Below are positions 1-64,000 of a stretch of 64,000 nucleotides of DNA, piece by piece. The position numbers were made by a program, and so were the translations under genes. Each line of letters opens with the position of its first letter. Position 1 is the first letter of the stretch. Location of the stretch: positions 186,001 to 250,000 of the IMG/VR virus record IMGVR_UViG_3300032782_000001. One strand, written 5' to 3'. Below the pieces are notes generated by a model. The model ran no database searches. It was not told the origin of the DNA and saw only the letters and a list, made by a program, of their open reading frames with translations.

Positions 1-1007
1 TTGCGTCGAATGTCTTCGGATGACACAGCTTCAGGAGGATGCCAGATATACGGTTTGCCTTTACAATTTGCTTTGAAATCTTGAGCAATGATCTTCAATC
101 GTTTCTTGTCTTCCGGAGAAAGTTCACCATCTCGGACCTTCCCAAAATCAAGACCGGTATAACACTGTTCAGGAGGTTTACCCGCTTTCCTGTCCTGTTC
201 ATACCAATCCGTCACGAATTTTCCATTGGAAGAATGAATGACATAGATTTGATTGCGGAGATTCTTATATTTCATCTCCAAGATTGCATAGAAAATATTC
301 TTGCCGTATAGATAACAATTGTTGTAAAGATAGTTCAGAGCAAGAGTGGTCTTGAGTTCTCCGCTGAATGCACAATGGATCCAATATTCACCCTGCCTAT
401 GTCCTTTACAAACTGAGTCCACTGGCTCGAGGCCGAATAACAACCGCCCTGCATATTGATTCGACTTCTCTTGAGCCTCATATTCATCGACTACTTCATC
501 GGCATCATCAGAGACTACTCCTTCGAGCTTCTCCCCGACCTCAATATGATAAATATGAGCCATCTTCTCATAGAGAAACGTGATGGCATCAGTGACTCCA
601 CGCATGACCTTCTTGCCGTTAATGGGCTTCTCTAGATTCCTACCATGTTCGGCAATTGCAGAAGCATCTCTGCAAGCTAATGAGAAAGCTTTGATCTGCT
701 GTTGTTCTTGCTCAGACTTGACAATAGCAAGATAATTTGTCCTGATGTAAGGCTGGGCCTTCCGGACTTCCTCTAGTCTATCGCAGACTTCAACGTCGTC
801 CAATTTCTCAAAGTATTCTTTAACCAGAGAGAAATCCGGCGGAGCGGACATCTGATCGTAGAATGTCTTGAGATAACCGACGATCTTTTTATCTTCTTCC
901 GATCGGAAGTCAAGGTTGTACTCTTGGAACCTATTCCAGTTATGGAAACAGTCTTCCCCTTCAGGAATATTGCCGACCTGGATTACGCTCCTTAAGATGC
1001 GTTCCAC
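1..1007 (-). CDS. DnaB-like (SF4) replicative helicase, 5' part (runs off window start)
   Basis: Not in the ORF track because it has no stop in the window. Manual translation from GTG at 1007 gives MERILRSVIQVGNIPEG...LLFGLEPVDSVCKGHRQGEYWIHCAFSGELKTTLALNY...NIFYAILEM..., matching DnaB motif H1 (G-x-x-x-L/V-D...G...GE...A-x-x-x-x-x-K-T) and H1a (F-x-x-LEM). The start overlaps the upstream gene's TAG by 1 nt. Confidence 0.85.
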   Translation of the reverse strand, partial: MERILRSVIQVGNIPEGEDCFHNWNRFQEYNLDFRSEEDKKIVGYLKTFYDQMSAPPDFSLVKEYFEKLDDVEVCDRLEEVRKAQPYIRTNYLAIVKSEQEQQQIKAFSLACRDASAIAEHGRNLEKPINGKKVMRGVTDAITFLYEKMAHIYHIEVGEKLEGVVSDDADEVVDEYEAQEKSNQYAGRLLFGLEPVDSVCKGHRQGEYWIHCAFSGELKTTLALNYLYNNCYLYGKNIFYAILEMKYKNLRNQIYVIHSSNGKFVTDWYEQDRKAGKPPEQCYTGLDFGKVRDGELSPEDKKRLKIIAQDFKANCKGKPYIWHPPEAVSSEDIRR

Positions 1008-1837
1008 TAGTGACTCCTCCTGAATTGTTTCTTCGGGCCAAGACCTGTTCCATATTCAGGCAATAAATCTCCTTCATCAGGTGCTGACTGAATTTTCGGG
1101 CGTGGTTTCTTTTCAGAATCACGAGCAGGTTCGCTTTGCACGAGCCTATTTTGAACCTTTGGACCGTTATCAGTCGTCGTCTGATGCGGTAATGGATCCG
1201 GATTCAATGAACTGTCGAGAGTCATTCTAGGAAGAATTCTCGGAATTCGAACTGTTGGCATAGTCGACTTAATGTAATACATTAGTGATTCGGAGTAAGC
1301 TTTGCTGCTCTCCACGAAAGGCTTGTCTAGATCTGAAAACAACCATGTTGGTTTTTCTTGATCGATCCTATAACAAACAGCCTCTTCTAGAACTTCCGCT
1401 GCAGCTTTGTTCTTATATCCAATTTTATTCAACCAAATGATGGCCAGATCGGGAGGTTCCATCAGTTCTTGAAGACTGTTATAAATATCTCCAACCCGTT
1501 CAATGACGTCCGATCCTTTTACTTGCCGAGCTTTTTTTCCCAGGTAGACGTCAAGAATTTCACTATCTGTAATGAGTTTAATGAATTTGGAGCGACTCGC
1601 GATCATGGCTAGTTTAATGATAGCCCACATATCTGGAGCAGCCGCCAAAATGAACATGGACTTACTAACAGATCGGACTGGTATCTGTTTTACATGTTCA
1701 TCTAGAACCTTCGCCATGACGATTTGAGCCGGCATGTCGCTTTTCCGTCTACGAAGGTAAGCACATTCACATTCAATGATACGTCCGTCTTTATCGACGT
1801 ACCCGATCCCACCGCACATGCAAATTTGTGGGTCCAC
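1007..1837 (-). CDS. DnaC/IstB-like helicase-loader homolog with degenerate ATPase motifs
   Basis: N-terminal Zn-ribbon CMCGGIG...IECEC; C-terminal 'DLAII...VLEEAVCYRIDQEKPTWLFSDL' mirrors the DnaC pattern 'DLLILDD...LFEII..RY...PTIITSNL'; directly upstream of the helicase. No intact Walker A or B. Confidence 0.6.
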   Translation of the reverse strand: MDPQICMCGGIGYVDKDGRIIECECAYLRRRKSDMPAQIVMAKVLDEHVKQIPVRSVSKSMFILAAAPDMWAIIKLAMIASRSKFIKLITDSEILDVYLGKKARQVKGSDVIERVGDIYNSLQELMEPPDLAIIWLNKIGYKNKAAAEVLEEAVCYRIDQEKPTWLFSDLDKPFVESSKAYSESLMYYIKSTMPTVRIPRILPRMTLDSSLNPDPLPHQTTTDNGPKVQNRLVQSEPARDSEKKPRPKIQSAPDEGDLLPEYGTGLGPKKQFRRSH

Positions 1838-1846
1838 GATTGCGAT

Positions 1847-2347
1847 TTACACCGGGTTTTTCCGAAGTTCAGCTCGAACTTGCATGATGGCTTCCCCAAG
1901 CCAATTCTTTCCACGCCAGTGCTTGGGCTGAACAGCACGCGGGTCATCTTTTTGGAGTCCGATCCCCCAAATCTTATCATTCGGACTCGCTTCAACGATG
2001 GTGGCGCTTTCTGTCTCTTCTAAAATCTTTCGGAGGCCTTCATTCTGTGAAAATTTCGCCAAATTCCCTTCGAAGACAATTTGACGACAAACGCTCGTCC
2101 ATTGTCGTTCATTAAATCCTCGGACTTGTCTACCGATTCTTTTCTGTTCGGCCGGGTCCTTGGATCGCATGATCAAAGATAAGCTGTGTTTATCGTCGAA
2201 AGTTCGGGCCTTACCGGCCATCATGAATTGTTCTGCACAGTTATATTGGCGTCCTTCAATGACAAAAGGGGAAGGATGCCATTGACTAAACGGCCCACTC
2301 CAAAAAAGAACAAATCCGCTCTCCATCTTCATTCCGTGGAAATCCAT
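1847..2347 (-). CDS. NADAR (YbiA-like) family hydrolase
   Basis: Motifs FSQWHPSPF, AEQFMMAGKA..F.D, KRIGRQVRGF, GNLAKFSQN, IVEASP.DKIWGIG, WRGKNWLGEAIMQVR. Start moved to ATG 2347, which avoids overlap with the SNF2 gene and follows a -10-like box. Confidence 0.92.
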   Translation of the reverse strand: MDFHGMKMESGFVLFWSGPFSQWHPSPFVIEGRQYNCAEQFMMAGKARTFDDKHSLSLIMRSKDPAEQKRIGRQVRGFNERQWTSVCRQIVFEGNLAKFSQNEGLRKILEETESATIVEASPNDKIWGIGLQKDDPRAVQPKHWRGKNWLGEAIMQVRAELRKNPV

Positions 2348-2366
2348 CTGGAGACCGTACGCTGAA

Positions 2367-4481
2367 TCAGATATCCGATAGATCGATCGTATGAATAACA
2401 ATGGTTTCAGCGTCATCTGCACGAATAGGCATATCGACTTCTACGGGAGTGTTTGCAACTTTCTTAGAAGGTTTTGACCGACGTGAGGCCGAAGCGATTT
2501 TCTTATTTACTTCATCGAGAAGTGTCTTCTTATCCTTATGTTCACCTCGAATGAGTTGGAAAATATCCGCAACATCATTCCCTTGTACGAACTGAAGTCC
2601 ACCCTTTAATGATTCCCCTGCTACTTTATCGGCCAGGGCTTTCTTTCCCTTGAGAGTCTTGATGACATGATCGTCAATGGTCTTCCCTCCACCCTTCTTG
2701 ACAGCAACAAGATGCGTTGCCACAACCATTAAATGCAAACTTCCAATGCGAATGGGCCGACCGGTGATTTGTACATAGTCCCCCCAACTCCATGGTGAAT
2801 CCACAAAAATGAGATGCTCGGCCGCATGGAGGTTGATAGACTCCGCTCCGGCCATCGTAATGAGGATCACATTTACGCCGGATTTCACGTCCTGGAAAAC
2901 TTTCTTGGCCTTCTCTCGGTCGGAAGCTTTGTTTTCTTTCCCCGTAATACGAACGGTCCGAATCTTTTGTTTAGCAAGCGCCTTCTCGATGAGAGAAATC
3001 ATTTTTTCGAATTTGGAAAAAATAATTACCTTGATCCCATCAAGTTCATCTTCGAGCAGCTCAAGTAATGCGTCGATCTTGCACGACGGACCATCAAAAG
3101 GATTCCCATTCTCGTCAGCAATTAAGGCGGGCGAGTCTACTGCCTGTTGAACTAACGTCATCGCCTTAAGCATTTCAGACTCGTTTGCATCCGCTTGAGA
3201 TCCAGTCTCCAAAAGACCGACTTCTGCCAGGTCATAAAGTTCTTGCTGAACATCTGAAAGCTCACATCGGAGTTCTCGAGAAACGAGTTGAGGAAGTTCC
3301 TTCGCAACCTCATGCTTCCGCCGACTAAGGTAGTACGGTTCAATAAGTTCTACGAATTTGTCGAGGTGTTTGTAACCCACGACAATCGGGACCTTCCGAC
3401 CACCGCCGATTGGTTGAAGTTTCACAACGCAAAAATCATCGTGAAATTTTTTAATAGTCGGCATTAATCCGGGTCGTACGATGCGAAACAGACTGAAGAA
3501 CTCCATCAAACGGTTTTTTACTGCTGTAGCTGTCATACCGATAATTCGATCGCATTCAGATGAGATTTCAGCCACCGTTTGATGAATACGGCCTCGATGG
3601 TTTTTCAGTACATGTTGCTCATCCATGACGAGCATAAATTTCACTTCAGGCTGTCGATTTTTTAGTTCTCGAAGATATGAAAGGAATCCAGGGGTCTTCT
3701 TGGGAGGAGCTACAATGTCTCCCAGTCTCACGATTTCAGCATCCCCTGCTTTCTGGGAATCACGCAGAGTAATTAGCTTCTGAACAAATTCCATGTCTCC
3801 TTGCGTAAGCGGAGCAGGGAGATCTCGCGATGGGGCAGAGCCCGCCAGAACGGCTCGGAGATATTCACTGGCCTCATAAGGAAGTTCTCCGAATTTCCGA
3901 CGAAATTGATCTCGCGTGGCGTCAAGAAGAACGGCCGATTCTTTCAGAGATTTCCGAAGATCTTTTAGTTGTTTGACAATGTTTTTATCCGGCTTTTGAC
4001 TCTTGTCACGGACGACAGATTCCCCGGCGTCTCGAAGAACCATGTCGTAGGTCAGAATCAATAACTTCTTCTTAGAAGGATCATGGTTCAAGAAGAAATC
4101 TTCGTAGATAACCTGACGTTCGTAGGGTTCCCCGTCTACAGTCACTGCTTCCATGTTGTGCATGAATCGAGAAGTTTCATCTGCCCATTGGAATAATGCT
4201 GATTTTTTCGTGAAGACGATAGGAACGTACTCTGGTTCCTTCATCCAAATGTAGCCGATGGTACTTAGAACTTGAAGCGTTTTACCAAGTCCTGTATCGT
4301 CTCCGAGAATCATCCGCTCCACCATGAGCATGTTCATGATGCCTTGAGCTTGATAATTCCTAATTTGGACAGGACGTTCTTCGGTCTCGTCGTGATACAC
4401 TGATTTAAGATATGGTGATGGCTTCAATTTCAAATCTTGAGCCGACCGAAGCTGACGGAGCTTCCCCAAGATCTCTTGCAT
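2367..4481 (-). CDS. SNF2-family helicase/ATPase
   Basis: IRNYQ, ILGDDTGLGKT, MDEQH, MTATAVKNRLMEFFSL, KVIIFSKF, AGAESINL..AEHLIFVD.PW, QITGRPIRIG. Probable start is ATG 4481 (MQEILGK) rather than 4571. Confidence 0.9.
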   Translation of the reverse strand: MQEILGKLRQLRSAQDLKLKPSPYLKSVYHDETEERPVQIRNYQAQGIMNMLMVERMILGDDTGLGKTLQVLSTIGYIWMKEPEYVPIVFTKKSALFQWADETSRFMHNMEAVTVDGEPYERQVIYEDFFLNHDPSKKKLLILTYDMVLRDAGESVVRDKSQKPDKNIVKQLKDLRKSLKESAVLLDATRDQFRRKFGELPYEASEYLRAVLAGSAPSRDLPAPLTQGDMEFVQKLITLRDSQKAGDAEIVRLGDIVAPPKKTPGFLSYLRELKNRQPEVKFMLVMDEQHVLKNHRGRIHQTVAEISSECDRIIGMTATAVKNRLMEFFSLFRIVRPGLMPTIKKFHDDFCVVKLQPIGGGRKVPIVVGYKHLDKFVELIEPYYLSRRKHEVAKELPQLVSRELRCELSDVQQELYDLAEVGLLETGSQADANESEMLKAMTLVQQAVDSPALIADENGNPFDGPSCKIDALLELLEDELDGIKVIIFSKFEKMISLIEKALAKQKIRTVRITGKENKASDREKAKKVFQDVKSGVNVILITMAGAESINLHAAEHLIFVDSPWSWGDYVQITGRPIRIGSLHLMVVATHLVAVKKGGGKTIDDHVIKTLKGKKALADKVAGESLKGGLQFVQGNDVADIFQLIRGEHKDKKTLLDEVNKKIASASRRSKPSKKVANTPVEVDMPIRADDAETIVIHTIDLSDI

Positions 4482-4540
4482 ATCTTCACATCTTACAGAG
4501 AGCCGATGGCATGATGGGCTCTTTCTAGAACCCATCCGGT

Positions 4541-5059
4541 ATGAACCGGAACTTCCGATCTGCCATCGCATCCGTCTTGATCGTCACGTCCGTACCTACT
4601 TTGGGCCTTTCTACAGCCGGATGTAGTTCTTGGATCAGTAACTTCAAGAAGGATCCTGTCGGTCAGATTCAGAATGTCATCCAAATCGTAGAGACAATCA
4701 TCTCTGTCGGTACTCTTGTCTTCGGCCAAGTCAAGCAAGCGCTTCCGACTGATGCTCAAGCCAAGGCTCAAGCCGATTGGGATGAAGCACTGTTGAAGGT
4801 GAACTCCGCCGTAGCGGCACTCCAATCAGCAGTAAAAGTAGCAGCTGACGCCAATCAGCCTAATCCGGATTTGAGCAAGCTCGTGACGGATCTCATGGCA
4901 GCAATCGATGCTCTCCACGCTGTTGTAAACACGTACAGTGCAAAACCTTCGACTGGTAAATTGACGGCTGCAGTGAAGCCGAAGGGATATGATTTATTCG
5001 TACAGCAGATTGCGCTTCTAAAAAGCCAATCGCCAATGATCTCGTCTTCGACGAAGTAA
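4541..5059 (+). CDS. Predicted alpha-helical lipoprotein, unknown function
   Basis: Basic N-terminus, hydrophobic stretch and lipobox-like TAG|C; the rest is amphipathic helices. One of only two plausible plus-strand genes. Confidence 0.65.
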   Translation: MNRNFRSAIASVLIVTSVPTLGLSTAGCSSWISNFKKDPVGQIQNVIQIVETIISVGTLVFGQVKQALPTDAQAKAQADWDEALLKVNSAVAALQSAVKVAADANQPNPDLSKLVTDLMAAIDALHAVVNTYSAKPSTGKLTAAVKPKGYDLFVQQIALLKSQSPMISSSTK

Positions 5060-5064
5060 TTGCC

Positions 5065-6039
5065 CTATGGGCAACACATCACGTCCTTGCCTGAAATGAC
5101 CTGTTTCAGGTTTTGGCATCCAGGGTTGGACTGCGTGGTGTGAACGCAGATTCCTGCATTGCACTTATTTTCCAGACAATCGCTGTCGTATAGACATCCC
5201 TGTCCAACATCACACCTTGCCGGGTTGACTCCACCGCAGTCGATGTCGGTTTCGTAGGTGTCTTGAGTATTGTTGGCGTACGAAGCCGGGCAGGCATATC
5301 CATTTCCGGCCGTCCCACAGAATCCGTCAAACCCGGAGTCACGGTAGCATCCTTCGCAAATGCCCACGTGTGCCCAATTCGGCGGAGGATTGGCGTAAGG
5401 GACGTACGGAGGATCGCCAGAAGTGCAGTATTGCAACTCGATGACGAAAACTCCATCAACCAAACGTTGGCACTGCCCATTTGAGTTGGGCTGCGGAACG
5501 CAGTTCTGCGTATGACCGCAGTCATCGATGTAGCTGCCACAATTGTTGGATTGGCAGACTACGTTCGGAGTCTGAGTCGGAACGCACTGATGGCACTGAT
5601 GATCAGCCCCGCAAGTATCCGAACCTGAACACGGGTTGCATTGTACGGTGTTGCCGCACCCGTCGTCCCAAGCCCCGCAATACGCAGGACTCGGGCACCC
5701 ATCGGGCACACATCCCGTTCCGCTGGAACCGCCAACTCCGGAACCGCCACCGCCACCGCCACCGCCACCGCCACCGCCACTTCCGGAGGACACGCCGGTA
5801 CCACTTCCCGAATTACTGGCGCCACCAGAAGAACCCGTAGAACCCGTGGAGTTCGCAGATGAAGCCATAGCTCCACCAGAAGAGTCCGAATTACCTCCGC
5901 CAGCATTGCCTCCGCCCGACCCAGGAGACCCTGACCCGGCGGACGTGGGCTTGGTTTGGAACAAGTCACTCGTTCCAGGATCACCACACCCGAGGACCAC
6001 CGAAACCAAAATGGAAACCAAAAACAAACCCTGATTCAT
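5065..6039 (-). CDS. Myxobacterial-style Cys-rich surface lipoprotein with Gly/Ser linker
   Basis: Lipobox VLG|C, strong SD (AAGGAGG), long G/S linker, 28 further Cys in motifs C-x-P..C...CG..DGCG...C and ETDIDCGG...C..G..C..DSDC...C...C. Visibly GC-richer than the flanks. Confidence 0.75.
   Translation of the reverse strand: MNQGLFLVSILVSVVLGCGDPGTSDLFQTKPTSAGSGSPGSGGGNAGGGNSDSSGGAMASSANSTGSTGSSGGASNSGSGTGVSSGSGGGGGGGGGGGGSGVGGSSGTGCVPDGCPSPAYCGAWDDGCGNTVQCNPCSGSDTCGADHQCHQCVPTQTPNVVCQSNNCGSYIDDCGHTQNCVPQPNSNGQCQRLVDGVFVIELQYCTSGDPPYVPYANPPPNWAHVGICEGCYRDSGFDGFCGTAGNGYACPASYANNTQDTYETDIDCGGVNPARCDVGQGCLYDSDCLENKCNAGICVHTTQSNPGCQNLKQVISGKDVMCCP
5744..5779 (+). repeat. (CCGCCA)6 microsatellite encoding a Gly12 run
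   Basis: Six perfect hexamer copies inside the lipoprotein linker. Confidence 0.95.
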
Positions 6040-6090
6040 GAACCGTATCCTCCTTTAGGATAATCAGTTCTACGAAAGGGTGTTTGGTAT

Positions 6091-9000
6091 TTACGGAGTT
6101 TCCAAAGTAGCAATGTTATGGAGCATTGCGTTACCGGAAGTAAATACTCGGTCTCCGATCACTGTAATGCTGTAACCAGTCTCGCACCCGCGGAGACCGA
6201 GAGTGCTCACACTCGATGGAGTCGTCAATGCTACCTGAAGACTTCCGGCATCAAGCTGATTGACTTTAATGTGGCCTCCAGTATTACCATTCCGAACGTC
6301 ATTCCCCATGATCAGTCCATGAGGTTTGTTATTGGCAATGCCTCCAGCAGGAATTTCGAATTGAATCTGAACCGTCGACGTGTTGTTTCCGTAACAAAGA
6401 TTGTCCAGAATTTCGAATGGAGCGCTATCGCCTGATCCAACCAAACTCATGTAAATACCGGGGACATTGAAGAATTGTCCGCAATTCGTGATGAGATTTC
6501 CGTTGATAGACACGTTAAACCAGTTTCCAATTCCAGCAGAAGCAGCAGCAATTCCGCTGTTGGAACAGTCGATGATATGATTATTGAGAAATCGAATCTG
6601 AGATACGGCGGAATCTGCAACGAACATATTGAAGCCCATGCCAACTCTGGCTTCGCTGACATGACAATTTTCAATTGTCAAGTTACTAGCAAAATTGGAG
6701 GAACCGGTGTATAGCGAACCGGTAGCCACGGATGGGATTAAGAATCCCCAAGCTTGGGTTTGAGCCGGTGCGAATCCGGGTTGACGGTATAGCTGAATAA
6801 CTGAATTAATGATGTTGATTCCGGCCAAAGGACTGGGACTAAACAACGTGGAGTCCCAAGGTTCCAAAATCACAATTGCAGATTGTGCCCAGTCTCCGGT
6901 CGATGCCGTGGTCCCCGTCATACGCAAACCATCAATGTTAGCGTAGAAGACGTTCGGAACACCGCTGGCAACACGAGGTCGTAGCCTCAACCTGTGGAAG
7001 GGTTGGCCTCCAATCCCACCCAATACGTAATCCCGAATTGAAACATCCTTCATCACGAGTTCAGACCACCGCACAATAAGATCACCCGAAGCACCAAGCT
7101 GAGGGCAACCTTGGAATTGGACTCCATTCATTTCAATATGGAACGCATTGATTGCAAATGCTGACCATGCGTTGGCGTTGATGACATCACCAACTGCACC
7201 AAGCCACCAAAGCTTGGAATCAGCAGTCATGGTTCCGGAAACTGTAGCTCCTGGAGCCCCCCTGTCGAAGCCCATAGTCACATTCCGAATGAACACACCG
7301 CCCTGACCATCACCATAAGACCCAGGCTGGATCAGGTCGGCGCCTCCGACATCCGAAATAGTGAATGGATTGAAGAAAGTCGGGACTGCCGTGCAGAACC
7401 ACCGACCTCCTTCAATTTCAAGTCTGTGAACGGCTAGATATCCAGTTCCAGCATTCTGACCATTTGTCTGAGGTTGCAAATGGATGAGGATGGAATTGAT
7501 GCCACCATTAACATTTGCGACGACTTGGCAGTTCCTGTAGAGAAGCCGACTTACTGCTACCCCGGTCAAGGCAGTGGCATCAGATCCGGCGGGGTCAACA
7601 TCAATGACTCCGCAATTTCCTACCAAGTTCCCGCCAACACCCGTAGTCGACATTAAATTGAACGAGCATCGTTCGTATTCGATGTCACCAATAAGGGTGA
7701 GAGGAACGACAGCACTGGCTGAAACGAGCTTCAACGCCGGCTGATTTTGACCAACGTTGAAGGTACAGTCTAACGCCTTGAAAGGGCCATGGACGAGCCC
7801 ATTACCCATCGTCATGGTAATGCAAGGTTTGTCGGCACTAGCATTACCAGTATTGAATACACAACGGATGAGATTATATGCACCGCCATCCGTAATTTGC
7901 AAGACGGTGCCTGAAAATAGAACGTCTTCAGCGACCAAAATGACGTTTTTGTTGACATCTACACGAGCGAAGGGGGGACCAGCATGACTAATAGTAAGAT
8001 TCTTGAGCCAAACATTGGCTCCTGATACTCCTGTCCCGAATTGGATGGCGGGAGTCACGCCATCCGTCACATTAATGACGACGCCGTCCCTATGCATTCC
8101 TTCAATGACAACGCCTTTACCATCAGCGATAGAAATAGCACCAACACCCGTATTGATATTGTAAATGCCGCTCTTGACTTGGATTCGAATATGATTGAAT
8201 GGGGTGCTGGAATTCCAGAAAGCAATAGCTTGCTGGATAGCATTTACACCGTTGAAATCACCAAAGCTAATGTTCCCGTCACCGCATGTGACAGTCCATT
8301 TTGCGTTAACACGCTTAAATAGCGTCGGAGTAGGATCTGGGTCAGCATTATCTAGAACGTGGAGATTTTCAGCATTATCCGAACCTACGGAATTCGTAAG
8401 TTGAACCGGATCGACGGTGTTTTGATCTCGGAACAGAAGAGGTCCGGTAAGACATGCAAGAGCAGTTTTGGATCCGAGTTCTGCAGACCACTCAGTGTCG
8501 GCAACGTCGAAGACGCTAAGACGGACAGCGTGTTGATCCCAGTTACTTTCGTTCCATGTACCCGCAGATAGACGACCACGGGTAGCAACGTCCATGAAAT
8601 GTTGGCTTCCGGAATCATTCCCTGGAGCCAATGAGAGTTTCGTAGCGGCCAATGAAGCAACATCTTTAGCGTACGCCGTTCCATTCCATTTGGCGTTGAC
8701 CGTAAAGATCATTCTTCCACTGTCGTCTGTATACAGACGAAATGCAACATCTGTGGGAATGGCAGGAGCAGGAATCGCAATGGATTCCCAAATCAGGGTA
8801 TACTGACCAGACGAGACCGAATGGGGAGTCAGAATTCTGGGAGCAAGCGCAACCGCAGAAGGAGTTACATCAGCACCGAGCTGAATACTGGCAGCTTGAA
8901 TGAATCGTTGGAAAATTTCAAGGACCCCCGCAGGGATTTTGCCTTGATTGTTCAGACCGGCAAATCTACCGATGTTTTGGATACCATCATTAGGGTTGGC

Positions 9001-10641
9001 AGGAATTTCCTGCCGGTTGGAGAAGAAATCTTCGGAAGTCTTTTCTTCGTTCGCGGGGACCTCTCCAAATTCCATTACTTCTGGAATGAGAATGTCCAGA
9101 CCCGTATCGAAATCATTAGATGGAGGGGTGGCGGGTTCTTCTCCAACCGAGTTAGAGTATACCCCCGCCGTTAGACCCATCTTGGCTAGGGGTGTCCCAC
9201 TCAGATTACTAACTGAAATCGTGCTAGTTAAATCTGGGTTCCTATAAAGTCCAGACAGTGTGATTTCAGCTCCACCATAAAGGGTGGCAAGAACACTCCC
9301 GTGGTACTCACCAGGAATGATCCCGAGAGTATTGAGTGCACTGAGATTCTGGTTAGGATTGAGTTGTAGAATGACGGAGGACACAGTCCCGTCAATACTG
9401 GTGCTCCGAATTTCTACAAACTTCTGACCGTTAATTGTAACGGCAGAACATGTTCCTTGAGCCGCTTGAGAAGCCGCAGCAATGGCTGCAGTAACTGTTG
9501 CCGCTACGTCCTCTGCGGTAGTCTCCGGACCCAGATTAATGACGATCGGAGCGTTATTGTTGAGAATCAGTTGAAAGTTACTAGTATTGGTAAAGTTATA
9601 TGGTTCGGGTACATTAGATGTGACAATAGCGCGTCCAGCGCCCGTTCCGAAGCCGTCCGTAGCGTTATGCCATGATTGATTGATGGCATTAATGACATCT
9701 TGAACGGAAGTAATGGTCCCGAAAGCTGTGTCTACTGTAACTGAGTAGCTGGTATCAGGATCAGCTACGACAATTCGAAGAACATCGCCGGGGCCCAGAG
9801 ATGTGAAATTGCTCTGAGTAGTGGTGATGGAAGCGGGTACGGGTCCCGTAGTGAACCAAGAAAGCTGCCAAGTTGGAGTGTATGCCTGATGAGGATCGTA
9901 AGGCTTCTGCGGACTCCAACGTAACCTAGCGTAAACTGGCTGTGCGGGTCCAATATTGGGAACGAGAGTCCTGAACCCTGTCGACAACATCTGCAAAGGA
10001 GCTGTGAGCAGGATTTGTTCACGGGGACTGTAACGAGCTTGGACTGTTCCTCCCCTACCATCAGGAGTATTTGAATTAATCCCTCGTCGAGGCCCGGAAA
10101 ACCCCGTAGCAGTGGCCGTGGTTACAAGTCCATAACCAAGAATCTGAACAATTCCGGGGGTAACATCAGTAATAGTAACAAACGCATCATCGCCAGTAGT
10201 GAAATTACTACCATGAGCGCTTCGAATTTGAAGCCGTCCGTTATTATTACTAGCAGCATTTACAGTGACGCCGAATCCCGCAAGAGTAGCATTGATACGT
10301 GCTGCAATGCGGGAGGCTGTCAAAACCGAAATAGATGAAAGAGTTACAAAATCACCAGCCTGAATCGTGACAACAATGGGATTACCACTATTGACATTGG
10401 GCATGGTAATGGAAAATTGATTTCCAGTTCCAGCTCCAAAGAATGGTTCGTTGTTCAGACCAGTGAGGTAAGCACCAACATCCAGAGCAGCACCGTCAAC
10501 AATTTGACTGACGGTGTCGTTCAGGAAGCCGTTATACTGGCCTCCAGTGAGATTCCAGACCGGCCCCGTGTGGAACGGAACGGTATGGCGTGAAAACCTA
10601 AGCTGAAGGTCATCAATTTGTTGCGCGCGAGGCCTGGTCAT
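6091..10641 (-). CDS. Tailspike/tail fibre with C-terminal right-handed beta-helix (pectin-lyase-like) region
   Basis: 'NAIQQAIA...IQVKSGIYNI...VVIEG' beta-helix entry motif followed by many N-x-I-x-x-C / I-x-G-N rungs. N-terminal half carries repeated beta-sandwich adaptor domains. Confidence 0.75.
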   Translation of the reverse strand: MTRPRAQQIDDLQLRFSRHTVPFHTGPVWNLTGGQYNGFLNDTVSQIVDGAALDVGAYLTGLNNEPFFGAGTGNQFSITMPNVNSGNPIVVTIQAGDFVTLSSISVLTASRIAARINATLAGFGVTVNAASNNNGRLQIRSAHGSNFTTGDDAFVTITDVTPGIVQILGYGLVTTATATGFSGPRRGINSNTPDGRGGTVQARYSPREQILLTAPLQMLSTGFRTLVPNIGPAQPVYARLRWSPQKPYDPHQAYTPTWQLSWFTTGPVPASITTTQSNFTSLGPGDVLRIVVADPDTSYSVTVDTAFGTITSVQDVINAINQSWHNATDGFGTGAGRAIVTSNVPEPYNFTNTSNFQLILNNNAPIVINLGPETTAEDVAATVTAAIAAASQAAQGTCSAVTINGQKFVEIRSTSIDGTVSSVILQLNPNQNLSALNTLGIIPGEYHGSVLATLYGGAEITLSGLYRNPDLTSTISVSNLSGTPLAKMGLTAGVYSNSVGEEPATPPSNDFDTGLDILIPEVMEFGEVPANEEKTSEDFFSNRQEIPANPNDGIQNIGRFAGLNNQGKIPAGVLEIFQRFIQAASIQLGADVTPSAVALAPRILTPHSVSSGQYTLIWESIAIPAPAIPTDVAFRLYTDDSGRMIFTVNAKWNGTAYAKDVASLAATKLSLAPGNDSGSQHFMDVATRGRLSAGTWNESNWDQHAVRLSVFDVADTEWSAELGSKTALACLTGPLLFRDQNTVDPVQLTNSVGSDNAENLHVLDNADPDPTPTLFKRVNAKWTVTCGDGNISFGDFNGVNAIQQAIAFWNSSTPFNHIRIQVKSGIYNINTGVGAISIADGKGVVIEGMHRDGVVINVTDGVTPAIQFGTGVSGANVWLKNLTISHAGPPFARVDVNKNVILVAEDVLFSGTVLQITDGGAYNLIRCVFNTGNASADKPCITMTMGNGLVHGPFKALDCTFNVGQNQPALKLVSASAVVPLTLIGDIEYERCSFNLMSTTGVGGNLVGNCGVIDVDPAGSDATALTGVAVSRLLYRNCQVVANVNGGINSILIHLQPQTNGQNAGTGYLAVHRLEIEGGRWFCTAVPTFFNPFTISDVGGADLIQPGSYGDGQGGVFIRNVTMGFDRGAPGATVSGTMTADSKLWWLGAVGDVINANAWSAFAINAFHIEMNGVQFQGCPQLGASGDLIVRWSELVMKDVSIRDYVLGGIGGQPFHRLRLRPRVASGVPNVFYANIDGLRMTGTTASTGDWAQSAIVILEPWDSTLFSPSPLAGINIINSVIQLYRQPGFAPAQTQAWGFLIPSVATGSLYTGSSNFASNLTIENCHVSEARVGMGFNMFVADSAVSQIRFLNNHIIDCSNSGIAAASAGIGNWFNVSINGNLITNCGQFFNVPGIYMSLVGSGDSAPFEILDNLCYGNNTSTVQIQFEIPAGGIANNKPHGLIMGNDVRNGNTGGHIKVNQLDAGSLQVALTTPSSVSTLGLRGCETGYSITVIGDRVFTSGNAMLHNIATLETP

Positions 10642-10696
10642 GATGCTCCCGTCACAGCAAAACGCACTATAGACCTAGAATAGATCAAAAGAGTAT

Positions 10697-13600
10697 TCAC
10701 AGGAGTACGTACCAGACTTCCACCACGTCAGTGACGATGAGGTTTGGAGCAGTTGGAGGATCTGGGATATACGTCAAGTCTTGATTTGTGATTCCATCAA
10801 CGGTGTAATTCAGTCCGTATGCTTGCTTGACACCATTAATCCACATAATAACTGTAGTCGGATCAACGGGCCTAAGACTGAGAGAAAACGCAGTCTGACC
10901 ATTGGTAGTCACAGGTAGAGTTTCCTGCTTCACCGAAGTCAAACTAATGTCACTGGACCCAAAGAAAATCGGATTATCGTAAATATTGTTTACGAATACC
11001 GGGGGCTCCGTCGGAATTTGAGTCAGATCAATGTTCCGACGACGCTTCTCCAAGGGACGCCCCCACACTCTGAACCTGTCCACAGCCGTATAACCTTCAT
11101 TCGTCCCATTAGCTGAATGGACGACATCAGTATCACGGAAATAAGACGGCATTGCGTGAGTCACGACTATCATCTGCAATTCGAACCCAGCGTGGACTTC
11201 AACAGAAGAAACCACTTCCGGATGGGATTTCACTAAATACGCCACACCAGCGAGAACCGAACCCGCTTCAATGTTGGGTCGAGCTCGAGGAAGCTTGGCA
11301 GAAATTACTCCGCCTGGCCACGGCCCGGTAACAGACCAAGCCGCTCCACCACGAGTGGTCTTGAAGTTGACGACATCTGAGAAACTGTTCGTTCCGTCTA
11401 CCTTTATGATGGACTCTCCGCCCACACCAGATGTGCCTGATGCATGACCACAGAGGAATTCAGTTCCCTCCCAAGTGGACTGCCCGGAGCCGATCGGAGG
11501 ATTGGAGGCCTGGAAAGCAGGGAATGAAAGAGTTCCCATGGGGATGATTCCAACACCGCTTGTACTGCGGGTTTGATAGAGGGACTTACCGACGAAGTCC
11601 TTATCGCGGAACCAAATTCCGAGCGGAAGATTGACCGTGCATCCTGCAAATTCAGGATGAACATCGCGGTCAAATACCTCAGAAATAGCCAAACGAACCG
11701 TAGAAGGCCTGGCAACAAAACCCCCATCTGGTACAACTACGGGGAATCTTGGGGTGGACCAATCTTCATAACCGGTCCTATTGGCAGAGTACCTGCGGTT
11801 CAAATCTACAATTGTTCCCGCATAATCAGGCGGCTGGCTGGGATTTTCTACCGTATTGAGCAGAGGAATTGGATTAGATCCTGAAAGCCTTCCGGTGCCA
11901 AGAGAAGTGACAAAATTCCTGGACGCCAGGACTTCAAATCCAGCTTTATTATTGAACGCGAGCGTGTTTACAGGTCCAACAGGATTTGCCTGAATACTAT
12001 TAGACTCGGACAACGCCAGCGGTCCTAACCGATAAACGTCGTCGGAATAAGCGGATTGCGTACCAAAGATATCTCCTTGATACGGAGACCGACTGTAATA
12101 AACGGTCAGTTCGTTATTGACCGAGTCCACAGACATGGGTGCAGGAGTAATGATCCCGATCTTATTGTCGCCAGTGGAAGTAAAAGTGTTAATCGGAGCT
12201 TCAATGCTTCCACCACCACTGGTTCTGGCTCCAAGGATCCGACCGTTGGTTTGCAAAAACCCGCGATCGAATCCGAAGAGAGTGCACTCAACCAGGAATT
12301 CGGAGTTATCAAATGTGGTTCCAGATGGAGCCTTCGAGAAATCGATAACATCAGCATTCAAGACGAACGTAATGTCACCGTTGTCTCCAACTTCCAATAG
12401 GAACGTTGGACCATCAAAGTCATCTTTGAGAAGATTCGTATCTGTTCCGGCTCCTCCTACAAATTTGCGATCAGTGCTAAAAGGAGAAGCCGCTGGCACA
12501 GTGGGATAGGGGCCAGGACCCGTCGTATTCCTCTTGTAAACCCCCGTAATACGAGCAGGACCATAAAATGGAGGGAACTGAATCCCACGGAAAATGCCGC
12601 CGCCTGAACCTGGAATTCGCTTATTTGAGTATTTTTGCCCGAATACTGAAGGCAGTGTTCCAGTTCCATAAGTTTCTCCAACTACAGGAGTTACAATATA
12701 ATAACCAGCCGTACTTGGATAGCTGACCAGGTTCCTATTCCAGTCGGAGCTGTCTACACCTCCAAATGGACCTTCCTTCGACATCATGATGCAGTTAATT
12801 CCTGAAGGAAACACTGCATTCGTAACTGGAACGATAGGTACATGATGCAGACCAGGCCTCGGAAGGAAGGCCATGTCGATTTCAGCGTACCTAGTTGAAA
12901 CGCCTACGAAGAACAGGTTGAGAGGGTCTACTACCGTATGAACTGTAGTATTCCCCGCTTGATTCAAATGAGGCATAGCCCCTTGGAAAGTGGGAACAAC
13001 CCCATACCAATTGAGCTGGGAACCATCTCTAACAAGGAGCGCAGGAACTAAAACATTCCTGTAAGGAGCCGCATAGACCGTCTTAGACCCTGGGTCGATC
13101 ATGACCTCAGAAGTTTTAGCAACATCTCTGTTGATCCCGGTTTGAACGTACGGGGAATCACTTAGATATGTAGGAATCATGCGATTCCGATCTGAAAGAC
13201 CGGGACGGAGGATAACTTTCGAAGAGTTCGTCGGACTGCCACGATAATGAACAGTGTGTACGTAATCTGGCCTATGAGATAACCCTCGGCCTGCTCCGTA
13301 CACAACTGCAAACTGCACATGCATGACAGTTTTAGTTGCTAAATCTGTGCTGGGAGGCGTCGGAACTGCATCCGTGAACTCTTGTAGTAATGATCCAGGA
13401 GTATTAGGGCCGAATACCCCAATAATATCAATTACAAGATTCCCAGAACCATCTAATGAAACATTCAGTCCTTGACCATGCTTCAGAATCCTTGCACCCA
13501 AAGTAACCAAATTCGGATTGGTAGAAGTGGGAGAAGTCATTAAAGGAGGCGCAGTGGGAACCCCACCATTGGGGTCCGTCGTCATTCCTTCAAATCTGAT

Positions 13601-15355
13601 TAGAACAGCGTCAGGATCCTCGGACGGTAGTACGAATCGGACCTGATCTGAATCAGAAACCGGCATACCTACTTTGAATTCATCCAGACCAATAGTGATT
13701 TGATCGCCGACATACCACCAAGGCGTCGAACCGTTGAGTCGGAAGCCGGGACCACGACCCGGAGCTGCCGCAGTCCATTCCACATTGACAGTATATGGGC
13801 TGACTGCTACTTCAATGCTGTCATCAATGGCATTGGAATTAGATGGAACTTGAACCGGGACGTCATACCTTTCAGTAACAACGGCATCCGAGAACATTCT
13901 CCGATTACCATTGGGTCCATCTAGCCTTGTCAGACCTCCGACAAAGATAGTCCCATCAGTAATCCGATCTCCGTAGAAAACAACAGTGCCAGCAGAATTG
14001 GTTGATCCGTACCTCTTCCACGCCGTACGAAGGTTCCCCTTCATGAGCTGTGTTAGAGCAGTCTCCAACATTGCTTCATAATCGAATTTATCGGCTACAG
14101 AATGGCGAAGGTCGAGAATGTCGGTGGAAGTGATCTGGTCCGCGAAAAGTCCATCCGGCCGAACAGTGTACAGGATTACTGGAGTCCCTTGCTTATGAGA
14201 TCGGACTGTGGTTTGAAGCTGACCACGATCCATTGTAACAACGAAGGATGTAGGACTCGTTTGTGTGATGTTATTAACACGGACAATTTCTTGGTTGATC
14301 TTAAAATATGCTTCACCGAAATTGTTCATCGTGGAGAGCACAGTTCCGGAAATGCTCGTCAACGTGAACTGAACGTCAGTCTCTACGATGTCATTCGGCA
14401 ACAGGACTGTGTTAGTGTAGACGGTTGCACCATCACGAGTCGTGGCCTTACTATTCCGGTTGAAGGCACCTGCAAGGTTGCCTACATCTGAAAAACCCGC
14501 CCCATTCCTTCGGAACACAACGCAAATAGGGATGGCATACGAATATCCATCCACAGTCCCGAAAGTAGTCGGGTCTCCCGACCCAGCCCTCCAAAGACCA
14601 GGATCTCCCAAGAGCTGCCGCATGTTGGTGAAAGGAACAGCACTAGGGACACTCAGGAGGCCTTGAGCAAATACGAGCGATGGATCGAATCCATCTGGAT
14701 TCTGGGCAATGTTGACATTGGTGACAACACGAATTCTATACTGAACCTGAACCCTCTTCGTGGTTTCAAAATTGACATCAGGATCAATCAAATCATCAGG
14801 GAGGAAAGAGAACCCGCCTTCCACATTCCCGAACTTGTAAATGAAACCACGTTGAGGTTTGCCAGGCGCAACGCCAGGAGGCGCCGGATCAACATCGATA
14901 CGCGCGAGCCAAGCTTCCAGGAACACAAATTCCGCTTGATTCCCGCCTGTTGAAGTATTCGGTGGGTTTAGTTGAATTCGATTCCAACTATCAACGTTAT
15001 CCGCCGCAAGAGGCGGCTGTCCAGTGCGAGTCCCCGTGACAGGAACCGGCCAACCATTTACAATAGCCCATGTAACATCACGAATCTCTTGAGGAGAATT
15101 CCTGCCAAAGTAAAATAGATTAGAATAACTTTGTTGAGTAATGAAGTCTCCCCGAGGGGATGCTTCATTCATGAGCCAACCCGAAGCGACTCGAGATCTA
15201 ACTTCCTCCGCTCGGGACTCAAGGTCGATCAGAGCAGCGAGGTTGAGCTCGGAGTCAAGAGGGGGCTTATTTCCCTGGAAGACAACTGCAGCAAGTTGCT
15301 TATCCCGGTCATCAATGAACCGGGTGACTCCAGGGCCTAGAGGGTTCGGCGGCAT
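10697..15355 (-). CDS. Large baseplate/fibre-attachment virion protein (DUF4815/DUF6519-like N-terminus), paralog of 17242..19890
   Basis: VVFQGNKPPLDSELN, FVFLEAW, DDLIDP...ETTKRVQVQYR, GTVDG..YAIPIC.VFRRN and RPDGL.ADQI...DILDLR are shared with the 882-aa protein. Confidence 0.65.
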   Translation of the reverse strand: MPPNPLGPGVTRFIDDRDKQLAAVVFQGNKPPLDSELNLAALIDLESRAEEVRSRVASGWLMNEASPRGDFITQQSYSNLFYFGRNSPQEIRDVTWAIVNGWPVPVTGTRTGQPPLAADNVDSWNRIQLNPPNTSTGGNQAEFVFLEAWLARIDVDPAPPGVAPGKPQRGFIYKFGNVEGGFSFLPDDLIDPDVNFETTKRVQVQYRIRVVTNVNIAQNPDGFDPSLVFAQGLLSVPSAVPFTNMRQLLGDPGLWRAGSGDPTTFGTVDGYSYAIPICVVFRRNGAGFSDVGNLAGAFNRNSKATTRDGATVYTNTVLLPNDIVETDVQFTLTSISGTVLSTMNNFGEAYFKINQEIVRVNNITQTSPTSFVVTMDRGQLQTTVRSHKQGTPVILYTVRPDGLFADQITSTDILDLRHSVADKFDYEAMLETALTQLMKGNLRTAWKRYGSTNSAGTVVFYGDRITDGTIFVGGLTRLDGPNGNRRMFSDAVVTERYDVPVQVPSNSNAIDDSIEVAVSPYTVNVEWTAAAPGRGPGFRLNGSTPWWYVGDQITIGLDEFKVGMPVSDSDQVRFVLPSEDPDAVLIRFEGMTTDPNGGVPTAPPLMTSPTSTNPNLVTLGARILKHGQGLNVSLDGSGNLVIDIIGVFGPNTPGSLLQEFTDAVPTPPSTDLATKTVMHVQFAVVYGAGRGLSHRPDYVHTVHYRGSPTNSSKVILRPGLSDRNRMIPTYLSDSPYVQTGINRDVAKTSEVMIDPGSKTVYAAPYRNVLVPALLVRDGSQLNWYGVVPTFQGAMPHLNQAGNTTVHTVVDPLNLFFVGVSTRYAEIDMAFLPRPGLHHVPIVPVTNAVFPSGINCIMMSKEGPFGGVDSSDWNRNLVSYPSTAGYYIVTPVVGETYGTGTLPSVFGQKYSNKRIPGSGGGIFRGIQFPPFYGPARITGVYKRNTTGPGPYPTVPAASPFSTDRKFVGGAGTDTNLLKDDFDGPTFLLEVGDNGDITFVLNADVIDFSKAPSGTTFDNSEFLVECTLFGFDRGFLQTNGRILGARTSGGGSIEAPINTFTSTGDNKIGIITPAPMSVDSVNNELTVYYSRSPYQGDIFGTQSAYSDDVYRLGPLALSESNSIQANPVGPVNTLAFNNKAGFEVLASRNFVTSLGTGRLSGSNPIPLLNTVENPSQPPDYAGTIVDLNRRYSANRTGYEDWSTPRFPVVVPDGGFVARPSTVRLAISEVFDRDVHPEFAGCTVNLPLGIWFRDKDFVGKSLYQTRSTSGVGIIPMGTLSFPAFQASNPPIGSGQSTWEGTEFLCGHASGTSGVGGESIIKVDGTNSFSDVVNFKTTRGGAAWSVTGPWPGGVISAKLPRARPNIEAGSVLAGVAYLVKSHPEVVSSVEVHAGFELQMIVVTHAMPSYFRDTDVVHSANGTNEGYTAVDRFRVWGRPLEKRRRNIDLTQIPTEPPVFVNNIYDNPIFFGSSDISLTSVKQETLPVTTNGQTAFSLSLRPVDPTTVIMWINGVKQAYGLNYTVDGITNQDLTYIPDPPTAPNLIVTDVVEVWYVLL

Positions 15356-15441
15356 CTCAGGTTGACTCCGTCATCTTGACCGTGCTCAAAGAGACGGTCT
15401 GCATTACCGCCCCATGAACGGCCTACGCCCACCATACCCGG

Positions 15442-16089
15442 TCATTGATAAAGAAACGTCCAGTCAGATAAATACCAAATATGGTTCGGGTCGTTGTTTG
15501 TGAAACGGAGTCTAAAGTTGAAATTTGGACCCCCAGCAAATGGAACCTTCACATCTGGGCTAAGAGTAAAAAGCGTCGAAGTATCAGTGGTATCTCTAAC
15601 TTCAGCCAAAAATATGTTCGGATCAAAATCCGTAAACATGCTTGTGACTGTATCCCAGTTGTAAAGAGCTGGAGGCGCAGGAGTGGATGGTGCGTTAGTA
15701 GGTTCCGTCGAAGGAAAAAACAAAAACGCATACCAATGAGCAAAAATCTGCGTAAAAGCGGGAGTTATGGTCAAAATATTAGTTGTGATCCATCCTTGTT
15801 GGAGGATCAAGCTTCTTTTATTAGGACCCACTCCATATCGATACGATTTAGTGGAATCGATATTTGGAGTAGTTAACAATTCGTCATTCAAACCATCTAC
15901 CATCCCCTGAGATTGAATGAAAGCAGTCGTCTTGGCGCTGATGAGATCGGAAACGGAATCTGTAGAAGCTTGGACCCCCACACTGTCAGGGACATCAATA
16001 ACATATCGTCCGGAAATAGAAAAATTTAAAGGCGCCAGGTAAGTGCCTCGAATTTTGTTTGTTTGAGAATCAACCAAAATCTTGGTCAT
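15442..16089 (-). CDS. Hypothetical virion protein
   Basis: 215-aa beta-rich ORF tightly coupled to the fibre genes. Confidence 0.6.
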   Translation of the reverse strand: MTKILVDSQTNKIRGTYLAPLNFSISGRYVIDVPDSVGVQASTDSVSDLISAKTTAFIQSQGMVDGLNDELLTTPNIDSTKSYRYGVGPNKRSLILQQGWITTNILTITPAFTQIFAHWYAFLFFPSTEPTNAPSTPAPPALYNWDTVTSMFTDFDPNIFLAEVRDTTDTSTLFTLSPDVKVPFAGGPNFNFRLRFTNNDPNHIWYLSDWTFLYQ

Positions 16090-16090
16090 A

Positions 16091-17242
16091 TCAATAACCA
16101 GCAGAGAACACTATGACGTTTATTTTACCGGTGCTACTGTTGTAGAAGCCTAACAGCATAGTATGACTGTTGGCACCTGAGCTGACAGTATGGGAAAGCG
16201 GTCCAAAATTGAAAATGGAAGCGAATGACACTGTTCTGCCTCCAGTAGCATCTTGGACAATTTCAATGGCCACCATCTGCCCATTGGCCATATTGACGGC
16301 ACCGATAGTTGTTGAAGCTTGATCTAGTATGAACCGATGGAAGTTGCTCTGTGCACCATCAGCGTTAGGGAATCCAAATGCTGCAGAAGAATTTTGAGTA
16401 TAAGGGACGGTCCACATCCCCATCTTATTAACTTCAATTCCAGATACTGAAGTCGAGAACCCGCCGATATATCCCATATACATGTACGAAGTTGCAGCAT
16501 CGCGCGGGGTATCTCCAATTCCATAAAAGCCCATCTGGATGTACCCGTTAATACCTCCTGAACTAATCATGTCAATACTGCCACGAGTGGCGCCGAATTT
16601 CTGGACCTTGATTTCCGCGTATGGAAATGAATCATCGCCAGCGAAAATATCAACGAACGGGTTGGCATTATTCTCACTAATATTGACTCGACCATGAGTC
16701 GTGGGAGTAGAGCCAATCAAATTAATGTCAAATTCTGGATGAGTAGATGTTTCTTCGGTTCCAATAGTGGCGTAGGTTTTCCCTGAAACATTGATTGTTG
16801 CCTGACCGGTTCCGTCATAAGCCCAAACCGTTGCATCAGCACCACCACCACTTACGGTTTGCCACGTAGCGGATCCGGCACCCGTTACGACTAGAGCTTT
16901 CCCAACATCGCCACCGGCCGTTACTGGGATGGTAGTACCATTGATTTTTATGACCGTCTGATTTGTATTGCTGCCGGAAAGATCTCCACCAGCTGTAAAA
17001 CCAGTGGCAGTTTGCCAAGCTGCAGCTCCTGCCCCGGTAACAGTCAGCGCTTTCCCAACATCAGGTGCAGAGGTCGTAGGGACGGTTGTTCCGTTAATCT
17101 TGAGGACGTTGGGATTGGGGTAAGAACCACCAAGATCACCTCCAGCTGACCCAGTCACGGCCCCCGGAGGACCTTGAGGACCCGGGGGCCCAATAAGAAG
17201 TCCTAGATTGGCGGAAAGCCCATTGGAAACGGGAAGAGGCAT
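16091..17242 (-). CDS. Tail fibre protein (GGDL repeats, QDATGGRT-type C-terminal domain)
   Basis: Short collagen stub GPPGPQGPPG, two AGGDL(S/G)G...V.KING...WQT repeats, C-terminal 'IVQDATGGRTVSF' motif common in phage fibre tips. Confidence 0.7.
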   Translation of the reverse strand: MPLPVSNGLSANLGLLIGPPGPQGPPGAVTGSAGGDLGGSYPNPNVLKINGTTVPTTSAPDVGKALTVTGAGAAAWQTATGFTAGGDLSGSNTNQTVIKINGTTIPVTAGGDVGKALVVTGAGSATWQTVSGGGADATVWAYDGTGQATINVSGKTYATIGTEETSTHPEFDINLIGSTPTTHGRVNISENNANPFVDIFAGDDSFPYAEIKVQKFGATRGSIDMISSGGINGYIQMGFYGIGDTPRDAATSYMYMGYIGGFSTSVSGIEVNKMGMWTVPYTQNSSAAFGFPNADGAQSNFHRFILDQASTTIGAVNMANGQMVAIEIVQDATGGRTVSFASIFNFGPLSHTVSSGANSHTMLLGFYNSSTGKINVIVFSAGY

Positions 17243-19890
17243 TATGGATTACTCCTCTTCGGATTCATGAGATTACCGCGGACTTTGTATACTGCTGCGC
17301 AAGTATCTCCGGGAGTAGAAGTCAAACTCACACTGTTTTGATTGTCATACTCCAACCACCTAGTCACAATCACTAGAACAAGAGTTCCTTTGCGACCAAT
17401 GGATGGGAAATCCTGCCTTAGCTCCATGAGGACTGGCAACACAACCTTATGTCGTTGATTATTTGCCAAAGGAGGGCCATATGCAATTGGTGAATAAATA
17501 GGAGTAAGTCCGTTATCAGATTTCGGCCAGAAATTCCGGTTATCTCCGTCGACTGTTGTGTCCAGTCCACTGCTGTATAGAGTAACTTGGCCGGGACTAG
17601 GAGAATATGGAACGTTGGCTACCACTTGCACGAAACCGGTATTAATCCCGAACCCGATCATCGTGATGGAATTTGGGGTATCAAGCCGGCTCTCCGGATA
17701 ATTCCCGGACGGCAGAAGTCCTACCGGAATTTGAGAACTAGCAGCAGCGTACGGAAATCCAGCATCCGGAGAACCGGAGCCATTTGTAATAACGTATAAA
17801 CTCTTCCCAATCTTTCGAGGTGTAATACTGAGAGTCTGACTCCCCGCCGGAACGGGAAGGGATTGAATAGCAGCTGACTGATAAAACAATTGGAAAGAGT
17901 CAAATGGAGCTGCAGCTACTGGAGGGAGAGCTCTGATAGCTTTGTATGTAACCGTGACTGCTGATCCTGCAGGAATCGTAATGGCGCCTGTCAAAATGAT
18001 CACGGAATGCATGAGAGAAAAATAATTTGTGGTGTTATAGATAGGATTAACACCATCATTAATTGTAACTGGGTCACCATTAAGCCTCTCCCAAACGAAT
18101 AAGATGTTCCCTTCTGCTGTGTAGAAGGTATTCGTCTGAGTAACAGAAGTCATCTGGACTGCCAATTCTCGATGACCTGGGTCTATCCACCAGCTAGTGG
18201 TAGGAAGACTAGACCTGTTGGGATCGGAAGTGGCCGTCCACCCAGTTTGATCAATCCACGCTGGTGCTCCAACAGGAGACATCCAGAATTGGTAAGCACT
18301 CAGCATATTCCGGTTGACACCATTGTCTGCCGGGTATTCGATTACAAGATCTGCGTATACGGTTACATTGGAAATCGGAACATCAAATGTGATTGTGACT
18401 TCATCAATAGCAGGACCAACTGCCACATGGAAATTCATCGACGTGACGAGAGGACTACCAATGCTCAAAGCCCAATGATCCGTATGGGCCGTTGTGTCCG
18501 TAATACGGACTGATAGAACTGTGACTATATTTGTCCCCGTAGGACTCAAAGACAAGAGGTTAACAGGGGACGAATCCCAAGATAAAGTAATGGCAGATAA
18601 ATTAAAACTGACAGTTGAAGTAGCTCCAACGACATCATGCTTAGCGACAATCGATTCACTGTAGCTTCTATCGGTGAAATATCGGCGAACAGAGTCCGAA
18701 GTCCCAATATGGTTTCCGACCCCGATAGACGCTTTAGCGAAAATAGAAGTCCCACCTGGACCTGTTGCAGTAATTTCTTGATGAGTAGTCATGGTGTTAT
18801 CGAAGACCTGTTGAAGGGCCTTCTCCATGACTTCTTCCCAAGAATTAGTCACACCTTTACGAAGATCCAGGATATCCGAAGCAACTATTTGATCAGCATA
18901 AAGACCATCCGGTCGACCGGAAACACCCGAAGCCATCAAACCAGCTCCATTCATATTGGAGCTTCGTTGGAAAGCCGAGCTGTTTCTTCGGAAAACAGCA
19001 CAAATGGGGATCGCGTATATGAAACCGTCGACGGTCCCAAGAGTTGTTACAGACCCCGGAGTCCCATTGCCAGCCACCCACAAACCTGCATCAACCGTAG
19101 ATGGAATATAATTGAATGCAGTCACATTTCCATCTACGGTTGATCCACCGAGATACGGAACTGTGTTAGCAAACAGAGCAGGAGAATCTAGTCCATCCGG
19201 ATAAGTGGACAAATCAATTCCTGATACAACCCGATAGCGATATTGAATTTGGACTCGGCGAGTCGTTTCCATGATGGGAACGGTCATTGCCGCAAAATTG
19301 GGATCGATAAGATCATCAGCAAGATTTTCGTTCCCTGGTGGGAACGAATCTGATGCTTTAGCATTCCCGTACCTCAGAATTTGACCAGTCGGACTTTTGT
19401 TATCTGGGATTCCGGGCGATACGAGAGCTCGCCAAACTTCAAGAAAAACAAAATCTGTCCGAGTCGTGTTCGCCCCCACCGGAGGTGCCGGGAGCTGAAG
19501 GAGATTCACGCCAATGGTTGCACTGGCGGTGAGATCAAATCTCACCAACCAACCATTAACGTTCAGATCTGCAGCTGCTAGTTGGAATTGATTGGCAGTA
19601 GTTGCAGCGGGAGGATCCGGTGTTAAGAAGGAATATGAACCAGTTTCATCGGAAGTCTCTAAGAAATCTCCCGTCAGAAAGCACGATGGCATGCTTTTCT
19701 GAGTCAGAAGCCTCTGACCAGAAGCGCCGAAAATTTCGGATTGGAGATTCAGTTCCCAATCGGCAATTGGCTTGTTAGTTTGGAAAACGACCTGTTCAAA
19801 TGAATGGTCCTCAGCCGTGAATTGGCCGCCACCAGGCACGATGGCCTGCGGTTTTTGCGAAACGTTCGGTCCGAGATCCTTGTAGGCCAT
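17242..19890 (-). CDS. Baseplate/fibre-attachment virion protein (DUF4815/DUF6519-like), paralog of 10697..15355
   Basis: VVFQTNKPIADWELN, RTDFVFLEVW, ETTRRVQIQYR, GTVDGFIYAIPICAVFRRN, RPDGLYADQI. Confidence 0.65.
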   Translation of the reverse strand: MAYKDLGPNVSQKPQAIVPGGGQFTAEDHSFEQVVFQTNKPIADWELNLQSEIFGASGQRLLTQKSMPSCFLTGDFLETSDETGSYSFLTPDPPAATTANQFQLAAADLNVNGWLVRFDLTASATIGVNLLQLPAPPVGANTTRTDFVFLEVWRALVSPGIPDNKSPTGQILRYGNAKASDSFPPGNENLADDLIDPNFAAMTVPIMETTRRVQIQYRYRVVSGIDLSTYPDGLDSPALFANTVPYLGGSTVDGNVTAFNYIPSTVDAGLWVAGNGTPGSVTTLGTVDGFIYAIPICAVFRRNSSAFQRSSNMNGAGLMASGVSGRPDGLYADQIVASDILDLRKGVTNSWEEVMEKALQQVFDNTMTTHQEITATGPGGTSIFAKASIGVGNHIGTSDSVRRYFTDRSYSESIVAKHDVVGATSTVSFNLSAITLSWDSSPVNLLSLSPTGTNIVTVLSVRITDTTAHTDHWALSIGSPLVTSMNFHVAVGPAIDEVTITFDVPISNVTVYADLVIEYPADNGVNRNMLSAYQFWMSPVGAPAWIDQTGWTATSDPNRSSLPTTSWWIDPGHRELAVQMTSVTQTNTFYTAEGNILFVWERLNGDPVTINDGVNPIYNTTNYFSLMHSVIILTGAITIPAGSAVTVTYKAIRALPPVAAAPFDSFQLFYQSAAIQSLPVPAGSQTLSITPRKIGKSLYVITNGSGSPDAGFPYAAASSQIPVGLLPSGNYPESRLDTPNSITMIGFGINTGFVQVVANVPYSPSPGQVTLYSSGLDTTVDGDNRNFWPKSDNGLTPIYSPIAYGPPLANNQRHKVVLPVLMELRQDFPSIGRKGTLVLVIVTRWLEYDNQNSVSLTSTPGDTCAAVYKVRGNLMNPKRSNP

Positions 19891-20014
19891 CCGTCTTCCT
19901 ACCCACCGAGGACAATAAGAACTCCCTTCATCCTACCAGACAGGAAGTTCAACTAGCACGATGGGATGGCGCGCAAAAAAGACAAATGCATCGCCAACCG
20001 GTCTTTGATGTTTA

Positions 20015-20674
20015 CTAAAAGGTAAGACGCCAAGTCCAGCTAAGAGTGCTAGTCGGGGGCTTGGATATAGCCGGAAAGGTTACATAATTTACAAGAGTGT
20101 CCTTTCCGACCAAGTTGACTGTTGGATCGTAGGTTCCATTTGGAGGAAGGACAGGATTTGTAACAGACATATTAGTGTCGACGTCGCCCCCAAGGAGCCC
20201 CATTTCAGTGAGAACGCCGACAGCTTCGGACTCGGAATACGTTGTCGTAAAATCTACAACATTCGTCGGAACACCAGAAATGGCTCCATCTCCATCAATG
20301 AAACTAGTTGTGGCGATTTGTTTACGTGCCAATTCATTGAAAAGGGACCGTTGAGTATTCGTTGCAGGAGGTGGATTGAGCGGATTCCAGCCAATATCGC
20401 CCGTACCAACGGCCAGAGCGAATACCCCAAAGTTAGGTTCACATTGATGGGCAATTGGGGCCCCAGTTCCCTTCATGAGACGAGCAATCAAGATACTTGC
20501 ATCCAATGTCACAACATTCAGTTTGCCGCCTTTGGTAACCCCGGTCTGGGCATCTCGGAGCTCCCAGAAGATCTCACCTTTGATTTTGCAACCGTAATAG
20601 TGGTCATGTAGCAGGGTCTTGAGGACAAAGGAGAATGCGGCATCCTTCGCCTTCTTGAATTTTTGCTGGATCAT
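20015..20674 (-). CDS. Baseplate/tail-collar fibre-attachment protein (DUF3751-like pattern)
   Basis: LAVGTG...TQRSLFNELARK...EAVG.LTEMGL pattern typical of phage fibre-anchoring subunits; SD AGGAG upstream. Confidence 0.55.
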   Translation of the reverse strand: MIQQKFKKAKDAAFSFVLKTLLHDHYYGCKIKGEIFWELRDAQTGVTKGGKLNVVTLDASILIARLMKGTGAPIAHQCEPNFGVFALAVGTGDIGWNPLNPPPATNTQRSLFNELARKQIATTSFIDGDGAISGVPTNVVDFTTTYSESEAVGVLTEMGLLGGDVDTNMSVTNPVLPPNGTYDPTVNLVGKDTLVNYVTFPAISKPPTSTLSWTWRLTF

Positions 20675-20735
20675 CCGGTTCTCCTATCGACCCTACCATC
20701 CCATGAGTGTCTTAAAAGAAGAACACGTATAAAAA

Positions 20736-21656
20736 TCACTGGAATTTCGCCTTCCTACGGCGTTCTCTTTGTTTGATAGCACTCCTAATTTTCTGTTCTG
20801 AATAACAAACCCCGCAAATTATATACGGATGTCCGCGTTTCTGGACCTGATGGCATTCATTGATAGGAACTAGGCCATGCTTTCTACAAAACCTTTCTTG
20901 CAATAGCGCTCGTATGCGCCTCTTTTCTTCATTGATGGCTCGAATCTTAACTTTGGATTCAGTGGACTGTTTCCGTCCCGTATTGGATGATGCTATTCTT
21001 TCGATAATATGTTGATCACGAGAACCGACGATCGCGCTAATTTTGGCGCAGTGGGCTTCACTCAGTTTCCTACCAAGAAGCGAAGATGCTATTTTCTTCT
21101 TGGTTTCGTATTTATGATGTTTACCGGAAAAAGTCCCATCACACCGAGATTTAACTTCTGGCCTCATCCGCGTTTCTTTAGAAGAATCGGAACGTTTAGA
21201 ACGAGATTCAGAAGTTTGGAACGTGGACTTTCTTTTAAACCGGGCTTCAGCAGTCTGAGATAGTTGGTGAATATTTTTTAAATTTTCGAGAGCCTTCTCT
21301 CGGTATTCTATTCGATCCCACGGATTCTTGATCGGATGCGGAACATGAGATCCGCCTTTAACGAGATTGAAACCCTTAGCGGGGTTTCTCGTGTCGTAAA
21401 ATTCAATTCGGTCCTCTTCTAAAAGATTAGCCTCTTCTAGAGTATTGCAAAATCCTAGAACTTCATGCGAGAAGGCTTCCTTGCCATACGCACGGATGGC
21501 ATTCGCGAAGTGGGAAACGCCCTTCCCGACCTTCGTTCGGTTCGCCGTGTAGACGTGCTGATTCCAGCGCTGAAGAAGCGTCTTCTTCGTCAAACCGACG
21601 TAACGGCGGCCAGTGGCAGCATGAATGTGGCAATAGACTGTCCAGCGGGATTCCAT
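20736..21656 (-). mobile_element. Free-standing GIY-YIG homing endonuclease with NUMOD3-like repeats (copy 1)
   Basis: TVY...GRRYVGLT, RWNQH, AIRAYG...F, E...I..YDT...KGFNL..GG; repeats GKHHKYETKKKI, GRKLSEAHCAKIS, GRKQSTESKVKI; C-terminal CxxH...CxxC. Confidence 0.88.
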
Positions 21657-21661
21657 GGGAA

Positions 21662-21672
21662 ACCCTACCGGA
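21662..21672 (-). promoter_or_regulatory. TCCGGTAGGGT box, -10-like, upstream of endonuclease copy 1
   Basis: Identical 11-mer upstream of both endonucleases, 5-6 nt before the ATG, with no SD. Confidence 0.55.
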
Positions 21673-21689
21673 TAGCAATCTCAAAGTCG

Positions 21690-22481
21690 CTAATAGAGAA
21701 TCACCGAAGTCTCCAAAGAAACGGAGTCAAACATGACTCCCCGAACAGTCGGTTTGGTGTTCATTAAGGCATAATTCGGGTCATTGAGAACAGGAATATA
21801 GCTGTCGGAAAATTGGGGCGGGAACGGAGGAGGAGAAATTGGGGGGACTGGTAATGGCGGTCCCACCAGGAAAGGCCTCGGATTAGGTGTTTGGGCCAGC
21901 TCATACGGATCAGAAGTTATGACTCTTGATTCCAAAGAGTCAATATCGACTTCGTTGCCGGAATTTGCAGTTTGAAGGGCTGGAGACATGAAAACAAGCC
22001 CTTGAGAACCTGAGAGAAGACCCTCCTGCGATTCACCTGAAAATCGATTCAGGAAAATTTCACCAATAACCGCGCCGAATGGAGTCGGAGGATAATCAGG
22101 TCCTCCACGGAATGAATACGTCTGCGTGCTATCCGTACCATCAGTGGTGGAAGTAGATACTTCCACCACTGCCATGGCTTCGAGATGAACCAATGGGACT
22201 TGGATATCGAACGCATATCCGTTATTGGGAGCATCATAAATAAAACTGGATCCCGTCACAAAATCGGGAGTAAATGTGACAGTGGACCCATCAAATACGA
22301 GCAAAAAGCTCAGATAAATCTTGGTCTTAGATAAATCGATGAGAGAACCTTGAACTCCGACCGTTAAGTGAACATGAAGATCGTTTGGGATGAAGTCTTC
22401 TGGTAGAGGAGTAAGATCCGTGAGATACGGGATTCCGCCTCCACCAACATTCTGACCTACATTTTGTCCGAATCCAGACAT
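21690..22481 (-). CDS. Virion structural protein, Ig-like N-terminal domain predicted
   Basis: Acidic beta-rich ORF in the structural operon with a Pro-rich C-terminal segment. Confidence 0.5.
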   Translation of the reverse strand: MSGFGQNVGQNVGGGGIPYLTDLTPLPEDFIPNDLHVHLTVGVQGSLIDLSKTKIYLSFLLVFDGSTVTFTPDFVTGSSFIYDAPNNGYAFDIQVPLVHLEAMAVVEVSTSTTDGTDSTQTYSFRGGPDYPPTPFGAVIGEIFLNRFSGESQEGLLSGSQGLVFMSPALQTANSGNEVDIDSLESRVITSDPYELAQTPNPRPFLVGPPLPVPPISPPPFPPQFSDSYIPVLNDPNYALMNTKPTVRGVMFDSVSLETSVILY

Positions 22482-22484
22482 AAT

Positions 22485-22775
22485 TTACGATACGTAATCT
22501 TCTTCTACTGTGGCGCCTGAAATGGCTGTACTACCGGATTTTGTTCCCGTATAATAGACTCCAGTAGGATCTGGAAGGTCAGTAACAACCCAAACTCTGT
22601 AAATAATTGATGGTAATGCGTCTACGTCTAGCCAACGCATTTTGATCCTTCGAACGGGCCCTTGAGTGGATGGCTCTTGGAATGTGGCTGGAAAGGCATA
22701 TGAAGTAACAACAGGGGCGTAATAACTAGCCTGAGCCACAGTGTACGTCCACCCTTGAGTAGTAAAATCAGCCAT
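22485..22775 (-). CDS. Small virion protein, possible adaptor of the paralog array
   Basis: 96 aa, with gaps of only 1-3 nt to both neighbours. Confidence 0.55.
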   Translation of the reverse strand: MADFTTQGWTYTVAQASYYAPVVTSYAFPATFQEPSTQGPVRRIKMRWLDVDALPSIIYRVWVVTDLPDPTGVYYTGTKSGSTAISGATVEEDYVS

Positions 22776-22776
22776 A

Positions 22777-23715
22777 CTAAACCGCTACGGGAGTTCCGTC
22801 CCATGGTAGATTGACGTCACTAATGACTATCCTGTCGCCTGTACTGAGATAGCTCAATAGCTGTCCAGACTGTTTCCGCATCCCGTGCCACATCATAACA
22901 TACCCCACGCCCTTGATCCCGATAGGTTCTGAGGTAGTTGTATTATGACCGTAGATAACGGGGCCAACCTCTTCGTCCATAGAATGAGGATTTATTCCAA
23001 GTAGATTAGGAAACATGAAATTTCCTGCACTAGGATTACCAACCCCTAATGGATTGCAAGCAGACCAAGCTTCTGCTGGAGTCCCTTTTCCAAACCAGGC
23101 ACCACCGCCTGAAGCACTTGATACGTTTCCAATTGAAAAACCGTTTGTACCTGGGACTGTCCAAACAAAGGGATCTGGGTCATTTGGAGACCCCGTATTG
23201 GCCATGATTGCATCCAATACAATTCCTCCTCCTGGAGCGCTGCCGGGGTTCCCGTCTGATATAATAGCGAGGAAAAATCCATAAGGAGCTGCGTTATCAG
23301 CTCCCATATTTACATGATAACTATTATCGCTCAAGAATCCTGTGAATGTTCCACGAATATTCTGAGAATCTGTAGCCGTAGGGATGACAGTAGCACTAGG
23401 ACTGCCGCCTGTATACCCAGCAGAATAACTATATGTGAGTGTGCTAACATTGGAAATTCCTGACATCTGTAAAAGCATTTCTCGAGTAACCCCGAGATAA
23501 GAAGGCATCTGGATGCGAAACCAAGCGTTGGCGTTACCAAGGCCTCCAGCTCCAGAAGATGCCGTTGTCAAAATATCACTGGAACTCGAGAACAGACTAA
23601 GTCCGTCCCCTGAAGATTTAACAGTCCATCCAGCGGTTTTGAGAAGCTCCTTCAAATTGAAAAGAGCTCCCGCTCCCGTTACAAGACCAATATTCTTCCG
23701 GAATATGAACGACAT
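22777..23715 (-). CDS. Tandem paralog 4 of 4, putative receptor-binding/virion protein
   Basis: Start at ATG 23715 (MSFIFRKN) by alignment with paralogs; LK..L..AGW.VKSSGDG, AWFRIQMP, GGSP..TATD, AAPYGF, D.DP.V, KG...M.W.G, D.NLPWDG. Confidence 0.75.
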   Translation of the reverse strand: MSFIFRKNIGLVTGAGALFNLKELLKTAGWTVKSSGDGLSLFSSSSDILTTASSGAGGLGNANAWFRIQMPSYLGVTREMLLQMSGISNVSTLTYSYSAGYTGGSPSATVIPTATDSQNIRGTFTGFLSDNSYHVNMGADNAAPYGFFLAIISDGNPGSAPGGGIVLDAIMANTGSPNDPDPFVWTVPGTNGFSIGNVSSASGGGAWFGKGTPAEAWSACNPLGVGNPSAGNFMFPNLLGINPHSMDEEVGPVIYGHNTTTSEPIGIKGVGYVMMWHGMRKQSGQLLSYLSTGDRIVISDVNLPWDGTPVAV

Positions 23716-23720
23716 ATTGC

Positions 23721-24668
23721 CTAGAGAAGGGGGTAACTGCCGTTCCACGGCAAGTTTATATCACCAAAACAAATCCTGTCTCGAGCAGTATTGATTCCGA
23801 TAGCTGTTCCTGTAGCAAACCTGGAACTGTTGAACTTGAAAATTGAACTCATTCCTTTCCATCCGTTAGGGGCGGCTTGGCTTCCTGAAGTGGTTCGACC
23901 CCAGAACAGCGGATAAGAAAATTTCTTATTGAAATAAGTCAACAAAACTTCTGCTTGTGCAGGAATTAATGGAGTGCTAGAAGCCCCATATTGCATGGCT
24001 TGAATTTGTTGGAATGTGGCTCCAGTTTGCCCGTAGTTGTACCAGGCTCTCTGAGTGTTACTTTGAGTAGTTAATGAAGTAAATGGAGTACCCGACGTAC
24101 TGGCAATGAGAACCACAGGATCCGCATCGCTGACAGGATATGTGCCCGTCACCATCGGGTCCATGACGAGAACTCCGTCTAAAGTGGTTCCATCAATCGA
24201 ATTAGGTCTAAATCCGACACTCCAAAAACCATAAGGAGCAGCTGCATCAGCAGCTGCATTCCATCTATATGTTGCATCAGTGCTATTCATCCAAGATACG
24301 AATGTACCTGAAGTACCGATCAAAAATTGTTCATCGGTAGCGGTCGGCATTACAGTAGCACTTGGACTACCGCCAGTAAACTTTGCCTGCGCCGAGTATT
24401 TTACTCTCCATTGCCCAATGGATCCGTTTGTCTGCATGCAGAATTCCCGAGTACCTCCCGGGTCTTGAATTCGGAACCATGAATTGGCATTTGCCATACC
24501 ACCAGAGCCAGTTGTAGCACTAGTAATTTGGTCTCCTGATGAGTTAAAAGTAGTTCCATCCCCAGACGACTTCACGATCCAACCTACGAGCTTTAGCAGT
24601 GCTTTGAACCTGAATACAAGTTGCCAGCTCGTGGTCACCGCGGTGTTAGAATCATAGGAGAAAGCCAT
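23721..24668 (-). CDS. Tandem paralog 3 of 4
   Basis: Same conserved blocks (GWIVKSSGDG, SWFRIQDP, TGGSPSAT, ADAAAPYGFW, GWKG, DINLPWNGS). Confidence 0.75.
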   Translation of the reverse strand: MAFSYDSNTAVTTSWQLVFRFKALLKLVGWIVKSSGDGTTFNSSGDQITSATTGSGGMANANSWFRIQDPGGTREFCMQTNGSIGQWRVKYSAQAKFTGGSPSATVMPTATDEQFLIGTSGTFVSWMNSTDATYRWNAAADAAAPYGFWSVGFRPNSIDGTTLDGVLVMDPMVTGTYPVSDADPVVLIASTSGTPFTSLTTQSNTQRAWYNYGQTGATFQQIQAMQYGASSTPLIPAQAEVLLTYFNKKFSYPLFWGRTTSGSQAAPNGWKGMSSIFKFNSSRFATGTAIGINTARDRICFGDINLPWNGSYPLL

Positions 24669-24670
24669 GA

Positions 24671-25630
24671 CTAAATCGTTGGAGTGGACCCATTCCAGGG
24701 AAGATTAACGTCTCGATACACGATTCTATCCTTAGCACCAGGAGAAGAGATAGAAAGTGTGTCGCCTGTGGTCCTAGATGAGCCATTCCATTTCATGAAG
24801 GAACACATCCCTTTAAAACCTCCAGGCCAACGAGCTTCTCCAGAGATAACTTGTCCAGGAGAACCGACAGGAATATCAAAGACGTCATCGTTCCCGTTGT
24901 GAGGATTGGGCCCGACGTTATTAGGAATGGTGGAAGATCCATTGTAGAAAGAAAAACACCAAGTTGGGACCCCAGAGGTAAAAGCGGAATTAAAACGCTC
25001 TCCTGTAAGTCCTTTGCGGAAATAAGCAGCAAGACCGTTTCCGCCACCCGCAAGATCGCTTCCAGCGGAAAAAGTGGAAGTGACAATCGAAATATAGAAA
25101 ACATACGGATCTGCATCAGACGGGTCAGTTTGATTCAACGGAAACATGCAAATGCACCCGTTCGGATTTCCTCCGCCGATAGCGAACTGACTAGCCCAAA
25201 ATCCATAGGGAGCAGCATCATCAGCAGCTGCATTCCATCGATACGTGCTATTGCCAGGGAAAATGCTGAACCCATTAGATAGGCTAATGCTGTCAGTTGC
25301 CGTAGCAGGCACGGAAGCAGAACCACCAGAGAAATGAGCAGAATATGAGTATTTGATAACCCAAGAAGTGTCGTTACTACGCTCAAACATGAGCTGCCGA
25401 TTGACCCCATTCATGGTCGGCATCTCAATCACGAACCAAGCAGTTCCGTTCCCGAGCCCACCCGCTCCAGTGTTACCAGAAGTTATGACGTCACCGGAAG
25501 AACTGAAAGCACTGAGACTGTCCCCGGATGATCTGACAACCCATCCGGCGGCTACCAACAGAGTCTTCAGCTTGAAGACAGCCTGAGGCCCCGTAATGGC
25601 TGCGTTGTTGACGTCATAATGGAATGCCAT
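24671..25630 (-). CDS. Tandem paralog 2 of 4
   Basis: Same conserved blocks (AGWVVRSSGD, AWFVIEMP, ADDAAPYGFW, DADP, GFKG, DVNLPWNGS). Confidence 0.75.
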   Translation of the reverse strand: MAFHYDVNNAAITGPQAVFKLKTLLVAAGWVVRSSGDSLSAFSSSGDVITSGNTGAGGLGNGTAWFVIEMPTMNGVNRQLMFERSNDTSWVIKYSYSAHFSGGSASVPATATDSISLSNGFSIFPGNSTYRWNAAADDAAPYGFWASQFAIGGGNPNGCICMFPLNQTDPSDADPYVFYISIVTSTFSAGSDLAGGGNGLAAYFRKGLTGERFNSAFTSGVPTWCFSFYNGSSTIPNNVGPNPHNGNDDVFDIPVGSPGQVISGEARWPGGFKGMCSFMKWNGSSRTTGDTLSISSPGAKDRIVYRDVNLPWNGSTPTI

Positions 25631-25636
25631 AATTCC

Positions 25637-26566
25637 TCAGGTCAGGATTTTGCTGCCATTCCAAGGCAAAGCAATGTCACCAACCGTCACAGTATCTCGT
25701 GTCGTAGAAACTGAAAGAAGAGTGGGAGTAACATAAGCCTGTCCAACCATTTTCATTAGACTGGAAACTCCTTTCCAACCGACAGGGGCCGTTTTTCCAG
25801 TATCTCTTGCGTAGAACACGGGAAACATCACTTCATTGAATGAATGAGAATGATTACCGGCTCCTCCCGGGAACAGAATCGGTGATGACCCTAGAGCCAC
25901 TCTCATCCAGGGAATGTTAACAAATCCTTCCCCCGCCAATCCCTTCTTCAAATACCCAAGTGGTGAACCAGGAGTGCCGACGGAAAAAGCACTGCTGCCG
26001 ACAAAAATAAACACCATCGGATCGTTATCGGCCGCAGGATAAGATCCTGCGAGCAGAGGGTCCATGACAAGAGAACAAGTTATGGACGAATTGAACTGAC
26101 CGCCAAAGGTGTAGGCAAACATGTAAAAACCATATGGAGCAGCATTGTCACACGCGATCTGGATTCGATAAGTATTATCAGTAGTGAAAAGAGTAGTGGC
26201 ATTTAACAGAGTTTGACTATCAGTTGCAGTCCCAGGTGTCGTGGAATTTGGTGAACCGCCGGTAAATCCTGCTGAAAATGAATACTTAGAAGTCCAAACA
26301 GGATTGGAAGAACCTCTTTGAAATATGAGTTCACGAGAACCTGCACCGGCAGGTGATTGCATTCGAACCCAAGCACTTGTATTTGCGAATCCATTGGCGC
26401 CTGAATTCCCGGAGGTAATAATATCACCTGAACTAGAGAAAGCACTCAACCCGTCTCCGGATGACTGCGTAGTCCATCCTGCAGCTATGAGCGCTTGCTT
26501 GAAGCGGTACATAGCTTGAGACCCCGTCAGGGGTAGAGGATAGTTGATGTCAAATACGAGTGCCAT
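25637..26566 (-). CDS. Tandem paralog 1 of 4
   Basis: Same conserved blocks (AGWTTQSSGDG, AWVRMQSP, TGGSP, CDNAAPYGF, DNDP, GWKG, DIALPWNGS). Start overlaps the upstream stop by 1 nt. Confidence 0.75.
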   Translation of the reverse strand: MALVFDINYPLPLTGSQAMYRFKQALIAAGWTTQSSGDGLSAFSSSGDIITSGNSGANGFANTSAWVRMQSPAGAGSRELIFQRGSSNPVWTSKYSFSAGFTGGSPNSTTPGTATDSQTLLNATTLFTTDNTYRIQIACDNAAPYGFYMFAYTFGGQFNSSITCSLVMDPLLAGSYPAADNDPMVFIFVGSSAFSVGTPGSPLGYLKKGLAGEGFVNIPWMRVALGSSPILFPGGAGNHSHSFNEVMFPVFYARDTGKTAPVGWKGVSSLMKMVGQAYVTPTLLSVSTTRDTVTVGDIALPWNGSKILT

Positions 26567-27891
26567 TAGCTGTAAAGAACCTCAAGCTGCGCGAGCTTGC
26601 ACGTGCAACCATCTCCAGCGCCCGCAGGATTGGGGGTGAAGACTTGAAGTTGGACCTCGTAAGTTCTCAAAGCGTTTTTAATATTCCCAGCAGCACCGCC
26701 TACGGTGAGAGTCCCGGAAATAAGACGAGAAGGTGTCGTGGATGCCACAGACAACGCCGTCCCGGTAACATCTTCTGCGTCGTCTACGTTAAATAATTTC
26801 ACCTGGGCAGTAACGCCAGGGGTTCCTTCCAACACCGCTCGGAACTTGATTGTCCTCGTGAATCCTGAAGATCCAGCTCCAGCGGCAATTACGGAAGGAT
26901 CGAAAACAATGCAACCAATACCTTTATAAGTATTGGAGCCTGTGCCGGAATTAGACTGAGACCCTGTGACACCTGGGAAAGTGAAAATTGCAGGGACAGT
27001 AGCCAGGGAAGAAGGAGTCCATTGTGCTCCGTCCCAAAGAACCACATTGCCGGTTGATGGAGCCGCAGAATTAAAATTCCTACCTTGAATTTTTACAACG
27101 GTGTTAGACCCTATAGTCCCGGTTACATCTCCAGAAAGAGTCAAATTCAAAGTAGTGGGGGCCCATTTGGAACCATCCCATTCCAAAACTTGACTGGAGG
27201 TAGGAGCTGTCGAATCGACCGCCCTACCTTGAAGCTTGATAACAGTTGCACTAGCAATAGTCCCGGAAAGGTCTCCTCCTACTGCAGGATTGGTTGGAGT
27301 CCAAGCCGAACCATTCCACTCCAGGATATCTCCTGAAGACGGAGAACTTGCGCTTATTGGGTGGGATTGTAATCCCACTACCACTGCATCGTTGAGAGGC
27401 CCGGAAAGATCCCCACCAGCGCCTGCCGAAGTATTTAAGACGACATCCCAAATGTCTTCAATAACGTAAAGCCACGCATCCAGTTCTGTCATGGCTCCAC
27501 GGGAGCCCGTTTCAGATCCTTCAGTATAAGCAGGATGACGGCGGGGAAGCGTAGCAGTAGCTGCAATGACCGGATCGCCGGGGTTCCTGGCGTAGAACCA
27601 TAGTTCTGAAATTTTGTTGAGACCTACTCCACCATCAGCAATAAACCGGACTTTATACGTACCCTTGAAAGTAGGAGTGATGGTAACAGCAGGAAGCGTC
27701 AAAGGTGGAACTAAATTATCCCCAGATTCTATTAAACTGTGATCGACAGGACGACTAATTAACTGCCATTCATAAATACCGAAAGCAGACGTCAGAGAAA
27801 AGGTCACGGGGGTCCCCGTAACCACATCGTAGTTCGGGACTCCGGTGGTGACCGACAGACCCTGAGTTATGACGATGACCGGGCCTGGCAT
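26566..27891 (-). CDS. Fibre protein with three GGDL/W repeats and a C-terminal domain shared with the collagen-like protein
   Basis: Three (A/V/L)(G/S)GD(L/V)(S/T)G...V..(L/I)Q...P..G..L.W.G..W.P repeats; C-terminal FPGV.G.Q...GIG.I..DP...AV(L/I)E.TP...YEVQL...TCKLAQ. Confidence 0.7.
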   Translation of the reverse strand: MPGPVIVITQGLSVTTGVPNYDVVTGTPVTFSLTSAFGIYEWQLISRPVDHSLIESGDNLVPPLTLPAVTITPTFKGTYKVRFIADGGVGLNKISELWFYARNPGDPVIAATATLPRRHPAYTEGSETGSRGAMTELDAWLYVIEDIWDVVLNTSAGAGGDLSGPLNDAVVVGLQSHPISASSPSSGDILEWNGSAWTPTNPAVGGDLSGTIASATVIKLQGRAVDSTAPTSSQVLEWDGSKWAPTTLNLTLSGDVTGTIGSNTVVKIQGRNFNSAAPSTGNVVLWDGAQWTPSSLATVPAIFTFPGVTGSQSNSGTGSNTYKGIGCIVFDPSVIAAGAGSSGFTRTIKFRAVLEGTPGVTAQVKLFNVDDAEDVTGTALSVASTTPSRLISGTLTVGGAAGNIKNALRTYEVQLQVFTPNPAGAGDGCTCKLAQLEVLYS

Positions 27892-27924
27892 TCTTCCCGG
27901 ATCGTCCGATTAGGCTCTTAGGGA

Positions 27925-30900
27925 TCAGTTGAGAATAATAAGTTGTAGAGAATTGCGTTTGAGATCCCGCACCAATCGATAAGTGTGGAAGTTTCCATCT
28001 TCCCAGTCAAAAGGACGACGGAACAAAGTTTTGCCTGAATTTAGATCTTGAACTTTGACGAAACGAAATGAACCAAGCTTTTCAAAGCCGATACCAGCTG
28101 TAAAGCCGAAAGGTCCGGCAATTCCGGAAAAACCAACATAGATTCCTGAGTCCAAATTAGTGGATGGAGAGAATACGGAATTGATTCGAATGGAAAGAGT
28201 CATTTCAAACTTGACGGAAATAGAATCAGGGAGCCCCGAGCGGCTCTCATATGCCGTTCTCGTAGTTCCAATAGTTCCGTAACGCATGAAGTCTATTGGA
28301 CCTGCACTCATCATGGTGACGGACACAGAAGAGGGATCGTCTGACAAAATGAACCAGGGCGTGTATTGAGGAACGTCTAGTCCCAACAAGAAAATGGCTG
28401 AACCACTAAGAATCATTACTTTGGACGAGGGACCAGACGTCGGGCTAATAAGCCTAATGCGTCCATCGATCTCAGATGAGGCAAGAGATGAAGGGAGTCC
28501 CGGCGCAGAGTTGATTCGTGAAACAACAGCCCCCGAAGTCGTATCACCCGCTTGGAAAGTCACGAGAACAGGATCCGCTTGATCTACCTGAATCGTGATG
28601 GTTTCTCCTCCTACGATATTGAACGGCGGGGTCAGATTCCCAACAAGCTGAGCATTCTCAGGAAGAGCCGCACCAGTGAAAGTAAGCGTCTGATCTTGTT
28701 GCGCTTTAAATCCATCAATATGCCACGTTTCATCATCCGAGAACGGTGAAACGTGACCAGGTTCCCCCGTCGGAGTCCGGAAGAATTTCATTCCTTCATA
28801 CAAAACACGTGATGGCGGATCTAGTCTAATGAACACGGTTCCGCCGTGAACACCAGGCTGGACTCTATGAAGTTCATACTTTGTCCTAATCTCATTAAGT
28901 AAATCCACCGCCGTAATCAAATCCACAGCATCGGGGGATGTGACTACATTCACAGTGTCATCTGTTACGTGCACGTCATCTGCCGTCCGATGAATGTTAA
29001 ATTTGAGTTTAAGCTGATTGGTGGTAAGAATAAGACTGGCAAGATCAGAAGGTGGGGGCAAGAACACATGATCTTGAATGTCTTCCGTCACGTGGGTTCG
29101 AGGTCGAACCAAATGCATGTTGAATTGATTCAACAGATCAGCAGCAAGGGTCAAAGCAGTAACGGTCGGTCCATCGATAGAGCTGACTGACAGCACGGGG
29201 GAGAAGCCAAAATGATAAAGGTTTCCAACTCTATGAAGGTTATACTCTGACTTGAGCTCATTGAGAAGTGTAATCGCGGTATTCAAGTCAAATGCATCTG
29301 GAGATACAACAGCATATCTAATGTCAAGATCTTCATGCAGTTCCACTTGGGACTCGATGAGTGTCCTGTGCCGATTGAATTTCAGCTTCATATCATTGAT
29401 CAATCCAATAATGGATGGCAAATCCAAAACTGGTTGACCTGCGACAATTCGAGTGAAGGAACTTGGAGAAGAATCCGGAGTCGCATAAGGAGCAGATGCA
29501 GTAAAGAATCCGGCACCTACAGCAATAACGACCCTGAACGATCCAGCATTTGGACCCGTGAGAAATTCGATAGAGTTCCCGATTCCCAAAGGAATGGTCG
29601 GATTTTCGACAGTAACCAGATCAGCTTGGACCGATCCATACCCCAGACCCGGAATCCGTAGAATCGTTTCAGCATCGAGAATGTCAGAGAAGAAATGGAA
29701 TGATGTGGCCAATACGTGGGCACTCATTTGAACTCGAACTTCGTCAGCGAGAATCGCCAGACTAGTAATATCGGAAGCGTCAGCTGCCGTCACGATATTT
29801 GTGACATCAGGCGTGATGTGGAGCGGGCCGCCGTTCCTATGACCTGTGTACTGAACAATCAAGTCATCTGCCAGTACGACAGCTGAATCAATATCAGTCG
29901 CATCGGCGGATGTAACTATGTCTTGGTTGTCATCGAAATCATGAATACCAGGTTGAGTCCTGTGGGCGTTAAATTTAGCTTTCAGTTCATTGAGTAGTGC
30001 GATGGCCGACGACAGATCTAAAGCTGCTGGAAGAATCGAAGCGTTTACGAGATCATTGGATACATGCAAACCTGGCTGCACGCGATGTGAATTATACTTA
30101 GATTGAACATCATTTGCAATAGAAATAACATCAGAAATAGCATCGGAAACTGTTGTAGCTGATGGTTCAGTAACAACGTCATCAATATCATCTTCAAGGT
30201 CAGAAATGAATCCTTTAGTATTAACAAGATCTACGGACGGAATATTTTCTACGGGAGTAACGACACGAGTTAGCCCTCCCCTAGACTCAAGATTTTGAGT
30301 CTTCGGGACTGGCGGAGTGCCTTCGCCGAGAATAGTAAAAGCAGCAACATCCGCATCGCTCATGAAATCGTCCAGAGGAGTGCCACCAGAATAAATCCGG
30401 AAGCCAAAATGTTGATGAGTCTTGGCAGTAAAAAGATGATCGGGAGACGCTACAGCATTTGCCCGATTAGTAACTTGACCGGGAGAAATAAGTCGATCGC
30501 TCAAAGTGAGTTTGCCGATGGAATACTTAATGAAATCCCATCGAGTCCGGACGATCTCTTGCGGATTGAAACTACCGAAGGCTACGGCTTGATGGCCGCT
30601 TGTGATTCCTTTCAAAAAACTTGTGGAGGATGATGGAAGTCGCAAAGAGTCGTAATTTGTGCTGATTACAGGAACTTGTCCCCCATCCACATAAACGGAA
30701 ACGGCAGACACGGGGTCACGAACAATTCGATAAGTGTGGAGCGCTGTCCAATCAACTTGATATAAATAGTATGAGTCGAGAATCGTAGGATCTCCACCCA
30801 TGAAAATTCCCACGAATCTACGACTAGAAGCGCTGGGATCAGAAATCTTACTATCACGGAAAACTGTCACAGTATTCCAATCCACCACAGACATGGCAGA

Positions 30901-33900
30901 ACGCATGTCACTTCCGTTTACTGGAGCACTTCCGGATCCAAACGACAAAGAAGGACCTGCCAATCCAGTATTTAATCCAGAATAAGTCGGTGACGGTTGT
31001 CCCGATAACGGACTAAGAAGAGATCCGTCTGCGAGGACAAAAATGGAATCGGCGTTCTTGGACGTGTAGACATCATAAGAGTGAGTTTGCCCGTCTCCCC
31101 AGTTGAAAGCGTACTGAGCTTTCACGTCCAAAGAACCGGTAGACGTATTGAAAGACACAAGATTTAGGTATTTATTGTTGGTTATCGGATCAATAGCAGT
31201 CTGCAGTTCTAAAGACTTACCGGAAGGGCCTTCATCAACGGATACTAAAGCACCACAGAAATGATATGTATTGTACGGGGGCGCCGCCGGGATACTATCA
31301 CCAGGCACGAATGAAAGAACTGCGAATCTGCAGTCCATCTTCCAATCCACAGATGAATTGAATGCTTGATTTGTAACTACAGGATCAGCAAGATTAAATA
31401 CAACATAATCAGAAACGTCTGAATCGGTCAGACGCATAGTCCGACCAAGCATTTCAGAAGACTGGGTACCGGCTCTAGTCCAAACTGGGCTATCGAGGTC
31501 AGGAAGATTCTCGCCGAACCAACTTACTCTTGGTTCCGGATTCGAGTCCTTGCCTCGATAAACTCCAGGACTGAATCCAAGTTTGGACAGCGAACTCCCG
31601 GAAATGATCTGAATACTGGATTGAATACCAACATCTGAGCTAGTGAGGGTGACTCGGCCTCCTGCTGCAGAAGCTAAAGTGAAACCAGCTGCAGTATTGA
31701 TAGTCGAAGCCACATTCACGGCAGTGGAATCAGATGGTGAGAAATTCACAGTAAAGGGAGGAGCTCCATCCAGACTAATGACGATGGAGTCACCTGAAAC
31801 CATCGGAAACGGTTCGGTAGACGATCCTGTGATAGTAGCCGGAGATGGCGAAAATTGAAGGAAACAGAATTGAACTGAAAAATTTTCGTCGTCGAGGAAA
31901 ACCCCCGCAGCTCGATTATCCAGGCTATGGGTCCAAAAATCAATCGAAGCAGCGAATTCGAAACTACAGGCAGTGTTTACAGAAAGAATAGGTTCAAGTC
32001 GTAGACATCCTCTATACGCACCAGAGCTCAAGCCTAGAGCTTGAACACTAGCAGAAGGAGCTGACGCCGTGGAATCAATCGTCAAAATTCCTGAAGCTAC
32101 TCGTTCCACGCCTCCTTGGCCAACAGTGATCCAAGGAGCTTGAGGATCCAATTCCGGAAGAGTATCAGCTTCGTAATCTACTCTCTTATTATCCCCGATT
32201 AAGTTTGCATCCACAGGGCTCATGTTGGAACGAACGAAAGCCCAATTGCTAGTTGATGTTGAATTTCTACCAATTGACCCGAAGAAAATTTGTTGTAGTG
32301 GGTCGAATTGTCCATCCAAATCGCTAATGGATGGGAGTTCCGTAACCGACGCTGTAGTAATAGGTGAAAGCCCACCGCTCAAGAAGAGTGAAATATCTCC
32401 GTCAGAATCACGGAAAATACGGTAAGTGGTAAGAACAGTCCAATCGACGCTAGCAGCATTCCAACTTTCTTGGAATTCCGCGAATCCTCGATTAGTAAGA
32501 ATCCCGGCTTGGCGAACTTGGTTGACAACGTTAGTTACGTCATTGACGAAGTGAATTCCAGGTTGTGTTTCATGTGCATTGAGTTTAGTCCTAATTTCAT
32601 TCACAAGAGTAAGAGACGTGGGCAGGTCATCCGCATCCGGAGACACAATGGGGTCAATCGTGTCTGGGATAATATGAACACCACTGGCTCCACCTTTTGC
32701 CATGTGGAGGTTCATTTTAGATTTCAGGTCATTCAATAAGATGACCAAAGATACTAGATCTGTCGCATCAACGATAACGACTGTATCATCAGGATCGTTG
32801 GGGATATGAGATCCTAGATTCGTAAGGTGTGAATTAAATTTAGCCTTCGCATCATTGACCATCACAATAGCTGACGATAGATTAATAGCGTCAGTCAGAA
32901 TGAATCCAATAACAGCCACTTTCTGGCCATCAGAAACTCCGAAAGAAACCCCTGTGAAAACTCCATCATTGACAGATTCTTCTACGAACATACGGAATGC
33001 TGCCGACAAAATAGCCGGTGCCCGCATGTCAATAGTATGAGTAAAGAACGGAGGTTGACTCGACGGTCCAGTCTGAATATTGGAATCGACGATGGTCAGT
33101 TGATTCCCTCCGGGAGCGAGAATAAACGTACCGTCACCTTCAAGAGTCCAAGGGTTATGGGCATTTTGAGGGAGTGTGATCGGGTCGTATCGAATGGTAG
33201 TTTCGAAGAAAGTTTGGAATAGGACAGGATATGCAAGACGATTGGTAGGAACGTTCAAAAGAAGGGTGCTGGGATCATTCAGAACAGCGGAATACCTCCT
33301 TTCAAGGCCTTTATACTTCCAGCCAACTTTTTGCGGCTGATAGGGGGACGTGAAATCAGGACTGGTGACTGGGTCAATAAGAAAAGACCGAGATCGATAC
33401 CTGTGTTCTGGGAATCCAGCATACCCGCGATTCCCAGCCTGATTCAGATTGAATTCTGGAGAATTTAGTCTGAGTAACTTGGCCGGCGGATTATTCAAAA
33501 ATGCATAGTTGATCGAGACTATATCTGTGGGGCTCGGTTTATTTGTAAGAACAACTGCCCCGAGAAGTCCGAATACTGCATCAACCGCAGCAGGAGACCC
33601 ATTCACAATTACGTCTACGTCCGCAGAATCATCTGCAACCATTCCAGGCCGAGGATCTTTGAGAATCCAAGAAAAAGGTCCAGTAAGGGGGCCCGGATAT
33701 AGACCCGTAATTGGTTTTACTTCTGAAATCGTGACCCGATTAACGGAATCCCCGACTTGATGAGATTTAAGGTTTTGCCTATGAGATTCAAATTTCCTAC
33801 GTAAATCATTGACAAGAATAACCGCACTAGCCAATGACGTTGCCGCAGGCGATAGAATCACATCATCCGTATCCGCAACTTTGTGAACAGGCGGAACACC

Positions 33901-34413
33901 TGATACGTCCACTACGTGTAAATTAAATTGGGTACGAATATCATTTAACATGATGATAGCCGATGCCAGATCAACAGCAATCGGGCTAGTTACTATGTTC
34001 ACGGTATCATCGGTCCCGTGGACTCCGATGATAGTAGTCCCCTGAGTAATTTTCTGAATCCTGTGAGAGTTATACCGAGCTTTGAGCTCGTTGGTTAAAC
34101 CCACGACAAGATTAGTAGTGATCCCAACATCAGAAATATCAAAACTAGCGTTTTCAAGTTGAAGAAGTTGATTATTGATGGCCTTCTTAATGTAGAAGAC
34201 CCCGTCGTTGCGGCCTCCGGCACTTCCCGTGATTGCAATTTGCTGACCCACATTGAGGGAATTGAAACTGCCAGTCGGAATTGAAACCTGCGTTTCCGAC
34301 ATAATTCGGAGGTTACTTCCGGCCAATAAATCAGCTGGCCTCTTGACAATAGGGCCTCGATTGGTAAAGAGAGTCCTATCGAGAACAGAGCTGAGACCAG
34401 TAAAGGTGATCAT
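27925..34413 (-). CDS. Giant virion protein with 15 helix-His-loop-His repeats, lectin-like (ConA/LamG-type) domains and adaptor domains
   Basis: Repeats such as LNELKAKFNAHRTQPGIHDFDD; four (D/N)W...(H/T)(T/S)Y lectin-like segments; two adaptor-domain copies. Confidence 0.7.
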   Translation of the reverse strand: MITFTGLSSVLDRTLFTNRGPIVKRPADLLAGSNLRIMSETQVSIPTGSFNSLNVGQQIAITGSAGGRNDGVFYIKKAINNQLLQLENASFDISDVGITTNLVVGLTNELKARYNSHRIQKITQGTTIIGVHGTDDTVNIVTSPIAVDLASAIIMLNDIRTQFNLHVVDVSGVPPVHKVADTDDVILSPAATSLASAVILVNDLRRKFESHRQNLKSHQVGDSVNRVTISEVKPITGLYPGPLTGPFSWILKDPRPGMVADDSADVDVIVNGSPAAVDAVFGLLGAVVLTNKPSPTDIVSINYAFLNNPPAKLLRLNSPEFNLNQAGNRGYAGFPEHRYRSRSFLIDPVTSPDFTSPYQPQKVGWKYKGLERRYSAVLNDPSTLLLNVPTNRLAYPVLFQTFFETTIRYDPITLPQNAHNPWTLEGDGTFILAPGGNQLTIVDSNIQTGPSSQPPFFTHTIDMRAPAILSAAFRMFVEESVNDGVFTGVSFGVSDGQKVAVIGFILTDAINLSSAIVMVNDAKAKFNSHLTNLGSHIPNDPDDTVVIVDATDLVSLVILLNDLKSKMNLHMAKGGASGVHIIPDTIDPIVSPDADDLPTSLTLVNEIRTKLNAHETQPGIHFVNDVTNVVNQVRQAGILTNRGFAEFQESWNAASVDWTVLTTYRIFRDSDGDISLFLSGGLSPITTASVTELPSISDLDGQFDPLQQIFFGSIGRNSTSTSNWAFVRSNMSPVDANLIGDNKRVDYEADTLPELDPQAPWITVGQGGVERVASGILTIDSTASAPSASVQALGLSSGAYRGCLRLEPILSVNTACSFEFAASIDFWTHSLDNRAAGVFLDDENFSVQFCFLQFSPSPATITGSSTEPFPMVSGDSIVISLDGAPPFTVNFSPSDSTAVNVASTINTAAGFTLASAAGGRVTLTSSDVGIQSSIQIISGSSLSKLGFSPGVYRGKDSNPEPRVSWFGENLPDLDSPVWTRAGTQSSEMLGRTMRLTDSDVSDYVVFNLADPVVTNQAFNSSVDWKMDCRFAVLSFVPGDSIPAAPPYNTYHFCGALVSVDEGPSGKSLELQTAIDPITNNKYLNLVSFNTSTGSLDVKAQYAFNWGDGQTHSYDVYTSKNADSIFVLADGSLLSPLSGQPSPTYSGLNTGLAGPSLSFGSGSAPVNGSDMRSAMSVVDWNTVTVFRDSKISDPSASSRRFVGIFMGGDPTILDSYYLYQVDWTALHTYRIVRDPVSAVSVYVDGGQVPVISTNYDSLRLPSSSTSFLKGITSGHQAVAFGSFNPQEIVRTRWDFIKYSIGKLTLSDRLISPGQVTNRANAVASPDHLFTAKTHQHFGFRIYSGGTPLDDFMSDADVAAFTILGEGTPPVPKTQNLESRGGLTRVVTPVENIPSVDLVNTKGFISDLEDDIDDVVTEPSATTVSDAISDVISIANDVQSKYNSHRVQPGLHVSNDLVNASILPAALDLSSAIALLNELKAKFNAHRTQPGIHDFDDNQDIVTSADATDIDSAVVLADDLIVQYTGHRNGGPLHITPDVTNIVTAADASDITSLAILADEVRVQMSAHVLATSFHFFSDILDAETILRIPGLGYGSVQADLVTVENPTIPLGIGNSIEFLTGPNAGSFRVVIAVGAGFFTASAPYATPDSSPSSFTRIVAGQPVLDLPSIIGLINDMKLKFNRHRTLIESQVELHEDLDIRYAVVSPDAFDLNTAITLLNELKSEYNLHRVGNLYHFGFSPVLSVSSIDGPTVTALTLAADLLNQFNMHLVRPRTHVTEDIQDHVFLPPPSDLASLILTTNQLKLKFNIHRTADDVHVTDDTVNVVTSPDAVDLITAVDLLNEIRTKYELHRVQPGVHGGTVFIRLDPPSRVLYEGMKFFRTPTGEPGHVSPFSDDETWHIDGFKAQQDQTLTFTGAALPENAQLVGNLTPPFNIVGGETITIQVDQADPVLVTFQAGDTTSGAVVSRINSAPGLPSSLASSEIDGRIRLISPTSGPSSKVMILSGSAIFLLGLDVPQYTPWFILSDDPSSVSVTMMSAGPIDFMRYGTIGTTRTAYESRSGLPDSISVKFEMTLSIRINSVFSPSTNLDSGIYVGFSGIAGPFGFTAGIGFEKLGSFRFVKVQDLNSGKTLFRRPFDWEDGNFHTYRLVRDLKRNSLQLIILN

Positions 34414-36908
34414 GGAATTACCGCATTCCCTGCCGTATCAGTGAGACCAACGGCTTGAAGGGTATATGAGATGGGTTCCATGCTGGTTACTCGAATTGAC
34501 ACAACTTGCGGATCTCTCCAACTCATTTCTTTGACCACAATAGATCCACCTGTAAGGACTAAGTTAGATGAATCGAGTGGGACTTGATACATTGGCTTAG
34601 AAAAGTATACTTCTACAGTGTCGGCTTCCAGTCGAACACCGGCATCAGTGTCAACAATTCCAGGCCTAGGGAGTGCGGATGCCAAAGAGGGGGTGGACGC
34701 AACACCTTCAATGGGGAATTGGATCGATACTTGATGGTGATGATCTGCCCCTAAATGCCTACCATCAAATGTACCGGGGGTCAAATCACCATCGGAATTA
34801 TCATGATACACATCTTTGAAATTAGCAGAAAAAGTATACGTCATGCTATCGATCATTGAATCAGTCTCAATGATGATTCCATCAAAGAGTCGAGCTGAAT
34901 AAATACGCCATCCCGGTGCAGAATGAACTCCCAATTTAATATTGTGAGCCAAGAATTTCTTACGAATTTCGGCCACTAGCGCCACCAAAGTATCCATATC
35001 AGAAGCAATTGGTGCCTGGACGATATCGAAATCTGATTGGAAATGATAAAAATTACTCGACATATGATTGTTGAGATTGATAACAAATGAATTGACAGAT
35101 ATGATTGCATCTTCTAAAGTAGGAGAAACGGCGTAAACCGGATTATTCATGAAATCAATATTCTGGTGACCAGCTCCTGTATTAGGGAATCCTGAAACAT
35201 GTTGTGAGAATGCAAATGCAAGTTGATTGAATGCCCACATAACACCAGGGAGAGTAGCTGAAACTCTAACTGAATTAGACTCAACAATATTCCCACTAGA
35301 ATCCAGAAGTTTGACTGAACTGGAAGAGTCAAGAAGCGGTTCTCTATCGAAGAAGAGAGCTGCTGATTCATCCACTACTTCCTGATCGAAAATCTGAGTA
35401 ACCTGCGTATTGACTGCACGGGCAATAATGCTGCCTGTGTAATCACCAGGATTGGTCATACTACCGGCGTCATCACTTGTAAGCGTGGCTGCAATCGTAA
35501 CGGGTATTTCATTGGAATTCATGACTAGATGTAAATCCGCGTAATAAGTATAGGGGGTTTCCGCAGGGAACACTTGCGGAAACAAATCTGTGGACGCACT
35601 TAATTGAGTCCTGTCTAAAATTTCTGGTCCAATCTGGAATGGGTACCTAATAGAAAAAGGGACAGAATAAATAGGAGCCAAATGACCATTATAAGCCGGC
35701 TTCAAATTCTGGTTCATCACAGCCACGGCGAATCCGAGTTGACCATGAGGAACGGACAAGAATCCGAATGTGTTGTATAAGTCATTGTAAACATGAACAC
35801 CGGACGCCACAAAGTGAGATAGAACTTTCAGTTGTCCTTCATTCAAGATGTCGATACCGCTGTCTGTATCAACAGCGTCAGGTGATGTGACCGTATCAGT
35901 AGGATCATTGTTGACATGTATTCCGGCTGCCACCAGATGAGCATTGAATTTTGCCTTGAAGTCATTCATGAGAGTGACAAATGTGGGCTCATCAATTGCG
36001 TCGGGGGCTGTAATTAGATCAACCGTATCTGTATGGACGTGCGGACCTTGCTGAGTCACTGACCAATTCGTTTGAGTTCGAGCATCTCCAACTGGTCCGT
36101 TGAAATAAACACGAACAGTGCCAGTCATGATGAAATCGTTACTAACATCTGCTACGTATGCATCAATAATCTGAAGTTGAGTAATTTTTGTGTAGTCATA
36201 CGGAAGAGGAGACCTTAAAACTAGGTCTAAATCAGTGCTACCAGTAGCCGAATTGAAAGACTGGTCTACGACACCTGAGAAGTCAATCGCATAGGAATTA
36301 GCCGCCGCCATTCCTGGAGGAAGTGCAAATCTCAAAGAGGATTCAGGTAGAACGAGTTCCGAAGACCAAACTTGAAGCGTCATAGCGACGCCTCCGCCAC
36401 CATTCGAATCTCTGATTGTTGCTGTTGCAGCAGGAGAAGTGGGTCCTACGGATCGATCAAAAACAATATCCACACAACCACGACGGGACAGATAAGCTCC
36501 GAGAACATGAGGAGGGTCAATAACATTAGCAGTAAAATTGCGAGCTGCCCCAGAAACTCCTTCGCCTGCAGCATCTTCCACACCAAACACTTGAACGGAA
36601 TAAGCCGTACCTGAGGTAAGGCTGAGAGAAAGGTTCAAAACAACAGAGCGTCGAGTTTCATCATAAAACTCGACTGAAAGAATGGCTGGAACTATGGCTG
36701 TCCCTGGAGGAGCCAAAGACGACATGAAATACATACCAACAGGGAGTGCTGAATCTGTAACAGGAACGTCGAATACAATTCGGACTTTCCGGGCACCAAT
36801 CTGATGGGCCGTAAACCCGAACGTGCCGAGACCGAATGAATCAACAATCCCGAGAACGATGTTCCCGAGTTGACTGTTCGGAGTGCCGAGCCTTCCAGTA
36901 AAGGGCAT
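34410..36908 (-). CDS. Virion protein with Ig-like (Big-type) domains and 6 helix-His-loop-His repeats
   Basis: V.I.FD.PV...Y...V.GV.D.AG Ig-like segments at both ends; two His-repeat triplets; ATGA overlap with the 2162-aa gene. Confidence 0.7.
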   Translation of the reverse strand: MPFTGRLGTPNSQLGNIVLGIVDSFGLGTFGFTAHQIGARKVRIVFDVPVTDSALPVGMYFMSSLAPPGTAIVPAILSVEFYDETRRSVVLNLSLSLTSGTAYSVQVFGVEDAAGEGVSGAARNFTANVIDPPHVLGAYLSRRGCVDIVFDRSVGPTSPAATATIRDSNGGGGVAMTLQVWSSELVLPESSLRFALPPGMAAANSYAIDFSGVVDQSFNSATGSTDLDLVLRSPLPYDYTKITQLQIIDAYVADVSNDFIMTGTVRVYFNGPVGDARTQTNWSVTQQGPHVHTDTVDLITAPDAIDEPTFVTLMNDFKAKFNAHLVAAGIHVNNDPTDTVTSPDAVDTDSGIDILNEGQLKVLSHFVASGVHVYNDLYNTFGFLSVPHGQLGFAVAVMNQNLKPAYNGHLAPIYSVPFSIRYPFQIGPEILDRTQLSASTDLFPQVFPAETPYTYYADLHLVMNSNEIPVTIAATLTSDDAGSMTNPGDYTGSIIARAVNTQVTQIFDQEVVDESAALFFDREPLLDSSSSVKLLDSSGNIVESNSVRVSATLPGVMWAFNQLAFAFSQHVSGFPNTGAGHQNIDFMNNPVYAVSPTLEDAIISVNSFVINLNNHMSSNFYHFQSDFDIVQAPIASDMDTLVALVAEIRKKFLAHNIKLGVHSAPGWRIYSARLFDGIIIETDSMIDSMTYTFSANFKDVYHDNSDGDLTPGTFDGRHLGADHHHQVSIQFPIEGVASTPSLASALPRPGIVDTDAGVRLEADTVEVYFSKPMYQVPLDSSNLVLTGGSIVVKEMSWRDPQVVSIRVTSMEPISYTLQAVGLTDTAGNAVIP

Positions 36909-36911
36909 GAA

Positions 36912-37769
36912 TCAACTAGTCCTGGACCGACGTGCTAGTTTCTTCCTTGCAAAAACAACTAAAGCACGTGCCTTTCGGCATACTATGCATTCGTATCGAA
37001 CCTTTAAGCCAATTTTCTTATGGCATTCTCCGATCGGGATTGGACCGTGGACCTTGCAGTTGAAATGAGTCCGTTCTAATGATAACCTCTTGAGAGTCGC
37101 ACCACCGTTCTTGATCGCGGCATCTGACGGACGACGACCTTTCATGGCTGCAGAGATTTTAGCTCTCGCTTCCGTGGATAGCTTTCTGCCTGACGACGCC
37201 TGCCGGATTTTTTCTTTATGGTCATTGGAGAGCTTCTTCCCCCGTTGCACTTCGGAAATTTTCCGCTTAGACTCGTCGGAATGGTGTTTTCCTTTGAAAG
37301 AAGAACCGAGAGCCACAATCTCCGGACGAGAATGAACTTCCTTGGAAATTTTGGACATCTTCTGACGATATTCAGGCGTCCATGATGCCTTACTAACTGC
37401 AGACGCCTTCTCTCGGAAGCCCGGACGGTTCCAGTAATCAGTTTTAACTGAATGTGGGGTATGAAGTCCTCCCTGCATAAGATTGAAACCCTTCTCGGAA
37501 TTCCTTGTGTCGTAGAATTCAATCCAACTCTCTTCAGCTAGATTCGCAACTCCGAGCTCAGAGCAAACTTCAAGCACCTCGTGCAAAAAAGCATCCTTCC
37601 CATATTTCCGAATTGCACTCCAAAAATAACGACATCCTTTGCCGAGTTTGGACTTCGCATTATGAAGATGTTGATTCCATCGCTTCATCATTGTGAGCTT
37701 CGTCAGCCCAATATAGCGACGTCCAGATTCAGTATGCGTATGACAGTAAATAGTCCAGCGAGTCCCCAT
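36912..37769 (-). mobile_element. Free-standing GIY-YIG homing endonuclease with NUMOD3-like repeats (copy 2)
   Basis: TIY...GRRYIGLT, RWNQH, AIRKYGKDAF, KGFNL..GG; GKHHSDESKRKIS, GKKLSNDHKEKI, GRKLSTEARAKIS; C-terminal CxxH...CxxC. Confidence 0.88.
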
Positions 37770-37775
37770 GAGGAC

Positions 37776-37786
37776 ACCCTACCGGA
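37776..37786 (-). promoter_or_regulatory. TCCGGTAGGGT box, -10-like, upstream of endonuclease copy 2
   Basis: Second copy of the same 11-mer. Confidence 0.55.
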
Positions 37787-37796
37787 CCAATATTCG

Positions 37797-40550
37797 TCAT
37801 GCCCAGGTAAATACGATTTGTGCCAGTTTGCAGGTAGCCTGATCCGAAGGCCCAGGACCAGTAGGACCAGAAGGTCCCGTCGGATAGCATCTAAGCTGAA
37901 CTTCGTAGAGTTGCATCTGGTTATCCAAGTCGGCCGGCACGGTCAGTATCTGTCGAACGAGTGTGGGAGTGGTATTGATCAAGTTCTTCGTAGTTCCCGA
38001 AATACCAGTACCGACGCCAAGGTTATAGAGACGAATCTCTGCATACATGCTTGGCGTGGACTCAATAACAGCTTGCCATTCGATTTGTCGACCACTGACT
38101 TGAGTTTTGGTTGGATCTACTGCGATGGCTCCAATACCAACGAAGCCAGTTTGACCAGTTTGTTGAGCTCCAACCACCCCCGGGAAAACAACAGAAATTG
38201 GGAATGGTCCAGATCCGCCCCCACCACCTCCACCAGGACCAGTTGCACCTTGAGGACCCGTCGCTCCGGTAGCTCCGGCGGGTCCGGTAGCTCCGGCGGG
38301 TCCGGTAGCTCCCGTTACGCCTGGAGATCCTTGCGAACCAATAGCTCCTTGCGGTCCAGTGGCTCCTGTAACTCCTGGAAGGCCGATCGGACCTGTGGAT
38401 CCCTGAGGTCCGGTAGGTCCCGCAGGTCCAATTGCACCTTGAGGACCAGTCGCCCCCGTCAACCCCGGAGATCCTTGAGGAGCTCCGGCGGGTCCGGTAG
38501 CTCCAGTGACCCCGTCCATGCCGGCAGGACCCGTAGCCCCCTGAGGACCCGTAGCCCCCGGAGCTCCAGTTACTCCGTCCGCACCTTGTGGTCCAGTGGC
38601 TCCAGTGACGCCGGGTGACCCTTGAGGAGCTCCCGCAGGTCCAGTTACTCCAGTGACCCCAGGTGAGCCCTGAACGCCCTGCGACCCAGTAGGGCCAACC
38701 GCACCCGTCGCCCCAGTTGCACCAGCATTTCCAATGGGTCCGGTTGCACCTTGTGGACCGGTTGCACCTTGTGGACCGGTTGGACCAGTTACTCCAGTTA
38801 AACCTGGAGACCCTTGCGGACCTGTTGCTCCTTGTGGCCCCGTAGATCCTTGTGGCCCCGTAGATCCTTGTGGTCCAGTCGCCCCAGTTGCTCCTTGGGG
38901 ACCAGTTGCTCCTTGGGGACCAAGGGGCCCTGTAACGCCATCAATTCCCGTTGCACCTTGAAGGCCCGTTGCACCTTGTGGACCGGTTACTCCCTGCGCT
39001 CCGGTTGTACCGACAGGTCCAGTTGGGCCAGTTGCTCCAGTGGCCCCTTGTGGACCGGTTGCACCTTGTGGACCGGTTGTACCAATAGGTCCAGTCGGGC
39101 CAGTTGCTCCAGTGACTCCGTCTACACCGGTGGCGCCTTGTGGACCAGTTACACCATCAGCTCCTGTTGAGCCCTGCGGCCCTGTGGGGCCAGTAGCCCC
39201 CGTTGCACCTGGGGGCCCACCAAAGGGACCCGTAGGCCCTTGAGGACCAGTGGAACCGGTAACACCTTGTGGGCCTGCAGGACCTGTCGGACCAGTAGTT
39301 CCCGTAAAACCTGGAGAACCTTGCGGCCCGATTGAACCAGTAGGTCCTTGGGGACCTGTGGGGCCAGTTGCACCTTGCGGGCCAGTTGGTCCAATTGGAC
39401 CACCAGAAGGTCCAGTCGGGCCAGTAGCACCAACGGCACCAACCAAACCAATCGCAGAAATTTCGCCTGTTAAGAAATTGACAGTTCCGGAGTTAGCAAG
39501 CCATTGAACCTTTACGGTATAAGTTCCAGCTGACAAGGCCGTGGACGTAAACGTCCCGGCCACAATGCTCATGGAAGTGGATTCTCCATCCTCTTGGAGA
39601 GATGGACCGTTTTGGGAGTCAATAACGAGTCGAAAAACGGCAGAACTTGAAAGAACATCAGGCTGCCACTGGAGAGAGAACGACGCCGAAATAGGCGCCG
39701 TACTTCCAATAGTGACGCTCGTAGACATACCCGGGATGTCTACGAATCCGACACTCGTAGTCTGAGCAAATGTCGGAGTGCTAATATATCCGAAGGGAAT
39801 TGGAGCGGGGGCTGGTGCCGGACCCTGAATACCCGTAGCGCCTTGTAAACCTGTAGCTCCTTGTGGTCCAGTGACTCCCGGAGAACCTTGAGGCCCAGTC
39901 GGCCCCGTGGCACCAGTCGCTCCAACTGGCCCAGCAGCACCTGTGACTCCAGCGGGTCCAGTGACTCCCGGAGAACCTTGAGGCCCAGTCGTTCCAGGAC
40001 TACCTTGGGGACCTGTGGTTCCTGCAATACCAGGAGAACCTTGAGTTCCTTGGGATCCCGTAGCTCCTCTCGGTCCCGTTGGTCCAGTCGCCCCCGTCGA
40101 TCCGACAGGTCCGGTGGCTCCAGTTGGTCCCTGAGGACCTCCAAAAGGCCCCGTGGGACCCTGGGCACCAGTAGGACCCACAGGGCCCGTGACACCAGTA
40201 GGACCCGCAGGTCCCGCAGGTCCTATGGGACCCGTAGAACCAGCAGGACCGGTAATTCCGGTGATGTCTGTTTTAAGTTGATCAATGGCCCCTGCAGTCA
40301 AAATATGAGTGACTGTCGCGCCGAAAGCGTGGGTCGCTGCGGAAGTTCCCTCTTGACCACGGAGAACTGTAAATAAATTCCCGGCGACTCCAGTGACGAT
40401 CAAAATCTCATCGTCAATCCGAATACGGAATTGCGGGAGAGGAGGAAACAACGCAGCGCTGGCGACAGTAACATTCGTCGCCACGGGGCTAATGCCGCCG
40501 AGCTGGTTGATAGTCGTCTGTGCGCCGTTGGAGAATTTCTCGGTGGTCAC
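37797..40550 (-). CDS. Collagen-like fibre protein (two Gly-X-Y blocks, internal BclA-CTD-like domain)
   Basis: About 50 and about 135 G-X-Y triplets rich in GPT/GAT/GPQ; N-terminal '[10 protein letters not shown]...[15 protein letters not shown]' domain; middle '[12 protein letters not shown]...FRLVID...[10 protein letters not shown]'; GTG start. Confidence 0.88.
38230..40265. repeat. Coding tandem repeats (9/18-bp periodicity) of the collagen region
   Basis: For example (GGTCCGGTAGCTCCGGCG)n near 38265-38312, (GGACCGGTTGCACCTTGT)n near 38737-38782, and a 36-bp duplicate GGTCCAGTGACTCCCGGAGAACCTTGAGGCCCAGTC near 39865 and 39955. Confidence 0.9.
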
Positions 40551-40626
40551 GAGCTACCCTCGCTGACGCAGGAGCGGCCGTTCATGGTCACACCGACGTC
40601 GGCGATAAGAATCCCAGACCGGGGGT

Positions 40627-41439
40627 CTAAAACGAACCAGAATGGTCTTCGTTTGTCACAAAGACCGCCCTTTTTGTACCGAGAACATCGATCCGTTCCA
40701 CACCTTCAACGAATTTACGAAAATCTTCGTAACCATAATTCGACAAATCGAAAGTAAAAGTGTCGGTCACTTTATTGGGCTGGAACTCATCCAAATTCTG
40801 TTGGCCCGTGTAAACATCTTGAAGGATGAACCTGAGTCTATACAAAGTGTGAGCGGGTCGAATGATATTCAAAAGGATACGGATATTCTTGTCTGCTAGG
40901 AAAACATCCGTAGCACCTGGAGAAGCAAGAAAAACATCAATGTCAAATCCAAATTCATCTGAGATATCCAGTCCAGATGCTGGATTACGAGCTTCCAAGA
41001 AGTTTTCCCTGACAACCACTGTTCCATTCACGAACAGTTCTGCAGATTTCTTAATGGAACTCGGTACACTTCCCGCAAAATAAATATCGATGATTTTGAG
41101 TAAGAAATCTCGAAAATCTAAATCTGCAAGCTGAGGATCCGGAGCTCCCGCTTTCTGCGGGAACAAAATGGATGTGACCATCTGATAGAGGAAGTCAGTT
41201 CTGGTCGTGGCGTAATAAGTATCACTACGGACATCATCGAGAGACAATCGAACCCTGGCAAGAGCCAGAGCCATCGCCTTAATCTCCCGAGTATAATTCG
41301 GTCCGTCGATAGTTGACTGCCAATATGAAGACAGTAAAGCCAGGAAAACTTTGAAATGCTTGTCGGCCTCGTCGTTGAGACGATTTAGATACTCTTCACC
41401 GGCTTCATAAGTGTTGAAGTTAATCCTTACAATAGCCAC
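40627..41439 (-). CDS. Baseplate wedge subunit (P2 gpI / T4 gp7-like)
   Basis: Follows baseplate J; 'D..FR..L..I..IYF.GS...SI' and 'LLNIIRPAHT' motifs. Confidence 0.7.
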   Translation of the reverse strand: MAIVRINFNTYEAGEEYLNRLNDEADKHFKVFLALLSSYWQSTIDGPNYTREIKAMALALARVRLSLDDVRSDTYYATTRTDFLYQMVTSILFPQKAGAPDPQLADLDFRDFLLKIIDIYFAGSVPSSIKKSAELFVNGTVVVRENFLEARNPASGLDISDEFGFDIDVFLASPGATDVFLADKNIRILLNIIRPAHTLYRLRFILQDVYTGQQNLDEFQPNKVTDTFTFDLSNYGYEDFRKFVEGVERIDVLGTKRAVFVTNEDHSGSF

Positions 41440-41458
41440 TTCTTCCCTCAGTATGAGA

Positions 41459-44400
41459 TCAGCTTGCCGGCCGATAGGTCAAAGTGATGTCCCCCGGAGT
41501 CAAGAATTCAATTTGAGATGTATTGATATCTTGAACTCCCTTATCACCACTCACTACATAGGTTGCAGAAAATGCATGGTTGCCGGGAACGTCTGGTGGA
41601 GTCGCACCAGCGTCGAGTGAGACCACCACCCGATTAGCAGTCCTACGGACTCTCTCAGCGGGAATAGCAGAAGCCACGAATACAACGGGCAAAAGAGTAG
41701 CGTCGTCCGAATACCCTTGAATAACAGCACCGTTCTGACCAATAATCCAAGATTGATTTACAGCATTTCCCACGGATTCCAAAGAATCTGCCATTTTCAT
41801 GATGAGGTCATCTTTGAAAACACCATGATGAATATTATTAGCACCTCCACCGTCAGTGGTATTGAATGGAAGCGCTTGAGTCAGAAGATAAACAGCGTTA
41901 GCGAATGCGTTCAAAGACGGCAGAGCCACAGATTCGGGCAGAATTTCATCTCGAATTCGAACGGCTCCATCTTGGAGGGATAAACGAGAGAACGGCTGGA
42001 CGACAAAATCTACTCCCGTTGTGTCGTCAATAACGGATGTTACGTCTGATTGATGGATGGAACCACCAACACCTTTGGAGTCAGTCAAAATAGTGAACGA
42101 AGTTCGAATGGCGGAGTCAACTGTGGCTTGATTTGCATTTGGAAGCAGCTGGACAGTAGCTTCTACCGATATCGGATTCTCAAGAGCTTGCTTCACTACA
42201 ACATCCGCAGTAACATGCCGCATCGTTTGGATTTTGGCTTGCAGCTGTTGTAGAACATCGTTCACCACATAGGTAACGGAAAAATTTTCATCTTTCTGAT
42301 AATCGACCGATATTGTCGCACCGCTTGCGATGTTGGATAAAGTCGTTCGAATAATCTTGATAGGTGTGGTCTGTGATCCACCAACGACAAGATAATCTGG
42401 ATTGGCATTATCAGGGCCGTTATATTGAATAGTCCTGTCTTTACTATAGACCACCAGAGTAAAGCTATTGATACCAACGGAATCGAGAGGCTCCTGGAAT
42501 TCACCAATCAATACATGTTGTTCGTCATTGACCTGGAGTGAATTCCCGGAAGGAACATTCCCAACTTGATTGATCGTAATGAAGTCCTTAGCAATAGTGC
42601 TCTCTCCTTCAAGGAGAGGATCTTGGATCTTGAAAATGGTGAAGCCTAATACAGAATCAAGCGCTCCTGAAACTTCGCCAGTTACAGATGAAACCCTTAG
42701 GATCGGTTGAATCGATGGAATGAATTTGTTGTTACTACGGAATCTATAATCACCTTCCACGAAGTCATCGAGAAGGGTCTGCGGCTGCGGAATGGATTGG
42801 CTGAGACGAATTGTCCTATAGTCAACGAGAGTAACTCCCGTCAGATCATAAGAAGCGGTGGGAAGATCCGAATGATTTCTCAACCCGAGTCCTTGGCTCG
42901 GGTTGAAGAGCATTTCTACGATCGGATTGGATGGGGTGAGTCTTGAATCTCTGGCTCGAAACGTGAGAGTAGTGACGTCAATAACATCAAACCTTATGTT
43001 TTTTGCAATCTCAAACTGGAAAGCAAATGTTTCCGTAGTGGTCCTCTCAAGAGTCCCTTTCACATAAATATCGACTTTGCCGCCAATGTGCTTTTTGCGG
43101 ACTTCATCATAGTCACGCATCATGAAAGGATCGCCCGATTTAATTACGCGCGTCTCGAGAACACCAGGCACAGAAATAGAATTCTCTTCGTAACCACCTT
43201 CGGTACCAGTATCCAAAGAAGAAAGTGCGTTTTGTGCGCTCTCTGCGAGTTCCAAGTTACTCTGAACGTCTCGACCAAAATCTGCAGCTACTTCATTGAT
43301 AGTATTGAAACCACTCGCGCCAGATACGACTGTATCAATACTCCCAGCGGGGATATTGCCTGCCGAACCCGGGGTATCGGCAAACATTTGGACTTTGATC
43401 TCATATCTACGAGTATCTTGATTGTAGAAACTCTGAGCATTGGCCGCGGTAAGTGTAGCCGCACCTTTAGCTCTATAACGTGGAGCCGTACTGACAGTGG
43501 ACGAAGAAACGATAGCGTTTTGCGCCACAATCAGGTCACGTGTCGGTTTCGTAGTCGTATAGAATGTCTGGTTAACAACCGACGGCCGACTACCAAGGCG
43601 GGGGATTCCGAAATTTTTTGCTAGAGAGTCAAACGCGGAATCAATTAACCCTTGGGTGGCAGCGTCCGTAGACAGGCTCAAAGCCGCCTTCAGTGCTTGT
43701 TTATACTGAGAATTAGATACTGGAATGCTCGTCCCCGTGAGACCAGGGTCGTCGATTTGAAGGAGAGCGGAGAAAGACTTAGCTCGATGGACAAAGTCCA
43801 TCAAAAAATAAGCCTTTTGCATTTCATTAGCAAAAGGTTCAATATGAACTTCCCGAACTGTGGACCCAGGAATCAAAGAAAGAGTTGGCTGAACTGTTGA
43901 AATCTCTCGAATATAATTATTAACGACCGCATCTTGTTGACGGATCTGGATACCGCGAACAGTTGCGTCTAAAGCTAGAGGGTTCCCAGAAATTTCTTGA
44001 GAGAACCTACTCTCTTGGAGAAGACCGGTGGATTTATTGAAGAAGACAGATGTTATGACGTAGAAGAGGGGATCTTCAGACGCAACTGCCGCAAATGTAT
44101 CGGAGTTGAGAGTGTTGTTAACGATCCCATTATTGCGATTATGATTGAAGGTAAAAAAATTGGTCTCTTCCAGAGCGGAAACGGATACGGTTAGTCTGAA
44201 ATTAGGCTGACCAAGAAGTGAATATCGATTATCTGACGTCTGAGTGATGACCTCATTTGTAACTGGGTCAAGAATTTGTGAAACAATCCTGACATCATTT
44301 CCAGAAAAAGGCGTGATTTGAGGTGCGGAATCAGTAAGATCATAACTTACTGATGAGCTCGGAATTTCTTCCACTACGGTGGTCGTTGGAGAGGTGAAAG

Positions 44401-44911
44401 GAATCGTATCTTTGTTGATACGAAGATACCCCGATCCTGTTCCGCCTTCTCCTGTAGAAGCATACACATTATATCCAGTAATGGACGAAGAAGAAGAAAC
44501 ATCAGACCAAGTAATATCAACTGAGCTAGCACGACGTTTAAGAACGATCCCCGTTGGAGGAGTCAACAAGTTTTTCAGGTCGGACTCAGCAACGACCGTA
44601 GCACTGATAGTTGCTGCGGGACTAACAGCGCCTGTGATATCAACTGCCCTGAGTCTAATGACATTCAGACCCTTGTCCAGTTTGAGACCGTCTGGAAAAC
44701 TGGACAAGTTAGGAACCGTGAAATTCGGGAGCGCAAGATCGACCAAAGAAGGATCCGACACAAACCCAGCGTCGTTGACATCAATTTGAACGTCAATGAC
44801 ATTCGGACCCACGGAACCAGTAAAAACCAGCCCGAACAAATTCGTAGTGATGGTTAGGGATGAGGTTGTCCCGGAACCGTCAAAATAATTCAGCTGCGGC
44901 GTGGCCGTCAT
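41459..44911 (-). CDS. Baseplate J-like wedge protein (T4 gp6 analog) with N-terminal Ig/Fn3 extension
   Basis: PGSTVREVHIEP, FDSLAKNFGIPR, A..PGSAGNIPAGSI, FGRDVQSNLEL, GT..GY...SVPGV, GGKVDIYV, IHQSDV...IDDTTGVDFV. Confidence 0.85.
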   Translation of the reverse strand: MTATPQLNYFDGSGTTSSLTITTNLFGLVFTGSVGPNVIDVQIDVNDAGFVSDPSLVDLALPNFTVPNLSSFPDGLKLDKGLNVIRLRAVDITGAVSPAATISATVVAESDLKNLLTPPTGIVLKRRASSVDITWSDVSSSSSITGYNVYASTGEGGTGSGYLRINKDTIPFTSPTTTVVEEIPSSSVSYDLTDSAPQITPFSGNDVRIVSQILDPVTNEVITQTSDNRYSLLGQPNFRLTVSVSALEETNFFTFNHNRNNGIVNNTLNSDTFAAVASEDPLFYVITSVFFNKSTGLLQESRFSQEISGNPLALDATVRGIQIRQQDAVVNNYIREISTVQPTLSLIPGSTVREVHIEPFANEMQKAYFLMDFVHRAKSFSALLQIDDPGLTGTSIPVSNSQYKQALKAALSLSTDAATQGLIDSAFDSLAKNFGIPRLGSRPSVVNQTFYTTTKPTRDLIVAQNAIVSSSTVSTAPRYRAKGAATLTAANAQSFYNQDTRRYEIKVQMFADTPGSAGNIPAGSIDTVVSGASGFNTINEVAADFGRDVQSNLELAESAQNALSSLDTGTEGGYEENSISVPGVLETRVIKSGDPFMMRDYDEVRKKHIGGKVDIYVKGTLERTTTETFAFQFEIAKNIRFDVIDVTTLTFRARDSRLTPSNPIVEMLFNPSQGLGLRNHSDLPTASYDLTGVTLVDYRTIRLSQSIPQPQTLLDDFVEGDYRFRSNNKFIPSIQPILRVSSVTGEVSGALDSVLGFTIFKIQDPLLEGESTIAKDFITINQVGNVPSGNSLQVNDEQHVLIGEFQEPLDSVGINSFTLVVYSKDRTIQYNGPDNANPDYLVVGGSQTTPIKIIRTTLSNIASGATISVDYQKDENFSVTYVVNDVLQQLQAKIQTMRHVTADVVVKQALENPISVEATVQLLPNANQATVDSAIRTSFTILTDSKGVGGSIHQSDVTSVIDDTTGVDFVVQPFSRLSLQDGAVRIRDEILPESVALPSLNAFANAVYLLTQALPFNTTDGGGANNIHHGVFKDDLIMKMADSLESVGNAVNQSWIIGQNGAVIQGYSDDATLLPVVFVASAIPAERVRRTANRVVVSLDAGATPPDVPGNHAFSATYVVSGDKGVQDINTSQIEFLTPGDITLTYRPAS

Positions 44912-44941
44912 GTTCAGTCACGATACGGCATTAGAACCGTC

Positions 44942-46093
44942 TCAAGCACGAAGCTGGAATGTTGGAGATCCTTGACCAAACGTAAAGGGATTGGGAGTAC
45001 CGATAACGCGCTTAAGAGGGACAGGGACACGACTCCGACTATCGATAGTCGTAACTACGATAGCGACAGTCGGGTCATCCGTCGGACTCCGAACAGAAAC
45101 GCTAATGAGTTTGGCCGGATATTCAGCATCCGAGACTTGTTGGATTGGGAATCGAGAGTCTTGTTGCTGTTTGATATTCTGATAGGTTCGGAAAGCCTGG
45201 GTCACGTCGAGGTTGATCATTGCATTGATCGTCGTTAACCCCGTAGTTCCTTTCCCACCTACTCTGTTGATGAGACCTGATCCCAACCAGGCCCATTTGA
45301 AATGAGAACCAATTCGTGTGAACAGGAATTTATCAAATTCTTGCGCAAGCAGATCGGTATCCTGAACCGTGTCATAGCTCCCATTGAGAATGCCATAATC
45401 AAATTCAATTTTTGAACCAAAACATCTACGACAGTTCTGAGGAGCAGTCACATAACTGAGTCGAATTACGGGATCATGATTCAGAAGAGGAGATTCGAAT
45501 TGGATGAGTCTACCGGTCCCGTCACCTGAGTTAGGGTCCAGCACCAAAGACCAACCGGGGAATAACTTTTTACCAGTTACTGCTCTCCCAGGAACGATGC
45601 CAAGTTTAGAATAGGCCCCCAAGATTCTTCCAGTGGAAGGTAGAGAACTGGTCTTGTCAGTCCATCGGGGATCAGGAAAAGAGAATGAGGTCCCGGTAGA
45701 CGGCTGACGTGCAGCAAGTACCACGCGATTGTTCTGAACCGAAATATTGAGTGCTGGAAGTTTCTTTTGAAGGTCTTGCGCTAAGTCCGAAGCTTTCAGA
45801 TTAGATCCGGAAATGATCTGGATCATCTGCGGCGGATCGAATCCGATTCGTACGAAAATGAGGTCGTTTACTCCCGCTGTGATTCGATATGGTTCGGGCT
45901 TGGAAAAAGGAAGAGTGGCTACAGAATAAAGCCCTCCGGGCGGAATGTCTACTCCGTCGATTTCTACCCTCACAGATTTATTTACTGGAGGACGTTGGAA
46001 AGAAGCCGTTAGATGCGAATTAACGTTCAAAGTGCTCGCTTCACGAACAACTTCATGAGTACAAATTTGTTCCGTAGCAAAATCGTAACTCAT
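44942..46093 (-). CDS. gp25-like baseplate wedge/sheath-initiator protein with N-terminal extension
   Basis: C-terminal 'LLAQEFDKFLFTRIGSH...WLGS.L...G' gp25-like pattern; internal CRRC; directly upstream of baseplate J. Confidence 0.7.
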   Translation of the reverse strand: MSYDFATEQICTHEVVREASTLNVNSHLTASFQRPPVNKSVRVEIDGVDIPPGGLYSVATLPFSKPEPYRITAGVNDLIFVRIGFDPPQMIQIISGSNLKASDLAQDLQKKLPALNISVQNNRVVLAARQPSTGTSFSFPDPRWTDKTSSLPSTGRILGAYSKLGIVPGRAVTGKKLFPGWSLVLDPNSGDGTGRLIQFESPLLNHDPVIRLSYVTAPQNCRRCFGSKIEFDYGILNGSYDTVQDTDLLAQEFDKFLFTRIGSHFKWAWLGSGLINRVGGKGTTGLTTINAMINLDVTQAFRTYQNIKQQQDSRFPIQQVSDAEYPAKLISVSVRSPTDDPTVAIVVTTIDSRSRVPVPLKRVIGTPNPFTFGQGSPTFQLRA

Positions 46094-46806
46094 CGTTCTG
46101 CGTCCTCTGAGTCTTCAGTGATTGCAGAATCTCGAGTGAAGTCCGAAGGCACACCAACATTCAGTCCGAAGATATCAGTGGTGTCATCTACCGTGTTCTG
46201 GGCATCGGGAGTATCGATTTGGACGTCCACAGCCAAAACTTGGTCGGAGGCGCTACCTAGACCCTCGGCGGTGAGTTGATCGATCAATGCCATTTCTTTT
46301 TGGATCTGGTCGGAGTAGTCCAACGCTCGCTTGATCTTATATTCGATTCTCTCTCGCTTTAGCTTAATGGCTTCTAACTGCCATTTCTTGAGCCTTTCAA
46401 CCAAAATCCCTAAATCCCGATCGAAAATTTGACTCCCACGGAACCTTCGGTTATTGGAGAAAGTATCCGCTACTCCACCTGTCACTTCACCATTCTCATC
46501 GGTAGTAAGTGGCACAGTGCGGGATGCGTATACAGGGATGTCTGAGGTCCTGAGAAGCATGTCCCTCTCGGGGATACCTCCCAAGATTCTGTATGCAGTC
46601 ATGAGTTTGTCTGCGTAGCTTCCAGCAACAGCCGCAAAACCCGTAGGATTAGGGCCATCATAATCAGTAATGAATACGCCAACTCGAGTTAGCTCCCTTT
46701 GGAGCCAAGCCTTGCGTTGAATGAGGTCAATTTGTTGGATAGCAACGAAATTTTTGAATTCTTCCCATTGACCCGTGGTGAAGGTCCCATAAAAATTAAA
46801 CGCCAT
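46090..46806 (-). CDS. Hypothetical helical/coiled-coil virion protein
   Basis: Probable start ATG 46806 (MAFNFYG) after SD-like GGAAAGGA; ATGA overlap with the gp25-like gene. Confidence 0.6.
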   Translation of the reverse strand: MAFNFYGTFTTGQWEEFKNFVAIQQIDLIQRKAWLQRELTRVGVFITDYDGPNPTGFAAVAGSYADKLMTAYRILGGIPERDMLLRTSDIPVYASRTVPLTTDENGEVTGGVADTFSNNRRFRGSQIFDRDLGILVERLKKWQLEAIKLKRERIEYKIKRALDYSDQIQKEMALIDQLTAEGLGSASDQVLAVDVQIDTPDAQNTVDDTTDIFGLNVGVPSDFTRDSAITEDSEDAER

Positions 46807-46887
46807 GTTTACATCCTTTCCTCTGATGGATATAAAGTCCACCACCAGGATGTTTGCAAAAATTTGGAAAGAATTGAAGGTTCATTA

Positions 46888-49035
46888 TCAGAATCCGAAA
46901 ATGAAAGACAATGCGTCGATGATGCCGGTGCCAGGACCACCTGCTGTTATGACGAGCCCAGAGTGGAGACCGAATGGAGAGTCTCCTGGTTTATCAGTAG
47001 AAGCTTGAAGATCGGAAGCCAGCTGATCTGCGCTCCCAGCAGAATTGACGTCCACGAAGACACTGACGGTTAAGTCAATACTCAAGATGGCCAAAATATC
47101 GAGAATTGTCTGAACAAGTTGTTCTAGTTGGACGACCTTTTGAATCAGTGTTTGAATAATTTCCGTAATTTCTTTTACGGCGTCCTGAATGGCTTTAAGT
47201 AAAGCCAAAATGAATTGTTCCAACCAGTTCAACAACTTACGAAGGTCAGGGAGAAGGTCTCCAAGAGTAACAGAATACCAATGAAGATATGAAGTGTTGA
47301 AAGATAATAGAGCCAGAGCCAATCTGAGAAAATCAGCCAAGTCTTTGCGTTGTTGAGCCGCAATTCCGCCGGGAATGGCAGGACTGATCGGATAAGGTCC
47401 TTTAAAAGGTGAACTGGTATTAGTGGAAGTATAATTATTTTCTAGTGCCAAGTATGCATTGATCTTGGTACCACTCGTAGTAGTAATTCCGCCAATGATC
47501 CCTATGAAACTCCAGATATCTGTGGTATTGATGATGGTATTTACGGTAACATTAACTCCTGCCGTCCATTTATCCGTCAGGTTCTGCAGAAGTGTCGGCT
47601 GAGCATAAAGCTTGTCCAAAACCATGTTCGACAATCGTCGAGACATGGAAGTAAACAAAAAAGCATTTTTAAGCTGATCCGATGTATTGTAAGCTGCTTT
47701 CAGTGGTCCCATTTGACCACCAATCATCGTCAGCGTACCCCAACCAGTTTTTTGCTGCTGTTGCTGAACGTTATCTGTGGAAGAAGCTTGAGGGAAATCA
47801 AAATTCAATAGAATCCCGGCTTTGACAGCGTTATTTAGATCATTATATGGGTCAAAGTCCCCAGTCGGGATGACCGGTACTACTCCCTTAACGATAGCGC
47901 TAGCTTTCCCGAGAGTAACACCTGGTTCGGTCCTGAAATACCATTGGACTCCGGAACGGAATAGCAAAGTATTCTGAGCAGCAATTACGTCATCGGGGGA
48001 CTTGAGAGCTAAATACTGGGTCGGCTCGCCGAAAAACGCACGAATTCTATAATAATAGGTAGCCCCTTGAACGAGCGCGGGATCATTATCAATGTATGTA
48101 TAAGTGCCAGTCAAATTTCCTTCTACAAGACTAGCACCATCTACACGAATTTTGGTACCAAAATCTCTGTAAGTGCTCCCCGTCCAATCTCGAACAAGAT
48201 ATTTGGTCTTGACAGCGGGAAATGAATACCTATCCAAGATAGGATTAACACTATTGCCGAGAACAGAAGTATCAGGGAGAATTGATACCAACTGACCACG
48301 CGGATTAAGTGCATCTGTACGTTCGACAATGAAGCTCGGGAAGCTGAACGATGTATATAATGAAGTAGCTTGACCAATGAGCCCGGTCAATCCGCTTCCT
48401 GCAGGGGAATCTGGCATGCGCCATTGCAATGCAACAGCTTTCTGCAAATCCGGACTGAAAACACTGGCAAATTGAGTAACAGCAGCGGCAGCACTGCCTT
48501 CGGTTTGAGTCACAGGACGTGCAGTTACTGCAACAGGAGCAGGAAGTTGAATCTGCAACGGATGCTTCAGCAAATACAAGAGCTCAAAAATTAGTCCGAG
48601 CAAGTCGCCGGGGGAATCAGCACCAATATACAGAATGAGCATGGCGACGGCCGAGCCGTCAGGATACATGGGCCGAAAAACATCGGCAGTATCATAAAAT
48701 TTACCAACAACTTTAGTTTCAAACCCAGGATACGCTCCAGATACAGAATTGAATACACCAGTAATATCAGCCTGACTGAAGTCAGGATGAACTAGAAGGA
48801 TAGAAAATCCAGTCGCTGCAATTTGATCAAGCAAAAGCTCAATCGCGGCAAGGATCAAATAAACAGCTGCAATAATAGGACTTAGCAGAGCTAGTAAGAA
48901 GATCTGAATGATCTCTAGGAAGGCTTCTAATACGGCTTCGACGACTTGAAGAACTATGAGGAGACCTTCGAAAACCGGGATGAGCGGATCGAACGGAGCA
49001 AAATGAAAAGTTACTGTTGCGATCCAGTCAGCCAT
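46888..49035 (-). CDS. Baseplate-associated protein with long hydrophobic/amphipathic terminal helices and a central Fn3-like domain
   Basis: N-terminal ~60-aa hydrophobic helix, C-terminal amphipathic helix, 'VALQW...LVQGATYYYRIRAF' Fn3 pattern. Confidence 0.6.
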   Translation of the reverse strand: MADWIATVTFHFAPFDPLIPVFEGLLIVLQVVEAVLEAFLEIIQIFLLALLSPIIAAVYLILAAIELLLDQIAATGFSILLVHPDFSQADITGVFNSVSGAYPGFETKVVGKFYDTADVFRPMYPDGSAVAMLILYIGADSPGDLLGLIFELLYLLKHPLQIQLPAPVAVTARPVTQTEGSAAAAVTQFASVFSPDLQKAVALQWRMPDSPAGSGLTGLIGQATSLYTSFSFPSFIVERTDALNPRGQLVSILPDTSVLGNSVNPILDRYSFPAVKTKYLVRDWTGSTYRDFGTKIRVDGASLVEGNLTGTYTYIDNDPALVQGATYYYRIRAFFGEPTQYLALKSPDDVIAAQNTLLFRSGVQWYFRTEPGVTLGKASAIVKGVVPVIPTGDFDPYNDLNNAVKAGILLNFDFPQASSTDNVQQQQQKTGWGTLTMIGGQMGPLKAAYNTSDQLKNAFLFTSMSRRLSNMVLDKLYAQPTLLQNLTDKWTAGVNVTVNTIINTTDIWSFIGIIGGITTTSGTKINAYLALENNYTSTNTSSPFKGPYPISPAIPGGIAAQQRKDLADFLRLALALLSFNTSYLHWYSVTLGDLLPDLRKLLNWLEQFILALLKAIQDAVKEITEIIQTLIQKVVQLEQLVQTILDILAILSIDLTVSVFVDVNSAGSADQLASDLQASTDKPGDSPFGLHSGLVITAGGPGTGIIDALSFIFGF

Positions 49036-49051
49036 TTTAACAGTTCAACAA

Positions 49052-49345
49052 TTAGCGTTTGCTAATACTATCTCTAACTCCAATAAGATGATCGATTCTA
49101 GATCTTTCCACTTTGATCAAATTCTCCATTCGTTCTTTCACGGTCTGAAGATGAGCTTTGACTCTTCCGAAGTGAATCCTTTGGTTATGCTTCCATGGGA
49201 TTCCCTTCTCTACCCCAGAGCCAGCGCAATCAGAAGCTTCTGCTGATCGTCCAGAAGCTTCTGAAGATTCTCCACTCTCGTATCCGCTGCCTGCTTCAGC
49301 TGCGTCAACGATCCCGTTTTCCGATTGATCCTCTGGTCGATCCAT
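49052..49345 (-). CDS. Small protein overlapping the end of the 1752-aa gene (start uncertain)
   Basis: Fills the 158-nt gap with a plausible helical C-terminus (WKHNQRIHFGRVKAHLQTVKERMENL). The only upstream ATG lies 136 nt inside the previous gene. Confidence 0.45.
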   Translation of the reverse strand: MDRPEDQSENGIVDAAEAGSGYESGESSEASGRSAEASDCAGSGVEKGIPWKHNQRIHFGRVKAHLQTVKERMENLIKVERSRIDHLIGVRDSISKR

Positions 49346-52300
49346 AGGTACCTGGTGTCGTATAGCTTATCGCCATTTTTCAAGATAGACGCGATCTTCT
49401 TCGTAAAAGAAGTCACATCGGAGATGCGTTGTGCAATAAGCGTTTGCCTAGCTACGCTACCGGACGGATCCGGCGCAGCTGCCCAAGCTTCAGTGGCAGA
49501 CAGGAAGGCAAGAGTTTTTTGGAAATACCCCGCCATGAATTGAGGACCTTTAGTACCTAGGAATGAGTATTTTTGGATAATAATATACTGAGTGGGACCC
49601 GAAGACGGGAAAGCGTAAAATGGAGAAGAAGTGGATACGGTAATAGTTGTGGTCGTCTTGCTCTTAATTTCGTAGACTCCTTGGTTTGGACCGGAAGGGA
49701 CATAAAGAACATACTTTGTAGTCACGTCCGAGAAATCAGTTGAATTATCAGTAAGGACAGCACCAGACGCCGTTCCAGTCCCGGATTGACCTACAGGACC
49801 CCAATCTCGAATAATTTGATCCACAATCGGAAGTTCTGCGTTCAGAGTTCCAATAATAGCAAGAGGAACCGGAGGAGCAGCTACATTGTTGACAAGGATC
49901 CCGAGTTCCTTGGTCAGAATGTCAGGGAGAGCTCCATCAATAGTTACTTTTACAAGATTGCTGCCGGTTGTATCTAGAGAAGTAAATGGAATTGTAACCG
50001 TCGCAGTAACTCCCGATACTGCGGAAATAACTTTATCTTGATTAGCATTCGGTCCATTAATGAACCGGACAGTATCTCCGACTGCTACACTGAATGGTAA
50101 ACCGGAAATAGTAGTTGTCGTCGGAGATACCGTAGCAACACCGAAAGTATCAAGTGCGGTTGCTTCAAGTGCCAGGTATCGGGACTCTGATCCATATTTC
50201 ATCTGCGGCCTGGAAAGCCGTCCGTCATCCAATTGTTCAATCCCATCCAAAGCGGGGATACGTGTGGCCTTGGTGTTTTGAGGAATATAGAATACCAAAG
50301 TTTCTACAATTTCATTCCCAACCGGAGGGAACTGGAAAGCAGAACTGGGATCAGCCTGAGTAATGTTGTCGATTCCACCGGAATCACCATCAACAAACAC
50401 GTCTCGTTGATCAAAGTAGAACCTGAATGTGGTGTCGTTAGCGGCCAGAAGAGAATGTTGCAAACTGCCAGAAGTCAAAGTGGTGGGCGTATCAATGGTA
50501 ATGGCAGTACCTGAGATGTTTGTCACATTAGCGATGACGTCAGGGGTCCCATCAGGCGCAAAAATGTGAACAGGCTGCATCAATTCAAATGGAGGAGTCA
50601 AAGTTTTAGTATCACCATTTTTGTCAATATTTAGAACAGTGCCGCCAGCAGAAGTAGAAGAGAAAATGGCGTTAGATAAACCAGACGTCACGACAAATGC
50701 ATATAGGAGATTGGATACTGGTTGTCCGAGAACAGAGAGTGTTCCCATGACAGCTCCATAATCGTCACTCGTTACTTGATCATTCAATGCTGCAGTGGCC
50801 ACAACCAAAGTCCTGAAGAATCTCCCGAATCGGTTGATTCCTCCCATATACCCGTAAAATGGAGCGAGTTCGAAATCAAAAAAGTCAACAAGCTCGAAGA
50901 AATCGAAAAGCTTAATCTGATCGTCAATATCATTAGTGACTTGAGTCAGATCGGCTCTCGGAGGATTGGCAGTATTTCCATCAAAACGGAAACGACCGTC
51001 GGTACCACCAACCACACGACCGTCTAGGTTAGCAAGAAGATCCTCCCATGCATTAGTCAAATCGTTATACCACTTGAGAAGGCGAATAGCGACAAGGTCA
51101 ATATTGGAATAATGTTGTTCTGGAAAGAAAAGACTCGGATTCCCGAAATCTTTTGCTTTCATGGAACTCCTACTTGCGGTATCTGGTCCGGAAGAGCCTC
51201 CGGCTTGAGCACTTTGTTGAAGAAGTGCTTGGACTTCCGGCAGGAATGTGTTGAATGATTCAATTCTATAAAAGAAGCTATCGGGTGCGTACAGAGTATA
51301 TGAAGCTACCAATTGCTGAGTCAAAATTCCATTGGAATCGCTAGGTGCAATAGCATGAGAATAGTTTAGATGGAATACGGACCCAGCAGGCTTCGATACC
51401 CTTGCCACGTAAAGGACCTGTAGAGAATCACCAAACACAGCATCAGTGCTGAGTTTAATGAGACCACCCTCTGCAACGGTGTAATCAACATTGTTTGCGA
51501 GGACCGCCCGATTCGGTCCCATTCGAATAAGAGTAACAGGAAAATCGACGTCTAACGGCTTGTCTGTTTGGAATTTCCCATCCGTTTTCAACACGGGACG
51601 AACAGTTCTAGTAATATTCGGAATAATGTAATTCCTGACGGCAGCAGAAGCCAATGTGATCTTGGTCGTATTGGCTTTAGTGTCTTTCAAAACTGAAAGA
51701 ACATAATACGGGTCTCCGTCAACAGTGATGACTGTCCCAATCCTATACGGCAAGTCCCCGGTAAGGGTTATGGAATTCGTGCCCTTCGTGAAGGAATCAG
51801 AAGGAGCAGTTTCATGAACCCTATAATCTCCATTAATCGGCTCACAAACGAGAATAGGAGAACTTCCAGAATCTGCAATGGCGGCATTTTCAAATACAAC
51901 TTCAGTAGTATCGGTACTGCTGTTGTATGTCACAAGCTTTGCAATTACAACATCTTTATCAGAGAGAAGGAATGCTGACCCCGGGGAAACTGTGGACGTT
52001 TGATCCCCATTGAAAGATGCTTGCGTAGATCCTTTAGTAATAACTGGCGGGTCTTGATCAATAGGAGCAAAAATAAGATTGAACATCCCGTTACCACCGG
52101 GTGCATTTTGAACCCAGTAGTCGAGAACAACTGAATCACCGGCTTTGGAAGGGTTTGTCAGATTGATAGTTCCGGGAGGAACAAAAGTGAAGTCAGTAGA
52201 TTTTTGAGTGAAACCGTTGATGGCCACCTGAATTGGCCTATCCAGGCTTACAATATCTCCATCCGGATTGAAGGTGACTTTCGTTGAACCGGTGGTGACT

Positions 52301-54468
52301 ACGCCATTTTCCTGGCGGATTTTGAAAATAGCTTTTTCGACCTTCGGGATAGGTGTGAAATTAATGTTATCAGTAGAGCTCAAGAAGATATAATGAGCTT
52401 CAAAAGATTGACCGGCCTTTGCCGGATTAGTAAGATTGACTTGACCAACTGATGCCAGAATCGAGTATTCTGACTCATCCATCAGTGTGTAAGGACCAGC
52501 AGGACTGTCAGCCTTATATAAGGTGAATTTCTTCATCTTTGGCTTAAAATCTGTCCAAAATCTGTCTGCTACAATCTCCCTATCTTGCCTTAAATCGACG
52601 GAATCAGGTCCAGCATTAGACAAATTCGGGGAAACAGTAACCTGCCTTGGAGTGTCCACCGTGAGGATCTTGTAGATCCCGGAATTGCCACCAGCCGGGA
52701 AAAGTAAGAACTTCCCAATATGGGAAGGAGTAAACACAGGAGAATCTGAAACGAACGTATCCGGAAGATGGACAGTCCCAACAATCCCGAGAATATTTTT
52801 GGGATCATCTTCACCAATCGGTTCAATGAATTCTAAAAGACCGGTGTCTTCATCGAAATTAAAATCAACACCAGGAATAATTGGATGTCCATTCAGAGAG
52901 ACTTCGAATCCCTGTTTGGTGATGGCGCCTTCAGCTAATTTCACTACTGGTGAATCTTTGGCCAGTACGATGTCTACAGTCTTGCGGAAGCAAAATTTGA
53001 ATTGATGGGAATCAAGATCTAGAAGATATCCGTAACCTTGCTTAGTAGGATCTGTCCCATCTCTTAATTCTCCACTCAAAGTCCCGGTGGAACCGGGACC
53101 TGGAAGAATGAAAAATTGCAGGGTAGAATCAACAATGGGTGTAGTTGGGAGCATAACGAAAGGCCCTGCTCCAATACCATCTACGATTACCTGATCAACT
53201 ACGGAGTAGAGGATGACAAAATCCTTGACTGCCTCCTCTCCAGAACCATTGATACCGGATCTGTAAACCTGGAAAGAAACCCCCCTTTCTACAATTTGAG
53301 CTGCATGAACATATGAAATAGTCCACCCAAGGTAATTACCGATATCGTCTGAAGAAAAATAAACTGCCCCGGTAGATACATCGCCGAAAACAGTTCCGCT
53401 TGAAGGTTCATCATCGGGTGTAGATACAGACGAATCGAACAGACTCATTGGGAAATAGTTGCGTAACTGACCGACGAGTTCAGCAAACACAACATATCGA
53501 CTATTTTCATCAGTCGTAAGTCCAACCAAACCAGGAATGAAGAATTGTGGAGTAGGGAAACTCGTAGTGATGGGACCGACATTGGTCCGATCAAGTTGGA
53601 AGCTATCCATGATTACCCCGTCATAGTAGACGGTAGCTTCCAAGTTGGAGTTAATGTCAAAGTCGGAAAATTTTACTCGACCGGTGTCGAGAGACCAGGT
53701 AAAAGTCCCTGGAGCAGGAGTTCCAAGAGAACCTTCATTAGGAACTTCAATGGCTTGCAACAACGGCCCGTACCCGATCCGAATCCGAGGAGTTTGTCCG
53801 GGAGCCGGTAGAGGGTTCAGGAATAAGAAATAGGATGAAGCAGATGAAAGAGGAAGTTGACCAATAGACCCTTTCCTCTGAGTCCTATCAAAGAAATTCT
53901 GTCTCTGACCGTAAACAGTTTGACCTGAATATGTTGCGAGATCTGAAGCACTGAAATTAAGCGATCCGGTATCTTTAGCTATTTGGAGTTTTCCGGCAGT
54001 CAAAGATGACGGATTAGTGAAGTCAGATTCATGATTCACTACGTGAACGTCAAATGTGACAAGTCGTACGGGGGTTCCAACGTAGAAAGAGAATGGGGCC
54101 GTAGCAATAGTCGGATCAGGAACTGCTGCCACCAGTCGTGGGTTATTTCCGATAATTCCAACATTGTCCGGAGGACCGCCAGGGGACGGCATCCACCTAC
54201 GATTAAATCCATCCCAGTCAAATCGATTTACACCGGGTTCATTTTTCGTCCAACGGAAAATGAGATCAGGATTTCCAATCTCAATTTCTTGTTCACCTGC
54301 TAAAAGACTGTCAGCTAGAATAACATATTCAGCACGACTAGTAGTAGCTTGGAAAGTGTCATTATTTTCAGGGAGAACGTAATTACGTGGAGGAAATGAG
54401 AACAGGTTATTACCTGAACTCACTCGAACACCTTCTAGCAGCATTCCACTAGTGTCAATTAGGGACAT
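49210..54468 (-). CDS. Giant baseplate structural protein (1752 aa)
   Basis: Repeated 'DF..D..TG.L.F' beta-domains and 'GPN.G.Y.I' segments typical of large phage baseplate proteins; position between spike and wedge genes. Confidence 0.6.
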   Translation of the reverse strand: MSLIDTSGMLLEGVRVSSGNNLFSFPPRNYVLPENNDTFQATTSRAEYVILADSLLAGEQEIEIGNPDLIFRWTKNEPGVNRFDWDGFNRRWMPSPGGPPDNVGIIGNNPRLVAAVPDPTIATAPFSFYVGTPVRLVTFDVHVVNHESDFTNPSSLTAGKLQIAKDTGSLNFSASDLATYSGQTVYGQRQNFFDRTQRKGSIGQLPLSSASSYFLFLNPLPAPGQTPRIRIGYGPLLQAIEVPNEGSLGTPAPGTFTWSLDTGRVKFSDFDINSNLEATVYYDGVIMDSFQLDRTNVGPITTSFPTPQFFIPGLVGLTTDENSRYVVFAELVGQLRNYFPMSLFDSSVSTPDDEPSSGTVFGDVSTGAVYFSSDDIGNYLGWTISYVHAAQIVERGVSFQVYRSGINGSGEEAVKDFVILYSVVDQVIVDGIGAGPFVMLPTTPIVDSTLQFFILPGPGSTGTLSGELRDGTDPTKQGYGYLLDLDSHQFKFCFRKTVDIVLAKDSPVVKLAEGAITKQGFEVSLNGHPIIPGVDFNFDEDTGLLEFIEPIGEDDPKNILGIVGTVHLPDTFVSDSPVFTPSHIGKFLLFPAGGNSGIYKILTVDTPRQVTVSPNLSNAGPDSVDLRQDREIVADRFWTDFKPKMKKFTLYKADSPAGPYTLMDESEYSILASVGQVNLTNPAKAGQSFEAHYIFLSSTDNINFTPIPKVEKAIFKIRQENGVVTTGSTKVTFNPDGDIVSLDRPIQVAINGFTQKSTDFTFVPPGTINLTNPSKAGDSVVLDYWVQNAPGGNGMFNLIFAPIDQDPPVITKGSTQASFNGDQTSTVSPGSAFLLSDKDVVIAKLVTYNSSTDTTEVVFENAAIADSGSSPILVCEPINGDYRVHETAPSDSFTKGTNSITLTGDLPYRIGTVITVDGDPYYVLSVLKDTKANTTKITLASAAVRNYIIPNITRTVRPVLKTDGKFQTDKPLDVDFPVTLIRMGPNRAVLANNVDYTVAEGGLIKLSTDAVFGDSLQVLYVARVSKPAGSVFHLNYSHAIAPSDSNGILTQQLVASYTLYAPDSFFYRIESFNTFLPEVQALLQQSAQAGGSSGPDTASRSSMKAKDFGNPSLFFPEQHYSNIDLVAIRLLKWYNDLTNAWEDLLANLDGRVVGGTDGRFRFDGNTANPPRADLTQVTNDIDDQIKLFDFFELVDFFDFELAPFYGYMGGINRFGRFFRTLVVATAALNDQVTSDDYGAVMGTLSVLGQPVSNLLYAFVVTSGLSNAIFSSTSAGGTVLNIDKNGDTKTLTPPFELMQPVHIFAPDGTPDVIANVTNISGTAITIDTPTTLTSGSLQHSLLAANDTTFRFYFDQRDVFVDGDSGGIDNITQADPSSAFQFPPVGNEIVETLVFYIPQNTKATRIPALDGIEQLDDGRLSRPQMKYGSESRYLALEATALDTFGVATVSPTTTTISGLPFSVAVGDTVRFINGPNANQDKVISAVSGVTATVTIPFTSLDTTGSNLVKVTIDGALPDILTKELGILVNNVAAPPVPLAIIGTLNAELPIVDQIIRDWGPVGQSGTGTASGAVLTDNSTDFSDVTTKYVLYVPSGPNQGVYEIKSKTTTTITVSTSSPFYAFPSSGPTQYIIIQKYSFLGTKGPQFMAGYFQKTLAFLSATEAWAAAPDPSGSVARQTLIAQRISDVTSFTKKIASILKNGDKLYDTRYLWIDQRINRKTGSLTQLKQAADTRVENLQKLLDDQQKLLIALALG

Positions 54469-54484
54469 TGATCTGAACCGTACC

Positions 54485-55060
54485 TTAGCTCATGACGCCG
54501 ACGCCAGCACCGGCTCCAGGGAATGGGCTAGGAGCACCAGCTATTACGGTAACCCCTTTTGCGGTCGGCAAAGCAGTGTCTAAGCCAATGGCAACTGCTG
54601 TCGCCATTGTAACGGAAGCGATTCCAAGCAATCCAGCTGCTTTAAATCCTGCAATGAATGCAGGGACAGAAATTCCAGGGTTAGGAATTGCTGTAACAAC
54701 ACCCGCTCCTACTCCTACTAAAGGGTCTACGGTATTGATGATTGCAGTTGCAAAAATTTGAGTAAGACCGAGTGCGACAGCCGTGGCAGCTGGAGCTGAG
54801 AATATTCCAACTAATACGGAAGACGCGAAAGCTGCGACCATTTGGCCTACGGGAGGTGGCATGATGAGTCCAATTCCCGTTCCCTTTCCAACGCCTAACG
54901 TCCCCGTGTCCACCGTAGCGATTACGATGCCAGGAGCATATGTTGCAAGACCTGTGGCAATGCCAAGTGCGACTTGAGCCGTAGATATGCCATGGAAAGA
55001 AGCTCCTGCCATGCTCGCTGCTATAATGGCAGCATTTGCTGGAACAGCTAGAAGAGGCAT
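54485..55060 (-). CDS. Ala/Gly-rich hydrophobic three-repeat protein, candidate spike-tip cap
   Basis: Three ~58-aa repeats (..A.F/M....GI.S...A.(A/G)(V/I)A.GL......TV....G.G.G); directly downstream of the spike gene. Confidence 0.55.
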   Translation of the reverse strand: MPLLAVPANAAIIAASMAGASFHGISTAQVALGIATGLATYAPGIVIATVDTGTLGVGKGTGIGLIMPPPVGQMVAAFASSVLVGIFSAPAATAVALGLTQIFATAIINTVDPLVGVGAGVVTAIPNPGISVPAFIAGFKAAGLLGIASVTMATAVAIGLDTALPTAKGVTVIAGAPSPFPGAGAGVGVMS

Positions 55061-55084
55061 CAGTAAACCAATCCCGAGTTCGGG

Positions 55085-57400
55085 CTAACCGACCAATACT
55101 GTGGGAACACCCAATAGAGGAATCCCCACTAAATAATCTAGATGCGGCGCAGGCGGACCAGGTATGCCAGCAATAGCGAACCCAACGCCAGTCGGGCCAA
55201 CTTTGCACAGTGGAGCAATCATACTCGCAATACCAGCCGCCACGACGCTGGCCACAGGACCTCCAACAAAGGAGGCAGTTCCAGCCGCGCACGTCAAAGC
55301 AAGATTTCCAGCACCAACAGTGGCCGCAAGGTTCCCGGCACCAACAGTGATAGCAGTATTTCCTGCCGCAGTAGAAAGAGCATAATTTCCTGCAGCAACA
55401 GTATCAGCCATTGCGCCAGCTACAACTGTACGAGTCATGGCTCCAGCTAAAATCATGTAGACGTCCAGACCAGCCACGACAGTCTTGATGTCACCAAGTG
55501 CGAATGCAGTAATTCTAGGTTGAGCAAAAAGTTCCGTAGTGAGTCCGAGAATTGTCTGATTGACGTTCCCGGCAAATTTCATTTTGCAACCACCAACGCC
55601 AGCATTGAGTGTGATGGTATTGGCTTCTACGGCCCAGGCTCCACCCACGTTTTGAACGGAACTACCTTGGATGAGATCCATGGAAGTCCCAGTCATTGTT
55701 CTTAAATCATCTCCTGTCAAAACAGTTTCCCGACCACCGACACCTGCATATGTAGTCTTAATCTTCCCTGCGAGAGTAAGATCGATAGAAATAGGATCCA
55801 GATCATCGTCAGGGTCTTCCTTCATGAAAGCACCGACTTTGATCTTCATACCACCTTGGAGAGATGCATCCAAGCTCACACGGGATTGATCCATTCCAAG
55901 GATTGTTTTAACGGCGCCAAGAATGTTGGCGTCAATAGACTTACCCGATTCATCAGGCTGAGAACCCGTGCTAGCGGGCACATGTAAAAGAACCCGGCCT
56001 TCTTTCGTGATACCGAAAGCATACTGATTACTATTCATGGGGCTTTGAACCCTGAATAGCCTGCAAAGAGCCTTCGTATCAGCGTCAGACTGGCTAGTTA
56101 CAGTGTCAATCGGGTCAAATTTAGGACCATTGGAAGGAGAAGCTTCGTCAGGACTATCAAAGACCCTCATGGTGAGGATCCGTTTGTAAAGAGCTCGACC
56201 CGGAACGGTGTATGGATCGTTTCCTACTACGGTTCCGTAGACATCTTCAATGAATGATTGTGGGTATCCGATGGGATCAATTTGAATCCCATCTCCATCG
56301 GCCGTAACGGCCATAGTTCCATCGCTAGTGTGTCGAATCTCTCTCCGATCTTCCACATAGCAATCAGAGGCTTCGTCAAAGCTTAGGCCATGTTCTCCCG
56401 TGACAATGTAACTCGCACGTTGTCCATCAGGGTGAACTACGTAAGGATAGAAAGGATCATTAGGATCGTCAGGAAATGATTTGGTTCCATCTTCATTAAT
56501 GAGACCAAAAATGAGAAGTTGATTGTAAGCAGGACTATTGATTGGGACGCCTTTAGCCCCAATCACAGAACGTGAAGCAACAGGATTCCCGTCAGAGTCA
56601 ACAACGGGATTCCCAGAAGAATCGAGTAAATCTTGAGTGTCAAATGGATTTGCGGCTAGGAAATCGTCGAAGGACTGGGTTCCAGTAGGATCGAAGCCAG
56701 AAGTGATTAGATCAGGAAGAAGATTGAAAGCATCTCTTCGAATGAGACCTCGTCGATAATAACCAGCGGCATTACTTATGAACTCATTACTGGTTTGCAT
56801 GACGTATGTTTGGTCTGCGTCACGCAACCGGATTTCATTGCCTGCACGATTCGTGGCATAGAAATCTCTATCTAAAATAATATCGGCTCCAGAGCTAGAA
56901 GAAGCAATGAAGTCCCCGGGATAGCCTTTACGAGCCTTGACTCGAGTGACTTCCAAATTCAGATGAGGGTCATCTGCCAATTCCGGCATGATGGAGAGGA
57001 CAGAAGCAATGTCACCAGGATCTGCCGTAGAGAAGGGAGTATAATCACGAGCTGATAGCGTCCCAACGGTCATTACGGAAATGATGTAAGGGACGTAAGC
57101 TCGTGCCCCCAATTTCTTCCATCCAAGAATAACTCTAGACCCGGGTTCTAGAATGGAACCGGACCAAGAGCGGGGGCCACCGCCACCAGAAGCCGGAAGC
57201 GGTACGTCATGGCGTTCCCCGTTCCCCGTTTCGAGACGAACAGAACAGACCATCTGTTCCGTATCGACGTGAATAACACGACCAGCCCACAGATAAGCCC
57301 GAGCATCAGGTCCGTCCAGGGAATGCGCCCTGGCTCCGCCCATCGCCCGAGGATCTGGCGTCATGGGTACCGGAGGTCGGAAATTATTTTCGTTCGCCAC
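55085..57400 (-). CDS. Baseplate central spike (gp5/VgrG/gpV-like)
   Basis: N-terminal OB-fold pattern GRVIHVD...CSVRL...EPGSRVILGW; C-terminal 9-residue beta-helix repeats (TVVAG, TVAAGN, TVGAGN); follows the hub. Confidence 0.8.
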   Translation of the reverse strand: MANENNFRPPVPMTPDPRAMGGARAHSLDGPDARAYLWAGRVIHVDTEQMVCSVRLETGNGERHDVPLPASGGGGPRSWSGSILEPGSRVILGWKKLGARAYVPYIISVMTVGTLSARDYTPFSTADPGDIASVLSIMPELADDPHLNLEVTRVKARKGYPGDFIASSSSGADIILDRDFYATNRAGNEIRLRDADQTYVMQTSNEFISNAAGYYRRGLIRRDAFNLLPDLITSGFDPTGTQSFDDFLAANPFDTQDLLDSSGNPVVDSDGNPVASRSVIGAKGVPINSPAYNQLLIFGLINEDGTKSFPDDPNDPFYPYVVHPDGQRASYIVTGEHGLSFDEASDCYVEDRREIRHTSDGTMAVTADGDGIQIDPIGYPQSFIEDVYGTVVGNDPYTVPGRALYKRILTMRVFDSPDEASPSNGPKFDPIDTVTSQSDADTKALCRLFRVQSPMNSNQYAFGITKEGRVLLHVPASTGSQPDESGKSIDANILGAVKTILGMDQSRVSLDASLQGGMKIKVGAFMKEDPDDDLDPISIDLTLAGKIKTTYAGVGGRETVLTGDDLRTMTGTSMDLIQGSSVQNVGGAWAVEANTITLNAGVGGCKMKFAGNVNQTILGLTTELFAQPRITAFALGDIKTVVAGLDVYMILAGAMTRTVVAGAMADTVAAGNYALSTAAGNTAITVGAGNLAATVGAGNLALTCAAGTASFVGGPVASVVAAGIASMIAPLCKVGPTGVGFAIAGIPGPPAPHLDYLVGIPLLGVPTVLVG

Positions 57401-57433
57401 GATAAACGATACTCAAGAGTAACGTTTTAGAGC

Positions 57434-57841
57434 ATGCTAATTGTCCAAGTCAACACTTTGCGTGACGGATCCCGGATTGAAGGGGCCAGGTGGGAAATCA
57501 AAAGCCTGACAAATGTTAGAGAAGGTCATCACATGCAAGTGAGCCTTCCCACGTCAGACGTCCACGTAATCAGTTACGTGAAGAAGCAGGCCAAACAAGA
57601 ACTCGGATTGGAGAAGGATGAAAATAAAGGGAAAAATGCCCACTCCGTGATTCTCAAATTCGTAGTAAAAGAAATTCGACATTTACTAGACACGACCACT
57701 AGTGATATGGATACAATGGTAACACTAGTACCCGTAGACAGGGTCGTGGAAGGCGTACTTACGTATCTACTTCACCCTGAGAAATGCGATCCTCGGTGGG
57801 TGCAAGTCATGAGAGGCAGCGCAACTGCTAATCCTACTTAG
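57434..57841 (+). CDS. Orphan 135-aa protein inserted on the opposite strand between hub and spike
   Basis: Exactly fills the gap; its stop overlaps the hub stop; -10-like TAACGT lies 8 nt before the ATG. Confidence 0.65.
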   Translation: MLIVQVNTLRDGSRIEGARWEIKSLTNVREGHHMQVSLPTSDVHVISYVKKQAKQELGLEKDENKGKNAHSVILKFVVKEIRHLLDTTTSDMDTMVTLVPVDRVVEGVLTYLLHPEKCDPRWVQVMRGSATANPT

Positions 57842-60800
57842 CCTTGACCAAGCCGAGTGCTATCACTTGAATAACCGGAAGGCGGAAGGCCCTTCGGATT
57901 CAGGACACTTGAAAGACTAGGTCCTGCGGCAGGTGGTTGGAATTGCGTTGCTTGAGATCCAGTGCTAACCCCGACCGGAATGAAAGCACCGGATGCCACT
58001 TGAGATCCAAGGCTGGAAAAAGCAGCACTGGCTTGTTGATTAATACTATCAATTTGCTGATTGAATGCCGTCAGTGCACTTTGGGCTTGTGTTAGATCAG
58101 GGGTGGCATCCGCATGAAGTGCCGCTAATGCATCTGTATCGCCTGAAGCGGCCCTATCAAAGAGACTTTGATATGGATTCCCGAGCATATTACTGAATGG
58201 AGATCCCGGACCACCAGCCGAATCTTCGGTAGTGAAGTCAATAGGTGCGCGACCAGCATTCGTCGCAAATTCTTCTCGTTGAAGGTTTTGCTGGTAATCC
58301 GTGTCGAATTTCTGAGAAAGATACTGATGTAAAATATTGAAGAATCCACTCGGATCTTGAAGTGCCTGGCTTACACCTGTAGCCACAAGAATGTCGGCTT
58401 GGGCGGTGTCAGCAAATGGGACACCAGTATTCGGATCAATATCAGGTACTTGAGCAGTCTTTTGAGTAACTCCAAGGACCTGGGAAATGAAAGACTGAGG
58501 AAGAACCGAAATCCAATTACTATTTCCGAGAGCGCAAGAACACGTGTTGGATTGAGATGAGTCCAGTCCATTTGTTTCAGTGGGACATAGATCTGATAGA
58601 AGTTGAGCCCGACTTGTAGCATCGGCCTCAGCATACACAGCTGTGCTAGAAGTAGTTACAGTCCCGCTACTATTCGATTTACTGACAGTGCTATTGATTG
58701 AAGCCGTGTATGTAGTCTGACTTGTGTAATTGATAGTGCTGGGGTCCACATTCCCATTCGGATAGTTTCCGCCCTTGAATGACGCTCCAGTCACATAATC
58801 ATCTGGTTGCATTTGATTAAATGCAACGTCAAATGATTGTGAATCGGGGCCTAAGGTAGTAGGTGGATTACTCGTCAGAAGACCACCTGTAGGGGCGAAT
58901 TGGATATTGATCTGATTGACAGTCCCGCTCGTGACCGGATCTTGAAGAGTAACTTTCCCACGGTCAATGAAGCATCCACGTCCATATCGATAATGACCGA
59001 TCAATTCAAATCCATATTCATCTGAAACGGGACGAACCATAATATTGATGTCTGGAAGAGTTTGGGTACTGCCAGCACTCTGAGCCTGAGCGAAAGCAAT
59101 GACGGTTCGTTGAGCGCTGACGGCTTGTTGAGCAGTTTGCAATGCAGATTTCGCAGTATCAGCGATAGCCTTTAAACTAGTATCAGTAGGATTGGCTAAA
59201 GAAGCGTTCTGTGCGGCAAGGAATGCTTTTTGTTTTGTGGCTAGGTCACTGACAAGTGGTTTTAGCGCATCGGTTGCACTTTGAACGCTTGTAGTGCTGC
59301 CAGCGGCTGAAGCTCCTGCCGCAGAAGTGCTTGAGCTAATGACAGCAGCAGTAGGACCACCGTCCGTACCGGTTCCCCAAGTTACAGAACCGGCGGGAAC
59401 TACTAAAAACTCTTTGAAATATGCATTTTGATCAAATGCGTAATCATAAAGACCCGCGTTACTAAACCCGGCTTCATATCGATGACACCTCAATCGATCA
59501 ATCAGCTGGGCCCTATTTCCATTCGCAATGGTTTTAAGAATGTCGCTCTGTTGATTCGCAGCTGCAAGAGGATTGAGTCCCTGTTGTGCAGCTTGCGTAG
59601 CCGTCGTACTACCAGCTTTTTGTTGTGCAACAGCCAGAAGGGTGTTATTTACAGACTGTCGGTATACCATGACAGCATTGGGGTATCCGAGAAGCTTGCC
59701 GGTCTTAGGATCACGAATGATAGCGGGTCCGCCAGATTGATCGTTGGAAGCTCCAGTATTATTGACAGTCTCACCGACTCCCGAAGGAAACTCAACCGAG
59801 AAAGTCGGTTGAGTTACCATGATGGGTTTGTTGGTCTTAGGATCCAAAGGTCCAGGAACACTCTTGGATCCGAGGCTGGTGATGCTACCAATATTGGTAG
59901 GAGCAATAAATTTAGATCGTTTAGCAGTCAAAGTTAAAGTAGTAGTAGCTTGTCCTCCAGGCGAGAAATTGTGAGAAATTCCTTGGATGTAGAAGAAAGA
60001 GTCATACTTGGGAAACCAGATGGGGAATCCCATCCGGAGTTCGGGGCGCATTGGAATAGTAACAGTCCCATTCTTGCGTTTGGAATTCACCCTATCAAGA
60101 TAATCAAGGAGATGATAGAAAAGCCTTCGCCCATTGGAAACCCACTCACATTGATAATCGAGACGTCGCCATCCATAACGGCGAAGAAGATGATAATCCA
60201 CAACACCCGTGCGGGGTGTAGTAATGTCATCGTTCAATCCGAGATCGTCGATACCGGCTGCACCGCTAAAAGCATTGCCGCTCCCCGTAATATGAGTATA
60301 AACCTCTGCCTCTGAATCAGTCACAGAGTCATCCATGACTTCAAAGTCTTGGACCCAACTTACGGGCTTGTTGGGAATGACGTTTAGATTATAAAACGGG
60401 GGTTTGAAGATAATATCCCCAGTCGTGTCACAGTAAAATTCAAACCCGGCCTGATCGCGAACTGTCATAGCAATGTTGAGTTTGCTCTGCATTTCGCTCT
60501 GAAGCATATTTACTTCGCCTGCTTTATTCAAATCAGTTTTGAAAGCATGGACTTGACTCGGGTCAATTCGGAACTGGGAAGTCAAAGGATTTAAGGTACT
60601 GGTATTTTTGGCTTCCTGCTCAAAAATGGTTTGCGAGATTTTGACTGGAGATACGGTAGCGGTATCTCCCGTAAATGTATACGCCTGTCCTGAAGATCCA
60701 TAGATAACGAGACTATTCCAAATGTTACCAAATTTGAGTTGCCAATAACCCATAATATCTTTCGCGTAAGAAGCGACAGACTGAGTTTCCGGACCCTTCT

Positions 60801-61416
60801 CTGGAAGATAGGAAGAATTGAATGAACCAGTGGTGAGTGACATATCGCCCATTGCATCTTTTGCTAGTGCAATGATGACAGTATATGGATTAGCACCGGC
60901 AAAAACATGTTGCCAGAGTTGGAATCCATTCTGTGACATGCTGGAATCGAGATAGGCAGGATTCACATTCACATTCGTGACTTCCCACCATCGCAAAATA
61001 TCTTTGCAATTTAGTGTAATACTAGTTACGCCATTCGACCAGTTCTTCGTAACTGAAGAAACCATTCCCCAGAAAATTCGATAATATTGAGGAATTCCGC
61101 CGATGAGGAAATAACCTTTCGCAAAAATTTCAATTTCCATCATCGGAATGATGATGAATTCACCATCAGAATAGAAATCGTTCTTGTCATTGTCCGGGAT
61201 CGACAAGTTAATAGTTGCGCTTCCAGGAGGGGAGTCAACTGTGGCCTCGGTACTGATACCGGTCACATAGGCATTAATGTCGATTTTCCGCTGACATTCA
61301 CCGCACGCAATGACGCTCGTCTCGCCTTGAACGGAGACATAGCAGTCGGGAGCCACGACAACGTATGGCCGGGCATTGGGAGTAAAACTTCCTCGAAAGG
61401 CAGAAGTCCTAGGCAT
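57838..61416 (-). CDS. Baseplate hub (gp27 / late-control D-like) with long C-terminal extension
   Basis: PGSATINL, MMEIEIFAKG, FWGMVSSV, FEFYCDTTGDIIFKPPFYN, RRYGWR, GTVTIPMRPELRMGFPI, FYIQGISHNF...TTTLTL. Confidence 0.82.
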   Translation of the reverse strand: MPRTSAFRGSFTPNARPYVVVAPDCYVSVQGETSVIACGECQRKIDINAYVTGISTEATVDSPPGSATINLSIPDNDKNDFYSDGEFIIIPMMEIEIFAKGYFLIGGIPQYYRIFWGMVSSVTKNWSNGVTSITLNCKDILRWWEVTNVNVNPAYLDSSMSQNGFQLWQHVFAGANPYTVIIALAKDAMGDMSLTTGSFNSSYLPEKGPETQSVASYAKDIMGYWQLKFGNIWNSLVIYGSSGQAYTFTGDTATVSPVKISQTIFEQEAKNTSTLNPLTSQFRIDPSQVHAFKTDLNKAGEVNMLQSEMQSKLNIAMTVRDQAGFEFYCDTTGDIIFKPPFYNLNVIPNKPVSWVQDFEVMDDSVTDSEAEVYTHITGSGNAFSGAAGIDDLGLNDDITTPRTGVVDYHLLRRYGWRRLDYQCEWVSNGRRLFYHLLDYLDRVNSKRKNGTVTIPMRPELRMGFPIWFPKYDSFFYIQGISHNFSPGGQATTTLTLTAKRSKFIAPTNIGSITSLGSKSVPGPLDPKTNKPIMVTQPTFSVEFPSGVGETVNNTGASNDQSGGPAIIRDPKTGKLLGYPNAVMVYRQSVNNTLLAVAQQKAGSTTATQAAQQGLNPLAAANQQSDILKTIANGNRAQLIDRLRCHRYEAGFSNAGLYDYAFDQNAYFKEFLVVPAGSVTWGTGTDGGPTAAVISSSTSAAGASAAGSTTSVQSATDALKPLVSDLATKQKAFLAAQNASLANPTDTSLKAIADTAKSALQTAQQAVSAQRTVIAFAQAQSAGSTQTLPDINIMVRPVSDEYGFELIGHYRYGRGCFIDRGKVTLQDPVTSGTVNQINIQFAPTGGLLTSNPPTTLGPDSQSFDVAFNQMQPDDYVTGASFKGGNYPNGNVDPSTINYTSQTTYTASINSTVSKSNSSGTVTTSSTAVYAEADATSRAQLLSDLCPTETNGLDSSQSNTCSCALGNSNWISVLPQSFISQVLGVTQKTAQVPDIDPNTGVPFADTAQADILVATGVSQALQDPSGFFNILHQYLSQKFDTDYQQNLQREEFATNAGRAPIDFTTEDSAGGPGSPFSNMLGNPYQSLFDRAASGDTDALAALHADATPDLTQAQSALTAFNQQIDSINQQASAAFSSLGSQVASGAFIPVGVSTGSQATQFQPPAAGPSLSSVLNPKGLPPSGYSSDSTRLGQG

Positions 61417-63173
61417 TAGATTCCCGCAGCTCCAGTAGGTGATTGACCGACGAATGAAACGCTTGAAGCAGGAGATGCAAAAGAAGAAATAACAGTCCTA
61501 TTGAAGCCAGGTTGAGTAGCTGCCACCGCAATATCGTTGATCTGATTCATGCCGTCCATTTCAATGTCATATCGGACGTTGAATTTGAAGCTATAACTCA
61601 AATTGTATGGCTTGTCAGCGTCATCATCTACTGAGAATTCATCAAAAGATCCGATGTACATATGATCGTCGTAATAAATATACAGACTAATACCAAGCAT
61701 GAGCACGCCAACAGACCCAGGAACTTCGGTGCCTGTGAAGATGGATCCGTTATTTTTGTAAATCATGACTAGAGATAGGAGATTCCTATACGCAATGCTT
61801 TGAATACGATTGAAGTTACTGAGACCACCGTTGGACCCTGAATCCATAACATACTGGGCCGCAGAAACACCGTTCCCCGAGATGGAAAGGGGCCGTTCCA
61901 ACCATAAATGGACGATATTCCCTTGACGGGTCTTGGGGCTATCGTCGGCAGAATATTCATAATCTCGAGTGAATTCACTCGGATTGATCATCATAAGCAA
62001 AGCTGGCATATCGTTCAAAGTCTGAATCTGAGCTTGAAGAGCAGAAGTCGTATCTTGGGCACTCTTAAGCCTGTCCCCGTCTTGGGAAGCCTGGACTGTC
62101 CTACCTAATCGAGTAGCTAGAGGATCCGCTGATTCATAATCCGTGATAACGCCAGAAGTCATCACGGCCGGAGCCATATTATCAGGCGTGGACAGACTTG
62201 TTTGAGGAGAGCCAGTAGACCCGAGAGGACTGTCACCAAATCGTTGATTATACCCAGCCAATTTGGAATCAAGAGCCTTCTGGTATTCTGCAGGATCCAA
62301 TCCGAAATAACCGGCCCGGCCTGGTGCATCAGGATTAGCAGCTGTAGGCCTAGGACCAGGAATAGGCTTCGTTGCATCAACAAATTCCTGAGAAGTCTGA
62401 GCGTTTGCCACTCCAGGCCAACCACGAATAATATTGGCAACTTGGAAATTGGCGCCATCTTGGAGGTTGTTGAAAGAGTTAAAGGCTACCTTAAAAGCCC
62501 TGCTTCCCGGACGTGGAGTCGTCGTATCTGATTCAAATCCTTTGGTACTATCTCTCCATATATAATAAGTCCCCGACGATGGAGGAACGAACCCAGGTGC
62601 GTCATTATTTACGTTATTGTCATCGAAGAATCCAATCGTCTGGCCGTAAGCATGGGTAGAACCCAGATTGAAATTGGTTGCACTAATCGTGTTCGGGTTA
62701 TTCCCTGCTCCGTTTTCTGTAAGGGTCTGCGCATACAGGAGAGAAAGGGTAGCTTCGGTAGGAGCTTGTCCAGTGGCGTTCACATAGCCGTTGTAAAGAG
62801 CCTGTCTCAGATCGCTTGCCGAGAAAGATTGATAGGCTCTAGGTTGCTCTCCACCGTTTCCTACGGATGGAACTTGACTCACCAGTCCAGCAGTACCTGT
62901 AGTTGATGGGGTAGTGCTAACCGCGGGAGGAACAGCGGTAGAAACTTTCTGGAATGGGACGTAGTTAACAGGAACGTCCGGAGGAATGATTCCCACCACG
63001 AATAACTTAGCATTCCGACGAGAAGCAGTGCCGGAAGAAAATTCACCGATGTCGGAATCTGAAGCCGCTGTATCAAAAGCAATTTGCTTTGCCAGAGCAT
63101 CAAGATATACGAGTACGTCCAGTGACGGAACTTGAATCTTCGGAACGATAGTGTTGGGTGCTGAAGTCGTCAC
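61416..63173 (-). CDS. Tail-tube-initiator-like protein fused to a GH73/FlgJ-like peptidoglycan hydrolase domain
   Basis: Middle: LYAQTLTENG...NFNLG...F..F..LQDG...EF...GYFGLDPAEY. C-terminus: LLMMINPSEF...K.TRQG.IVH.W...ISGNG...YIGSFDEFSV.DDA.KPY.L.YSFKF.V. Confidence 0.65.
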   Translation of the reverse strand: MTTSAPNTIVPKIQVPSLDVLVYLDALAKQIAFDTAASDSDIGEFSSGTASRRNAKLFVVGIIPPDVPVNYVPFQKVSTAVPPAVSTTPSTTGTAGLVSQVPSVGNGGEQPRAYQSFSASDLRQALYNGYVNATGQAPTEATLSLLYAQTLTENGAGNNPNTISATNFNLGSTHAYGQTIGFFDDNNVNNDAPGFVPPSSGTYYIWRDSTKGFESDTTTPRPGSRAFKVAFNSFNNLQDGANFQVANIIRGWPGVANAQTSQEFVDATKPIPGPRPTAANPDAPGRAGYFGLDPAEYQKALDSKLAGYNQRFGDSPLGSTGSPQTSLSTPDNMAPAVMTSGVITDYESADPLATRLGRTVQASQDGDRLKSAQDTTSALQAQIQTLNDMPALLMMINPSEFTRDYEYSADDSPKTRQGNIVHLWLERPLSISGNGVSAAQYVMDSGSNGGLSNFNRIQSIAYRNLLSLVMIYKNNGSIFTGTEVPGSVGVLMLGISLYIYYDDHMYIGSFDEFSVDDDADKPYNLSYSFKFNVRYDIEMDGMNQINDIAVAATQPGFNRTVISSFASPASSVSFVGQSPTGAAGI

Positions 63174-63176
63174 CGA

Positions 63177-63953
63177 TCACCTCAAGTTAGTGTTCGTATT
63201 GTTGTTCAACACGAAATTCGGACTGAAATTCGAGGCTTGATCCAGAGTCGGAGCTGGAATGTTGGGAGCACTAGCAGGACCAACTGTTGGAGCTCCCGTA
63301 TTCTGGAATACTTGAGTACCGGCCCCAATGGACAATCCGGTCTGAAGAGCATTTTGAGACCCGGCGAATCGATAGAGCGTAGCTTCTACTTTGAACTCCC
63401 AAGTAAGCTCAAAAGAATATGCATGAGAATCGTCTTCTTTAACTTGGAAAGTCCTGAAGCTCCCGAGATAAATCCCGCGGTCATAAACACACATGACACG
63501 ACCACGAATAGCGGGAGAACCGAAACCATCAAAAACGATCCCGTTATGTCGGAAGACGTCGAGCATGTCTTCTTGACGTTCCCAGGCCATCGATCCGTGT
63601 CTGCCAGTGGCACCTGGTTGAGAATCAAATCCACCAATATTGGATCCTGTGCCATCTGATCCAGAAGCAAGACCAATCAGTGGCCCTAAAAACGCACCTG
63701 TGGTACCTTCGGCAGAAAGTGTATCCAGTTCATCTGGCCAGATGAACTCAACAAATCCACCATAAGTCATGACGACGTTTTTGCTCTTCGTGAATTTTTC
63801 TCCGAAAGTCTTCGGATTCACATGCATTGCCAACAAGAAATTCCATATTGGTTGATTTGCGGGATCTACTACTTGAAATAGAATAGGCCTCCCAATTTGG
63901 CCAGTAAATGAATTATAAGAATCATTGATTGACGGGTTCGGCGTCCGAGGCAT
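63177..63953 (-). CDS. Tail-tube-initiator-like baseplate protein (gp48/gp54 analog)
   Basis: LAMHVNP..F...F.K...T.GGFVEF.W.DELDTLSAEGTTG...YLGSF..FQV.EDD.HAY.F...WEFKV; paralogous to the C-terminus of the next gene. The frame stays open to the window edge, so the start may lie further upstream. Confidence 0.7.
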   Translation of the reverse strand: MPRTPNPSINDSYNSFTGQIGRPILFQVVDPANQPIWNFLLAMHVNPKTFGEKFTKSKNVVMTYGGFVEFIWPDELDTLSAEGTTGAFLGPLIGLASGSDGTGSNIGGFDSQPGATGRHGSMAWERQEDMLDVFRHNGIVFDGFGSPAIRGRVMCVYDRGIYLGSFRTFQVKEDDSHAYSFELTWEFKVEATLYRFAGSQNALQTGLSIGAGTQVFQNTGAPTVGPASAPNIPAPTLDQASNFSPNFVLNNNTNTNLR

Positions 63954-64000
63954 GCGGACGTCGCCAGGGACAGTTAACCCCGTCGTCTGATTTTGTTGAA

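Follow-up and report, generated by a model that had tools for sequence, protein, structure and literature searches.

A conserved cysteine-rich gene behind a tailspike-like gene in a clade of huge phages, and its possible role in superinfection exclusion

The 436-kb phage genome of IMG/VR record IMGVR_UViG_3300032782_000001 encodes a 324-residue Cys-rich protein, here called P0001. The gene lies on the minus strand of the stretch that was analysed, 64,000 nucleotides at positions 186,001 to 250,000 of the record, which we refer to as the window. The locus raises the question of whether such a gene is cargo taken from a bacterial host or belongs to the phage itself, and what its product might do at the surface of an infected cell.

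The gene and the layout of its product

Stop codons TAG, TGA and TAA occur in frame within the 51 nt 5' of the P0001 ATG, so the start is the ATG at 6039 and an upstream start is impossible. The initial annotation had credited the gene with a strong ribosome-binding site of its own, and a Shine-Dalgarno sequence is indeed present (Table 1). The same 51 nt form the entire spacing to the upstream gene, which encodes a 1516-residue protein, and neither a sigma70-like promoter nor a terminator was found in this gap; P0001 appears to be co-transcribed with the late structural genes, and the rest of the window is a tail and baseplate module. That the frame is real follows from 24 Cys columns that are invariant across seven sequences (P0001 and six phage relatives) otherwise 33-64% identical, and from a dN of 0.25-0.33 with saturated dS in comparisons within this family. 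P0001 has no match in Pfam (E <= 0.1), PHROGs (E <= 0.01), NCBIfam or PADLOC and none among 50,697 GenBank phages, and a PDB sequence search returned only noise (E > 1); no catalytic domain was detectable with Pfam or NCBIfam.

Table 1. Features at the P0001 locus, in window coordinates (L numbers denote loci of related phages)
Feature	Position	Strand	Basis or remarks
SNF2-family helicase, other flank of the locus	2367..4571	-	Pfam, PHROG; syntenic in L004, L174, L175 and L011
172-residue helical protein; looser lipobox T-A-G-C (Cys28)	4541..5059	+	Convergent; stop 5 nt from the P0001 stop; sole plus-strand gene in the stretch
CDS of P0001, putative Cys-rich lipoprotein (stop codon included)	5065..6039	-	ORF call; kept in seven phage loci
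Predicted disulfide-rich head, residues 109-324 (216 residues), 28 Cys	5068..5715	-	Cys count; 24 Cys invariant in seven sequences
Single six-Cys ETD[IV]DCGG module, residues 250-298	5146..5292	-	phmmer matches
Two copies of the module CVP..C..CG..D(D/G)CG..C (residues 110-137 and 152-180), separated by a short Cys loop	5500..5712	-	Read from the translation
Gly/Ser-rich linker, presumably disordered, residues 19-108 (~90 residues)	5716..5985	-	Composition, GC2 0.86
Perfect hexanucleotide repeat GGCGGT (coding strand) x6.3, encoding a G12 run	5743..5780	-	In frame, slippage-prone
Signal peptide and lipobox V-L-G-C, residues 1-18; Cys18 the predicted lipidated residue, +2 = Gly	5986..6039	-	Sequence pattern; shared with relatives
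Shine-Dalgarno AAGGAGG, 9 nt before the P0001 ATG	6049..6055	-	Read from the sequence
1516-residue giant fibre/tailspike-like protein, immediate upstream neighbour	6091..10641	-	N half with flagellin-IN-like repeats; C half (residues 774-1516) a predicted right-handed beta-helix
Conserved 1552-residue tail protein, first of a three-gene block	10697..15355	-	Matches to PHROG 1101 'tail protein', Tunturi_5 'tail fiber protein' and phage G gp420

Sequence features support a predicted layout of lipoprotein-type signal, linker and disulfide-rich head. The lipobox and the Gly/Ser linker named in the initial annotation are both there. A hydrophobic h-region precedes a motif of the form [LVI..][ASTVIL..][GAS]-C whose Cys falls within residues 15-35, and in a scan of the 436-kb genome with the strict lipobox pattern P0001 was the sole match. 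Five relatives (L175, L174, L004, L010 and L011) also have a visible N-terminus; in all six proteins a lipobox is found at residues 15-21, the invariant Cys is preceded by Gly or Ala at -1, and the +2 residue is never Asp or Lys. The PROSITE lipoprotein rule PS51257 asks for at least one Lys or Arg among the first seven residues. As the n-region of P0001, M-N-Q-G, has neither, this copy fails the Lys/Arg clause, whereas the five other N-termini carry one or the other. Linker length ranges from about 60 to 170 residues among the homologues.

P0001 has 29 Cys, namely the lipobox Cys18 and 28 within residues 110-323, so that the even count of 28 given initially holds for the mature head but not for the full protein. 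At 8.9%, its Cys content ranks second among the 446 ORFs of the genome (median 1.4%). Up to 14 disulfides may form in the head, and the invariant Cys columns, together with saturated dS at the dN observed, agree with a fold outside the cytoplasm whose Cys are oxidised and which purifying selection maintains. The two motifs pointed out earlier were also recovered: ETDIDCGG at residues 263-270, within a segment (residues 250-298) that fits the pattern ..ETD[VI]DCGG..C..G..C....DC....C....C, and DGCG at residues 126-129, in the first copy of the CVP/DGCG module, which resembles a threefold repeat of the lipoprotein P0111 (E 1e-12). The AF2 model of the head, built from a five-sequence alignment, was unusable (pLDDT 48, pTM 0.28) and was kept out of fold searching. 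Look-alikes in the ESM Atlas, almost all of them Cys-rich proteins of Myxococcota, reach a TM of about 0.3 and serve as leads only.

Phage relatives, cellular modules and the question of origin

We found full-length homologues of P0001, the best ones included, only in related phages, where the genes lie at this same locus (64-33% identity). The acquisition from a Myxococcota host that was proposed initially is not supported as a recent event. They come from six loci in other metagenomes (L002, L004, L010, L011, L174 and L175), on contigs with a GC of 0.46-0.63; relatives of the genome include IMGVR_UViG_3300032053_000010, IMGVR_UViG_3300022562_002170 and contigs of SRR6262212, SRR16915475 and GCA_037024535.1. 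All of them share one position: each follows the gene of a giant, fast-diverging, tailspike-like protein with a predicted beta-helix, and an SNF2 helicase is encoded nearby. The order is SNF2 helicase, 173-residue lipoprotein, 290-residue Cys lipoprotein and 1517-residue fibre in L174, and 1552-residue homologue, 1516-residue homologue and Cys lipoprotein in L010 and L011, with partial versions of the same gene order in L004, L175 and L002. L002, L174 and L175 have a homologue of the 172-residue neighbour at the equivalent site (64-68% identity); L004, L010 and L011 lack it. LR745208.1, a 485-kb uncultured phage and the nearest GenBank relative, lacks a lipoprotein gene at the matching position, and a search of metagenomes and species genomes for further family members gave 160 loci, all of them cellular repeat proteins without phage synteny. 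P0001 is a true gene of these huge phages, conserved across their clade, and not cargo recently taken from a host.

P0001 is the last of a three-gene block that begins with the 1552-residue tail protein (60-68% identity in L010 and L011) and continues with the fast-evolving 1516-residue protein with its predicted beta-helix. The Cys lipoprotein diverges at the rate of this tailspike-like gene. Identities of the fibre and of the Cys lipoprotein to those of our genome are 54.7% and 51.4% in L174 (flanking genes 67.5% and 67.6%), 28.5% and 29.6% in L011 (flanking genes 68.4% and 60%) and 29.6% and 29.5% in L010 (flanking gene 60.4%); these are three comparisons, and two weakly constrained genes could by themselves give this pattern. 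The 1516-residue protein itself has no match among GenBank phages. For its C-terminal half, language-model look-alikes score 0.95 among viral Beta_helix/NosD clusters, and the AF2 model has a pTM of 0.70 with a mean pLDDT of only 58. All Foldseek matches of this model are right-handed beta-helices, among them five tailspikes (Sf6, CBA120, HK620, LKA1 and Pam1) and PL6 lyases, but at a TM of 0.15-0.25 and E of 2e-4 to 4e-2. In these models, the neighbour resembles a receptor-binding protein.

Matches to P0001 in cellular proteins are confined to the C-terminal 45-residue module (about 45-70 of the 324 residues, at 30-60% identity), and no cellular protein matches beyond it apart from the DGCG module of P0111; with that one exception, head residues 110-250 and 299-324 have relatives only in phages. 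The ETD[IV]DCGG repeat, for which neither Pfam nor NCBIfam holds a model, was matched by phmmer in 805 proteins at E <= 1e-3 and in 160 at E <= 1e-10. Among 80 named genome loci that carry the module, 53 belong to Myxococcota, 13 to Archaea, two to CPR bacteria and four to other phyla, with eight unresolved; single genomes hold 22 copies (Minicystis), 13 (Labilithrix) or six (Nannocystis). Carriers of the module are also found among Methanosarcinales, DPANN, Altiarchaeota, CPR bacteria, Actinomycetota and Bacteroidota, and the single best phmmer match is a green-alga protein (Chromochloris). The initial statement that such architectures abound in myxobacteria is borne out for the module, which is not exclusive to them.

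Many metagenomic carriers of the module are lipoproteins on high-GC contigs. In cellular proteins the DCGG modules form stalks that carry a binding or enzymatic domain, such as F5/8 type C in P0003 and P0004 or those of the CBM_3, ricin, fibrinogen_C and trypsin clusters. The tandem ETD[VI]DCGG proteins of Myxococcota type (P0003 and P0004; P0019 from a Myxococcales MAG) share with P0001 a lipoprotein signal, a low-complexity linker and the six-Cys spacing of the module. They differ from it in copy number, as most of the 805 carriers have 4-26 tandem copies whereas P0001 has one, and in the attached binding or catalytic domains, of which P0001 has none. The building blocks of P0001 resemble those of myxobacterial proteins.

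The raised GC noted initially was confirmed by measurement, as P0001 has a GC of 0.568 and exceeds both the window (0.474) and the genome (0.50), but it does not serve as a sign of foreign origin. GC3 is ordinary for the genome (0.563, 77th percentile, z 0.7) and the excess sits at codon position 2 (GC2 0.59, 97th percentile), which indicates amino-acid composition (Gly, Ser, Cys and Pro codons) and not foreign DNA. By TerL, the SNF2 helicase and a tail protein, the nearest cultured phage is Tunturi_5 of Tunturiibacter (Acidobacteriota), but at no more than 28-32% identity. Spacer-like matches were sought in 401 Myxococcota genomes: window positions 1-20000 yielded only the poly-Gly hexanucleotide repeat, and positions 6100-26000 yielded none. 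As each scan covered 20 kb of 436 kb and scored two candidates per genome, this weak test provides no evidence against a Myxococcota host. A foreign-looking AAA_5 gene (GC3 0.91) was considered as a host clue and rejected: nothing closely related to it turned up in species genomes and, as a core gene of a large 360-430-kb phage clade, it carries no host signal. P0001, itself proposed at the outset as a host clue, does point to bacteria with Myxococcota-like secreted proteins, but as a weak clue it cannot decide the host.

Possible roles at the cell envelope

The role that we favour, tentatively and as a serious possibility rather than a probable one, is that P0001 sits in the outer membrane as a lipoprotein, evolves together with the tailspike and keeps further phage from adsorbing, Llp/Cor-like in working yet unrelated and five times larger. 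After Sec export, P0001 would be lipidated at Cys18, and Gly at +2 would sort it to the outer membrane. There the flexible linker of about 90 residues would present the compact 216-residue head, locked by its disulfides, which would bind the tailspike's target on the host surface or a partner of that target. Infected cells, debris and vesicles would then cease to adsorb phage, with superinfection exclusion, and progeny spared wasteful adsorption, as the outcome.

Superinfection exclusion had already been named as a possible role, and we consider it plausible because P0001 lies directly downstream of the tailspike-like gene, the classical place of exclusion lipoproteins: llp follows the pb5 gene in T5, and in many coliphages the corresponding gene comes after that for gpJ (PMC9586334). 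P0001 starts 51 nt downstream of its neighbour, and L174, L010 and L011 have the same order. Like Llp of T5 and the Cor family (T1, phi80 and N15), P0001 would be a phage lipoprotein encoded next to and downstream of a receptor-binding or tail-tip gene, with the disulfides and presumed outer-membrane action of those proteins also predicted for it (PMC9586334). However, there is no sequence similarity by Pfam or PHROG, and mature P0001, with 306 residues, 28 Cys and a 90-residue linker, stands against exclusion lipoproteins of about 60-80 residues (<10 kDa mature) with one disulfide. Timing also counts against exclusion, as T5 llp is an early gene, whereas P0001 is probably expressed late. The neighbour of P0001 is a putative beta-helix tailspike, of a kind that is usually glycan-targeting, where that of Llp and Cor binds a TonB-dependent transporter, and masking by a protein head is hard to picture if a tailspike targets polysaccharide. 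A further point against exclusion is that the Cys lipoprotein of L010 lies two genes from an endolysin.

This last arrangement would suit an accessory of lysis or egress, in which an outer-membrane lipoprotein helps to open the envelope, in the manner of an o-spanin, though oversized, or of some other disruptor of the outer membrane. O-spanins of the lambda Rz1 type are Cys-containing phage outer-membrane lipoproteins, as P0001 is predicted to be; in L010 the next two genes after the Cys lipoprotein encode a membrane protein with an N-terminal anchor and a PG_binding_1 + Peptidase_M15_4 endolysin, and L011 retains the membrane protein. Such neighbours are missing from our genome and from L174, L175 and L004, leaving four of six loci without linkage to an i-spanin or endolysin. 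Our genome lacks a homologue of the L010 membrane protein, and its only PG_binding_1 protein (the likely endolysin) is at 415 kb, 224 kb from P0001, which is outside the lysis region. O-spanin genes are short and lie in or adjacent to an i-spanin gene in a lysis cassette, and no such neighbours were found in the window; spanins are also short and Pro-rich with one to three Cys, unlike P0001 in size and composition, and we regard a lysis role as quite unlikely. An envelope function unrelated to the tailspike receptor, such as that of an adhesin or lectin-like binder, a decoy against phages or predators, or an envelope stabiliser, would agree with the use of cellular DCGG modules as stalks and with the lack of a detectable catalytic domain in P0001; it leaves the fixed place behind the tailspike gene and the matched divergence unexplained, and appears unlikely. 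It is very unlikely that P0001 is no lipoprotein and that its hydrophobic N-terminus is a membrane anchor, or a signal left uncleaved on a factor that assembles virions or tail fibres. The uncharged n-region and the place at the end of a structural operon speak for this, but all six N-termini share the Cys after Gly or Ala and five of them the Lys or Arg, and a conserved head with 28 Cys would not oxidise in the cytoplasm, the site of tail assembly.

The initial annotation had suggested that the gene was acquired from a Myxococcota host, might alter cell-cell recognition and might spread to neighbouring cells, with TraAB-mediated exchange as the route; in the model weighed here the capture is recent. 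The module is commonest in Myxococcota, to which almost all of the weak ESM Atlas look-alikes also belong, and the high-GC lipoprotein carriers are consistent with such a source. TraAB exchange of outer-membrane lipoproteins is documented in Myxococcus, with outer-membrane lipoprotein anchoring as the only known requirement for transfer (PMC3325183 and PMC5562445), and the GC of CRISPR-linked myxophages goes down to 46-51% (preprint 10.64898/2026.09.14.751636). Against this stand the ordinary GC3 of P0001, its synteny and age within the phage clade, the end of cellular similarity at the module, the presence of that module in archaea, CPR bacteria and an alga, the Acidobacteriota host of the nearest cultured phage and, as a weak test, the empty spacer-like scan of positions 6100-26000; we consider recent cargo of this kind highly improbable. 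SitA-type toxins and other TraAB cargo in Myxococcus have the outer-membrane lipoprotein anchor predicted for P0001, but P0001 shows no sequence relation to these toxins, no toxin domain and no immunity gene. Spread of P0001 between cells by myxobacterial membrane exchange is speculation. Most improbable of all is a phage of a TraAB-bearing myxobacterium whose exclusion lipoprotein is exchanged to uninfected kin, so that adsorption resistance or another surface change would spread by contact ahead of infection.

The analysis flags an uncurated six-Cys repeat family that is common to phages, Myxococcota, several archaeal lineages and a green alga. If P0001 is indeed an exclusion lipoprotein, such proteins paired with a receptor-binding protein would extend beyond the small proteins of coliphages to huge environmental phages, and would there include one that is large, modular and rich in disulfides and that evolves in step with its tailspike. 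Tailspike and lipoprotein, taken as a matched pair, would then offer a practical way to the receptor and the host of this uncultured 436-kb phage clade.

The lipoprotein and its place in the phage genome

The window corresponds to bases 186,001-250,000 of the phage genome G000, an IMG/VR virus record of 436,316 bp. This genome has direct terminal repeats, a CheckV completeness of 100%, a GC of 0.50, 48 tRNA genes and one tmRNA. Its large genes at 6-64 kb of the window lie nearly all on the minus strand, and encode, among other tail proteins, a collagen-like tail fibre and a baseplate-wedge homologue; thus the gene for the Cys-rich lipoprotein P0001 closes a tail module, after which comes an SNF2 helicase gene. 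The sole plus-strand gene in the module encodes a second lipoprotein-like protein; it is convergent to the P0001 gene, with 5 nt between the two stops, and has homologues at 64-68% identity at the same position on three contigs carrying P0001 relatives (L002, L174, L175). This protein has no family match in Pfam or PHROG searches, and its gene may be a second, separately timed player.

Coordinates of the features discussed (within the window unless a genome or contig is named)
Feature	Location	Strand	Remarks
Second lipoprotein-like gene	4541-5059	+	172 aa, helical; lipobox T-A-G-C at Cys28
P0001	5065-6039	-	324 codons
G12 run in P0001 linker	5743-5780		encoded by a perfect hexanucleotide repeat
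Tailspike-like protein	6091-10641	-	1516 aa
Tail protein	10697-15355	-	1552 aa
Collagen-like tail fibre protein	37797-40550	-	917 aa; GC 0.58-0.61; strong PHROG matches
Membrane protein after the Cys lipoprotein	L010:10485-11818; L011:10562-11859		conserved, N-terminally anchored
tRNA cluster, tmRNA, TCA-anticodon tRNAs	G000:C1:97,491-115,165; 139,122-139,296; 141,433-141,807		~45 tRNAs in cluster; tmRNA tag ANDNGALRIAA
AAA_5 ATPase gene	G000:C1:25,877-27,001 (L007:877-2001)		GC3 0.91
Terminal region	G000:C1:429,000-436,316 (L009)		GC 0.63-0.69
DnaB of L174	L174:4223-7045		Pfam Intein_splicing, LAGLIDADG
SNF2 and UvrD-like helicases of LR745208.1	L092:1555-4548; 4642-9867		long insertions, intein-like by eye

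The architecture described in the initial annotation (lipobox, Gly/Ser linker, 28 Cys, strong Shine-Dalgarno, ETDIDCGG and DGCG motifs) was found in full. In-frame stops lie close upstream of the start, and AAGGAGG stands 9 nt 5' of the ATG. The N-terminal hydrophobic stretch, which has no Lys or Arg ahead of its core, ends in V-L-G-C (Cys18) and is followed by a linker of ~90 residues and a C-terminal head of 216 residues that holds 28 Cys; Cys makes up 8.9% of the protein, the genome median being 1.4%. The first module of the head, CVP..C..CG..DGCG..C, occurs there in two copies.

The raised GC noted earlier is present, but it is no sign of foreign DNA: among 446 genome ORFs, the gene's GC3, at 0.563, ranks at the 77th percentile (z 0.7), and the excess lies at GC2 (0.594, 97th percentile; 0.86 in the linker alone), as a result of Gly, Ser, Cys and Pro codons. 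The window's second high-GC peak is due to the Gly/Pro codons of the collagen-like tail fibre gene.

Cellular modules and a phage gene family

Wide matches to P0001 are confined to its ETD[IV]DCGG module (residues ~250-300), which reaches 805 proteins at E ≤ 1e-3, each typically holding 4-26 copies in tandem. No Pfam or NCBIfam model covers this six-Cys repeat of ~45 aa. Among the best 80 loci on one-genome-per-species contigs, 53 belong to Myxococcota (Polyangiaceae, Sorangium, Minicystis, Labilithrix, Nannocystis, Myxococcaceae, Bradymonadales), 13 to Archaea, six to 'Deltaproteobacteria', two each to 'Proteobacteria' and CPR, and four to others; there were 22, 13 and 6 matches in one genome each of Minicystis, Labilithrix and Nannocystis, respectively. 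Carriers from metagenomes are for the most part of high GC, with many lipoproteins among them. The proposed Myxococcota homology stands in that the module is found mainly there, but the best-scoring phmmer match of all comes from the green alga Chromochloris, and archaea and CPR carry the module too; the cellular reservoir of these modules is mainly, not exclusively, Myxococcota. Carriers of the repeat (P0005, P0019, L093-L172) range over Myxococcota, Methanosarcinales, DPANN, Altiarchaeota, CPR bacteria and the green alga, Chromochloris zofingiensis having more than 20 copies within one protein.

What P0001 has in common with the repeat proteins of Myxococcota type is one module, without the tandem arrays and effector domains present there, and none of 160 cellular module loci has anything further in common with the phage. 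The match of the CVP module is to a repeat that is present three times in one lipoprotein from a contig of GC 0.70. P0001 is thus pieced together from small disulfide modules in a phage-specific way.

Searches of 5.8 and 15 billion proteins yielded only two near-full-length relatives, and four more were found through neighbouring genes and IMG/VR. The six are L175 (JGI, 64% identity), L002 (NCBI metagenome, 59%), L174 (Logan, 22-kb contig, 55%), L004 (Logan, 42%), L010 (IMG/VR, 140-kb contig, 35%) and L011 (IMG/VR, 33%). Gene callers had clipped two of these: read from the open frame, L002 gains the linker, and L004 the complete signal together with the linker. All six visible N-termini in the family have a lipobox at the equivalent position, five of them with Lys or Arg, and 24 Cys columns are invariant across all seven sequences; dN is 0.25-0.33, with synonymous sites saturated. 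Gene order is conserved (1552-aa tail protein, 1516-aa protein, Cys lipoprotein, in some cases one or two small genes, SNF2) on contigs whose GC spans 0.46-0.63. The gene has thus been carried along by this phage lineage, over long times or from host to host, and is no recent acquisition.

Host and related huge phages

The same two GenBank phages are the best matches for TerL, for the SNF2 helicase and for the N-terminal part of the 1552-aa protein: the uncultured 485-kb phage LR745208.1 (32-41%) and Tunturiibacter phage Tunturi_5 (28-32%), levels at which host phylum need not be shared. Tunturi_5, a myovirus that infects Acidobacteriota, is 309 kb long and carries 43 tRNAs. The low GC is compatible with a Myxococcota host, since CRISPR-linked myxophages of 46-51% GC have been reported (preprint 10.64898/2026.09.14.751636). 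In 401 Myxococcota genomes, spacer-like matches to window 1-20,000 were confined to the poly-Gly hexanucleotide repeat, and window 6,100-26,000 gave none; with two candidates scored per genome, these results are uninformative as to a Myxococcota host. The strong Shine-Dalgarno and lipobox imply a bacterial host with standard lipoprotein processing.

Elsewhere in G000, two adjacent TCA-anticodon tRNAs, labelled SeC by ARAGORN, could be opal suppressors. Homologues of the GC3-rich AAA_5 gene (55-73% identity) on many phage contigs of 360-430 kb rule out foreign DNA and make it a core gene of a large huge-phage clade. The terminal region holds no convincing genes; a DNA element is repeated there at least five times, its copies marked by the junk-ORF motif H-R-R-H-L-R-P-G-I-R. 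Inteins interrupt replication genes in related huge phages; the window's SNF2 gene has no such intein-like insertion.

The tailspike-like neighbour and a possible role in blocking adsorption

The N half of the 1516-aa protein carries flagellin-IN-like repeats; in its C half, a conserved cap motif precedes repetitive short strands. For residues 760-1515, the language-model look-alikes are clusters of viral Beta_helix/NosD type (0.95), and an AF2 model of residues 774-1516 (pTM 0.70) gave weakly scoring Foldseek matches to right-handed beta-helix proteins only (PL6 lyases, chondroitinase B, and the Sf6, CBA120, HK620, LKA1 and Pam1 tailspikes). A giant, tailspike-like receptor-binding protein is the best reading. 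Identities for this protein and the Cys lipoprotein were 55% and 51%, 28% and 30%, and 30% and 29% in three comparisons, with flanking genes at 60-68%; the two thus appear to diverge together.

Llp of T5 and the Cor-like proteins downstream of gpJ, which act at the outer membrane and stop adsorption, are likewise encoded directly after a receptor-binding gene (PMC9586334). P0001 resembles them in gene position and predicted anchor; however, it has no sequence similarity to them, is five times larger and has a Cys-rich head, a long linker and a beta-helix neighbour, and is not a member of the Llp/Cor family. A lysis accessory is one rival reading. L010 and L011, the most divergent relatives, both have a membrane protein after the Cys lipoprotein; next comes, in L010, a PG_binding_1 and Peptidase_M15_4 endolysin, two genes from the lipoprotein, or, in L011, a signal-peptide protein with a barrel-like C-terminus; however, these genes have no homologue in G000, whose sole PG_binding_1 protein is 224 kb from the P0001 gene. 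Another envelope-binding role and a non-lipoprotein assembly factor are further rivals, as is the initial proposal of host-derived cargo acting in exclusion or recognition; spread of a phage exclusion lipoprotein from cell to cell on contact, by outer-membrane exchange among myxobacteria, which requires such a host, is very improbable.

We tentatively favour, at somewhat less than even odds and by analogy with Llp/Cor, an outer-membrane lipoprotein that blocks adsorption. P0001 would be exported, lipidated and sorted to the outer membrane, as position +2 is Gly and not Asp or Lys; the long linker would let its disulfide-locked head reach a target, and adsorption to infected cells and their debris would be blocked. 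The gene is probably on a late transcript, so that protection of progeny may outweigh early exclusion.

What the first reader, a model, noticed from the sequence alone, without database searches (positions are those of the whole stretch)
22485..26566. Four tandem diverged paralogs plus a small partner, directly behind a fibre gene
Seen: four ~310-320-aa genes with 2-6-nt gaps share blocks (K..L...GW...SSGD, W.(R/V).(Q/E).P, TATD, AAPYGF, D.DP.V, KG, LPW.G) separated by variable segments, especially in the C-terminal half. DNA identity is limited to short tracts (e.g. CATCAGCAGCTGCATTCCATC near 24245 and 25218), so these are old duplicates kept intact. Inference: either a hetero-oligomeric receptor-binding head or a panel of alternative adhesins mounted on the 441-aa or collagen fibres. 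The 'L..L...GW' N-terminus recalls receptor-binding subunits of pilus-dependent siphophages, a resemblance from memory that I cannot verify here.
Basis: partly seen in the sequence, partly recalled or inferred. Interest (0 to 1): 0.7.

Follow-up and report, generated by a model that had tools for sequence, protein, structure and literature searches.

The report
Four-paralog bead-type fibre cassette
A complete 436-kb uncultivated phage carries four old, tandem copies of a roughly 315-residue protein whose predicted fold matches only the two paired subunits that build the pilus-binding tail fibres of Pseudomonas phage JBD30, so they most likely assemble with each other into a host-attachment fibre.

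Summary
Four minus-strand genes (309, 319, 315 and 312 aa) are about 40% identical, lie 2-6 nt apart and are followed by a 96-aa gene.

They belong to a large unannotated family (2,363 clusters at 50% identity). It has no Pfam or PHROG match and no detectable relative in cultured phages.

An AlphaFold model of paralog A (pLDDT 94) matches one solved structure only: JBD30 gp47 (Z 17.7; next best 5.4). JBD30 gp47 and gp48 are adjacent, similarly folded proteins whose stacked heterodimers form the pilus-binding fibres.

Phylogeny shows four orthologous classes in a fixed gene order in at least six other contigs, so the duplication is old and each copy is kept. The A+B pair passes a controlled complex prediction (ipSAE 0.82, best control 0.00).

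The array is the middle of a recurring cassette: a fibre protein ending in a shared 125-aa domain, then one to four family genes, then a small protein. A second, one-copy cassette lies elsewhere in the same genome. In small myophage contigs the single family gene sits between spike and wedge genes.

Best reading: a hetero-oligomeric fibre or arm of the adsorption apparatus. This is a new variant of the JBD30-type fibre. Receptor, stoichiometry and virion position are untested.

The parts
26566..27891 (-). 441-aa fibre-like protein ('C'). It has an N-terminal part, three repeat units (residues about 158-300) and a roughly 125-aa C-terminal beta-sandwich domain (CTD, residues about 311-441, nt 26569-26961).
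   Evidence: Weak PHROG tail-fibre and DUF6087 repeat hits. The CTD is 43% identical to the 172-aa protein directly upstream of the array in L001 and recurs upstream of arrays in L005, L024, L027, L030, L037, L042, L054 and L055. ESM Atlas structural neighbours are CBM_4_9/ASD1-like sandwiches and prophage tail proteins, TM 0.6-0.78; this is a lead only.
25637..26566 (-). Paralog A (class 1), 309 aa
   Evidence: AlphaFold model pLDDT 94.2, pTM 0.92. JBD30 gp47 Z 17.7. Class A clade support 98/90.
24671..25630 (-). Paralog B (class 2), 319 aa
   Evidence: Class B clade 97/93. Predicted to pair with A: ipSAE 0.82 against best control 0.00.
23721..24668 (-). Paralog C (class 3), 315 aa
   Evidence: Class C clade 93/91.
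22777..23715 (-). Paralog D (class 4), 312 aa from the ATG at 23715
   Evidence: (P0007, 312 aa). Class D clade 100/99.
22485..22775 (-). Small partner ('s'), 96 aa, with a disordered N-terminal 40 residues and a confident three-stranded C-terminal mini-domain
   Evidence: 54% identical to the 101-aa gene that follows the array in L001. Homologues follow arrays in L005, L027, L031, L037, L042, L054 and L055, and in the second cassette of the same genome. The fold has no PDB match, best Z 3.4.
37797..40550 (-). 917-aa collagen-repeat fibre ending in the same CTD (residues about 795-916). It is an associated fibre, not adjacent to the array.
   Evidence: Pfam Collagen 5e-70. CTD match to the L001 172-aa protein at 1e-19, by jackhmmer and in the own-genome search at 1.9e-17.
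41459..44911 (-). 1150-aa baseplate wedge protein (Baseplate_J / gp6-like). This is context that places the region in a myophage baseplate and fibre module.
   Evidence: Pfam Baseplate_J 1.7e-10 and phrog_6 2.4e-21.

Best explanation
The four genes encode subunits of a non-trimeric, bead-type fibre or arm of the phage's adsorption apparatus. It is built like the JBD30 gp47/gp48 tail fibre.

Proposed mechanism: each roughly 315-aa subunit is a globular beta-rich protein. Two subunits pair through their C-terminal halves in a pseudo-two-fold dimer, and dimers then stack. Four distinct subunits (A-D) are made from one tightly coupled operon, so the assembly is a defined hetero-oligomer rather than a homopolymer.

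The assembly works together with the trimeric fibre protein encoded just upstream, whose 125-aa C-terminal beta-sandwich domain is the conserved companion. It also works with the 96-aa protein encoded just downstream, which is probably an adaptor or cap.

The complex contacts the host surface. The receptor may be a filament or a glycan. In relatives, surface loops of this scaffold carry inserted ligand-binding domains.

What is shown: paralogy, fold, age and conservation of the four classes, the cassette linkage, and baseplate synteny of single-copy relatives. What is predicted in silico: A:B pairing. What is inferred: stacking, attachment to the CTD, the role of the small protein, and receptor binding.
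For: - Fold: the model of A (pLDDT 94.2) matches only JBD30 gp47. Z is 17.7 over 252 residues at rmsd 3.4, and the next entry scores 5.4. Two chains, all from entry 8rk3, reach Z >= 8. Foldseek also lists the 305-aa chain, gp48. gp47 and gp48 are adjacent genes with similar folds, and three stacked heterodimers form each pilus-binding fibre (PMC11445458).
- Conservation: a careful tree gives four classes (A 98/90, B 97/93, C 93/91, D 100/99). Each corresponds to one array position in the window, L001 and the 325-kb ENA contig, whose gene order was seen directly. L054 and L055 also show four family genes in tandem. Orthologues are 47-62% identical, against about 40% between paralogs.
- Pairing: A+B scored ipSAE 0.82, 0.64 and 0.82 in three runs, and the best of three controls scored 0.00. 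Partner pLDDT was at least 87 and runs shared at least 71% of contacts. This mark was reached by 58 of 80 solved complexes and 2 of 110 mismatched pairs; these counts hold only roughly because my own alignments were used. Both chains contribute their C-terminal halves.
- Cassette: the order CTD protein, then family genes, then small protein is seen in the window, L001, L005, L027, L037, L054 and L055. It is seen in part in L024, L030, L034 and L042. A second one-copy cassette lies in the same genome at G000:C1 about 91.9-94.1 kb.
- Tail context: single-copy members lie between a Gp138_N-type spike gene and gp25-like and Baseplate_J wedge genes, after the tape measure, Dit-like, plug and hub genes. 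The window holds Baseplate_J and a collagen fibre.
- Adhesin hints: a 630-650-aa Kelch propeller is inserted at profile position about 160 of the third paralog in L006, L007 and L040. That position is outside the predicted dimer interface. Relatives of gp47 carry PA14 or F5/8 type C inserts.
- Virion presence of fold relatives: BFVD hits A7KUT2, A7KUT3 and A7KUT4 (293, 270, 267 aa) have the same lengths as 0305phi8-36 ORF158-160. These are three tandem paralogs found in virions by mass spectrometry, and a small ORF161 follows them.
Against: - No sequence-level link to gp47/gp48. Profile-profile probability is 1.2% or less for gp47, and 3.2% for gp48 as a single sequence. The relation rests on a predicted structure.
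- The complex test cannot tell hetero- from homodimers. Close cousins of a true partner also pass, and only one pair could be run. A one-copy cassette exists, so homo-oligomers are viable for this family.
- The predicted interface (C-half to C-half) is not the contact the JBD30 paper describes, which is a helix of gp48 in a depression of gp47.
- Predicted interface residues are no more class-specific than the rest of the C-terminal half. There is therefore no co-evolution signal for obligate pairing.
- In L054 the cassette lies two genes downstream of a major capsid gene. In L001 it lies next to sugar-modification genes, and in the 325-kb contig among non-structural genes. Context alone does not fix it to the tail.
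- There are no proteomic or imaging data for this phage or any sequence relative. None is cultured.
Confidence: 0.55

Rival explanations
1. Structural socket or adaptor of the baseplate periphery. In this reading the family forms a non-adhesive platform that anchors trimeric fibres to the baseplate through their shared C-terminal domain. The paralogs would provide distinct docking positions.
For: - Single-copy members sit inside the baseplate core gene order, between spike and wedge genes.
- The N-terminal half is strongly conserved. That suits a conserved protein partner better than a variable receptor.
- Three CTD-bearing fibres occur in one genome.
- In JBD30 the gp47/gp48 arms attach to the Dit and upper baseplate proteins.
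Against: - Phage fibres usually anchor by their N-termini. ESM Atlas neighbours of the CTD are carbohydrate-binding-module-like sandwiches, typical of distal knobs.
- Kelch, PA14 and discoidin inserts point to ligand binding by the scaffold itself.
- The JBD30 arms bind the pilus.
Confidence: 0.2
2. Panel of alternative adhesins. Each paralog would be a separate homo-oligomeric receptor-binding protein, and the four would widen host range, alternatively mounted on the CTD-bearing fibres.
For: - The C-terminal halves are variable.
- Copy number ranges from 1 to 4 across lineages, with independent duplications in L004, L005, L027/L037, L028 and L039.
- A one-copy cassette works on its own.
- The complex test cannot exclude homodimers.
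Against: - All four classes and their order are retained across contigs whose orthologues have diverged to 47-62% identity. There is no class turnover in the contigs seen.
- The genes are 1-6 nt apart, which suggests coupled, equimolar synthesis.
- Much of the variable region lies in the predicted subunit interface.
- The solved precedent is a heteromer.
Confidence: 0.15
3. The proteins are not part of the tail. They would be a capsid decoration or head fibre, or a non-virion factor such as a fibre chaperone or an enzyme.
For: - The cassette lies two genes downstream of a Phage_capsid_4 gene in L054.
- It lies next to glycosyltransferase and methyltransferase genes in L001.
- The JBD30 authors speculated that gp47 is nitrilase-like.
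- Many acidic residues are conserved.
Against: - No enzyme fold matches. All non-JBD30 matches have Z of 5.4 or less.
- Pfam finds nothing in gp47 or gp48, even at E = 1.
- No Cys is conserved, as a nitrilase triad would need.
- The fold's solved and proteomic relatives are virion tail proteins.
- Single-copy members show baseplate synteny.
Confidence: 0.07

Closest known systems
Pseudomonas phage JBD30 gp47/gp48 tail-fibre-forming proteins (PDB 8RK3; PMC11445458)
   Same: - The fold is shared (Z 17.7, 252 of 309 residues).
- The size is about 310 aa.
- The genes are adjacent and encode proteins of similar fold.
- Subunit pairing is predicted here and solved there.
- The scaffold tolerates inserted binding domains in relatives.
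- Single-copy relatives lie in the tail-tip or baseplate gene module.
   Different: - No detectable sequence or profile similarity.
- Four conserved classes instead of two.
- A huge-phage and myophage context instead of a 37-kb siphophage.
- Linked to a CTD-bearing trimeric fibre gene and a small partner gene, which are absent next to gp47/gp48.
- The receptor is unknown.
- The predicted interface differs from the one the paper describes.
Bacillus phage 0305phi8-36 gp158-gp160 (+gp161)
   Same: - Three tandem paralogs (25% identical) followed by a small ORF.
- They lie downstream of the gpJ-like baseplate gene.
- The fold is similar by BFVD (TM 0.46-0.60, probability 0.99-1.0).
- They were detected in virions by mass spectrometry.
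   Different: - No sequence similarity.
- Matching UniProt A7KUT2-4 to ORF158-160 is inferred from consecutive accessions and identical lengths; it was not looked up.
- Their position in the virion is unknown.
Two-protein fibres predicted in Mesyanzhinovviridae (Pseudomonas phage Lydia gp67/gp68; PMC11946847)
   Same: Two adjacent proteins of similar fold, proposed to form JBD30-type fibres in pilus-dependent siphophages.
   Different: Those are predictions for siphophages with two paralogs. They were not compared directly here.
Chimalliviridae DUF7941 paralogs (Goslar gp22/gp23, PhiKZ gp126/gp127; bioRxiv 10.64898/2026.04.21.720040)
   Same: This is a likeness in concept. Paralogous two-lobed proteins of about 290 aa from giant phages polymerise or heterodimerise and sit at the peripheral baseplate.
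   Different: No Pfam match of any kind was found for the window's proteins, and no solved-structure match beyond JBD30. There is no evidence of a shared fold.
Tip adhesins and chaperones encoded downstream of fibre genes (T2-type gp38, Tfa-type chaperones). This comparison comes from general knowledge, not from a tool.
   Same: The gene order is the same: a fibre gene followed by accessory genes that complete or cap the fibre.
   Different: The fold and size are unrelated, and those systems have no paralog arrays.

Membership tests
JBD30 gp47/gp48-type fibre-forming proteins | Shared three-dimensional fold over most of the chain | tested here: met
   VIA-align Z 17.7, 252 residues aligned, rmsd 3.4; the next entry scores Z 5.4. 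Foldseek probability 0.98. The test rests on a predicted model with pLDDT 94.
JBD30 gp47/gp48-type fibre-forming proteins | Detectable sequence or profile homology | tested here: not met
   hhalign of the family profile against gp47 gave probability 0.1%, against gp48 3.2%, and against a 56-sequence gp47 profile 1.2%.
JBD30 gp47/gp48-type fibre-forming proteins | Adjacent genes for similarly folded subunits that bind each other | tested here: inconclusive
   Adjacency and paralogy are shown. The A+B prediction passes with ipSAE 0.82 against control 0.00. This is in silico only, covers one pair, and was not compared with homodimers.
JBD30 gp47/gp48-type fibre-forming proteins | Encoded in the tail-tip or baseplate module and present in the virion | tested here: inconclusive
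   Baseplate synteny holds for single-copy relatives, and Baseplate_J and fibre genes lie in the window. The cassette is found in other contexts elsewhere. There are no proteomics for this family.
JBD30 gp47/gp48-type fibre-forming proteins | Binds type IV pili | not testable with these tools
   The host and receptor are unknown, and no cultured relative exists.
Nitrilase-superfamily hydrolase (suggested for gp47 in PMC11445458) | Match to a nitrilase-type family and a conserved Glu-Lys-Cys triad | tested here: not met
   No Pfam hit for the four paralogs or for gp47/gp48 at E up to 1. No conserved Cys among the invariant or near-invariant columns. No enzyme among the structural matches.
Classical trimeric tail fibre or tailspike receptor-binding proteins | Fibrous or beta-helical trimeric architecture | tested here: not met
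   The model is a compact globular beta-rich protein with one helix. There are no fibre or tailspike matches.

The most novel reading that the evidence does not exclude
Huge phages build branched, composite fibres of a kind not yet seen. In this reading a trimeric shaft (collagen or repeat type) ends in a carbohydrate-binding-module-like knob. On that knob sits a defined A-B-C-D hetero-tetramer, or a multiple of it, made of gp47-like beads and closed by a small cap protein. The number of paralogs (1 to 4) would set the length or valency of the bead segment. The same scaffold would have been recruited independently by siphophages (JBD30), small myophages (one copy in the baseplate core) and jumbo phages, making it a widespread but unrecognised building block of adsorption devices.
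Probability: 0.25. Interest if true: 0.65.

Novelty: new variant of a known kind. Interest (0 to 1): 0.52.

Why it matters
Fibres made of stacked globular heterodimers, rather than trimeric rods, are known from one solved phage, JBD30, and its predicted siphophage relatives.

This finding shows that the same fold underlies a very large, unnamed family found in uncultivated phages (2,363 clusters at 50% identity). The family is organised in a recognisable three-part cassette, with up to four conserved subunit classes.

It gives annotators a handle on a block of dark genes in huge-phage genomes. It also gives structural biologists a defined set of proteins to co-express: A-D, the small protein and the fibre C-terminal domain. 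It links three cultured or solved reference points (JBD30, Lydia and 0305phi8-36).

If the hetero-oligomer is confirmed, it would be a clear case of subunit diversification by tandem duplication in a phage adsorption organelle.

Tried and rejected
- **Family libraries.** Pfam and PHROGs on the four paralogs, the small protein and most neighbours found nothing for the paralogs. The only hits were chance-level: BES1_N at 0.18 and an HTH phrog at 0.045.
- **Cultured phages.** tblastn of paralog A and of two single-copy relatives against 50,697 phage records found no match.
- **Prokaryote genomes.** Two pattern scans of GTDB representative genomes found no relative, so there is no host clue.
- **Sequence link to fold relatives.** Profile-profile comparison with gp47, gp48, a gp47-family profile and 0305phi8-36 gp158-160 was not significant in any case.
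- **Interface co-variation.** I tested whether predicted A:B interface residues are more class-specific than the rest of the C-terminal half. They are not: 2.60 against 2.61 distinct class-consensus residues, and the same ratio of within-class to overall conservation.
- **Specificity-determining positions.** Strict searches for such positions found none.
- **Burial of variable segments.** Only secondary structure and the predicted interface were used. 34 of 80 variable positions lie in strands or helix, against a background of 48%.
- **Small protein fold.** No solved-structure match; best Z 3.4.
- **Promoter and terminator scan.** 17 promoter-like sites were found against 21.9 expected from shuffles, and the 22 terminator-like sites (14.4 expected) gave no convincing signal inside the operon.
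- **Tandem repeats in the 441-aa gene.** The tandem-repeat finder reported none at DNA level.
- **Beta-propeller lectin, clathrin and WD40 rows in Foldseek.** All have TM of 0.18 or less and were treated as noise.
- **Order of the duplications.** The relations between the four classes are an unresolved polytomy. A two-gene-unit duplication (A-B giving C-D) can be neither supported nor rejected.
- **Homodimers and other pairs.** A:A, C:D, D with the small protein and A with the CTD could not be tested, because only one complex job is allowed.

Full report
**1. What is in the window**

All genes in the region lie on the minus strand. In the direction of transcription they are:
- a 2162-aa ORF (34413..27925);
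- a 441-aa ORF (27891..26566);
- paralog A (26566..25637, 309 aa);
- paralog B (25630..24671, 319 aa);
- paralog C (24668..23721, 315 aa);
- paralog D (23715..22777, 312 aa from its ATG);
- a 96-aa ORF (22775..22485);
- a 263-aa ORF and then a GIY-YIG homing endonuclease gene.

The spacers between the paralogs and the small gene are 6, 2, 5 and 1 nt. The 441-aa gene overlaps the start of A by one base.

**2. A large unnamed family**

None of the four proteins hits Pfam or PHROGs. A profile search of 5.8 billion proteins found more than 227 relatives. Every one with a descriptive name is called hypothetical, and several lie on the same long contigs.

An exhaustive profile search of 1.84 billion cluster representatives found 2,363 clusters at E <= 1e-3 and 1,169 at E <= 1e-30.

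No cultured phage record holds a detectable relative of the window's copy or of two distant members. Pattern scans of GTDB genomes found none.

The window belongs to a complete 436,316-bp virus record with direct terminal repeats. The window is G000:C1:186001-250000.

**3. Fold**

With a 116-sequence alignment, AlphaFold2 gives a confident model of A (mean pLDDT 94.2, pTM 0.92). It is a compact protein with one N-terminal helix and many strands.

A search of 48,161 representative solved chains that does not depend on Foldseek returns a single strong match. This is the 317-residue chain of the JBD30 baseplate (8RK3), at Z 17.7 with 252 residues aligned and rmsd 3.4. The next entry scores Z 5.4. 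A second look at Foldseek's own hits gives the same result, with two chains at Z >= 8.

From the JBD30 genome, the 317-residue chain is gp47 and the 305-residue chain is gp48. Their genes are adjacent, between the tape measure gene and the Dit gene.

The JBD30 paper states that gp47 and gp48 have similar folds. Three heterodimers, rotated 180 degrees relative to each other, form each of three bent-arm tail fibres, and these fibres bind the type IV pilus (PMC11445458).

Profile-profile comparisons with gp47, gp48 and a 56-member gp47 profile are not significant. Nothing enzymatic matches the model. Pfam finds nothing in gp47 or gp48 either, so the nitrilase suggestion in that paper gets no support here.

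**4. Other fold relatives**

In the viral structure library the best hits include three consecutive UniProt accessions of 293, 270 and 267 residues. Other hits are Bacillus phage G gp371, 'virion structural proteins' of Burkholderia KL1 and Xanthomonas FoX4, and proteins of Agrobacterium phage Atu_ph07.

The three lengths equal those of ORF158, ORF159 and ORF160 of Bacillus phage 0305phi8-36. These are tandem paralogs (25% identical), each annotated as detected in virions by mass spectrometry. They lie downstream of the gpJ-like baseplate gene and are followed by a 114-aa ORF.

The match between accessions and ORFs is my inference from lengths and order. There is no sequence similarity to the window's family.

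**5. The duplication is old and every copy is kept**

Gene maps were drawn for related contigs fetched by identity look-up and by pattern scans. They show four family genes plus a small gene in the 325-kb ENA contig (316, 321, 311, 314 and 96 aa), in L001/L002, in L054 and in L055.

A careful maximum-likelihood tree of 45 members resolves four classes: A 98/90, B 97/93, C 93/91 and D 100/99. In the window, L001 and the 325-kb contig, where the gene order was seen directly, each class corresponds to one position in the array. Orthologues are 47-62% identical, against about 40% between paralogs. The branching order of the classes is unresolved.

Other lineages duplicated independently:
- two copies in L027/L037, L028 and L039;
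- three copies in L004 and L005;
- three copies in L006, L007 and L040.

A distant clade in 28-47-kb myophage contigs has one copy.

**6. The array is the middle of a three-part cassette**

The last 125 or so residues of the 441-aa protein are 43% identical to the C-terminus of the 172-aa protein directly upstream of the array in L001. The collagen fibre of the window (917 aa, Pfam Collagen 5e-70) ends in the same domain.

An iterative search over all fetched loci finds this domain in the gene just upstream of the family genes in L001, L005, L024, L027, L030, L037 and L042, and one gene further upstream in L034. By size and position it is also upstream of the arrays in L054 and L055.

The same search finds homologues of the 96-aa protein just downstream in L001, L005, L027, L031, L037 and L042. 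By position and alignment it is also downstream in L054 and L055.

The window's own genome holds a second cassette about 118 kb away. It consists of:
- a 327-aa collagen protein with the C-terminal domain;
- a fifth, divergent family member (E 4e-11 in the genome search, 1.6e-15 for the ORF);
- an 86-aa homologue of the small protein.

Three components that travel together in independent loci, with a variable number of the middle component, most simply form one structure.

ESM Atlas structural neighbours of the C-terminal domain are carbohydrate-binding-module-like sandwiches and prophage tail proteins (TM 0.6-0.78; a lead only).

The small protein has a disordered N-terminal 40 residues and a confident three-stranded C-terminal domain with no solved counterpart.

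**7. Tail or head?**

In the single-copy contigs the gene order is:
- sheath;
- tape measure;
- Dit-like protein;
- Pam3 gp18-type plug;
- E217 gp41-type hub;
- Gp138_N-type spike;
- the family member;
- a 127-aa ORF;
- gp25-like wedge;
- Baseplate_J.

The window itself has a Baseplate_J/gp6-like 1150-aa gene and the collagen fibre upstream. Together with JBD30 and 0305phi8-36, this points to the tail.

Against a simple picture, the cassette behaves as a mobile module. In L001 it follows glycosyltransferase, methyltransferase and epimerase genes. In L054 it lies two genes downstream of a major capsid gene. In the 325-kb contig it sits among non-structural genes.

**8. Do the paralogs bind each other?**

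One controlled complex prediction was allowed. A+B scored ipSAE 0.82, 0.64 and 0.82 in three runs, and the best of three controls scored 0.00. Partner pLDDT was at least 87, and runs shared at least 71% of contacts.

That mark was reached by 58 of 80 solved complexes and by 2 of 110 mismatched pairs. These counts hold only roughly, because my own alignments were used.

Both chains contribute their C-terminal halves (A 176-275, B 169-283). This gives a pseudo-symmetric dimer, which recalls the 180-degree relation in JBD30 but is not the helix-in-depression contact that paper describes.

The test cannot separate hetero- from homodimers, and the one-copy cassette shows that homo-oligomers are possible in the family.

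The variable segments of the family fall at about residues 151-165, 186-205, 222-235 and 255-262. They overlap the predicted interface in part. Interface residues are no more class-specific than the rest of the C-terminal half, so there is no co-variation signal.

**9. Hints of ligand binding**

In L006, L007 and L040 the third paralog carries a 630-650-residue Kelch propeller insert at profile position about 160. This is a loop outside the predicted interface.

In the gp47 family some relatives carry a PA14 or F5/8 type C domain after the N-terminal helix. Both scaffolds are therefore used to display binding modules.

**10. Verdict**

The best explanation (confidence 0.55) is a hetero-oligomeric, bead-type fibre or arm of the adsorption apparatus. 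It would be built from four conserved gp47-like subunit classes and would work with the upstream CTD-bearing fibre and the downstream small protein.

The rivals are:
- a non-adhesive baseplate socket for fibres (0.2);
- a panel of alternative homo-oligomeric adhesins (0.15);
- a non-tail or non-virion role (0.07).

The system is a new variant of a known kind. The fold and the principle of paired paralogs are known from JBD30. New features are the sequence family, the four fixed classes, the link to a shared fibre C-terminal domain and a small partner, and the huge-phage and myophage setting.

Noticed in passing
Outside the window: G000:C1 about 91,941-94,138 (L064:7942-10139), preceded by L064:4989-7904: A second, one-copy cassette lies in the same genome. 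It has a 327-aa collagen protein ending in the shared C-terminal domain, a divergent fifth family member and an 86-aa homologue of the small partner. A 971-aa collagen-like protein lies just upstream.
   Followed up: partly
window 36912-37769 (-) and 20736-21656 (-): Two free-standing GIY-YIG homing endonuclease genes (285 and 306 aa, phrog_314) bracket the block that holds the 832-aa, 2162-aa and 441-aa genes, the four paralogs and the small gene. Related contigs also carry GIY-YIG, HNH or LAGLIDADG genes near the cassette. These may help move the module.
   Followed up: no
L006:11072-14302, L007:12056-15391, L040 third family gene (about 7000-9837): The third paralog of three-gene arrays carries a roughly 630-650-residue Kelch beta-propeller insert in the middle loop of the scaffold (profile position about 160).
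   Followed up: partly
P0304, P0310, P0335 (relatives of JBD30 gp47): Some gp47-family proteins of Pseudomonas and Nitrosomonas have a PA14 or F5/8 type C domain inserted after the N-terminal helix (residues about 45-200).
   Followed up: partly
L001:1132-9134 and 14095-15159; L054:11147-12223; L055:11158-12252: In the L001-type phages the cassette follows a run of glycosyltransferase, methyltransferase, cupin, epimerase and oxidoreductase genes. In L001, L054 and L055 alike a class-V aminotransferase gene comes directly after it. This might indicate glycosylation of a virion component.
   Followed up: no
window 27925-34413, 49210-54468, 10697-15355, 6091-10641 (all -): Giant ORFs of 2162, 1752, 1552 and 1516 aa have no or only marginal family matches (phrog_1101 tail protein 1.7e-7 for the 1552-aa ORF). 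They are presumably further tail or fibre components.
   Followed up: no
window 37797-40550; composition bins 38001-40000: The collagen-repeat fibre gene stands out by G+C content (0.59 against about 0.47 around it), as expected for Gly-X-Y repeats.
   Followed up: no
window 22485-22775 compared with alignment A5: Most homologues of the small partner have two conserved Cys residues (in the motifs D-x-D-C and T-K-C-G). The window's copy has Ala and Ser at these positions.
   Followed up: no
window 26566-27891 (residues about 158-300); L005:5668-8073: The 441-aa protein contains three roughly 48-residue repeats (weak DUF6087 and phrog_9627 hits). The same repeats occur many times in an 801-aa protein of L005 and once in the CTD protein of L005.
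   Followed up: no
L014:9893-10834 and neighbours (also L009, L013, L016, L017, L019): Small myophage contigs with a Pam3/E217-like baseplate gene order carry one family member plus a 127-aa ORF between the spike and gp25-like genes. This component has no counterpart among solved simple myophage baseplates in the structure search.
   Followed up: partly

Follow-up and report, generated by a model that had tools for sequence, protein, structure and literature searches.

A predicted three-helix module with six histidines in putative virion proteins of a 436-kb wetland phage

Two adjacent giant genes in the tail region of a 436-kb wetland phage (IMG/VR record IMGVR_UViG_3300032782_000001) carry about seven copies of an unnamed domain of ~130 residues, which is made of three helix-loop repeats with six almost invariant histidines. 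The domain is predicted to fold on its own into a shape that found no counterpart in the structure libraries searched, and it probably cages a metal ion, although this last point is inferred from sequence alone. The window analysed here, that is, the whole 64,000-nucleotide stretch at positions 186,001 to 250,000 of the record, had been described in an earlier note as holding 21 helix-His-loop-His repeats, mostly in threes, and this observation is confirmed. The interpretation that accompanied it, in which each triplet would form a three-helix bundle with a six-His metal site within one chain, is only partly supported, since the repeat and the triplet unit hold while the convergence of the histidines and the binding of a metal remain inferences.

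The two genes, here called A and B, are joined by a 4-nt overlap between the stop of B and the start of A (Table 1). By using a profile HMM built from 17 seed copies of the ~41-aa repeat, 15 copies were found in A (each 44-66 bits, i-E 1e-13 to 4e-20), including one copy that was not in the seed, and four strong copies were found in B. Two further copies in B (aa 383-424 and 591-632) are weak and degenerate, being recognisable only by position and by the kept His. No other stop-to-stop ORF of the window, in any frame, scored better than E about 1. In the alignment of the 21 copies, the helix-end His (His1) is present in 21/21 and the loop His (His2) in 20/21, as the earlier note had claimed, the latter being missing only in copy 3 of B, and the spacing between the two is 6-14 residues in all 20 copies that have both. 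Histidine makes up 4.9% of repeat residues, against 0.9% (A) and 1.7% (B) elsewhere. Two corrections to the note are required: its consensus is one residue out of register in the helix, which reads A-I-x-L-[LVA]-N and not A-I-x-L-x-N, and its coordinates are right to within about 30 nt, the groups that it counted as four and five repeats lying at 29659-30153 and 28819-29436 and the other four as in Table 1.

Table 1. Coordinates of the two genes and of their repeat units within the window
Feature	Position	Strand	Residues	Description
Gene A	27925-34413	-	2162 aa	15 repeats (five triplets)
Gene B	34410-36908	-	832 aa	N-terminal Big_5 Ig-like domain (aa 40-120); 6 repeats (two triplets)
Triplet A-I	33724-34134	-	A aa 94-230	Repeats 1-3; six His
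Triplet A-II	32524-32895	-	A aa 507-630	Repeats 4-6; six His; unit modelled with AlphaFold2 (as window 32506-32907)
Proposed triplet A-III	29785-30153	-	A aa 1421-1543	Repeats 7-9; grouping into threes inferred
Proposed split triplet A-IV	29179-29787	-	A aa 1543-1585 and 1660-1745	Repeat 10, an inserted beta domain, then repeats 11-12; grouping inferred
Inserted beta-barrel (predicted)	29437-29658	-	A aa about 1586-1659	About 70 aa, between repeats 10 and 11
Proposed triplet A-V	28819-29184	-	A aa 1744-1865	Repeats 13-15
Triplet B-I	35637-36008	-	B aa 301-424	Third copy degenerate, lacks the loop His; five His
Triplet B-II	34890-35267	-	B aa 548-673	Strongly diverged (8-27% identity between its three copies); six His

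A recent duplication or an assembly artefact was considered and rejected, because the copies share only 10-57% identity, and are therefore old, and because an independent Logan contig spans the region without a single difference. In a second wetland sample, 8 of 11 SNPs are synonymous.

At the level of the family, 1251 representative database proteins carry the repeat at E<=1e-3, and the family comprises more than a thousand sequence clusters at 50% identity. Among the 150 best of these 1251 proteins, runs of exactly three adjacent copies are the mode, with 150 runs against 19, 20 and 16 for four, five and six. After filling in missed copies, 91 of 148 proteins have a multiple of three copies, where 49 would be expected, and all six His are kept in 109/129 triplets. 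The working unit is a triplet, of which the window holds about seven. In about 15% of triplets, and in B-I here, the sixth His (the loop His of the third repeat) is absent from its aligned column, so that an intact six-ligand cage is not obligatory. Across 388 repeats from other proteins, the conservation is 100% for H24 (His1), 100% for H31 (His2), 98% for D35, 85% for N15 and 79% for N38, and the hydrophobic positions 7-10-14-17-21-24 follow a 3-4-3-4-3 heptad that ends on His1, which places this residue on the buried face of the helix.

Through AlphaFold2 modelling, a single triplet was predicted with very high confidence to fold alone as a compact single-chain domain with three long helices (pLDDT 97.5, pTM 0.91). 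The only strands of three or more residues are short and lie at the two ends, which fits juxtaposed termini and insertion into a host domain. Despite the confidence of this model, no Foldseek hit reached E<=0.001 or TM>0.36 in PDB or BFVD, the best E being 1.3 (TM 0.20) in PDB and 3.1 in BFVD (highest TM 0.36), so this is not an ordinary up-down three-helix bundle. The earlier note had named a match to an already characterised repeat family as a result that would count against it. Searches of Pfam and NCBIfam gave no family for the repeat, and sequence profiles against PDB gave only E>=0.016, all spurious. Faint and partial hits were obtained to PHROG 6994 "head fiber protein" and PHROG 37030 (16-24 bits, E 6e-5 to 2e-2, covering 25-60 residues of profiles 67 and 76 positions long; for PHROG 6994, E 1e-4 to 5e-4 over 25-40 residues), which would fit a distant relation to about one repeat and a half.

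The reading that best accounts for these data, and which is considered somewhat more likely than not, is that the repeats build a previously unnamed domain of about 125-135 aa, in which three tandem units of about 41 aa (a helix of about 19 residues followed by an extended return arm of about 22) close on themselves into a single-chain bundle of three parallel helices with pseudo-threefold symmetry. In each unit, His1 would sit on the buried face of the last helical turn and His2 7-15 residues later in the loop, and the six His are proposed to form a cage on the pseudo-threefold axis that holds one metal ion, most likely octahedral Fe(II), Zn(II) or Ni(II), with the Asp four residues after His2 acting as a second-shell partner. 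The metal would clamp the open end of an otherwise unusual topology and make a small, rigid, stable knob. The analysis itself establishes the repeats, the triplet unit, the conservation of His, Asp and Asn, a confidently predicted compact fold, the lack of any named or solved relative in the libraries searched and the range of host proteins, while parallel closure, convergence of the His, metal binding and the stabilising role are inferred. The other roles offered in the note, namely stiffening, metal or pH sensing and iron-dependent host recognition, remain no more than proposals.

The closest established parallel is given by the HxH histidine cages of trimeric phage fibres and spikes (P2 gpV apex, phi92 gp138 and T4 gp37 tip), in which two His per threefold-related unit, six in all, lie on a threefold axis of a virion protein, are strongly conserved while the surrounding sequence drifts, and may form several sites per protein, as with the seven Fe in the T4 gp37 tip (bioRxiv 10.1101/2023.02.25.529910; PMC11705849). 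T4 gp12 belongs to the same group. In these proteins the motif is H-x-H in beta structure and the three units are separate chains, whereas here the spacing is H-x(6-14)-H, the first His lies in a predicted alpha helix and the three units are tandem repeats of one chain. The P2 gpV apex with its His cage is dispensable for folding and for infection in the laboratory (bioRxiv 10.1101/2023.02.25.529910), so a His cage need not be structurally essential. Literature searches for a helical six-His phage domain found only the HxH systems. Another example of comparable chemistry is found in designed three-stranded coiled coils and single-chain three-helix bundles with His3 sites (the TRI peptides of the Pecoraro laboratory and alpha3D-H3), in which His at core heptad positions of three helices converge on the axis and bind Zn, Cu or other ions. 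However, those are synthetic, their single-chain versions are antiparallel, and they use three His, not six.

It is possible, though unlikely, that the fold is as predicted but the histidines do not bind a metal, and would instead form with the Asp and Asn a buried hydrogen-bond network or a pH-sensitive switch, the domain acting mainly as an adhesin or spacer like the Ig-like domains that decorate phage particles. In favour of this view, the sixth His is dispensable in about 15% of triplets, the conservation of D35 and N38 alongside the His would suit a polar network, and the spread of the module over many virion proteins parallels that of accessory Ig-like domains. However, His at 100% in two positions of 388 diverged repeats, lying on the core face of a helix end, is the classic signature of a metal site, B-II keeps all six His despite its drift, and three-chain six-His cages are recurrent in phage fibres and spikes.

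A homotrimeric arrangement was also considered, in which A and B would be ordinary fibres and each repeat would pair with the same repeat of two other chains, like the supercoiled helix-turn-helix stem of the phi29 head fibre, giving 21 sites rather than 7. This reading is supported by the fact that the known phage His cages are built by three chains, by the faint PHROG 6994 matches, by language-model neighbours that include clusters with Phage_fiber_rpt and Phage_head_fibr (scores 0.72-0.74, leads only), and by the existence of runs of 4, 5, 7 and 8 copies in the family. In the ESM Atlas, the repeat block gave PTR, Phage_fiber_rpt and Fibritin_C scores of only 0.72-0.78, which Pfam did not confirm: hmmscan of A, B and all six repeat blocks at E<=10, and of 85 carrier proteins at E<=0.001, gave no hit to PF11133 (Phage_head_fibr), PF22337 (Phage_fiber_rpt) or PF12789 (PTR). 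With phi29 gp8.5, the family shares helical repeats in a phage surface appendage with threefold helical packing (in the present case predicted), and stand-alone triplet proteins are encoded next to the capsid gene, yet gp8.5 is reported to be a true homotrimer with short helix-turn-helix repeats and no His pair (Xiang and Rossmann 2011). Layering leaves unexplained the strong excess of runs of three and of totals divisible by three, a single chain is predicted to fold compactly with strands at both ends, as expected for a domain inserted into a loop, and the module also sits in sheath-type and Baseplate_J-type proteins, which are not threefold fibres. Small proteins with a single repeat, which would have to trimerise, were searched for with the repeat profile and none was found, although the word index limits the sensitivity of this search. 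The homotrimer is regarded as unlikely.

An open solenoid, in which the repeats would stack as a continuous helical rod of any length with the His lining an inner channel or seam, appears very unlikely. Long uninterrupted arrays of 9-12 copies do occur, and the nine-copy region of A is modelled as one body (pLDDT 88, pTM 0.74), but the commonest architecture by far is exactly three copies flanked by unrelated sequence, stand-alone proteins carry exactly three, and a triplet modelled alone gives pTM 0.91. The nine-copy model shows nine helices plus an inserted beta domain, so the "4+5" of the earlier note is better read as nine repeats, most simply three triplets with a small beta-barrel inserted in the middle one. 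This grouping is inferred from the count of nine and from orthologues with nine contiguous copies. When position-specific HMMs for repeats 1, 2 and 3 of a triplet were applied to these nine, the expected phase was obtained for 6 of the 9, three of them by margins under 2 bits.

The domain behaves as a mobile plug-in for virion proteins, being found in a Baseplate_J protein, in two proteins with a sheath C-terminal domain (Phage_sheath_1C), in Big_5 proteins, in giant A-type proteins and as stand-alone proteins of about 173 aa, likely capsid decoration proteins, which are encoded directly after the major capsid gene of prophages in three independent loci. In this it resembles the accessory Ig-like domains of phage virion proteins (Big, Hoc-like), which are small, autonomous, often present in several copies and often inserted, but the predicted fold is helical and not a beta sandwich, and the near-invariant His, Asp and Asn point to a bound ion rather than to a variable binding surface. 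In this phage, A and B lie in the baseplate and tail-fibre gene block, the window also encoding a Baseplate_J protein, a collagen-like tail fibre and a protein with a tail-fibre PHROG match, and would display seven knobs per A+B pair, although their virion location rests on gene neighbourhood only.

If the prediction holds, the domain is a new protein fold, a closed bundle of three parallel helices within one chain, and a new way of building the six-histidine cage that phages otherwise assemble from three chains. As the family is absent from Pfam, NCBIfam and the PDB and sits in capsid, sheath, baseplate and fibre proteins, naming it would annotate a recurring unknown in phage structural genes. 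A small, very confidently predicted, self-contained and putatively metal-binding knob that tolerates insertion into many host proteins is also an attractive scaffold for protein engineering, and the stand-alone version in prophages of culturable Polyangium and Sorangium strains offers a tractable system for experiments. A more speculative reading, which the data allow but which is doubtful, is that this is a widespread family of single-chain metal-cage domains in which a natural triplication replaces the three chains of the classical phage His cage, loading seven or more metal ions per A+B pair, and many more per particle, onto the surface of soil and wetland phages. The metal could be required for fibre rigidity or host recognition, and such phages would then be a sizeable and unrecognised pool of protein-bound trace metal, a terrestrial counterpart of the "Ferrojan horse" idea.

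Among isolate phages, a megablast of the two genes against 50,697 GenBank phage records gave no match, and tblastn with the nine-repeat block, two consensus-like triplet proteins and the Polyangium stand-alone protein also gave none, apart from one chance-level hit at E = 9, although the low-complexity filter may hide Ala/Thr-rich copies. A degenerate DNA pattern applied to genome contigs gave 50 loci, of which 21 were kept after filtering with the repeat HMM. Every relative that carries a name is called "hypothetical protein".

With regard to the parts outside the repeats, the "Ig- and lectin-like scaffolds" of the earlier note are shown only for the one Big_5 domain in B, as concanavalin-like folds in the non-repeat parts of A are no more than weak language-model leads (scores 0.64-0.76). 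The inserted beta-barrel corresponds to strands at residues 178-247 of the nine-copy model, and the Foldseek hits that stay compact (about 80-95 aligned columns, rmsd 4-8, prob about 1.0) are to small beta-barrels, namely the F1-ATPase N-terminal barrel, the phage Mystique tail tube and the KP34p57 depolymerase. Gene A has orthologues of about 1800-2600 aa, in which triplets sit at the same two N-terminal positions and the C-terminal array varies in length.

An HMM was constructed from 17 visually picked copies of the repeat and recovered 15 copies in gene A, each at 44-66 bits, one of which was not in the seed, as well as four strong copies in gene B. Two more copies in B are recognisable only by their position and their retained histidines, and no other stop-to-stop ORF of the window, in any frame, scored with this model. 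In the alignment of the 21 copies the helix-end His (His1) is invariant, while the loop His (His2) is missing once, in the third copy of B, and the two His are 6-14 residues apart. Histidine is about five times commoner in the repeats than in the rest of A, and about three times commoner than in the rest of B; B also contains a short His-rich patch outside the repeats, with a run of three His within a segment that has another His nearby. The copies share only 10-57% identity. An independent assembly of a wetland run carries the region without a difference, and a second wetland sample has a near-identical strain in which 8 of 11 differences are synonymous. The observation of the earlier note, which described 21 helix-His-loop-His repeats in two adjacent genes, is therefore confirmed, apart from a slip of one residue in its helix consensus. 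Both genes belong to the long block of minus-strand genes that makes up the window, and the stop of B overlaps the start of A by four bases.

Coordinates of the genes and features discussed in the text (positions in the window unless a locus is named)
Feature	Position	Strand	Product or extent
Gene A	27925-34413	-	2162 aa
Gene B	34410-36908	-	832 aa
His-rich patch of B outside the repeats	about 34740-34790	-	B aa about 708-722
Predicted beta-barrel between repeats 10 and 11 of A	29437-29658	-	about 70 aa
Protein just downstream of A	26566-27891	-	441 aa
GIY-YIG/NUMOD3 homing endonuclease	36912-37769	-	285 aa
Collagen-repeat protein	37797-40550	-	917 aa
Protein with Baseplate_J domain	41459-44911		1150 aa
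Large gene without family match	6091-10641		1516 aa
Large gene with one weak tail-protein PHROG hit	10697-15355		1552 aa
Large gene without family match	49210-54468		1752 aa
Large gene without family match	57838-61416		1192 aa
Stand-alone triplet protein, Polyangium locus (L048)	1767-2282 of L048	-	172 aa
Stand-alone triplet protein, locus L056	6001-6537 of L056		about 173 aa
Stand-alone triplet protein, locus L057	6001-6522 of L057		about 173 aa

A profile of the single repeat was searched against 1.84 billion representative proteins, and 1251 proteins were found at E<=1e-3, with 105 at E<=1e-30. The 150 best of these were re-analysed. Runs of exactly three adjacent copies are by far the commonest, with 150 runs against 19, 20 and 16 runs of four, five and six, respectively, and the copy numbers per protein peak at 3, 6, 9 and 12. 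After allowing for single missed copies, 91 of 148 proteins carry a multiple of three, where about 49 would be expected. In an alignment of 129 triplets, all six His are present in 109, and the one most often absent from its column is the loop His of the third repeat, which is also the one lost in the first triplet of B (B-I). Orthologues of A, of about 1800-2600 aa, keep a triplet at about aa 95-225 and another at about aa 500-630, whereas their C-terminal array varies, with nine contiguous copies in the orthologue P0013 and 4+5+3 in the orthologue P0002. The C-terminal array of A, described in the earlier note as 4+5 copies, is therefore most simply nine copies, that is, three triplets.

By using AlphaFold2 with the triplet alignment, A aa 503-636 was modelled with a mean pLDDT of 97.5 and a pTM of 0.91. 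The model has three helices of about 19 residues (10-28, 51-69 and 95-114), each followed by a non-helical arm of about 22 residues. The only strands of three or more residues are at the two ends (3-5 and 131-133), which suggests that the ends lie side by side, as expected for a domain inserted into a loop of a host domain, and the loop His of repeats 1 and 2 lie in isolated beta-bridges. Foldseek found nothing at E<=0.001 in 350,542 PDB chains or in BFVD, the highest TM-score being 0.36, while an ordinary up-down three-helix bundle would have found many partners. This, together with the equivalence of the three homologous repeats, argues for three parallel helices with long return arms, although this packing is inferred. 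The nine-repeat region (A aa 1413-1877) was modelled at pLDDT 88 and pTM 0.74, with nine long helices and a beta domain between repeats 10 and 11. The only compact Foldseek matches of this model, of about 80-95 aligned columns, are to small beta-barrels, such as the F1-ATPase N-terminal domain, a decoration of the phage Mystique tail tube and a domain of the KP34p57 depolymerase.

That the histidines form a metal site remains an inference from sequence. Across 388 well-aligned repeats from other proteins, His1 and His2 are each conserved at 100%, the Asp four residues after His2 at 98%, the Asn at helix position 15 at 85%, and the Asn three residues after the Asp at 79%, with Asp in a further 15%. 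The hydrophobic positions 7, 10, 14, 17 and 21 follow a 3-4-3-4 heptad whose next position is His1, so His1 lies on the buried face of the last helical turn, and in a three-helix bundle residues at that position meet on the axis. Moreover, the second triplet of B (B-II) has drifted almost beyond recognition yet keeps all six His. Six-His cages that hold Fe on the threefold axis are established for P2 gpV and for the T4 gp37 tip (as reviewed in PMC11705849). However, about 15% of triplets lack a His at the sixth position, and the gpV cage is dispensable for folding and for infection in the laboratory. The Asp (98%) and the Asn or Asp (94%) that follow the loop His, at profile positions 35 and 38 (for example A aa 537 and 540), are as conserved as the His, and, as a speculation, three Asp plus three Asn around the same axis could form a second, oxygen-liganded cation site.

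Pfam (2025 copy), NCBIfam (2026) and the PDB sequences contain no model or chain that matches the repeat or the triplet, and every database relative that carries a name is called "hypothetical protein". The only link is a set of faint, partial hits to PHROG 6994 ("head fiber protein", 67 positions) and PHROG 37030 (76 positions, function unknown). The module works like the HxH cages of trimeric fibres in having two His per threefold unit, but it differs from them in its motif, its secondary structure and, as predicted, its number of chains, while it resembles Ig-like accessory domains in its distribution but not in its predicted fold. The repeat and its grouping in threes are real and highly non-random, and the central structural idea of the earlier note, a single-chain pseudo-trimer, is well supported. 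One idea on its origin is that the family may have begun as a homotrimer and become a triplication. Its interpretation as a whole is supported only in part, since the metal cage is plausible but, like metal binding itself, the convergence of the His and the place of A and B on the virion, it is inferred, whereas the repeats, their number and their conservation come directly from the sequences. The family is large, unnamed and without a solved or predicted structural counterpart in the libraries searched. It would be the phage His cage and virion plug-in domain built in a new way. Confidence in the whole mechanism is moderate, and it is high for the narrower claim that the triplet is an autonomous single-chain domain.

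Beyond A and B, the module was found in a 609-aa Baseplate_J protein, in two proteins with the tail-sheath C-terminal domain, in Big_5 proteins, and in a family of proteins of about 173 aa consisting of a short N-terminal part plus one triplet, with 77 relatives, all "hypothetical". The gene for this last protein lies directly after the major capsid gene in Polyangium and Sorangium prophages and in metagenomic phages. Three loci show this position, one being a prophage head module of Polyangium sp. 15x6, with the order terminase, portal, an unassigned 217-aa ORF, capsid and triplet protein, and the other two being metagenomic contigs. That is the usual position of capsid decoration genes, and the product is probably a capsid decoration protein. 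A degenerate DNA pattern scan of one genome per species, filtered with the repeat HMM, gave 21 true loci, in Myxococcota (including the complete genome of Sorangium sp. So ce1014), Bdellovibrionota, Actinomycetota, Methylobacter, Saccharibacteria and a Methanobacteriota archaeon MAG. On the other hand, no isolate phage in the GenBank collection gave a tblastn match.

The window lies on the 436,316-bp contig Ga0335082_10000001 of a JGI metagenome, from a wetland according to the matching runs, which is the size of a megaphage genome. A and B sit in a baseplate and tail-fibre block, and their place on the virion is inferred from these neighbours alone. Among them are the protein with a Baseplate_J domain and the collagen-repeat protein, which has eight Pfam Collagen matches (E 5e-70), hits to many tail-fibre PHROGs, and a region of 59% G+C against about 46-48% around it. 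The homing endonuclease gene sits between the collagen-like tail-fibre gene and gene B, and looks like a mobile insertion within the structural gene block. The protein just downstream of A has weak hits to PHROG 9627 (function unknown), to a tail-fibre PHROG (9729) and to DUF6087, and may be a further fibre component or a chaperone. Several very large genes lie elsewhere in the window, three of which match no family, while a fourth has the single weak tail-protein hit.

What the first reader, a model, noticed from the sequence alone, without database searches (positions are those of the whole stretch)
35675..36045. Circularly permuted His triplet supports a closed three-fold unit
Seen: this triplet begins with an extra loop element (GPHVHTDTVD) before helix 1, while helix 3 (PAYNGHLAP) lacks its downstream loop His, so the count is still three helix-His plus three loop-His. 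Inference: permutation preserving six ligands is what a closed pseudo-symmetric domain predicts, and an open solenoid would not need it.
Basis: inference. Interest (0 to 1): 0.6.

Follow-up and report, generated by a model that had tools for sequence, protein, structure and literature searches.

The report
Circularly permuted three-helix histidine domain
A tail-region protein of a 436-kb phage-like genome carries a small three-helix domain with six invariant histidines whose last loop has moved to the front; predicted structures and repeat counts in about a thousand unannotated relatives suggest the three repeats close into one compact unit.

Summary
Residues 288-411 of an 832-aa protein (window 34410-36908, minus strand) hold three helices ending in N-x-H. 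An H-x3-D loop precedes helix 1 and none follows helix 3. Six His (H290, H324, H331, H365, H372, H409) and three Asp are invariant in five orthologues at 34-58% identity. The leading His is invariant in 36 permuted triplets from diverse proteins.

The 41-aa repeat defines a large unannotated, mostly viral metagenomic family: 996 clusters, no Pfam family, no PDB sequence match.
- Repeat numbers are multiples of three in 107 of 150 proteins.
- About a fifth of 3n arrays have the permuted layout, in at least four clades.
- A leading loop and a trailing loop almost never occur together.

AlphaFold2 models both layouts with high confidence (pLDDT 93-94) as three 19-residue helices joined by about 22-residue connectors, with the flanking strands paired. 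The nearest solved arrangement is the three-fold BARA domain, at modest Z.

So the closed three-fold unit is supported. Two points stay untested because no model coordinates were available: whether the six His form one metal site, and whether the leading His fills the third loop position. Triplet closure inside long contiguous arrays is also not shown.

The parts
34410..36908 (-). Gene for P0001 (832 aa). It has an N-terminal Big_5 Ig-like domain, the permuted His triplet, a middle region, a second (canonical) His triplet and a C-terminal beta-rich part.
   Evidence: ORF and translation; Pfam Big_5 at residues 40-120; five full-length orthologues.
35661..36059 (-). Permuted triplet domain with its two flanking strands (P0001 residues 284-416).
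   Evidence: AlphaFold2 model m2d855cf021d6: pLDDT 94.5, pTM 0.87; elements E5-8, H28-46, H69-87, H112-131, E134-137 of P0001:280-425.
35991..36047 (-). Leading loop-plus-connector element (residues 288-306). It has the same motif as the internal connectors (H-x3-D-x2-N/D-x-V/I-T-x-P-D-A).
36039..36041 (-). Codon of H290, the conserved leading loop His. D294 lies at 36027-36029.
   Evidence: Read directly from the sequence. Invariant in A1 and in 36 permuted triplets, A3.
35934..35990 (-). Helix 1 (residues 307-325). Helix His H324 is at 35937-35939.
35904..35918 (-). Loop 1, H331-x3-D335.
   Evidence: Invariant.
35811..35867 (-). Helix 2 (residues 348-366). Helix His H365 is at 35814-35816.
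35781..35795 (-). Loop 2, H372-x3-D376.
   Evidence: Invariant.
35679..35738 (-). Helix 3 (residues 391-410). Helix His H409 is at 35682-35684. No loop His follows; the chain runs directly into the C-flank strand.
34914..35270 (-). Second triplet of P0001 (residues ~547-665) in the canonical layout. Helix His are 570, 615, 655; loop His are 581, 622, 662.
27925..34413 (-). Gene for P0002 (2162 aa) with 15 repeats arranged 3 + 3 + (4, 75-aa insert, 5). Its start overlaps the P0001 stop in ATGA.
32494..32916 (-). Canonical triplet used for comparison (P0002 residues 500-640).
   Evidence: AlphaFold2 model m30d3726f2dbd: pLDDT 93.2, pTM 0.87; elements E4-7, H13-31, H54-72, H98-117, E134-137.

Best explanation
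The region is one copy of an undescribed, mostly phage-borne domain built from three ~41-residue repeats.

Proposed architecture:
- Each repeat is a short cap, a ~19-residue helix ending in N-x-H, a loop with H-x3-D, and an extended connector.
- The three helices pack in parallel around a pseudo-three-fold axis. Each connector runs back along the bundle to the start of the next helix.
- This puts the three helix His (in the core stripe) and the three loop His at the same end of the bundle.

The two layouts:
- In the usual layout the chain enters at the helix-start end and the third loop and connector return there.
- In P0001 residues 288-411 the cut point is shifted. The chain enters at the His end with the loop and connector that would otherwise come last, and leaves straight after helix 3. 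This is a natural circular permutation (a phase shift) of a closed repeat domain. The same six His and three Asp are kept.

What is shown:
- the motif layout and its conservation;
- the rule of three;
- the recurrence of the permuted layout;
- confident compact predicted models for both layouts.

What is inferred:
- the parallel packing;
- the exact position of the leading His;
- a single buried metal site, octahedral His6 or 3+3, with Asp as second shell. It would rigidify a bead-like module in virion fibre or baseplate-peripheral proteins.

My confidence is about 0.8 for closure and permutation and about 0.4 for one shared metal site.
For: - Layout and invariance of H290, D294, H324, H331, D335, H365, H372, D376 and H409 in orthologues.
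- The leading His is invariant, and the Asp four residues later is present in at least 90%, in 36 permuted triplets.
- All six His are invariant in 46 canonical triplets.
- The family is large: 996 clusters at E<=1e-3.
- Matched stretches are a multiple of three in 107 of 150 proteins, p=2.6e-21. Arrays are 3n in 198 of 304 cases.
- Among 3n arrays, 149 are canonical, 34 permuted, 7 have both loops and 8 have neither. Fisher p=9e-24, not corrected for relatedness.
- The permuted layout occurs in at least 4 clades.
- P0002 orthologues keep nine repeats in their third array, whether contiguous or split 4+5 by an insert.
- The helix His is in phase with the hydrophobic 3-4 stripe L10-A13-A/L17-L20-Y24-H27. 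Across 1262 repeats, H27 and H34 are 100% and D38 is 99%.
- AlphaFold2 gives pLDDT 94.5 and 93.2, pTM 0.87 for both. Each model has three ~19-residue helices, 22-24-residue connectors and one N-flank and one C-flank strand as the only strands. In the permuted model helix 3 ends 2 residues before the C-flank strand, and the leading His lies 3 residues after the N-flank strand.
- Both models share the same best structural matches, including BARA/Beclin ECD. The permuted model 12..132 aligns to chain 320..531 from S1 onward; the canonical model 6..125 aligns to 339..537. BARA is S1-H1-S2-H2-S3-H3 with approximate 3-fold symmetry and a central three-helix bundle (PMC3351336).
- The gene lies in a tail module: Baseplate_J-like protein, collagen-like fibre.
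Against: - No coordinates were available, so no His-His distance, helix direction or superposition was measured.
- Structural matches are modest (Z 5-7). The tool warns this can be a common helical arrangement.
- The lead/trail exclusivity also follows from any whole-number repeat array cut in another phase.
- The relatedness-controlled test was underpowered and inconclusive.
- In long contiguous arrays every third connector has the same length as the others (p=0.76), with only a weak motif difference (p=0.014). Discrete closed triplets inside long arrays are therefore not shown.
- About 30% of proteins do not give a multiple of three. These are probably missed repeats, but that is unproven.
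- Metal binding is wholly inferred.
- AlphaFold2 used alignments of repeats that resemble each other, which may favour a symmetric solution.
Confidence: 0.7

Rival explanations
1. The domain is closed and permuted as described, but the six His do not form one metal site. They would form three local His-His-Asp sites (one per repeat junction), or a metal-free buried His/Asp/Asn hydrogen-bond network, possibly pH-sensitive.
For: The helix His and loop His of one repeat are only 7 residues apart and are followed by an invariant Asp (H-x6-H-x3-D), a spacing compatible with a local site. N18, N25 and N41 are also highly conserved, which suggests hydrogen-bond roles. No metal evidence of any kind was obtained.
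Against: With strictly local (same-repeat) sites, the permuted layout would leave H290 and H409 without partners, yet both are invariant. The helix His lies in the core stripe and so should point to the axis.
Confidence: 0.2
2. There is no closure. The repeats form an open array (solenoid or beads), and the 'permutation' only reflects an array of three whole periods that starts at a different phase of the repeat.
For: Any whole-number array gives a leading or a trailing loop, not both. Connectors between presumed triplets in long arrays do not differ in length from those within triplets.
Against: - An open array gives no reason for multiples of three.
- It does not explain why nine repeats are kept when an insert splits an array.
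- One layout would carry two orphan yet invariant His.
- AlphaFold2 models are compact, with paired termini.
Confidence: 0.06
3. The helices assemble between chains. The protein is a homotrimeric fibre, and each layer is a three-helix bundle made of the same repeat from three chains, as in the helix-turn-helix supercoil of the phi29 head fibre. The His would then form inter-chain sites like the His6-Fe sites of T4 gp37, P2 gpV and R-pyocin fibres.
For: The gene lies in a tail-fibre and baseplate setting. There are weak matches to phrog_6994 'head fiber protein' (E 5e-4 to 5e-6). Inter-chain His6 iron sites are common in phage fibres (PMC6116203).
Against: Inter-chain layering gives no reason for repeat numbers in threes. 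The monomer models are confident and closed. The 22-24-residue connectors match the length needed to return along a 19-residue helix. The HxH motif of the known iron sites is not conserved here, since H292 varies.
Confidence: 0.04

Closest known systems
BARA domain of Vps30/Atg6 and the Beclin 1 ECD (PDB 3vp7, 4ddp)
   Same: One chain with three repeats, approximate three-fold symmetry, three helices forming a central bundle and long crossovers between them. The order sheet-helix x3 matches the permuted layout. Among the best structural matches of both models: Z 6.4/5.5 and 5.2/5.1, 109-115 residues aligned, rmsd 3.3-3.9.
   Different: No sequence relation (3-8% identity, no Pfam hit). BARA crossovers are three-stranded sheets, whereas here they are irregular connectors with no sheets. 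BARA has no His cluster. It is eukaryotic and acts in membrane targeting. Z is below the level the tool regards as specific.
His6-Fe(II) sites of phage fibres and spikes (T4 gp37, P2 gpV, phi92 spike, R1/R2 pyocin fibres)
   Same: Six His arranged with three-fold symmetry in virion fibre proteins. They act as buried structural metal sites (PMC6116203).
   Different: Those sites are built by three chains from an HxH motif in beta-structure. Here the six His would come from one chain: helix ends and loops of three pseudo-repeats. HxH is not conserved, and metal binding is untested.
[quoted passage not shown]
   Same: A repeating helix-plus-connector unit in a virion fibre, with three helices per layer (described in PMC6116203). 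The only annotated family with any sequence signal is phrog_6994 'head fiber protein'.
   Different: gp8.5 layers are inter-chain in a homotrimer, and repeat number is not tied to three. The sequence signal is weak and covers only one helix. There is no PDB sequence match.
Phase-shifted closure in closed repeat folds, such as the beta-propeller 'velcro' and natural circular permutants (own knowledge)
   Same: In a closed repeat domain the chain ends can lie at different phases of the repeat without changing the fold. Both phases occur in nature.
   Different: The fold differs, and here the moved piece carries an invariant putative ligand.
Designed parallel three-stranded coiled coils with a 3-His Zn site (own knowledge)
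   Same: His at a core a/d position of three parallel helices converge on the axis.
   Different: Those are three separate peptides, lack a second ring of loop His, and are man-made.

Membership tests
The new 41-aa His repeat family (defined here by profile A2) | A ~41-aa repeat with a hydrophobic 3-4 stripe ending in N-x-H, followed by a loop with H-x3-D-x2-N. | tested here: met
   P0001 has 6 repeats and P0002 has 15. The profile finds 996 clusters. Column statistics come from 1262 repeats.
The new 41-aa His repeat family (defined here by profile A2) | Repeats occur in multiples of three. | tested here: met
   P0001 is 3+3 and P0002 is 3+3+9. Family-wide, 107 of 150 proteins fit the rule.
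BARA / Beclin ECD | Sequence match to the family models. | tested here: not met
   No Pfam hit other than Big_5. Identity in structural alignments is 3-8%.
BARA / Beclin ECD | Three beta-sheet-plus-helix repeats with approximate three-fold symmetry. | tested here: inconclusive
   Three-helix repeats and a modest Z of 5.1-6.4. DSSP shows no three-stranded sheets in the connectors.
HxH His6-iron site of phage fibres and spikes | Conserved H-x-H motif contributed by three chains. | tested here: not met
   H290-V-H292 is present in P0001, but H292 is replaced in all five orthologues.
HxH His6-iron site of phage fibres and spikes | Bound Fe(II) with octahedral His6 geometry. | not testable with these tools
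   No coordinates and no metal modelling were available.
phi29 gp8.5-like head fibre (phrog_6994) | Significant match over the profile. | tested here: inconclusive
   E=5e-4 over residues 299-323 only, with 0 stretches passing on their own. Small relatives give E 5e-6 to 9e-4.
phi29 gp8.5-like head fibre (phrog_6994) | Inter-chain homotrimeric helix layers. | not tested
   No oligomer prediction was run. The rule of three and the closed monomer models argue against it.
Big_5 bacterial Ig-like domain (N-terminus of P0001, outside the finding) | Pfam score above the gathering cut-off. | tested here: met
   32.6 bits against a cut-off of 23.6, residues 40-120.

The most novel reading that the evidence does not exclude
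A widespread, unannotated phage domain family forms a previously unsolved fold: a single-chain, pseudo-three-fold parallel three-helix bundle. It buries an invariant His6(Asp3) cluster and binds one metal ion, making a one-chain counterpart of the three-chain His6-iron sites of phage fibres. It occurs naturally in two circularly permuted forms and is strung in up to nine triplets per protein.
Probability: 0.3. Interest if true: 0.7.

Novelty: new variant of a known kind. Interest (0 to 1): 0.55.

Why it matters
Closed pseudo-symmetric repeat domains and their circular permutants are known in principle. This family has no Pfam model, no solved relative and no clear structural match. It has about a thousand 50%-identity clusters, almost all from uncultured viruses, and it makes up much of some 2000-residue virion proteins.

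The two natural layouts are a ready-made test of how a closed repeat fold tolerates moving its chain ends. The six invariant His give a clear, cheap biochemical hypothesis: one metal per triplet.

If the site is real, it would show that phages reach the His6 fibre-stabilising site by two routes, three chains or one chain with three repeats. It would also offer a compact natural scaffold for metal-site design. A profile for this repeat would improve annotation of jumbo-phage tail regions.

Tried and rejected
**Searches that found nothing useful**
- Pfam on P0001, P0002 and ten small relatives: only Big_5 (N-terminus of P0001) and stray hits.
- PDB sequence searches with a 551-aa piece and with the repeat profile: nothing.
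- Foldseek against PDB and BFVD, and the ESM Atlas shape search: no meaningful match.
- Atlas feature search: only unnamed viral clusters.
- tblastn against 50,697 phage records with P0001, a small relative and a nine-repeat piece: none, none, and one weak hit.
- IMG/VR scan with P0001: nothing.
- Cluster names: all 'hypothetical protein'.
- Literature searches found no description of this domain.

**Weak or negative results**
- Context look-ups gave only generic phage structural neighbourhoods.
- The relatedness-controlled test of lead versus trail was underpowered.
- A period-three signal in connector length inside long arrays was sought and not found.

**Readings rejected**
- The leading element as a vestige of a fourth repeat: the upstream sequence is a beta-strand flank, not a helix.
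- HxH iron motif: H292 is not conserved.

**Not done or not needed**
- Complex prediction was not used, because no inter-protein binding is claimed.
Full report
**Setting**

The window is bases 186001-250000 of a single 436,316-bp contig with 50% G+C. All long reading frames around the finding lie on the minus strand and form a phage tail module:
- a 1150-aa Baseplate_J-like protein;
- a 917-aa collagen-repeat tail-fibre protein;
- a GIY-YIG/NUMOD3 homing endonuclease;
- P0001 (34410-36908, 832 aa);
- P0002 (27925-34413, 2162 aa), whose start overlaps the P0001 stop in ATGA.

Only genetic code 11 was used.

**The observation**

The finding covers P0001 residues 288-411. The sequence reads as follows:
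- a leading G-P-H290-V-H292-T-D294 element with a T-A-P-D-A cap;
- helix 1 ending at H324, then loop H331-x3-D335;
- helix 2 ending at H365, then loop H372-x3-D376;
- helix 3 ending at H409, with no His after it.

The comparison triplet in P0002 (residues ~509-632) has the helix-then-loop order three times and no leading His. The description is correct. One refinement is that only H290 of the two leading His is the conserved one. It is followed by Asp at +4, exactly like the internal loops.

In five orthologues (34-58% identity) H290, D294, H324, H331, D335, H365, H372, D376 and H409 are invariant. H292 and H387 vary, and none has a His after helix 3.

**The repeat and its family**

The unit is about 41 residues. 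P0001 has 3+3 copies. P0002 has 3+3+4+5, with a 75-residue insert between the last two groups. A third protein elsewhere on the contig has one more triplet.

No Pfam family matches. The only annotated signal is a weak hit to phrog_6994 'head fiber protein'. No PDB sequence matches.

A profile of the 21 local repeats, scored against 1.84 billion representative proteins, found 996 proteins at E<=1e-3 and 465 at E<=1e-10. Their names are all 'hypothetical'. The few contexts recovered are phage structural regions. Cultured-phage records almost lack the family.

Across 1262 mapped repeats the helix His and the loop His are 100% conserved, the Asp 99% and the following Asn 98%. The helix His continues the 3-4 hydrophobic stripe L10-A13-A/L17-L20-Y24-H27. 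It therefore occupies a core position at the C-terminal end of the helix.

**Rule of three**

In the search tool's own count, 107 of 150 proteins have a multiple of three matched stretches (p=2.6e-21 against one third). After I refined the profile, 198 of 304 arrays are 3n long: 149 of three, 24 of six, 15 of nine, 6 of twelve. Most exceptions look like missed divergent repeats.

Orthologues of P0002 carry 3+3+9. The nine are contiguous in some members and split 4+5 by an insert in P0002 and others, so the count is kept across the insertion.

**The permuted layout is recurrent**

Among 3n arrays the counts are:

| Layout | Arrays |
|---|---|
| Canonical (no leading loop, trailing loop His) | 149 |
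| Permuted (leading H-x3-D, no trailing His) | 34 |
| Both loops | 7 |
| Neither loop | 8 |

Several of the 'neither' arrays have a leading His at slightly different spacing. The raw association is very strong (Fisher p=9e-24). The sequences are related, however.

On a tree of the shared core the permuted form falls into at least four clades. These include the P0001 orthologue group and a group of small 150-350-aa proteins. A test on independent pairs was underpowered.

In an alignment of 36 permuted triplets, the leading His and the three helix His are invariant. In 46 canonical triplets all six His are invariant.

**What the permutation does and does not prove**

Any array of a whole number of periods that starts at another phase will have a leading or a trailing loop but not both. 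Mutual exclusivity alone does not show closure.

The informative point is that both layouts keep every His invariant. Suppose the His worked as local pairs in an open array. Then one layout or the other would carry two partnerless His at its ends. Closure removes that problem, and the rule of three independently calls for it.

**Predicted structures**

With these alignments AlphaFold2 gives confident models:

| Model | pLDDT | pTM | Elements |
|---|---|---|---|
| Permuted (P0001:280-425) | 94.5 | 0.87 | E5-8, H28-46, H69-87, H112-131, E134-137 |
| Canonical (P0002:500-640) | 93.2 | 0.87 | E4-7, H13-31, H54-72, H98-117, E134-137 |

Each model has three equal ~19-residue helices joined by 22-24 irregular residues. 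That is the length needed to return along a helix, which implies parallel helices (inference).

In each model the only strands are one at each flank, which therefore pair. The domain is a closed excursion whose ends meet.
- In the canonical model the N-flank runs almost directly into helix 1, and 16 residues follow helix 3 before the C-flank.
- In the permuted model 19 residues precede helix 1, and helix 3 ends two residues before the C-flank.

The cut point thus lies at the helix-start end in one layout and at the His end in the other. This is what a circular permutation of a closed unit predicts. The leading His, three residues after the N-flank strand, should then lie close to the end of helix 3 and its His. 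This is inference from topology, not a measurement.

**Structural neighbours**

Foldseek finds nothing in the PDB or BFVD, and the Atlas shape search finds only one unnamed viral cluster.

The exhaustive VIA-align search gives the same modest top matches for both models:

| Match | Z (permuted / canonical model) |
|---|---|
| Designed helical filament, 8ubg | 7.3 / 6.9 |
| Single-chain gp41 five-helix bundle | 5.9 / 6.0 |
| BARA domain of Vps30, 3vp7 | 6.4 / 5.5 |
| Beclin 1 ECD | 5.2 / 5.1 |

BARA is described as S1-H1-S2-H2-S3-H3 with approximate three-fold symmetry and a central three-helix bundle (PMC3351336). The permuted model aligns from BARA residue 320, the start of the modelled domain (whose first element is S1), beginning at the model's leading element. 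The canonical model aligns only from residue 339. This is consistent with the leading element sitting where a crossover precedes helix 1.

The Z values are below what the tool regards as specific. This is a likeness of arrangement, not membership.

**Mechanism proposed**

I propose a compact bead-like module of virion fibre or baseplate-peripheral proteins. Three core His at the helix ends and three loop His gather at one pole of a parallel three-helix bundle, and the Asp act as second-shell partners.

The most economical reading is one buried structural metal site per triplet. It would be a one-chain analogue of the three-chain His6-Fe(II) sites of T4 gp37, P2 gpV and R-pyocin fibres (PMC6116203). 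This is inference. A metal-free hydrogen-bond network or three local sites remain possible.

**Limits**

- Long contiguous arrays show no every-third-connector signature in length (p=0.76). There is only a weak motif difference (p=0.014). Whether long arrays are strings of closed triplets is therefore open.
- The homotrimer alternative was not modelled.

**Verdict**

The closed three-fold reading is supported by independent evidence. The ligand role of the His and the exact seat of H290 remain to be measured.

The thing itself is an apparently undescribed, widespread phage domain family with two natural circular permutants.

Noticed in passing
window 36912-37769 (-): A GIY-YIG plus NUMOD3 homing endonuclease gene (285 aa; phrog_314 E=6e-33) sits between the collagen-like fibre gene and P0001, inside the tail module.
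   Followed up: partly
window 37797-40550 (-): A 917-aa protein with nine stretches of collagen triple-helix repeat (Pfam Collagen E=5e-70). It matches many phage tail-fibre PHROGs.
   Followed up: partly
window 41459-44911 (-): A 1150-aa Baseplate_J-like protein (PF04865, phrog_6 baseplate wedge). It is much longer than usual, so it carries extra domains.
   Followed up: no
window 27925-34413 (-), P0002 residues ~1580-1655: A ~75-residue insert splits a nine-repeat array into 4+5. Some orthologues have the nine repeats contiguous, so the insert lies inside a presumed triplet.
   Followed up: partly
window 34410-34413: The stop of P0001 and the start of P0002 overlap in ATGA, which suggests coupled translation of the two repeat proteins.
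   Followed up: yes
G000:C1:272280-276977 (-), outside the window: A third protein of the contig (about 1566 aa) carries one more triplet of the same repeat at residues ~866-984.
   Followed up: no
P0053, P0138, P0106, P0089 (relatives): Some relatives have long permuted-phase arrays (9-15 repeats) with shortened or lengthened units, for example helices joined without the usual connector. These are variant repeat architectures that the triplet model does not yet explain.
   Followed up: no
long arrays in relatives: Connectors between presumed triplets have the same length as those within triplets. Only the H-x3-D-x2-N motif is somewhat rarer at every third connector (42% vs 57%, p=0.014).
   Followed up: partly
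C-terminal end of arrays: P0002 ~1849-1875, P0058, P0122, P0034: A recurrent junction motif follows the last repeat of some arrays: G-V-H-G/D-x-x-V-x-I-R-L/I-D/N-P/A-P-S-G/R-V-L. It probably marks the start of a conserved downstream domain.
   Followed up: no
whole contig and window 6091-15355, 49210-61416 (-): Several very long ORFs (1192-1752 aa) have no or almost no PHROG match. The repeat family is nearly absent from 50,697 deposited phage genomes, so the contig is a very divergent jumbo-phage-like genome.
   Followed up: partly
window 2367-4571 (-): A 734-aa DNA helicase (phrog_62 E=4e-77) lies at the low-coordinate end of the window. It lies in a part of the window that does not look like the tail module.
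   Followed up: no
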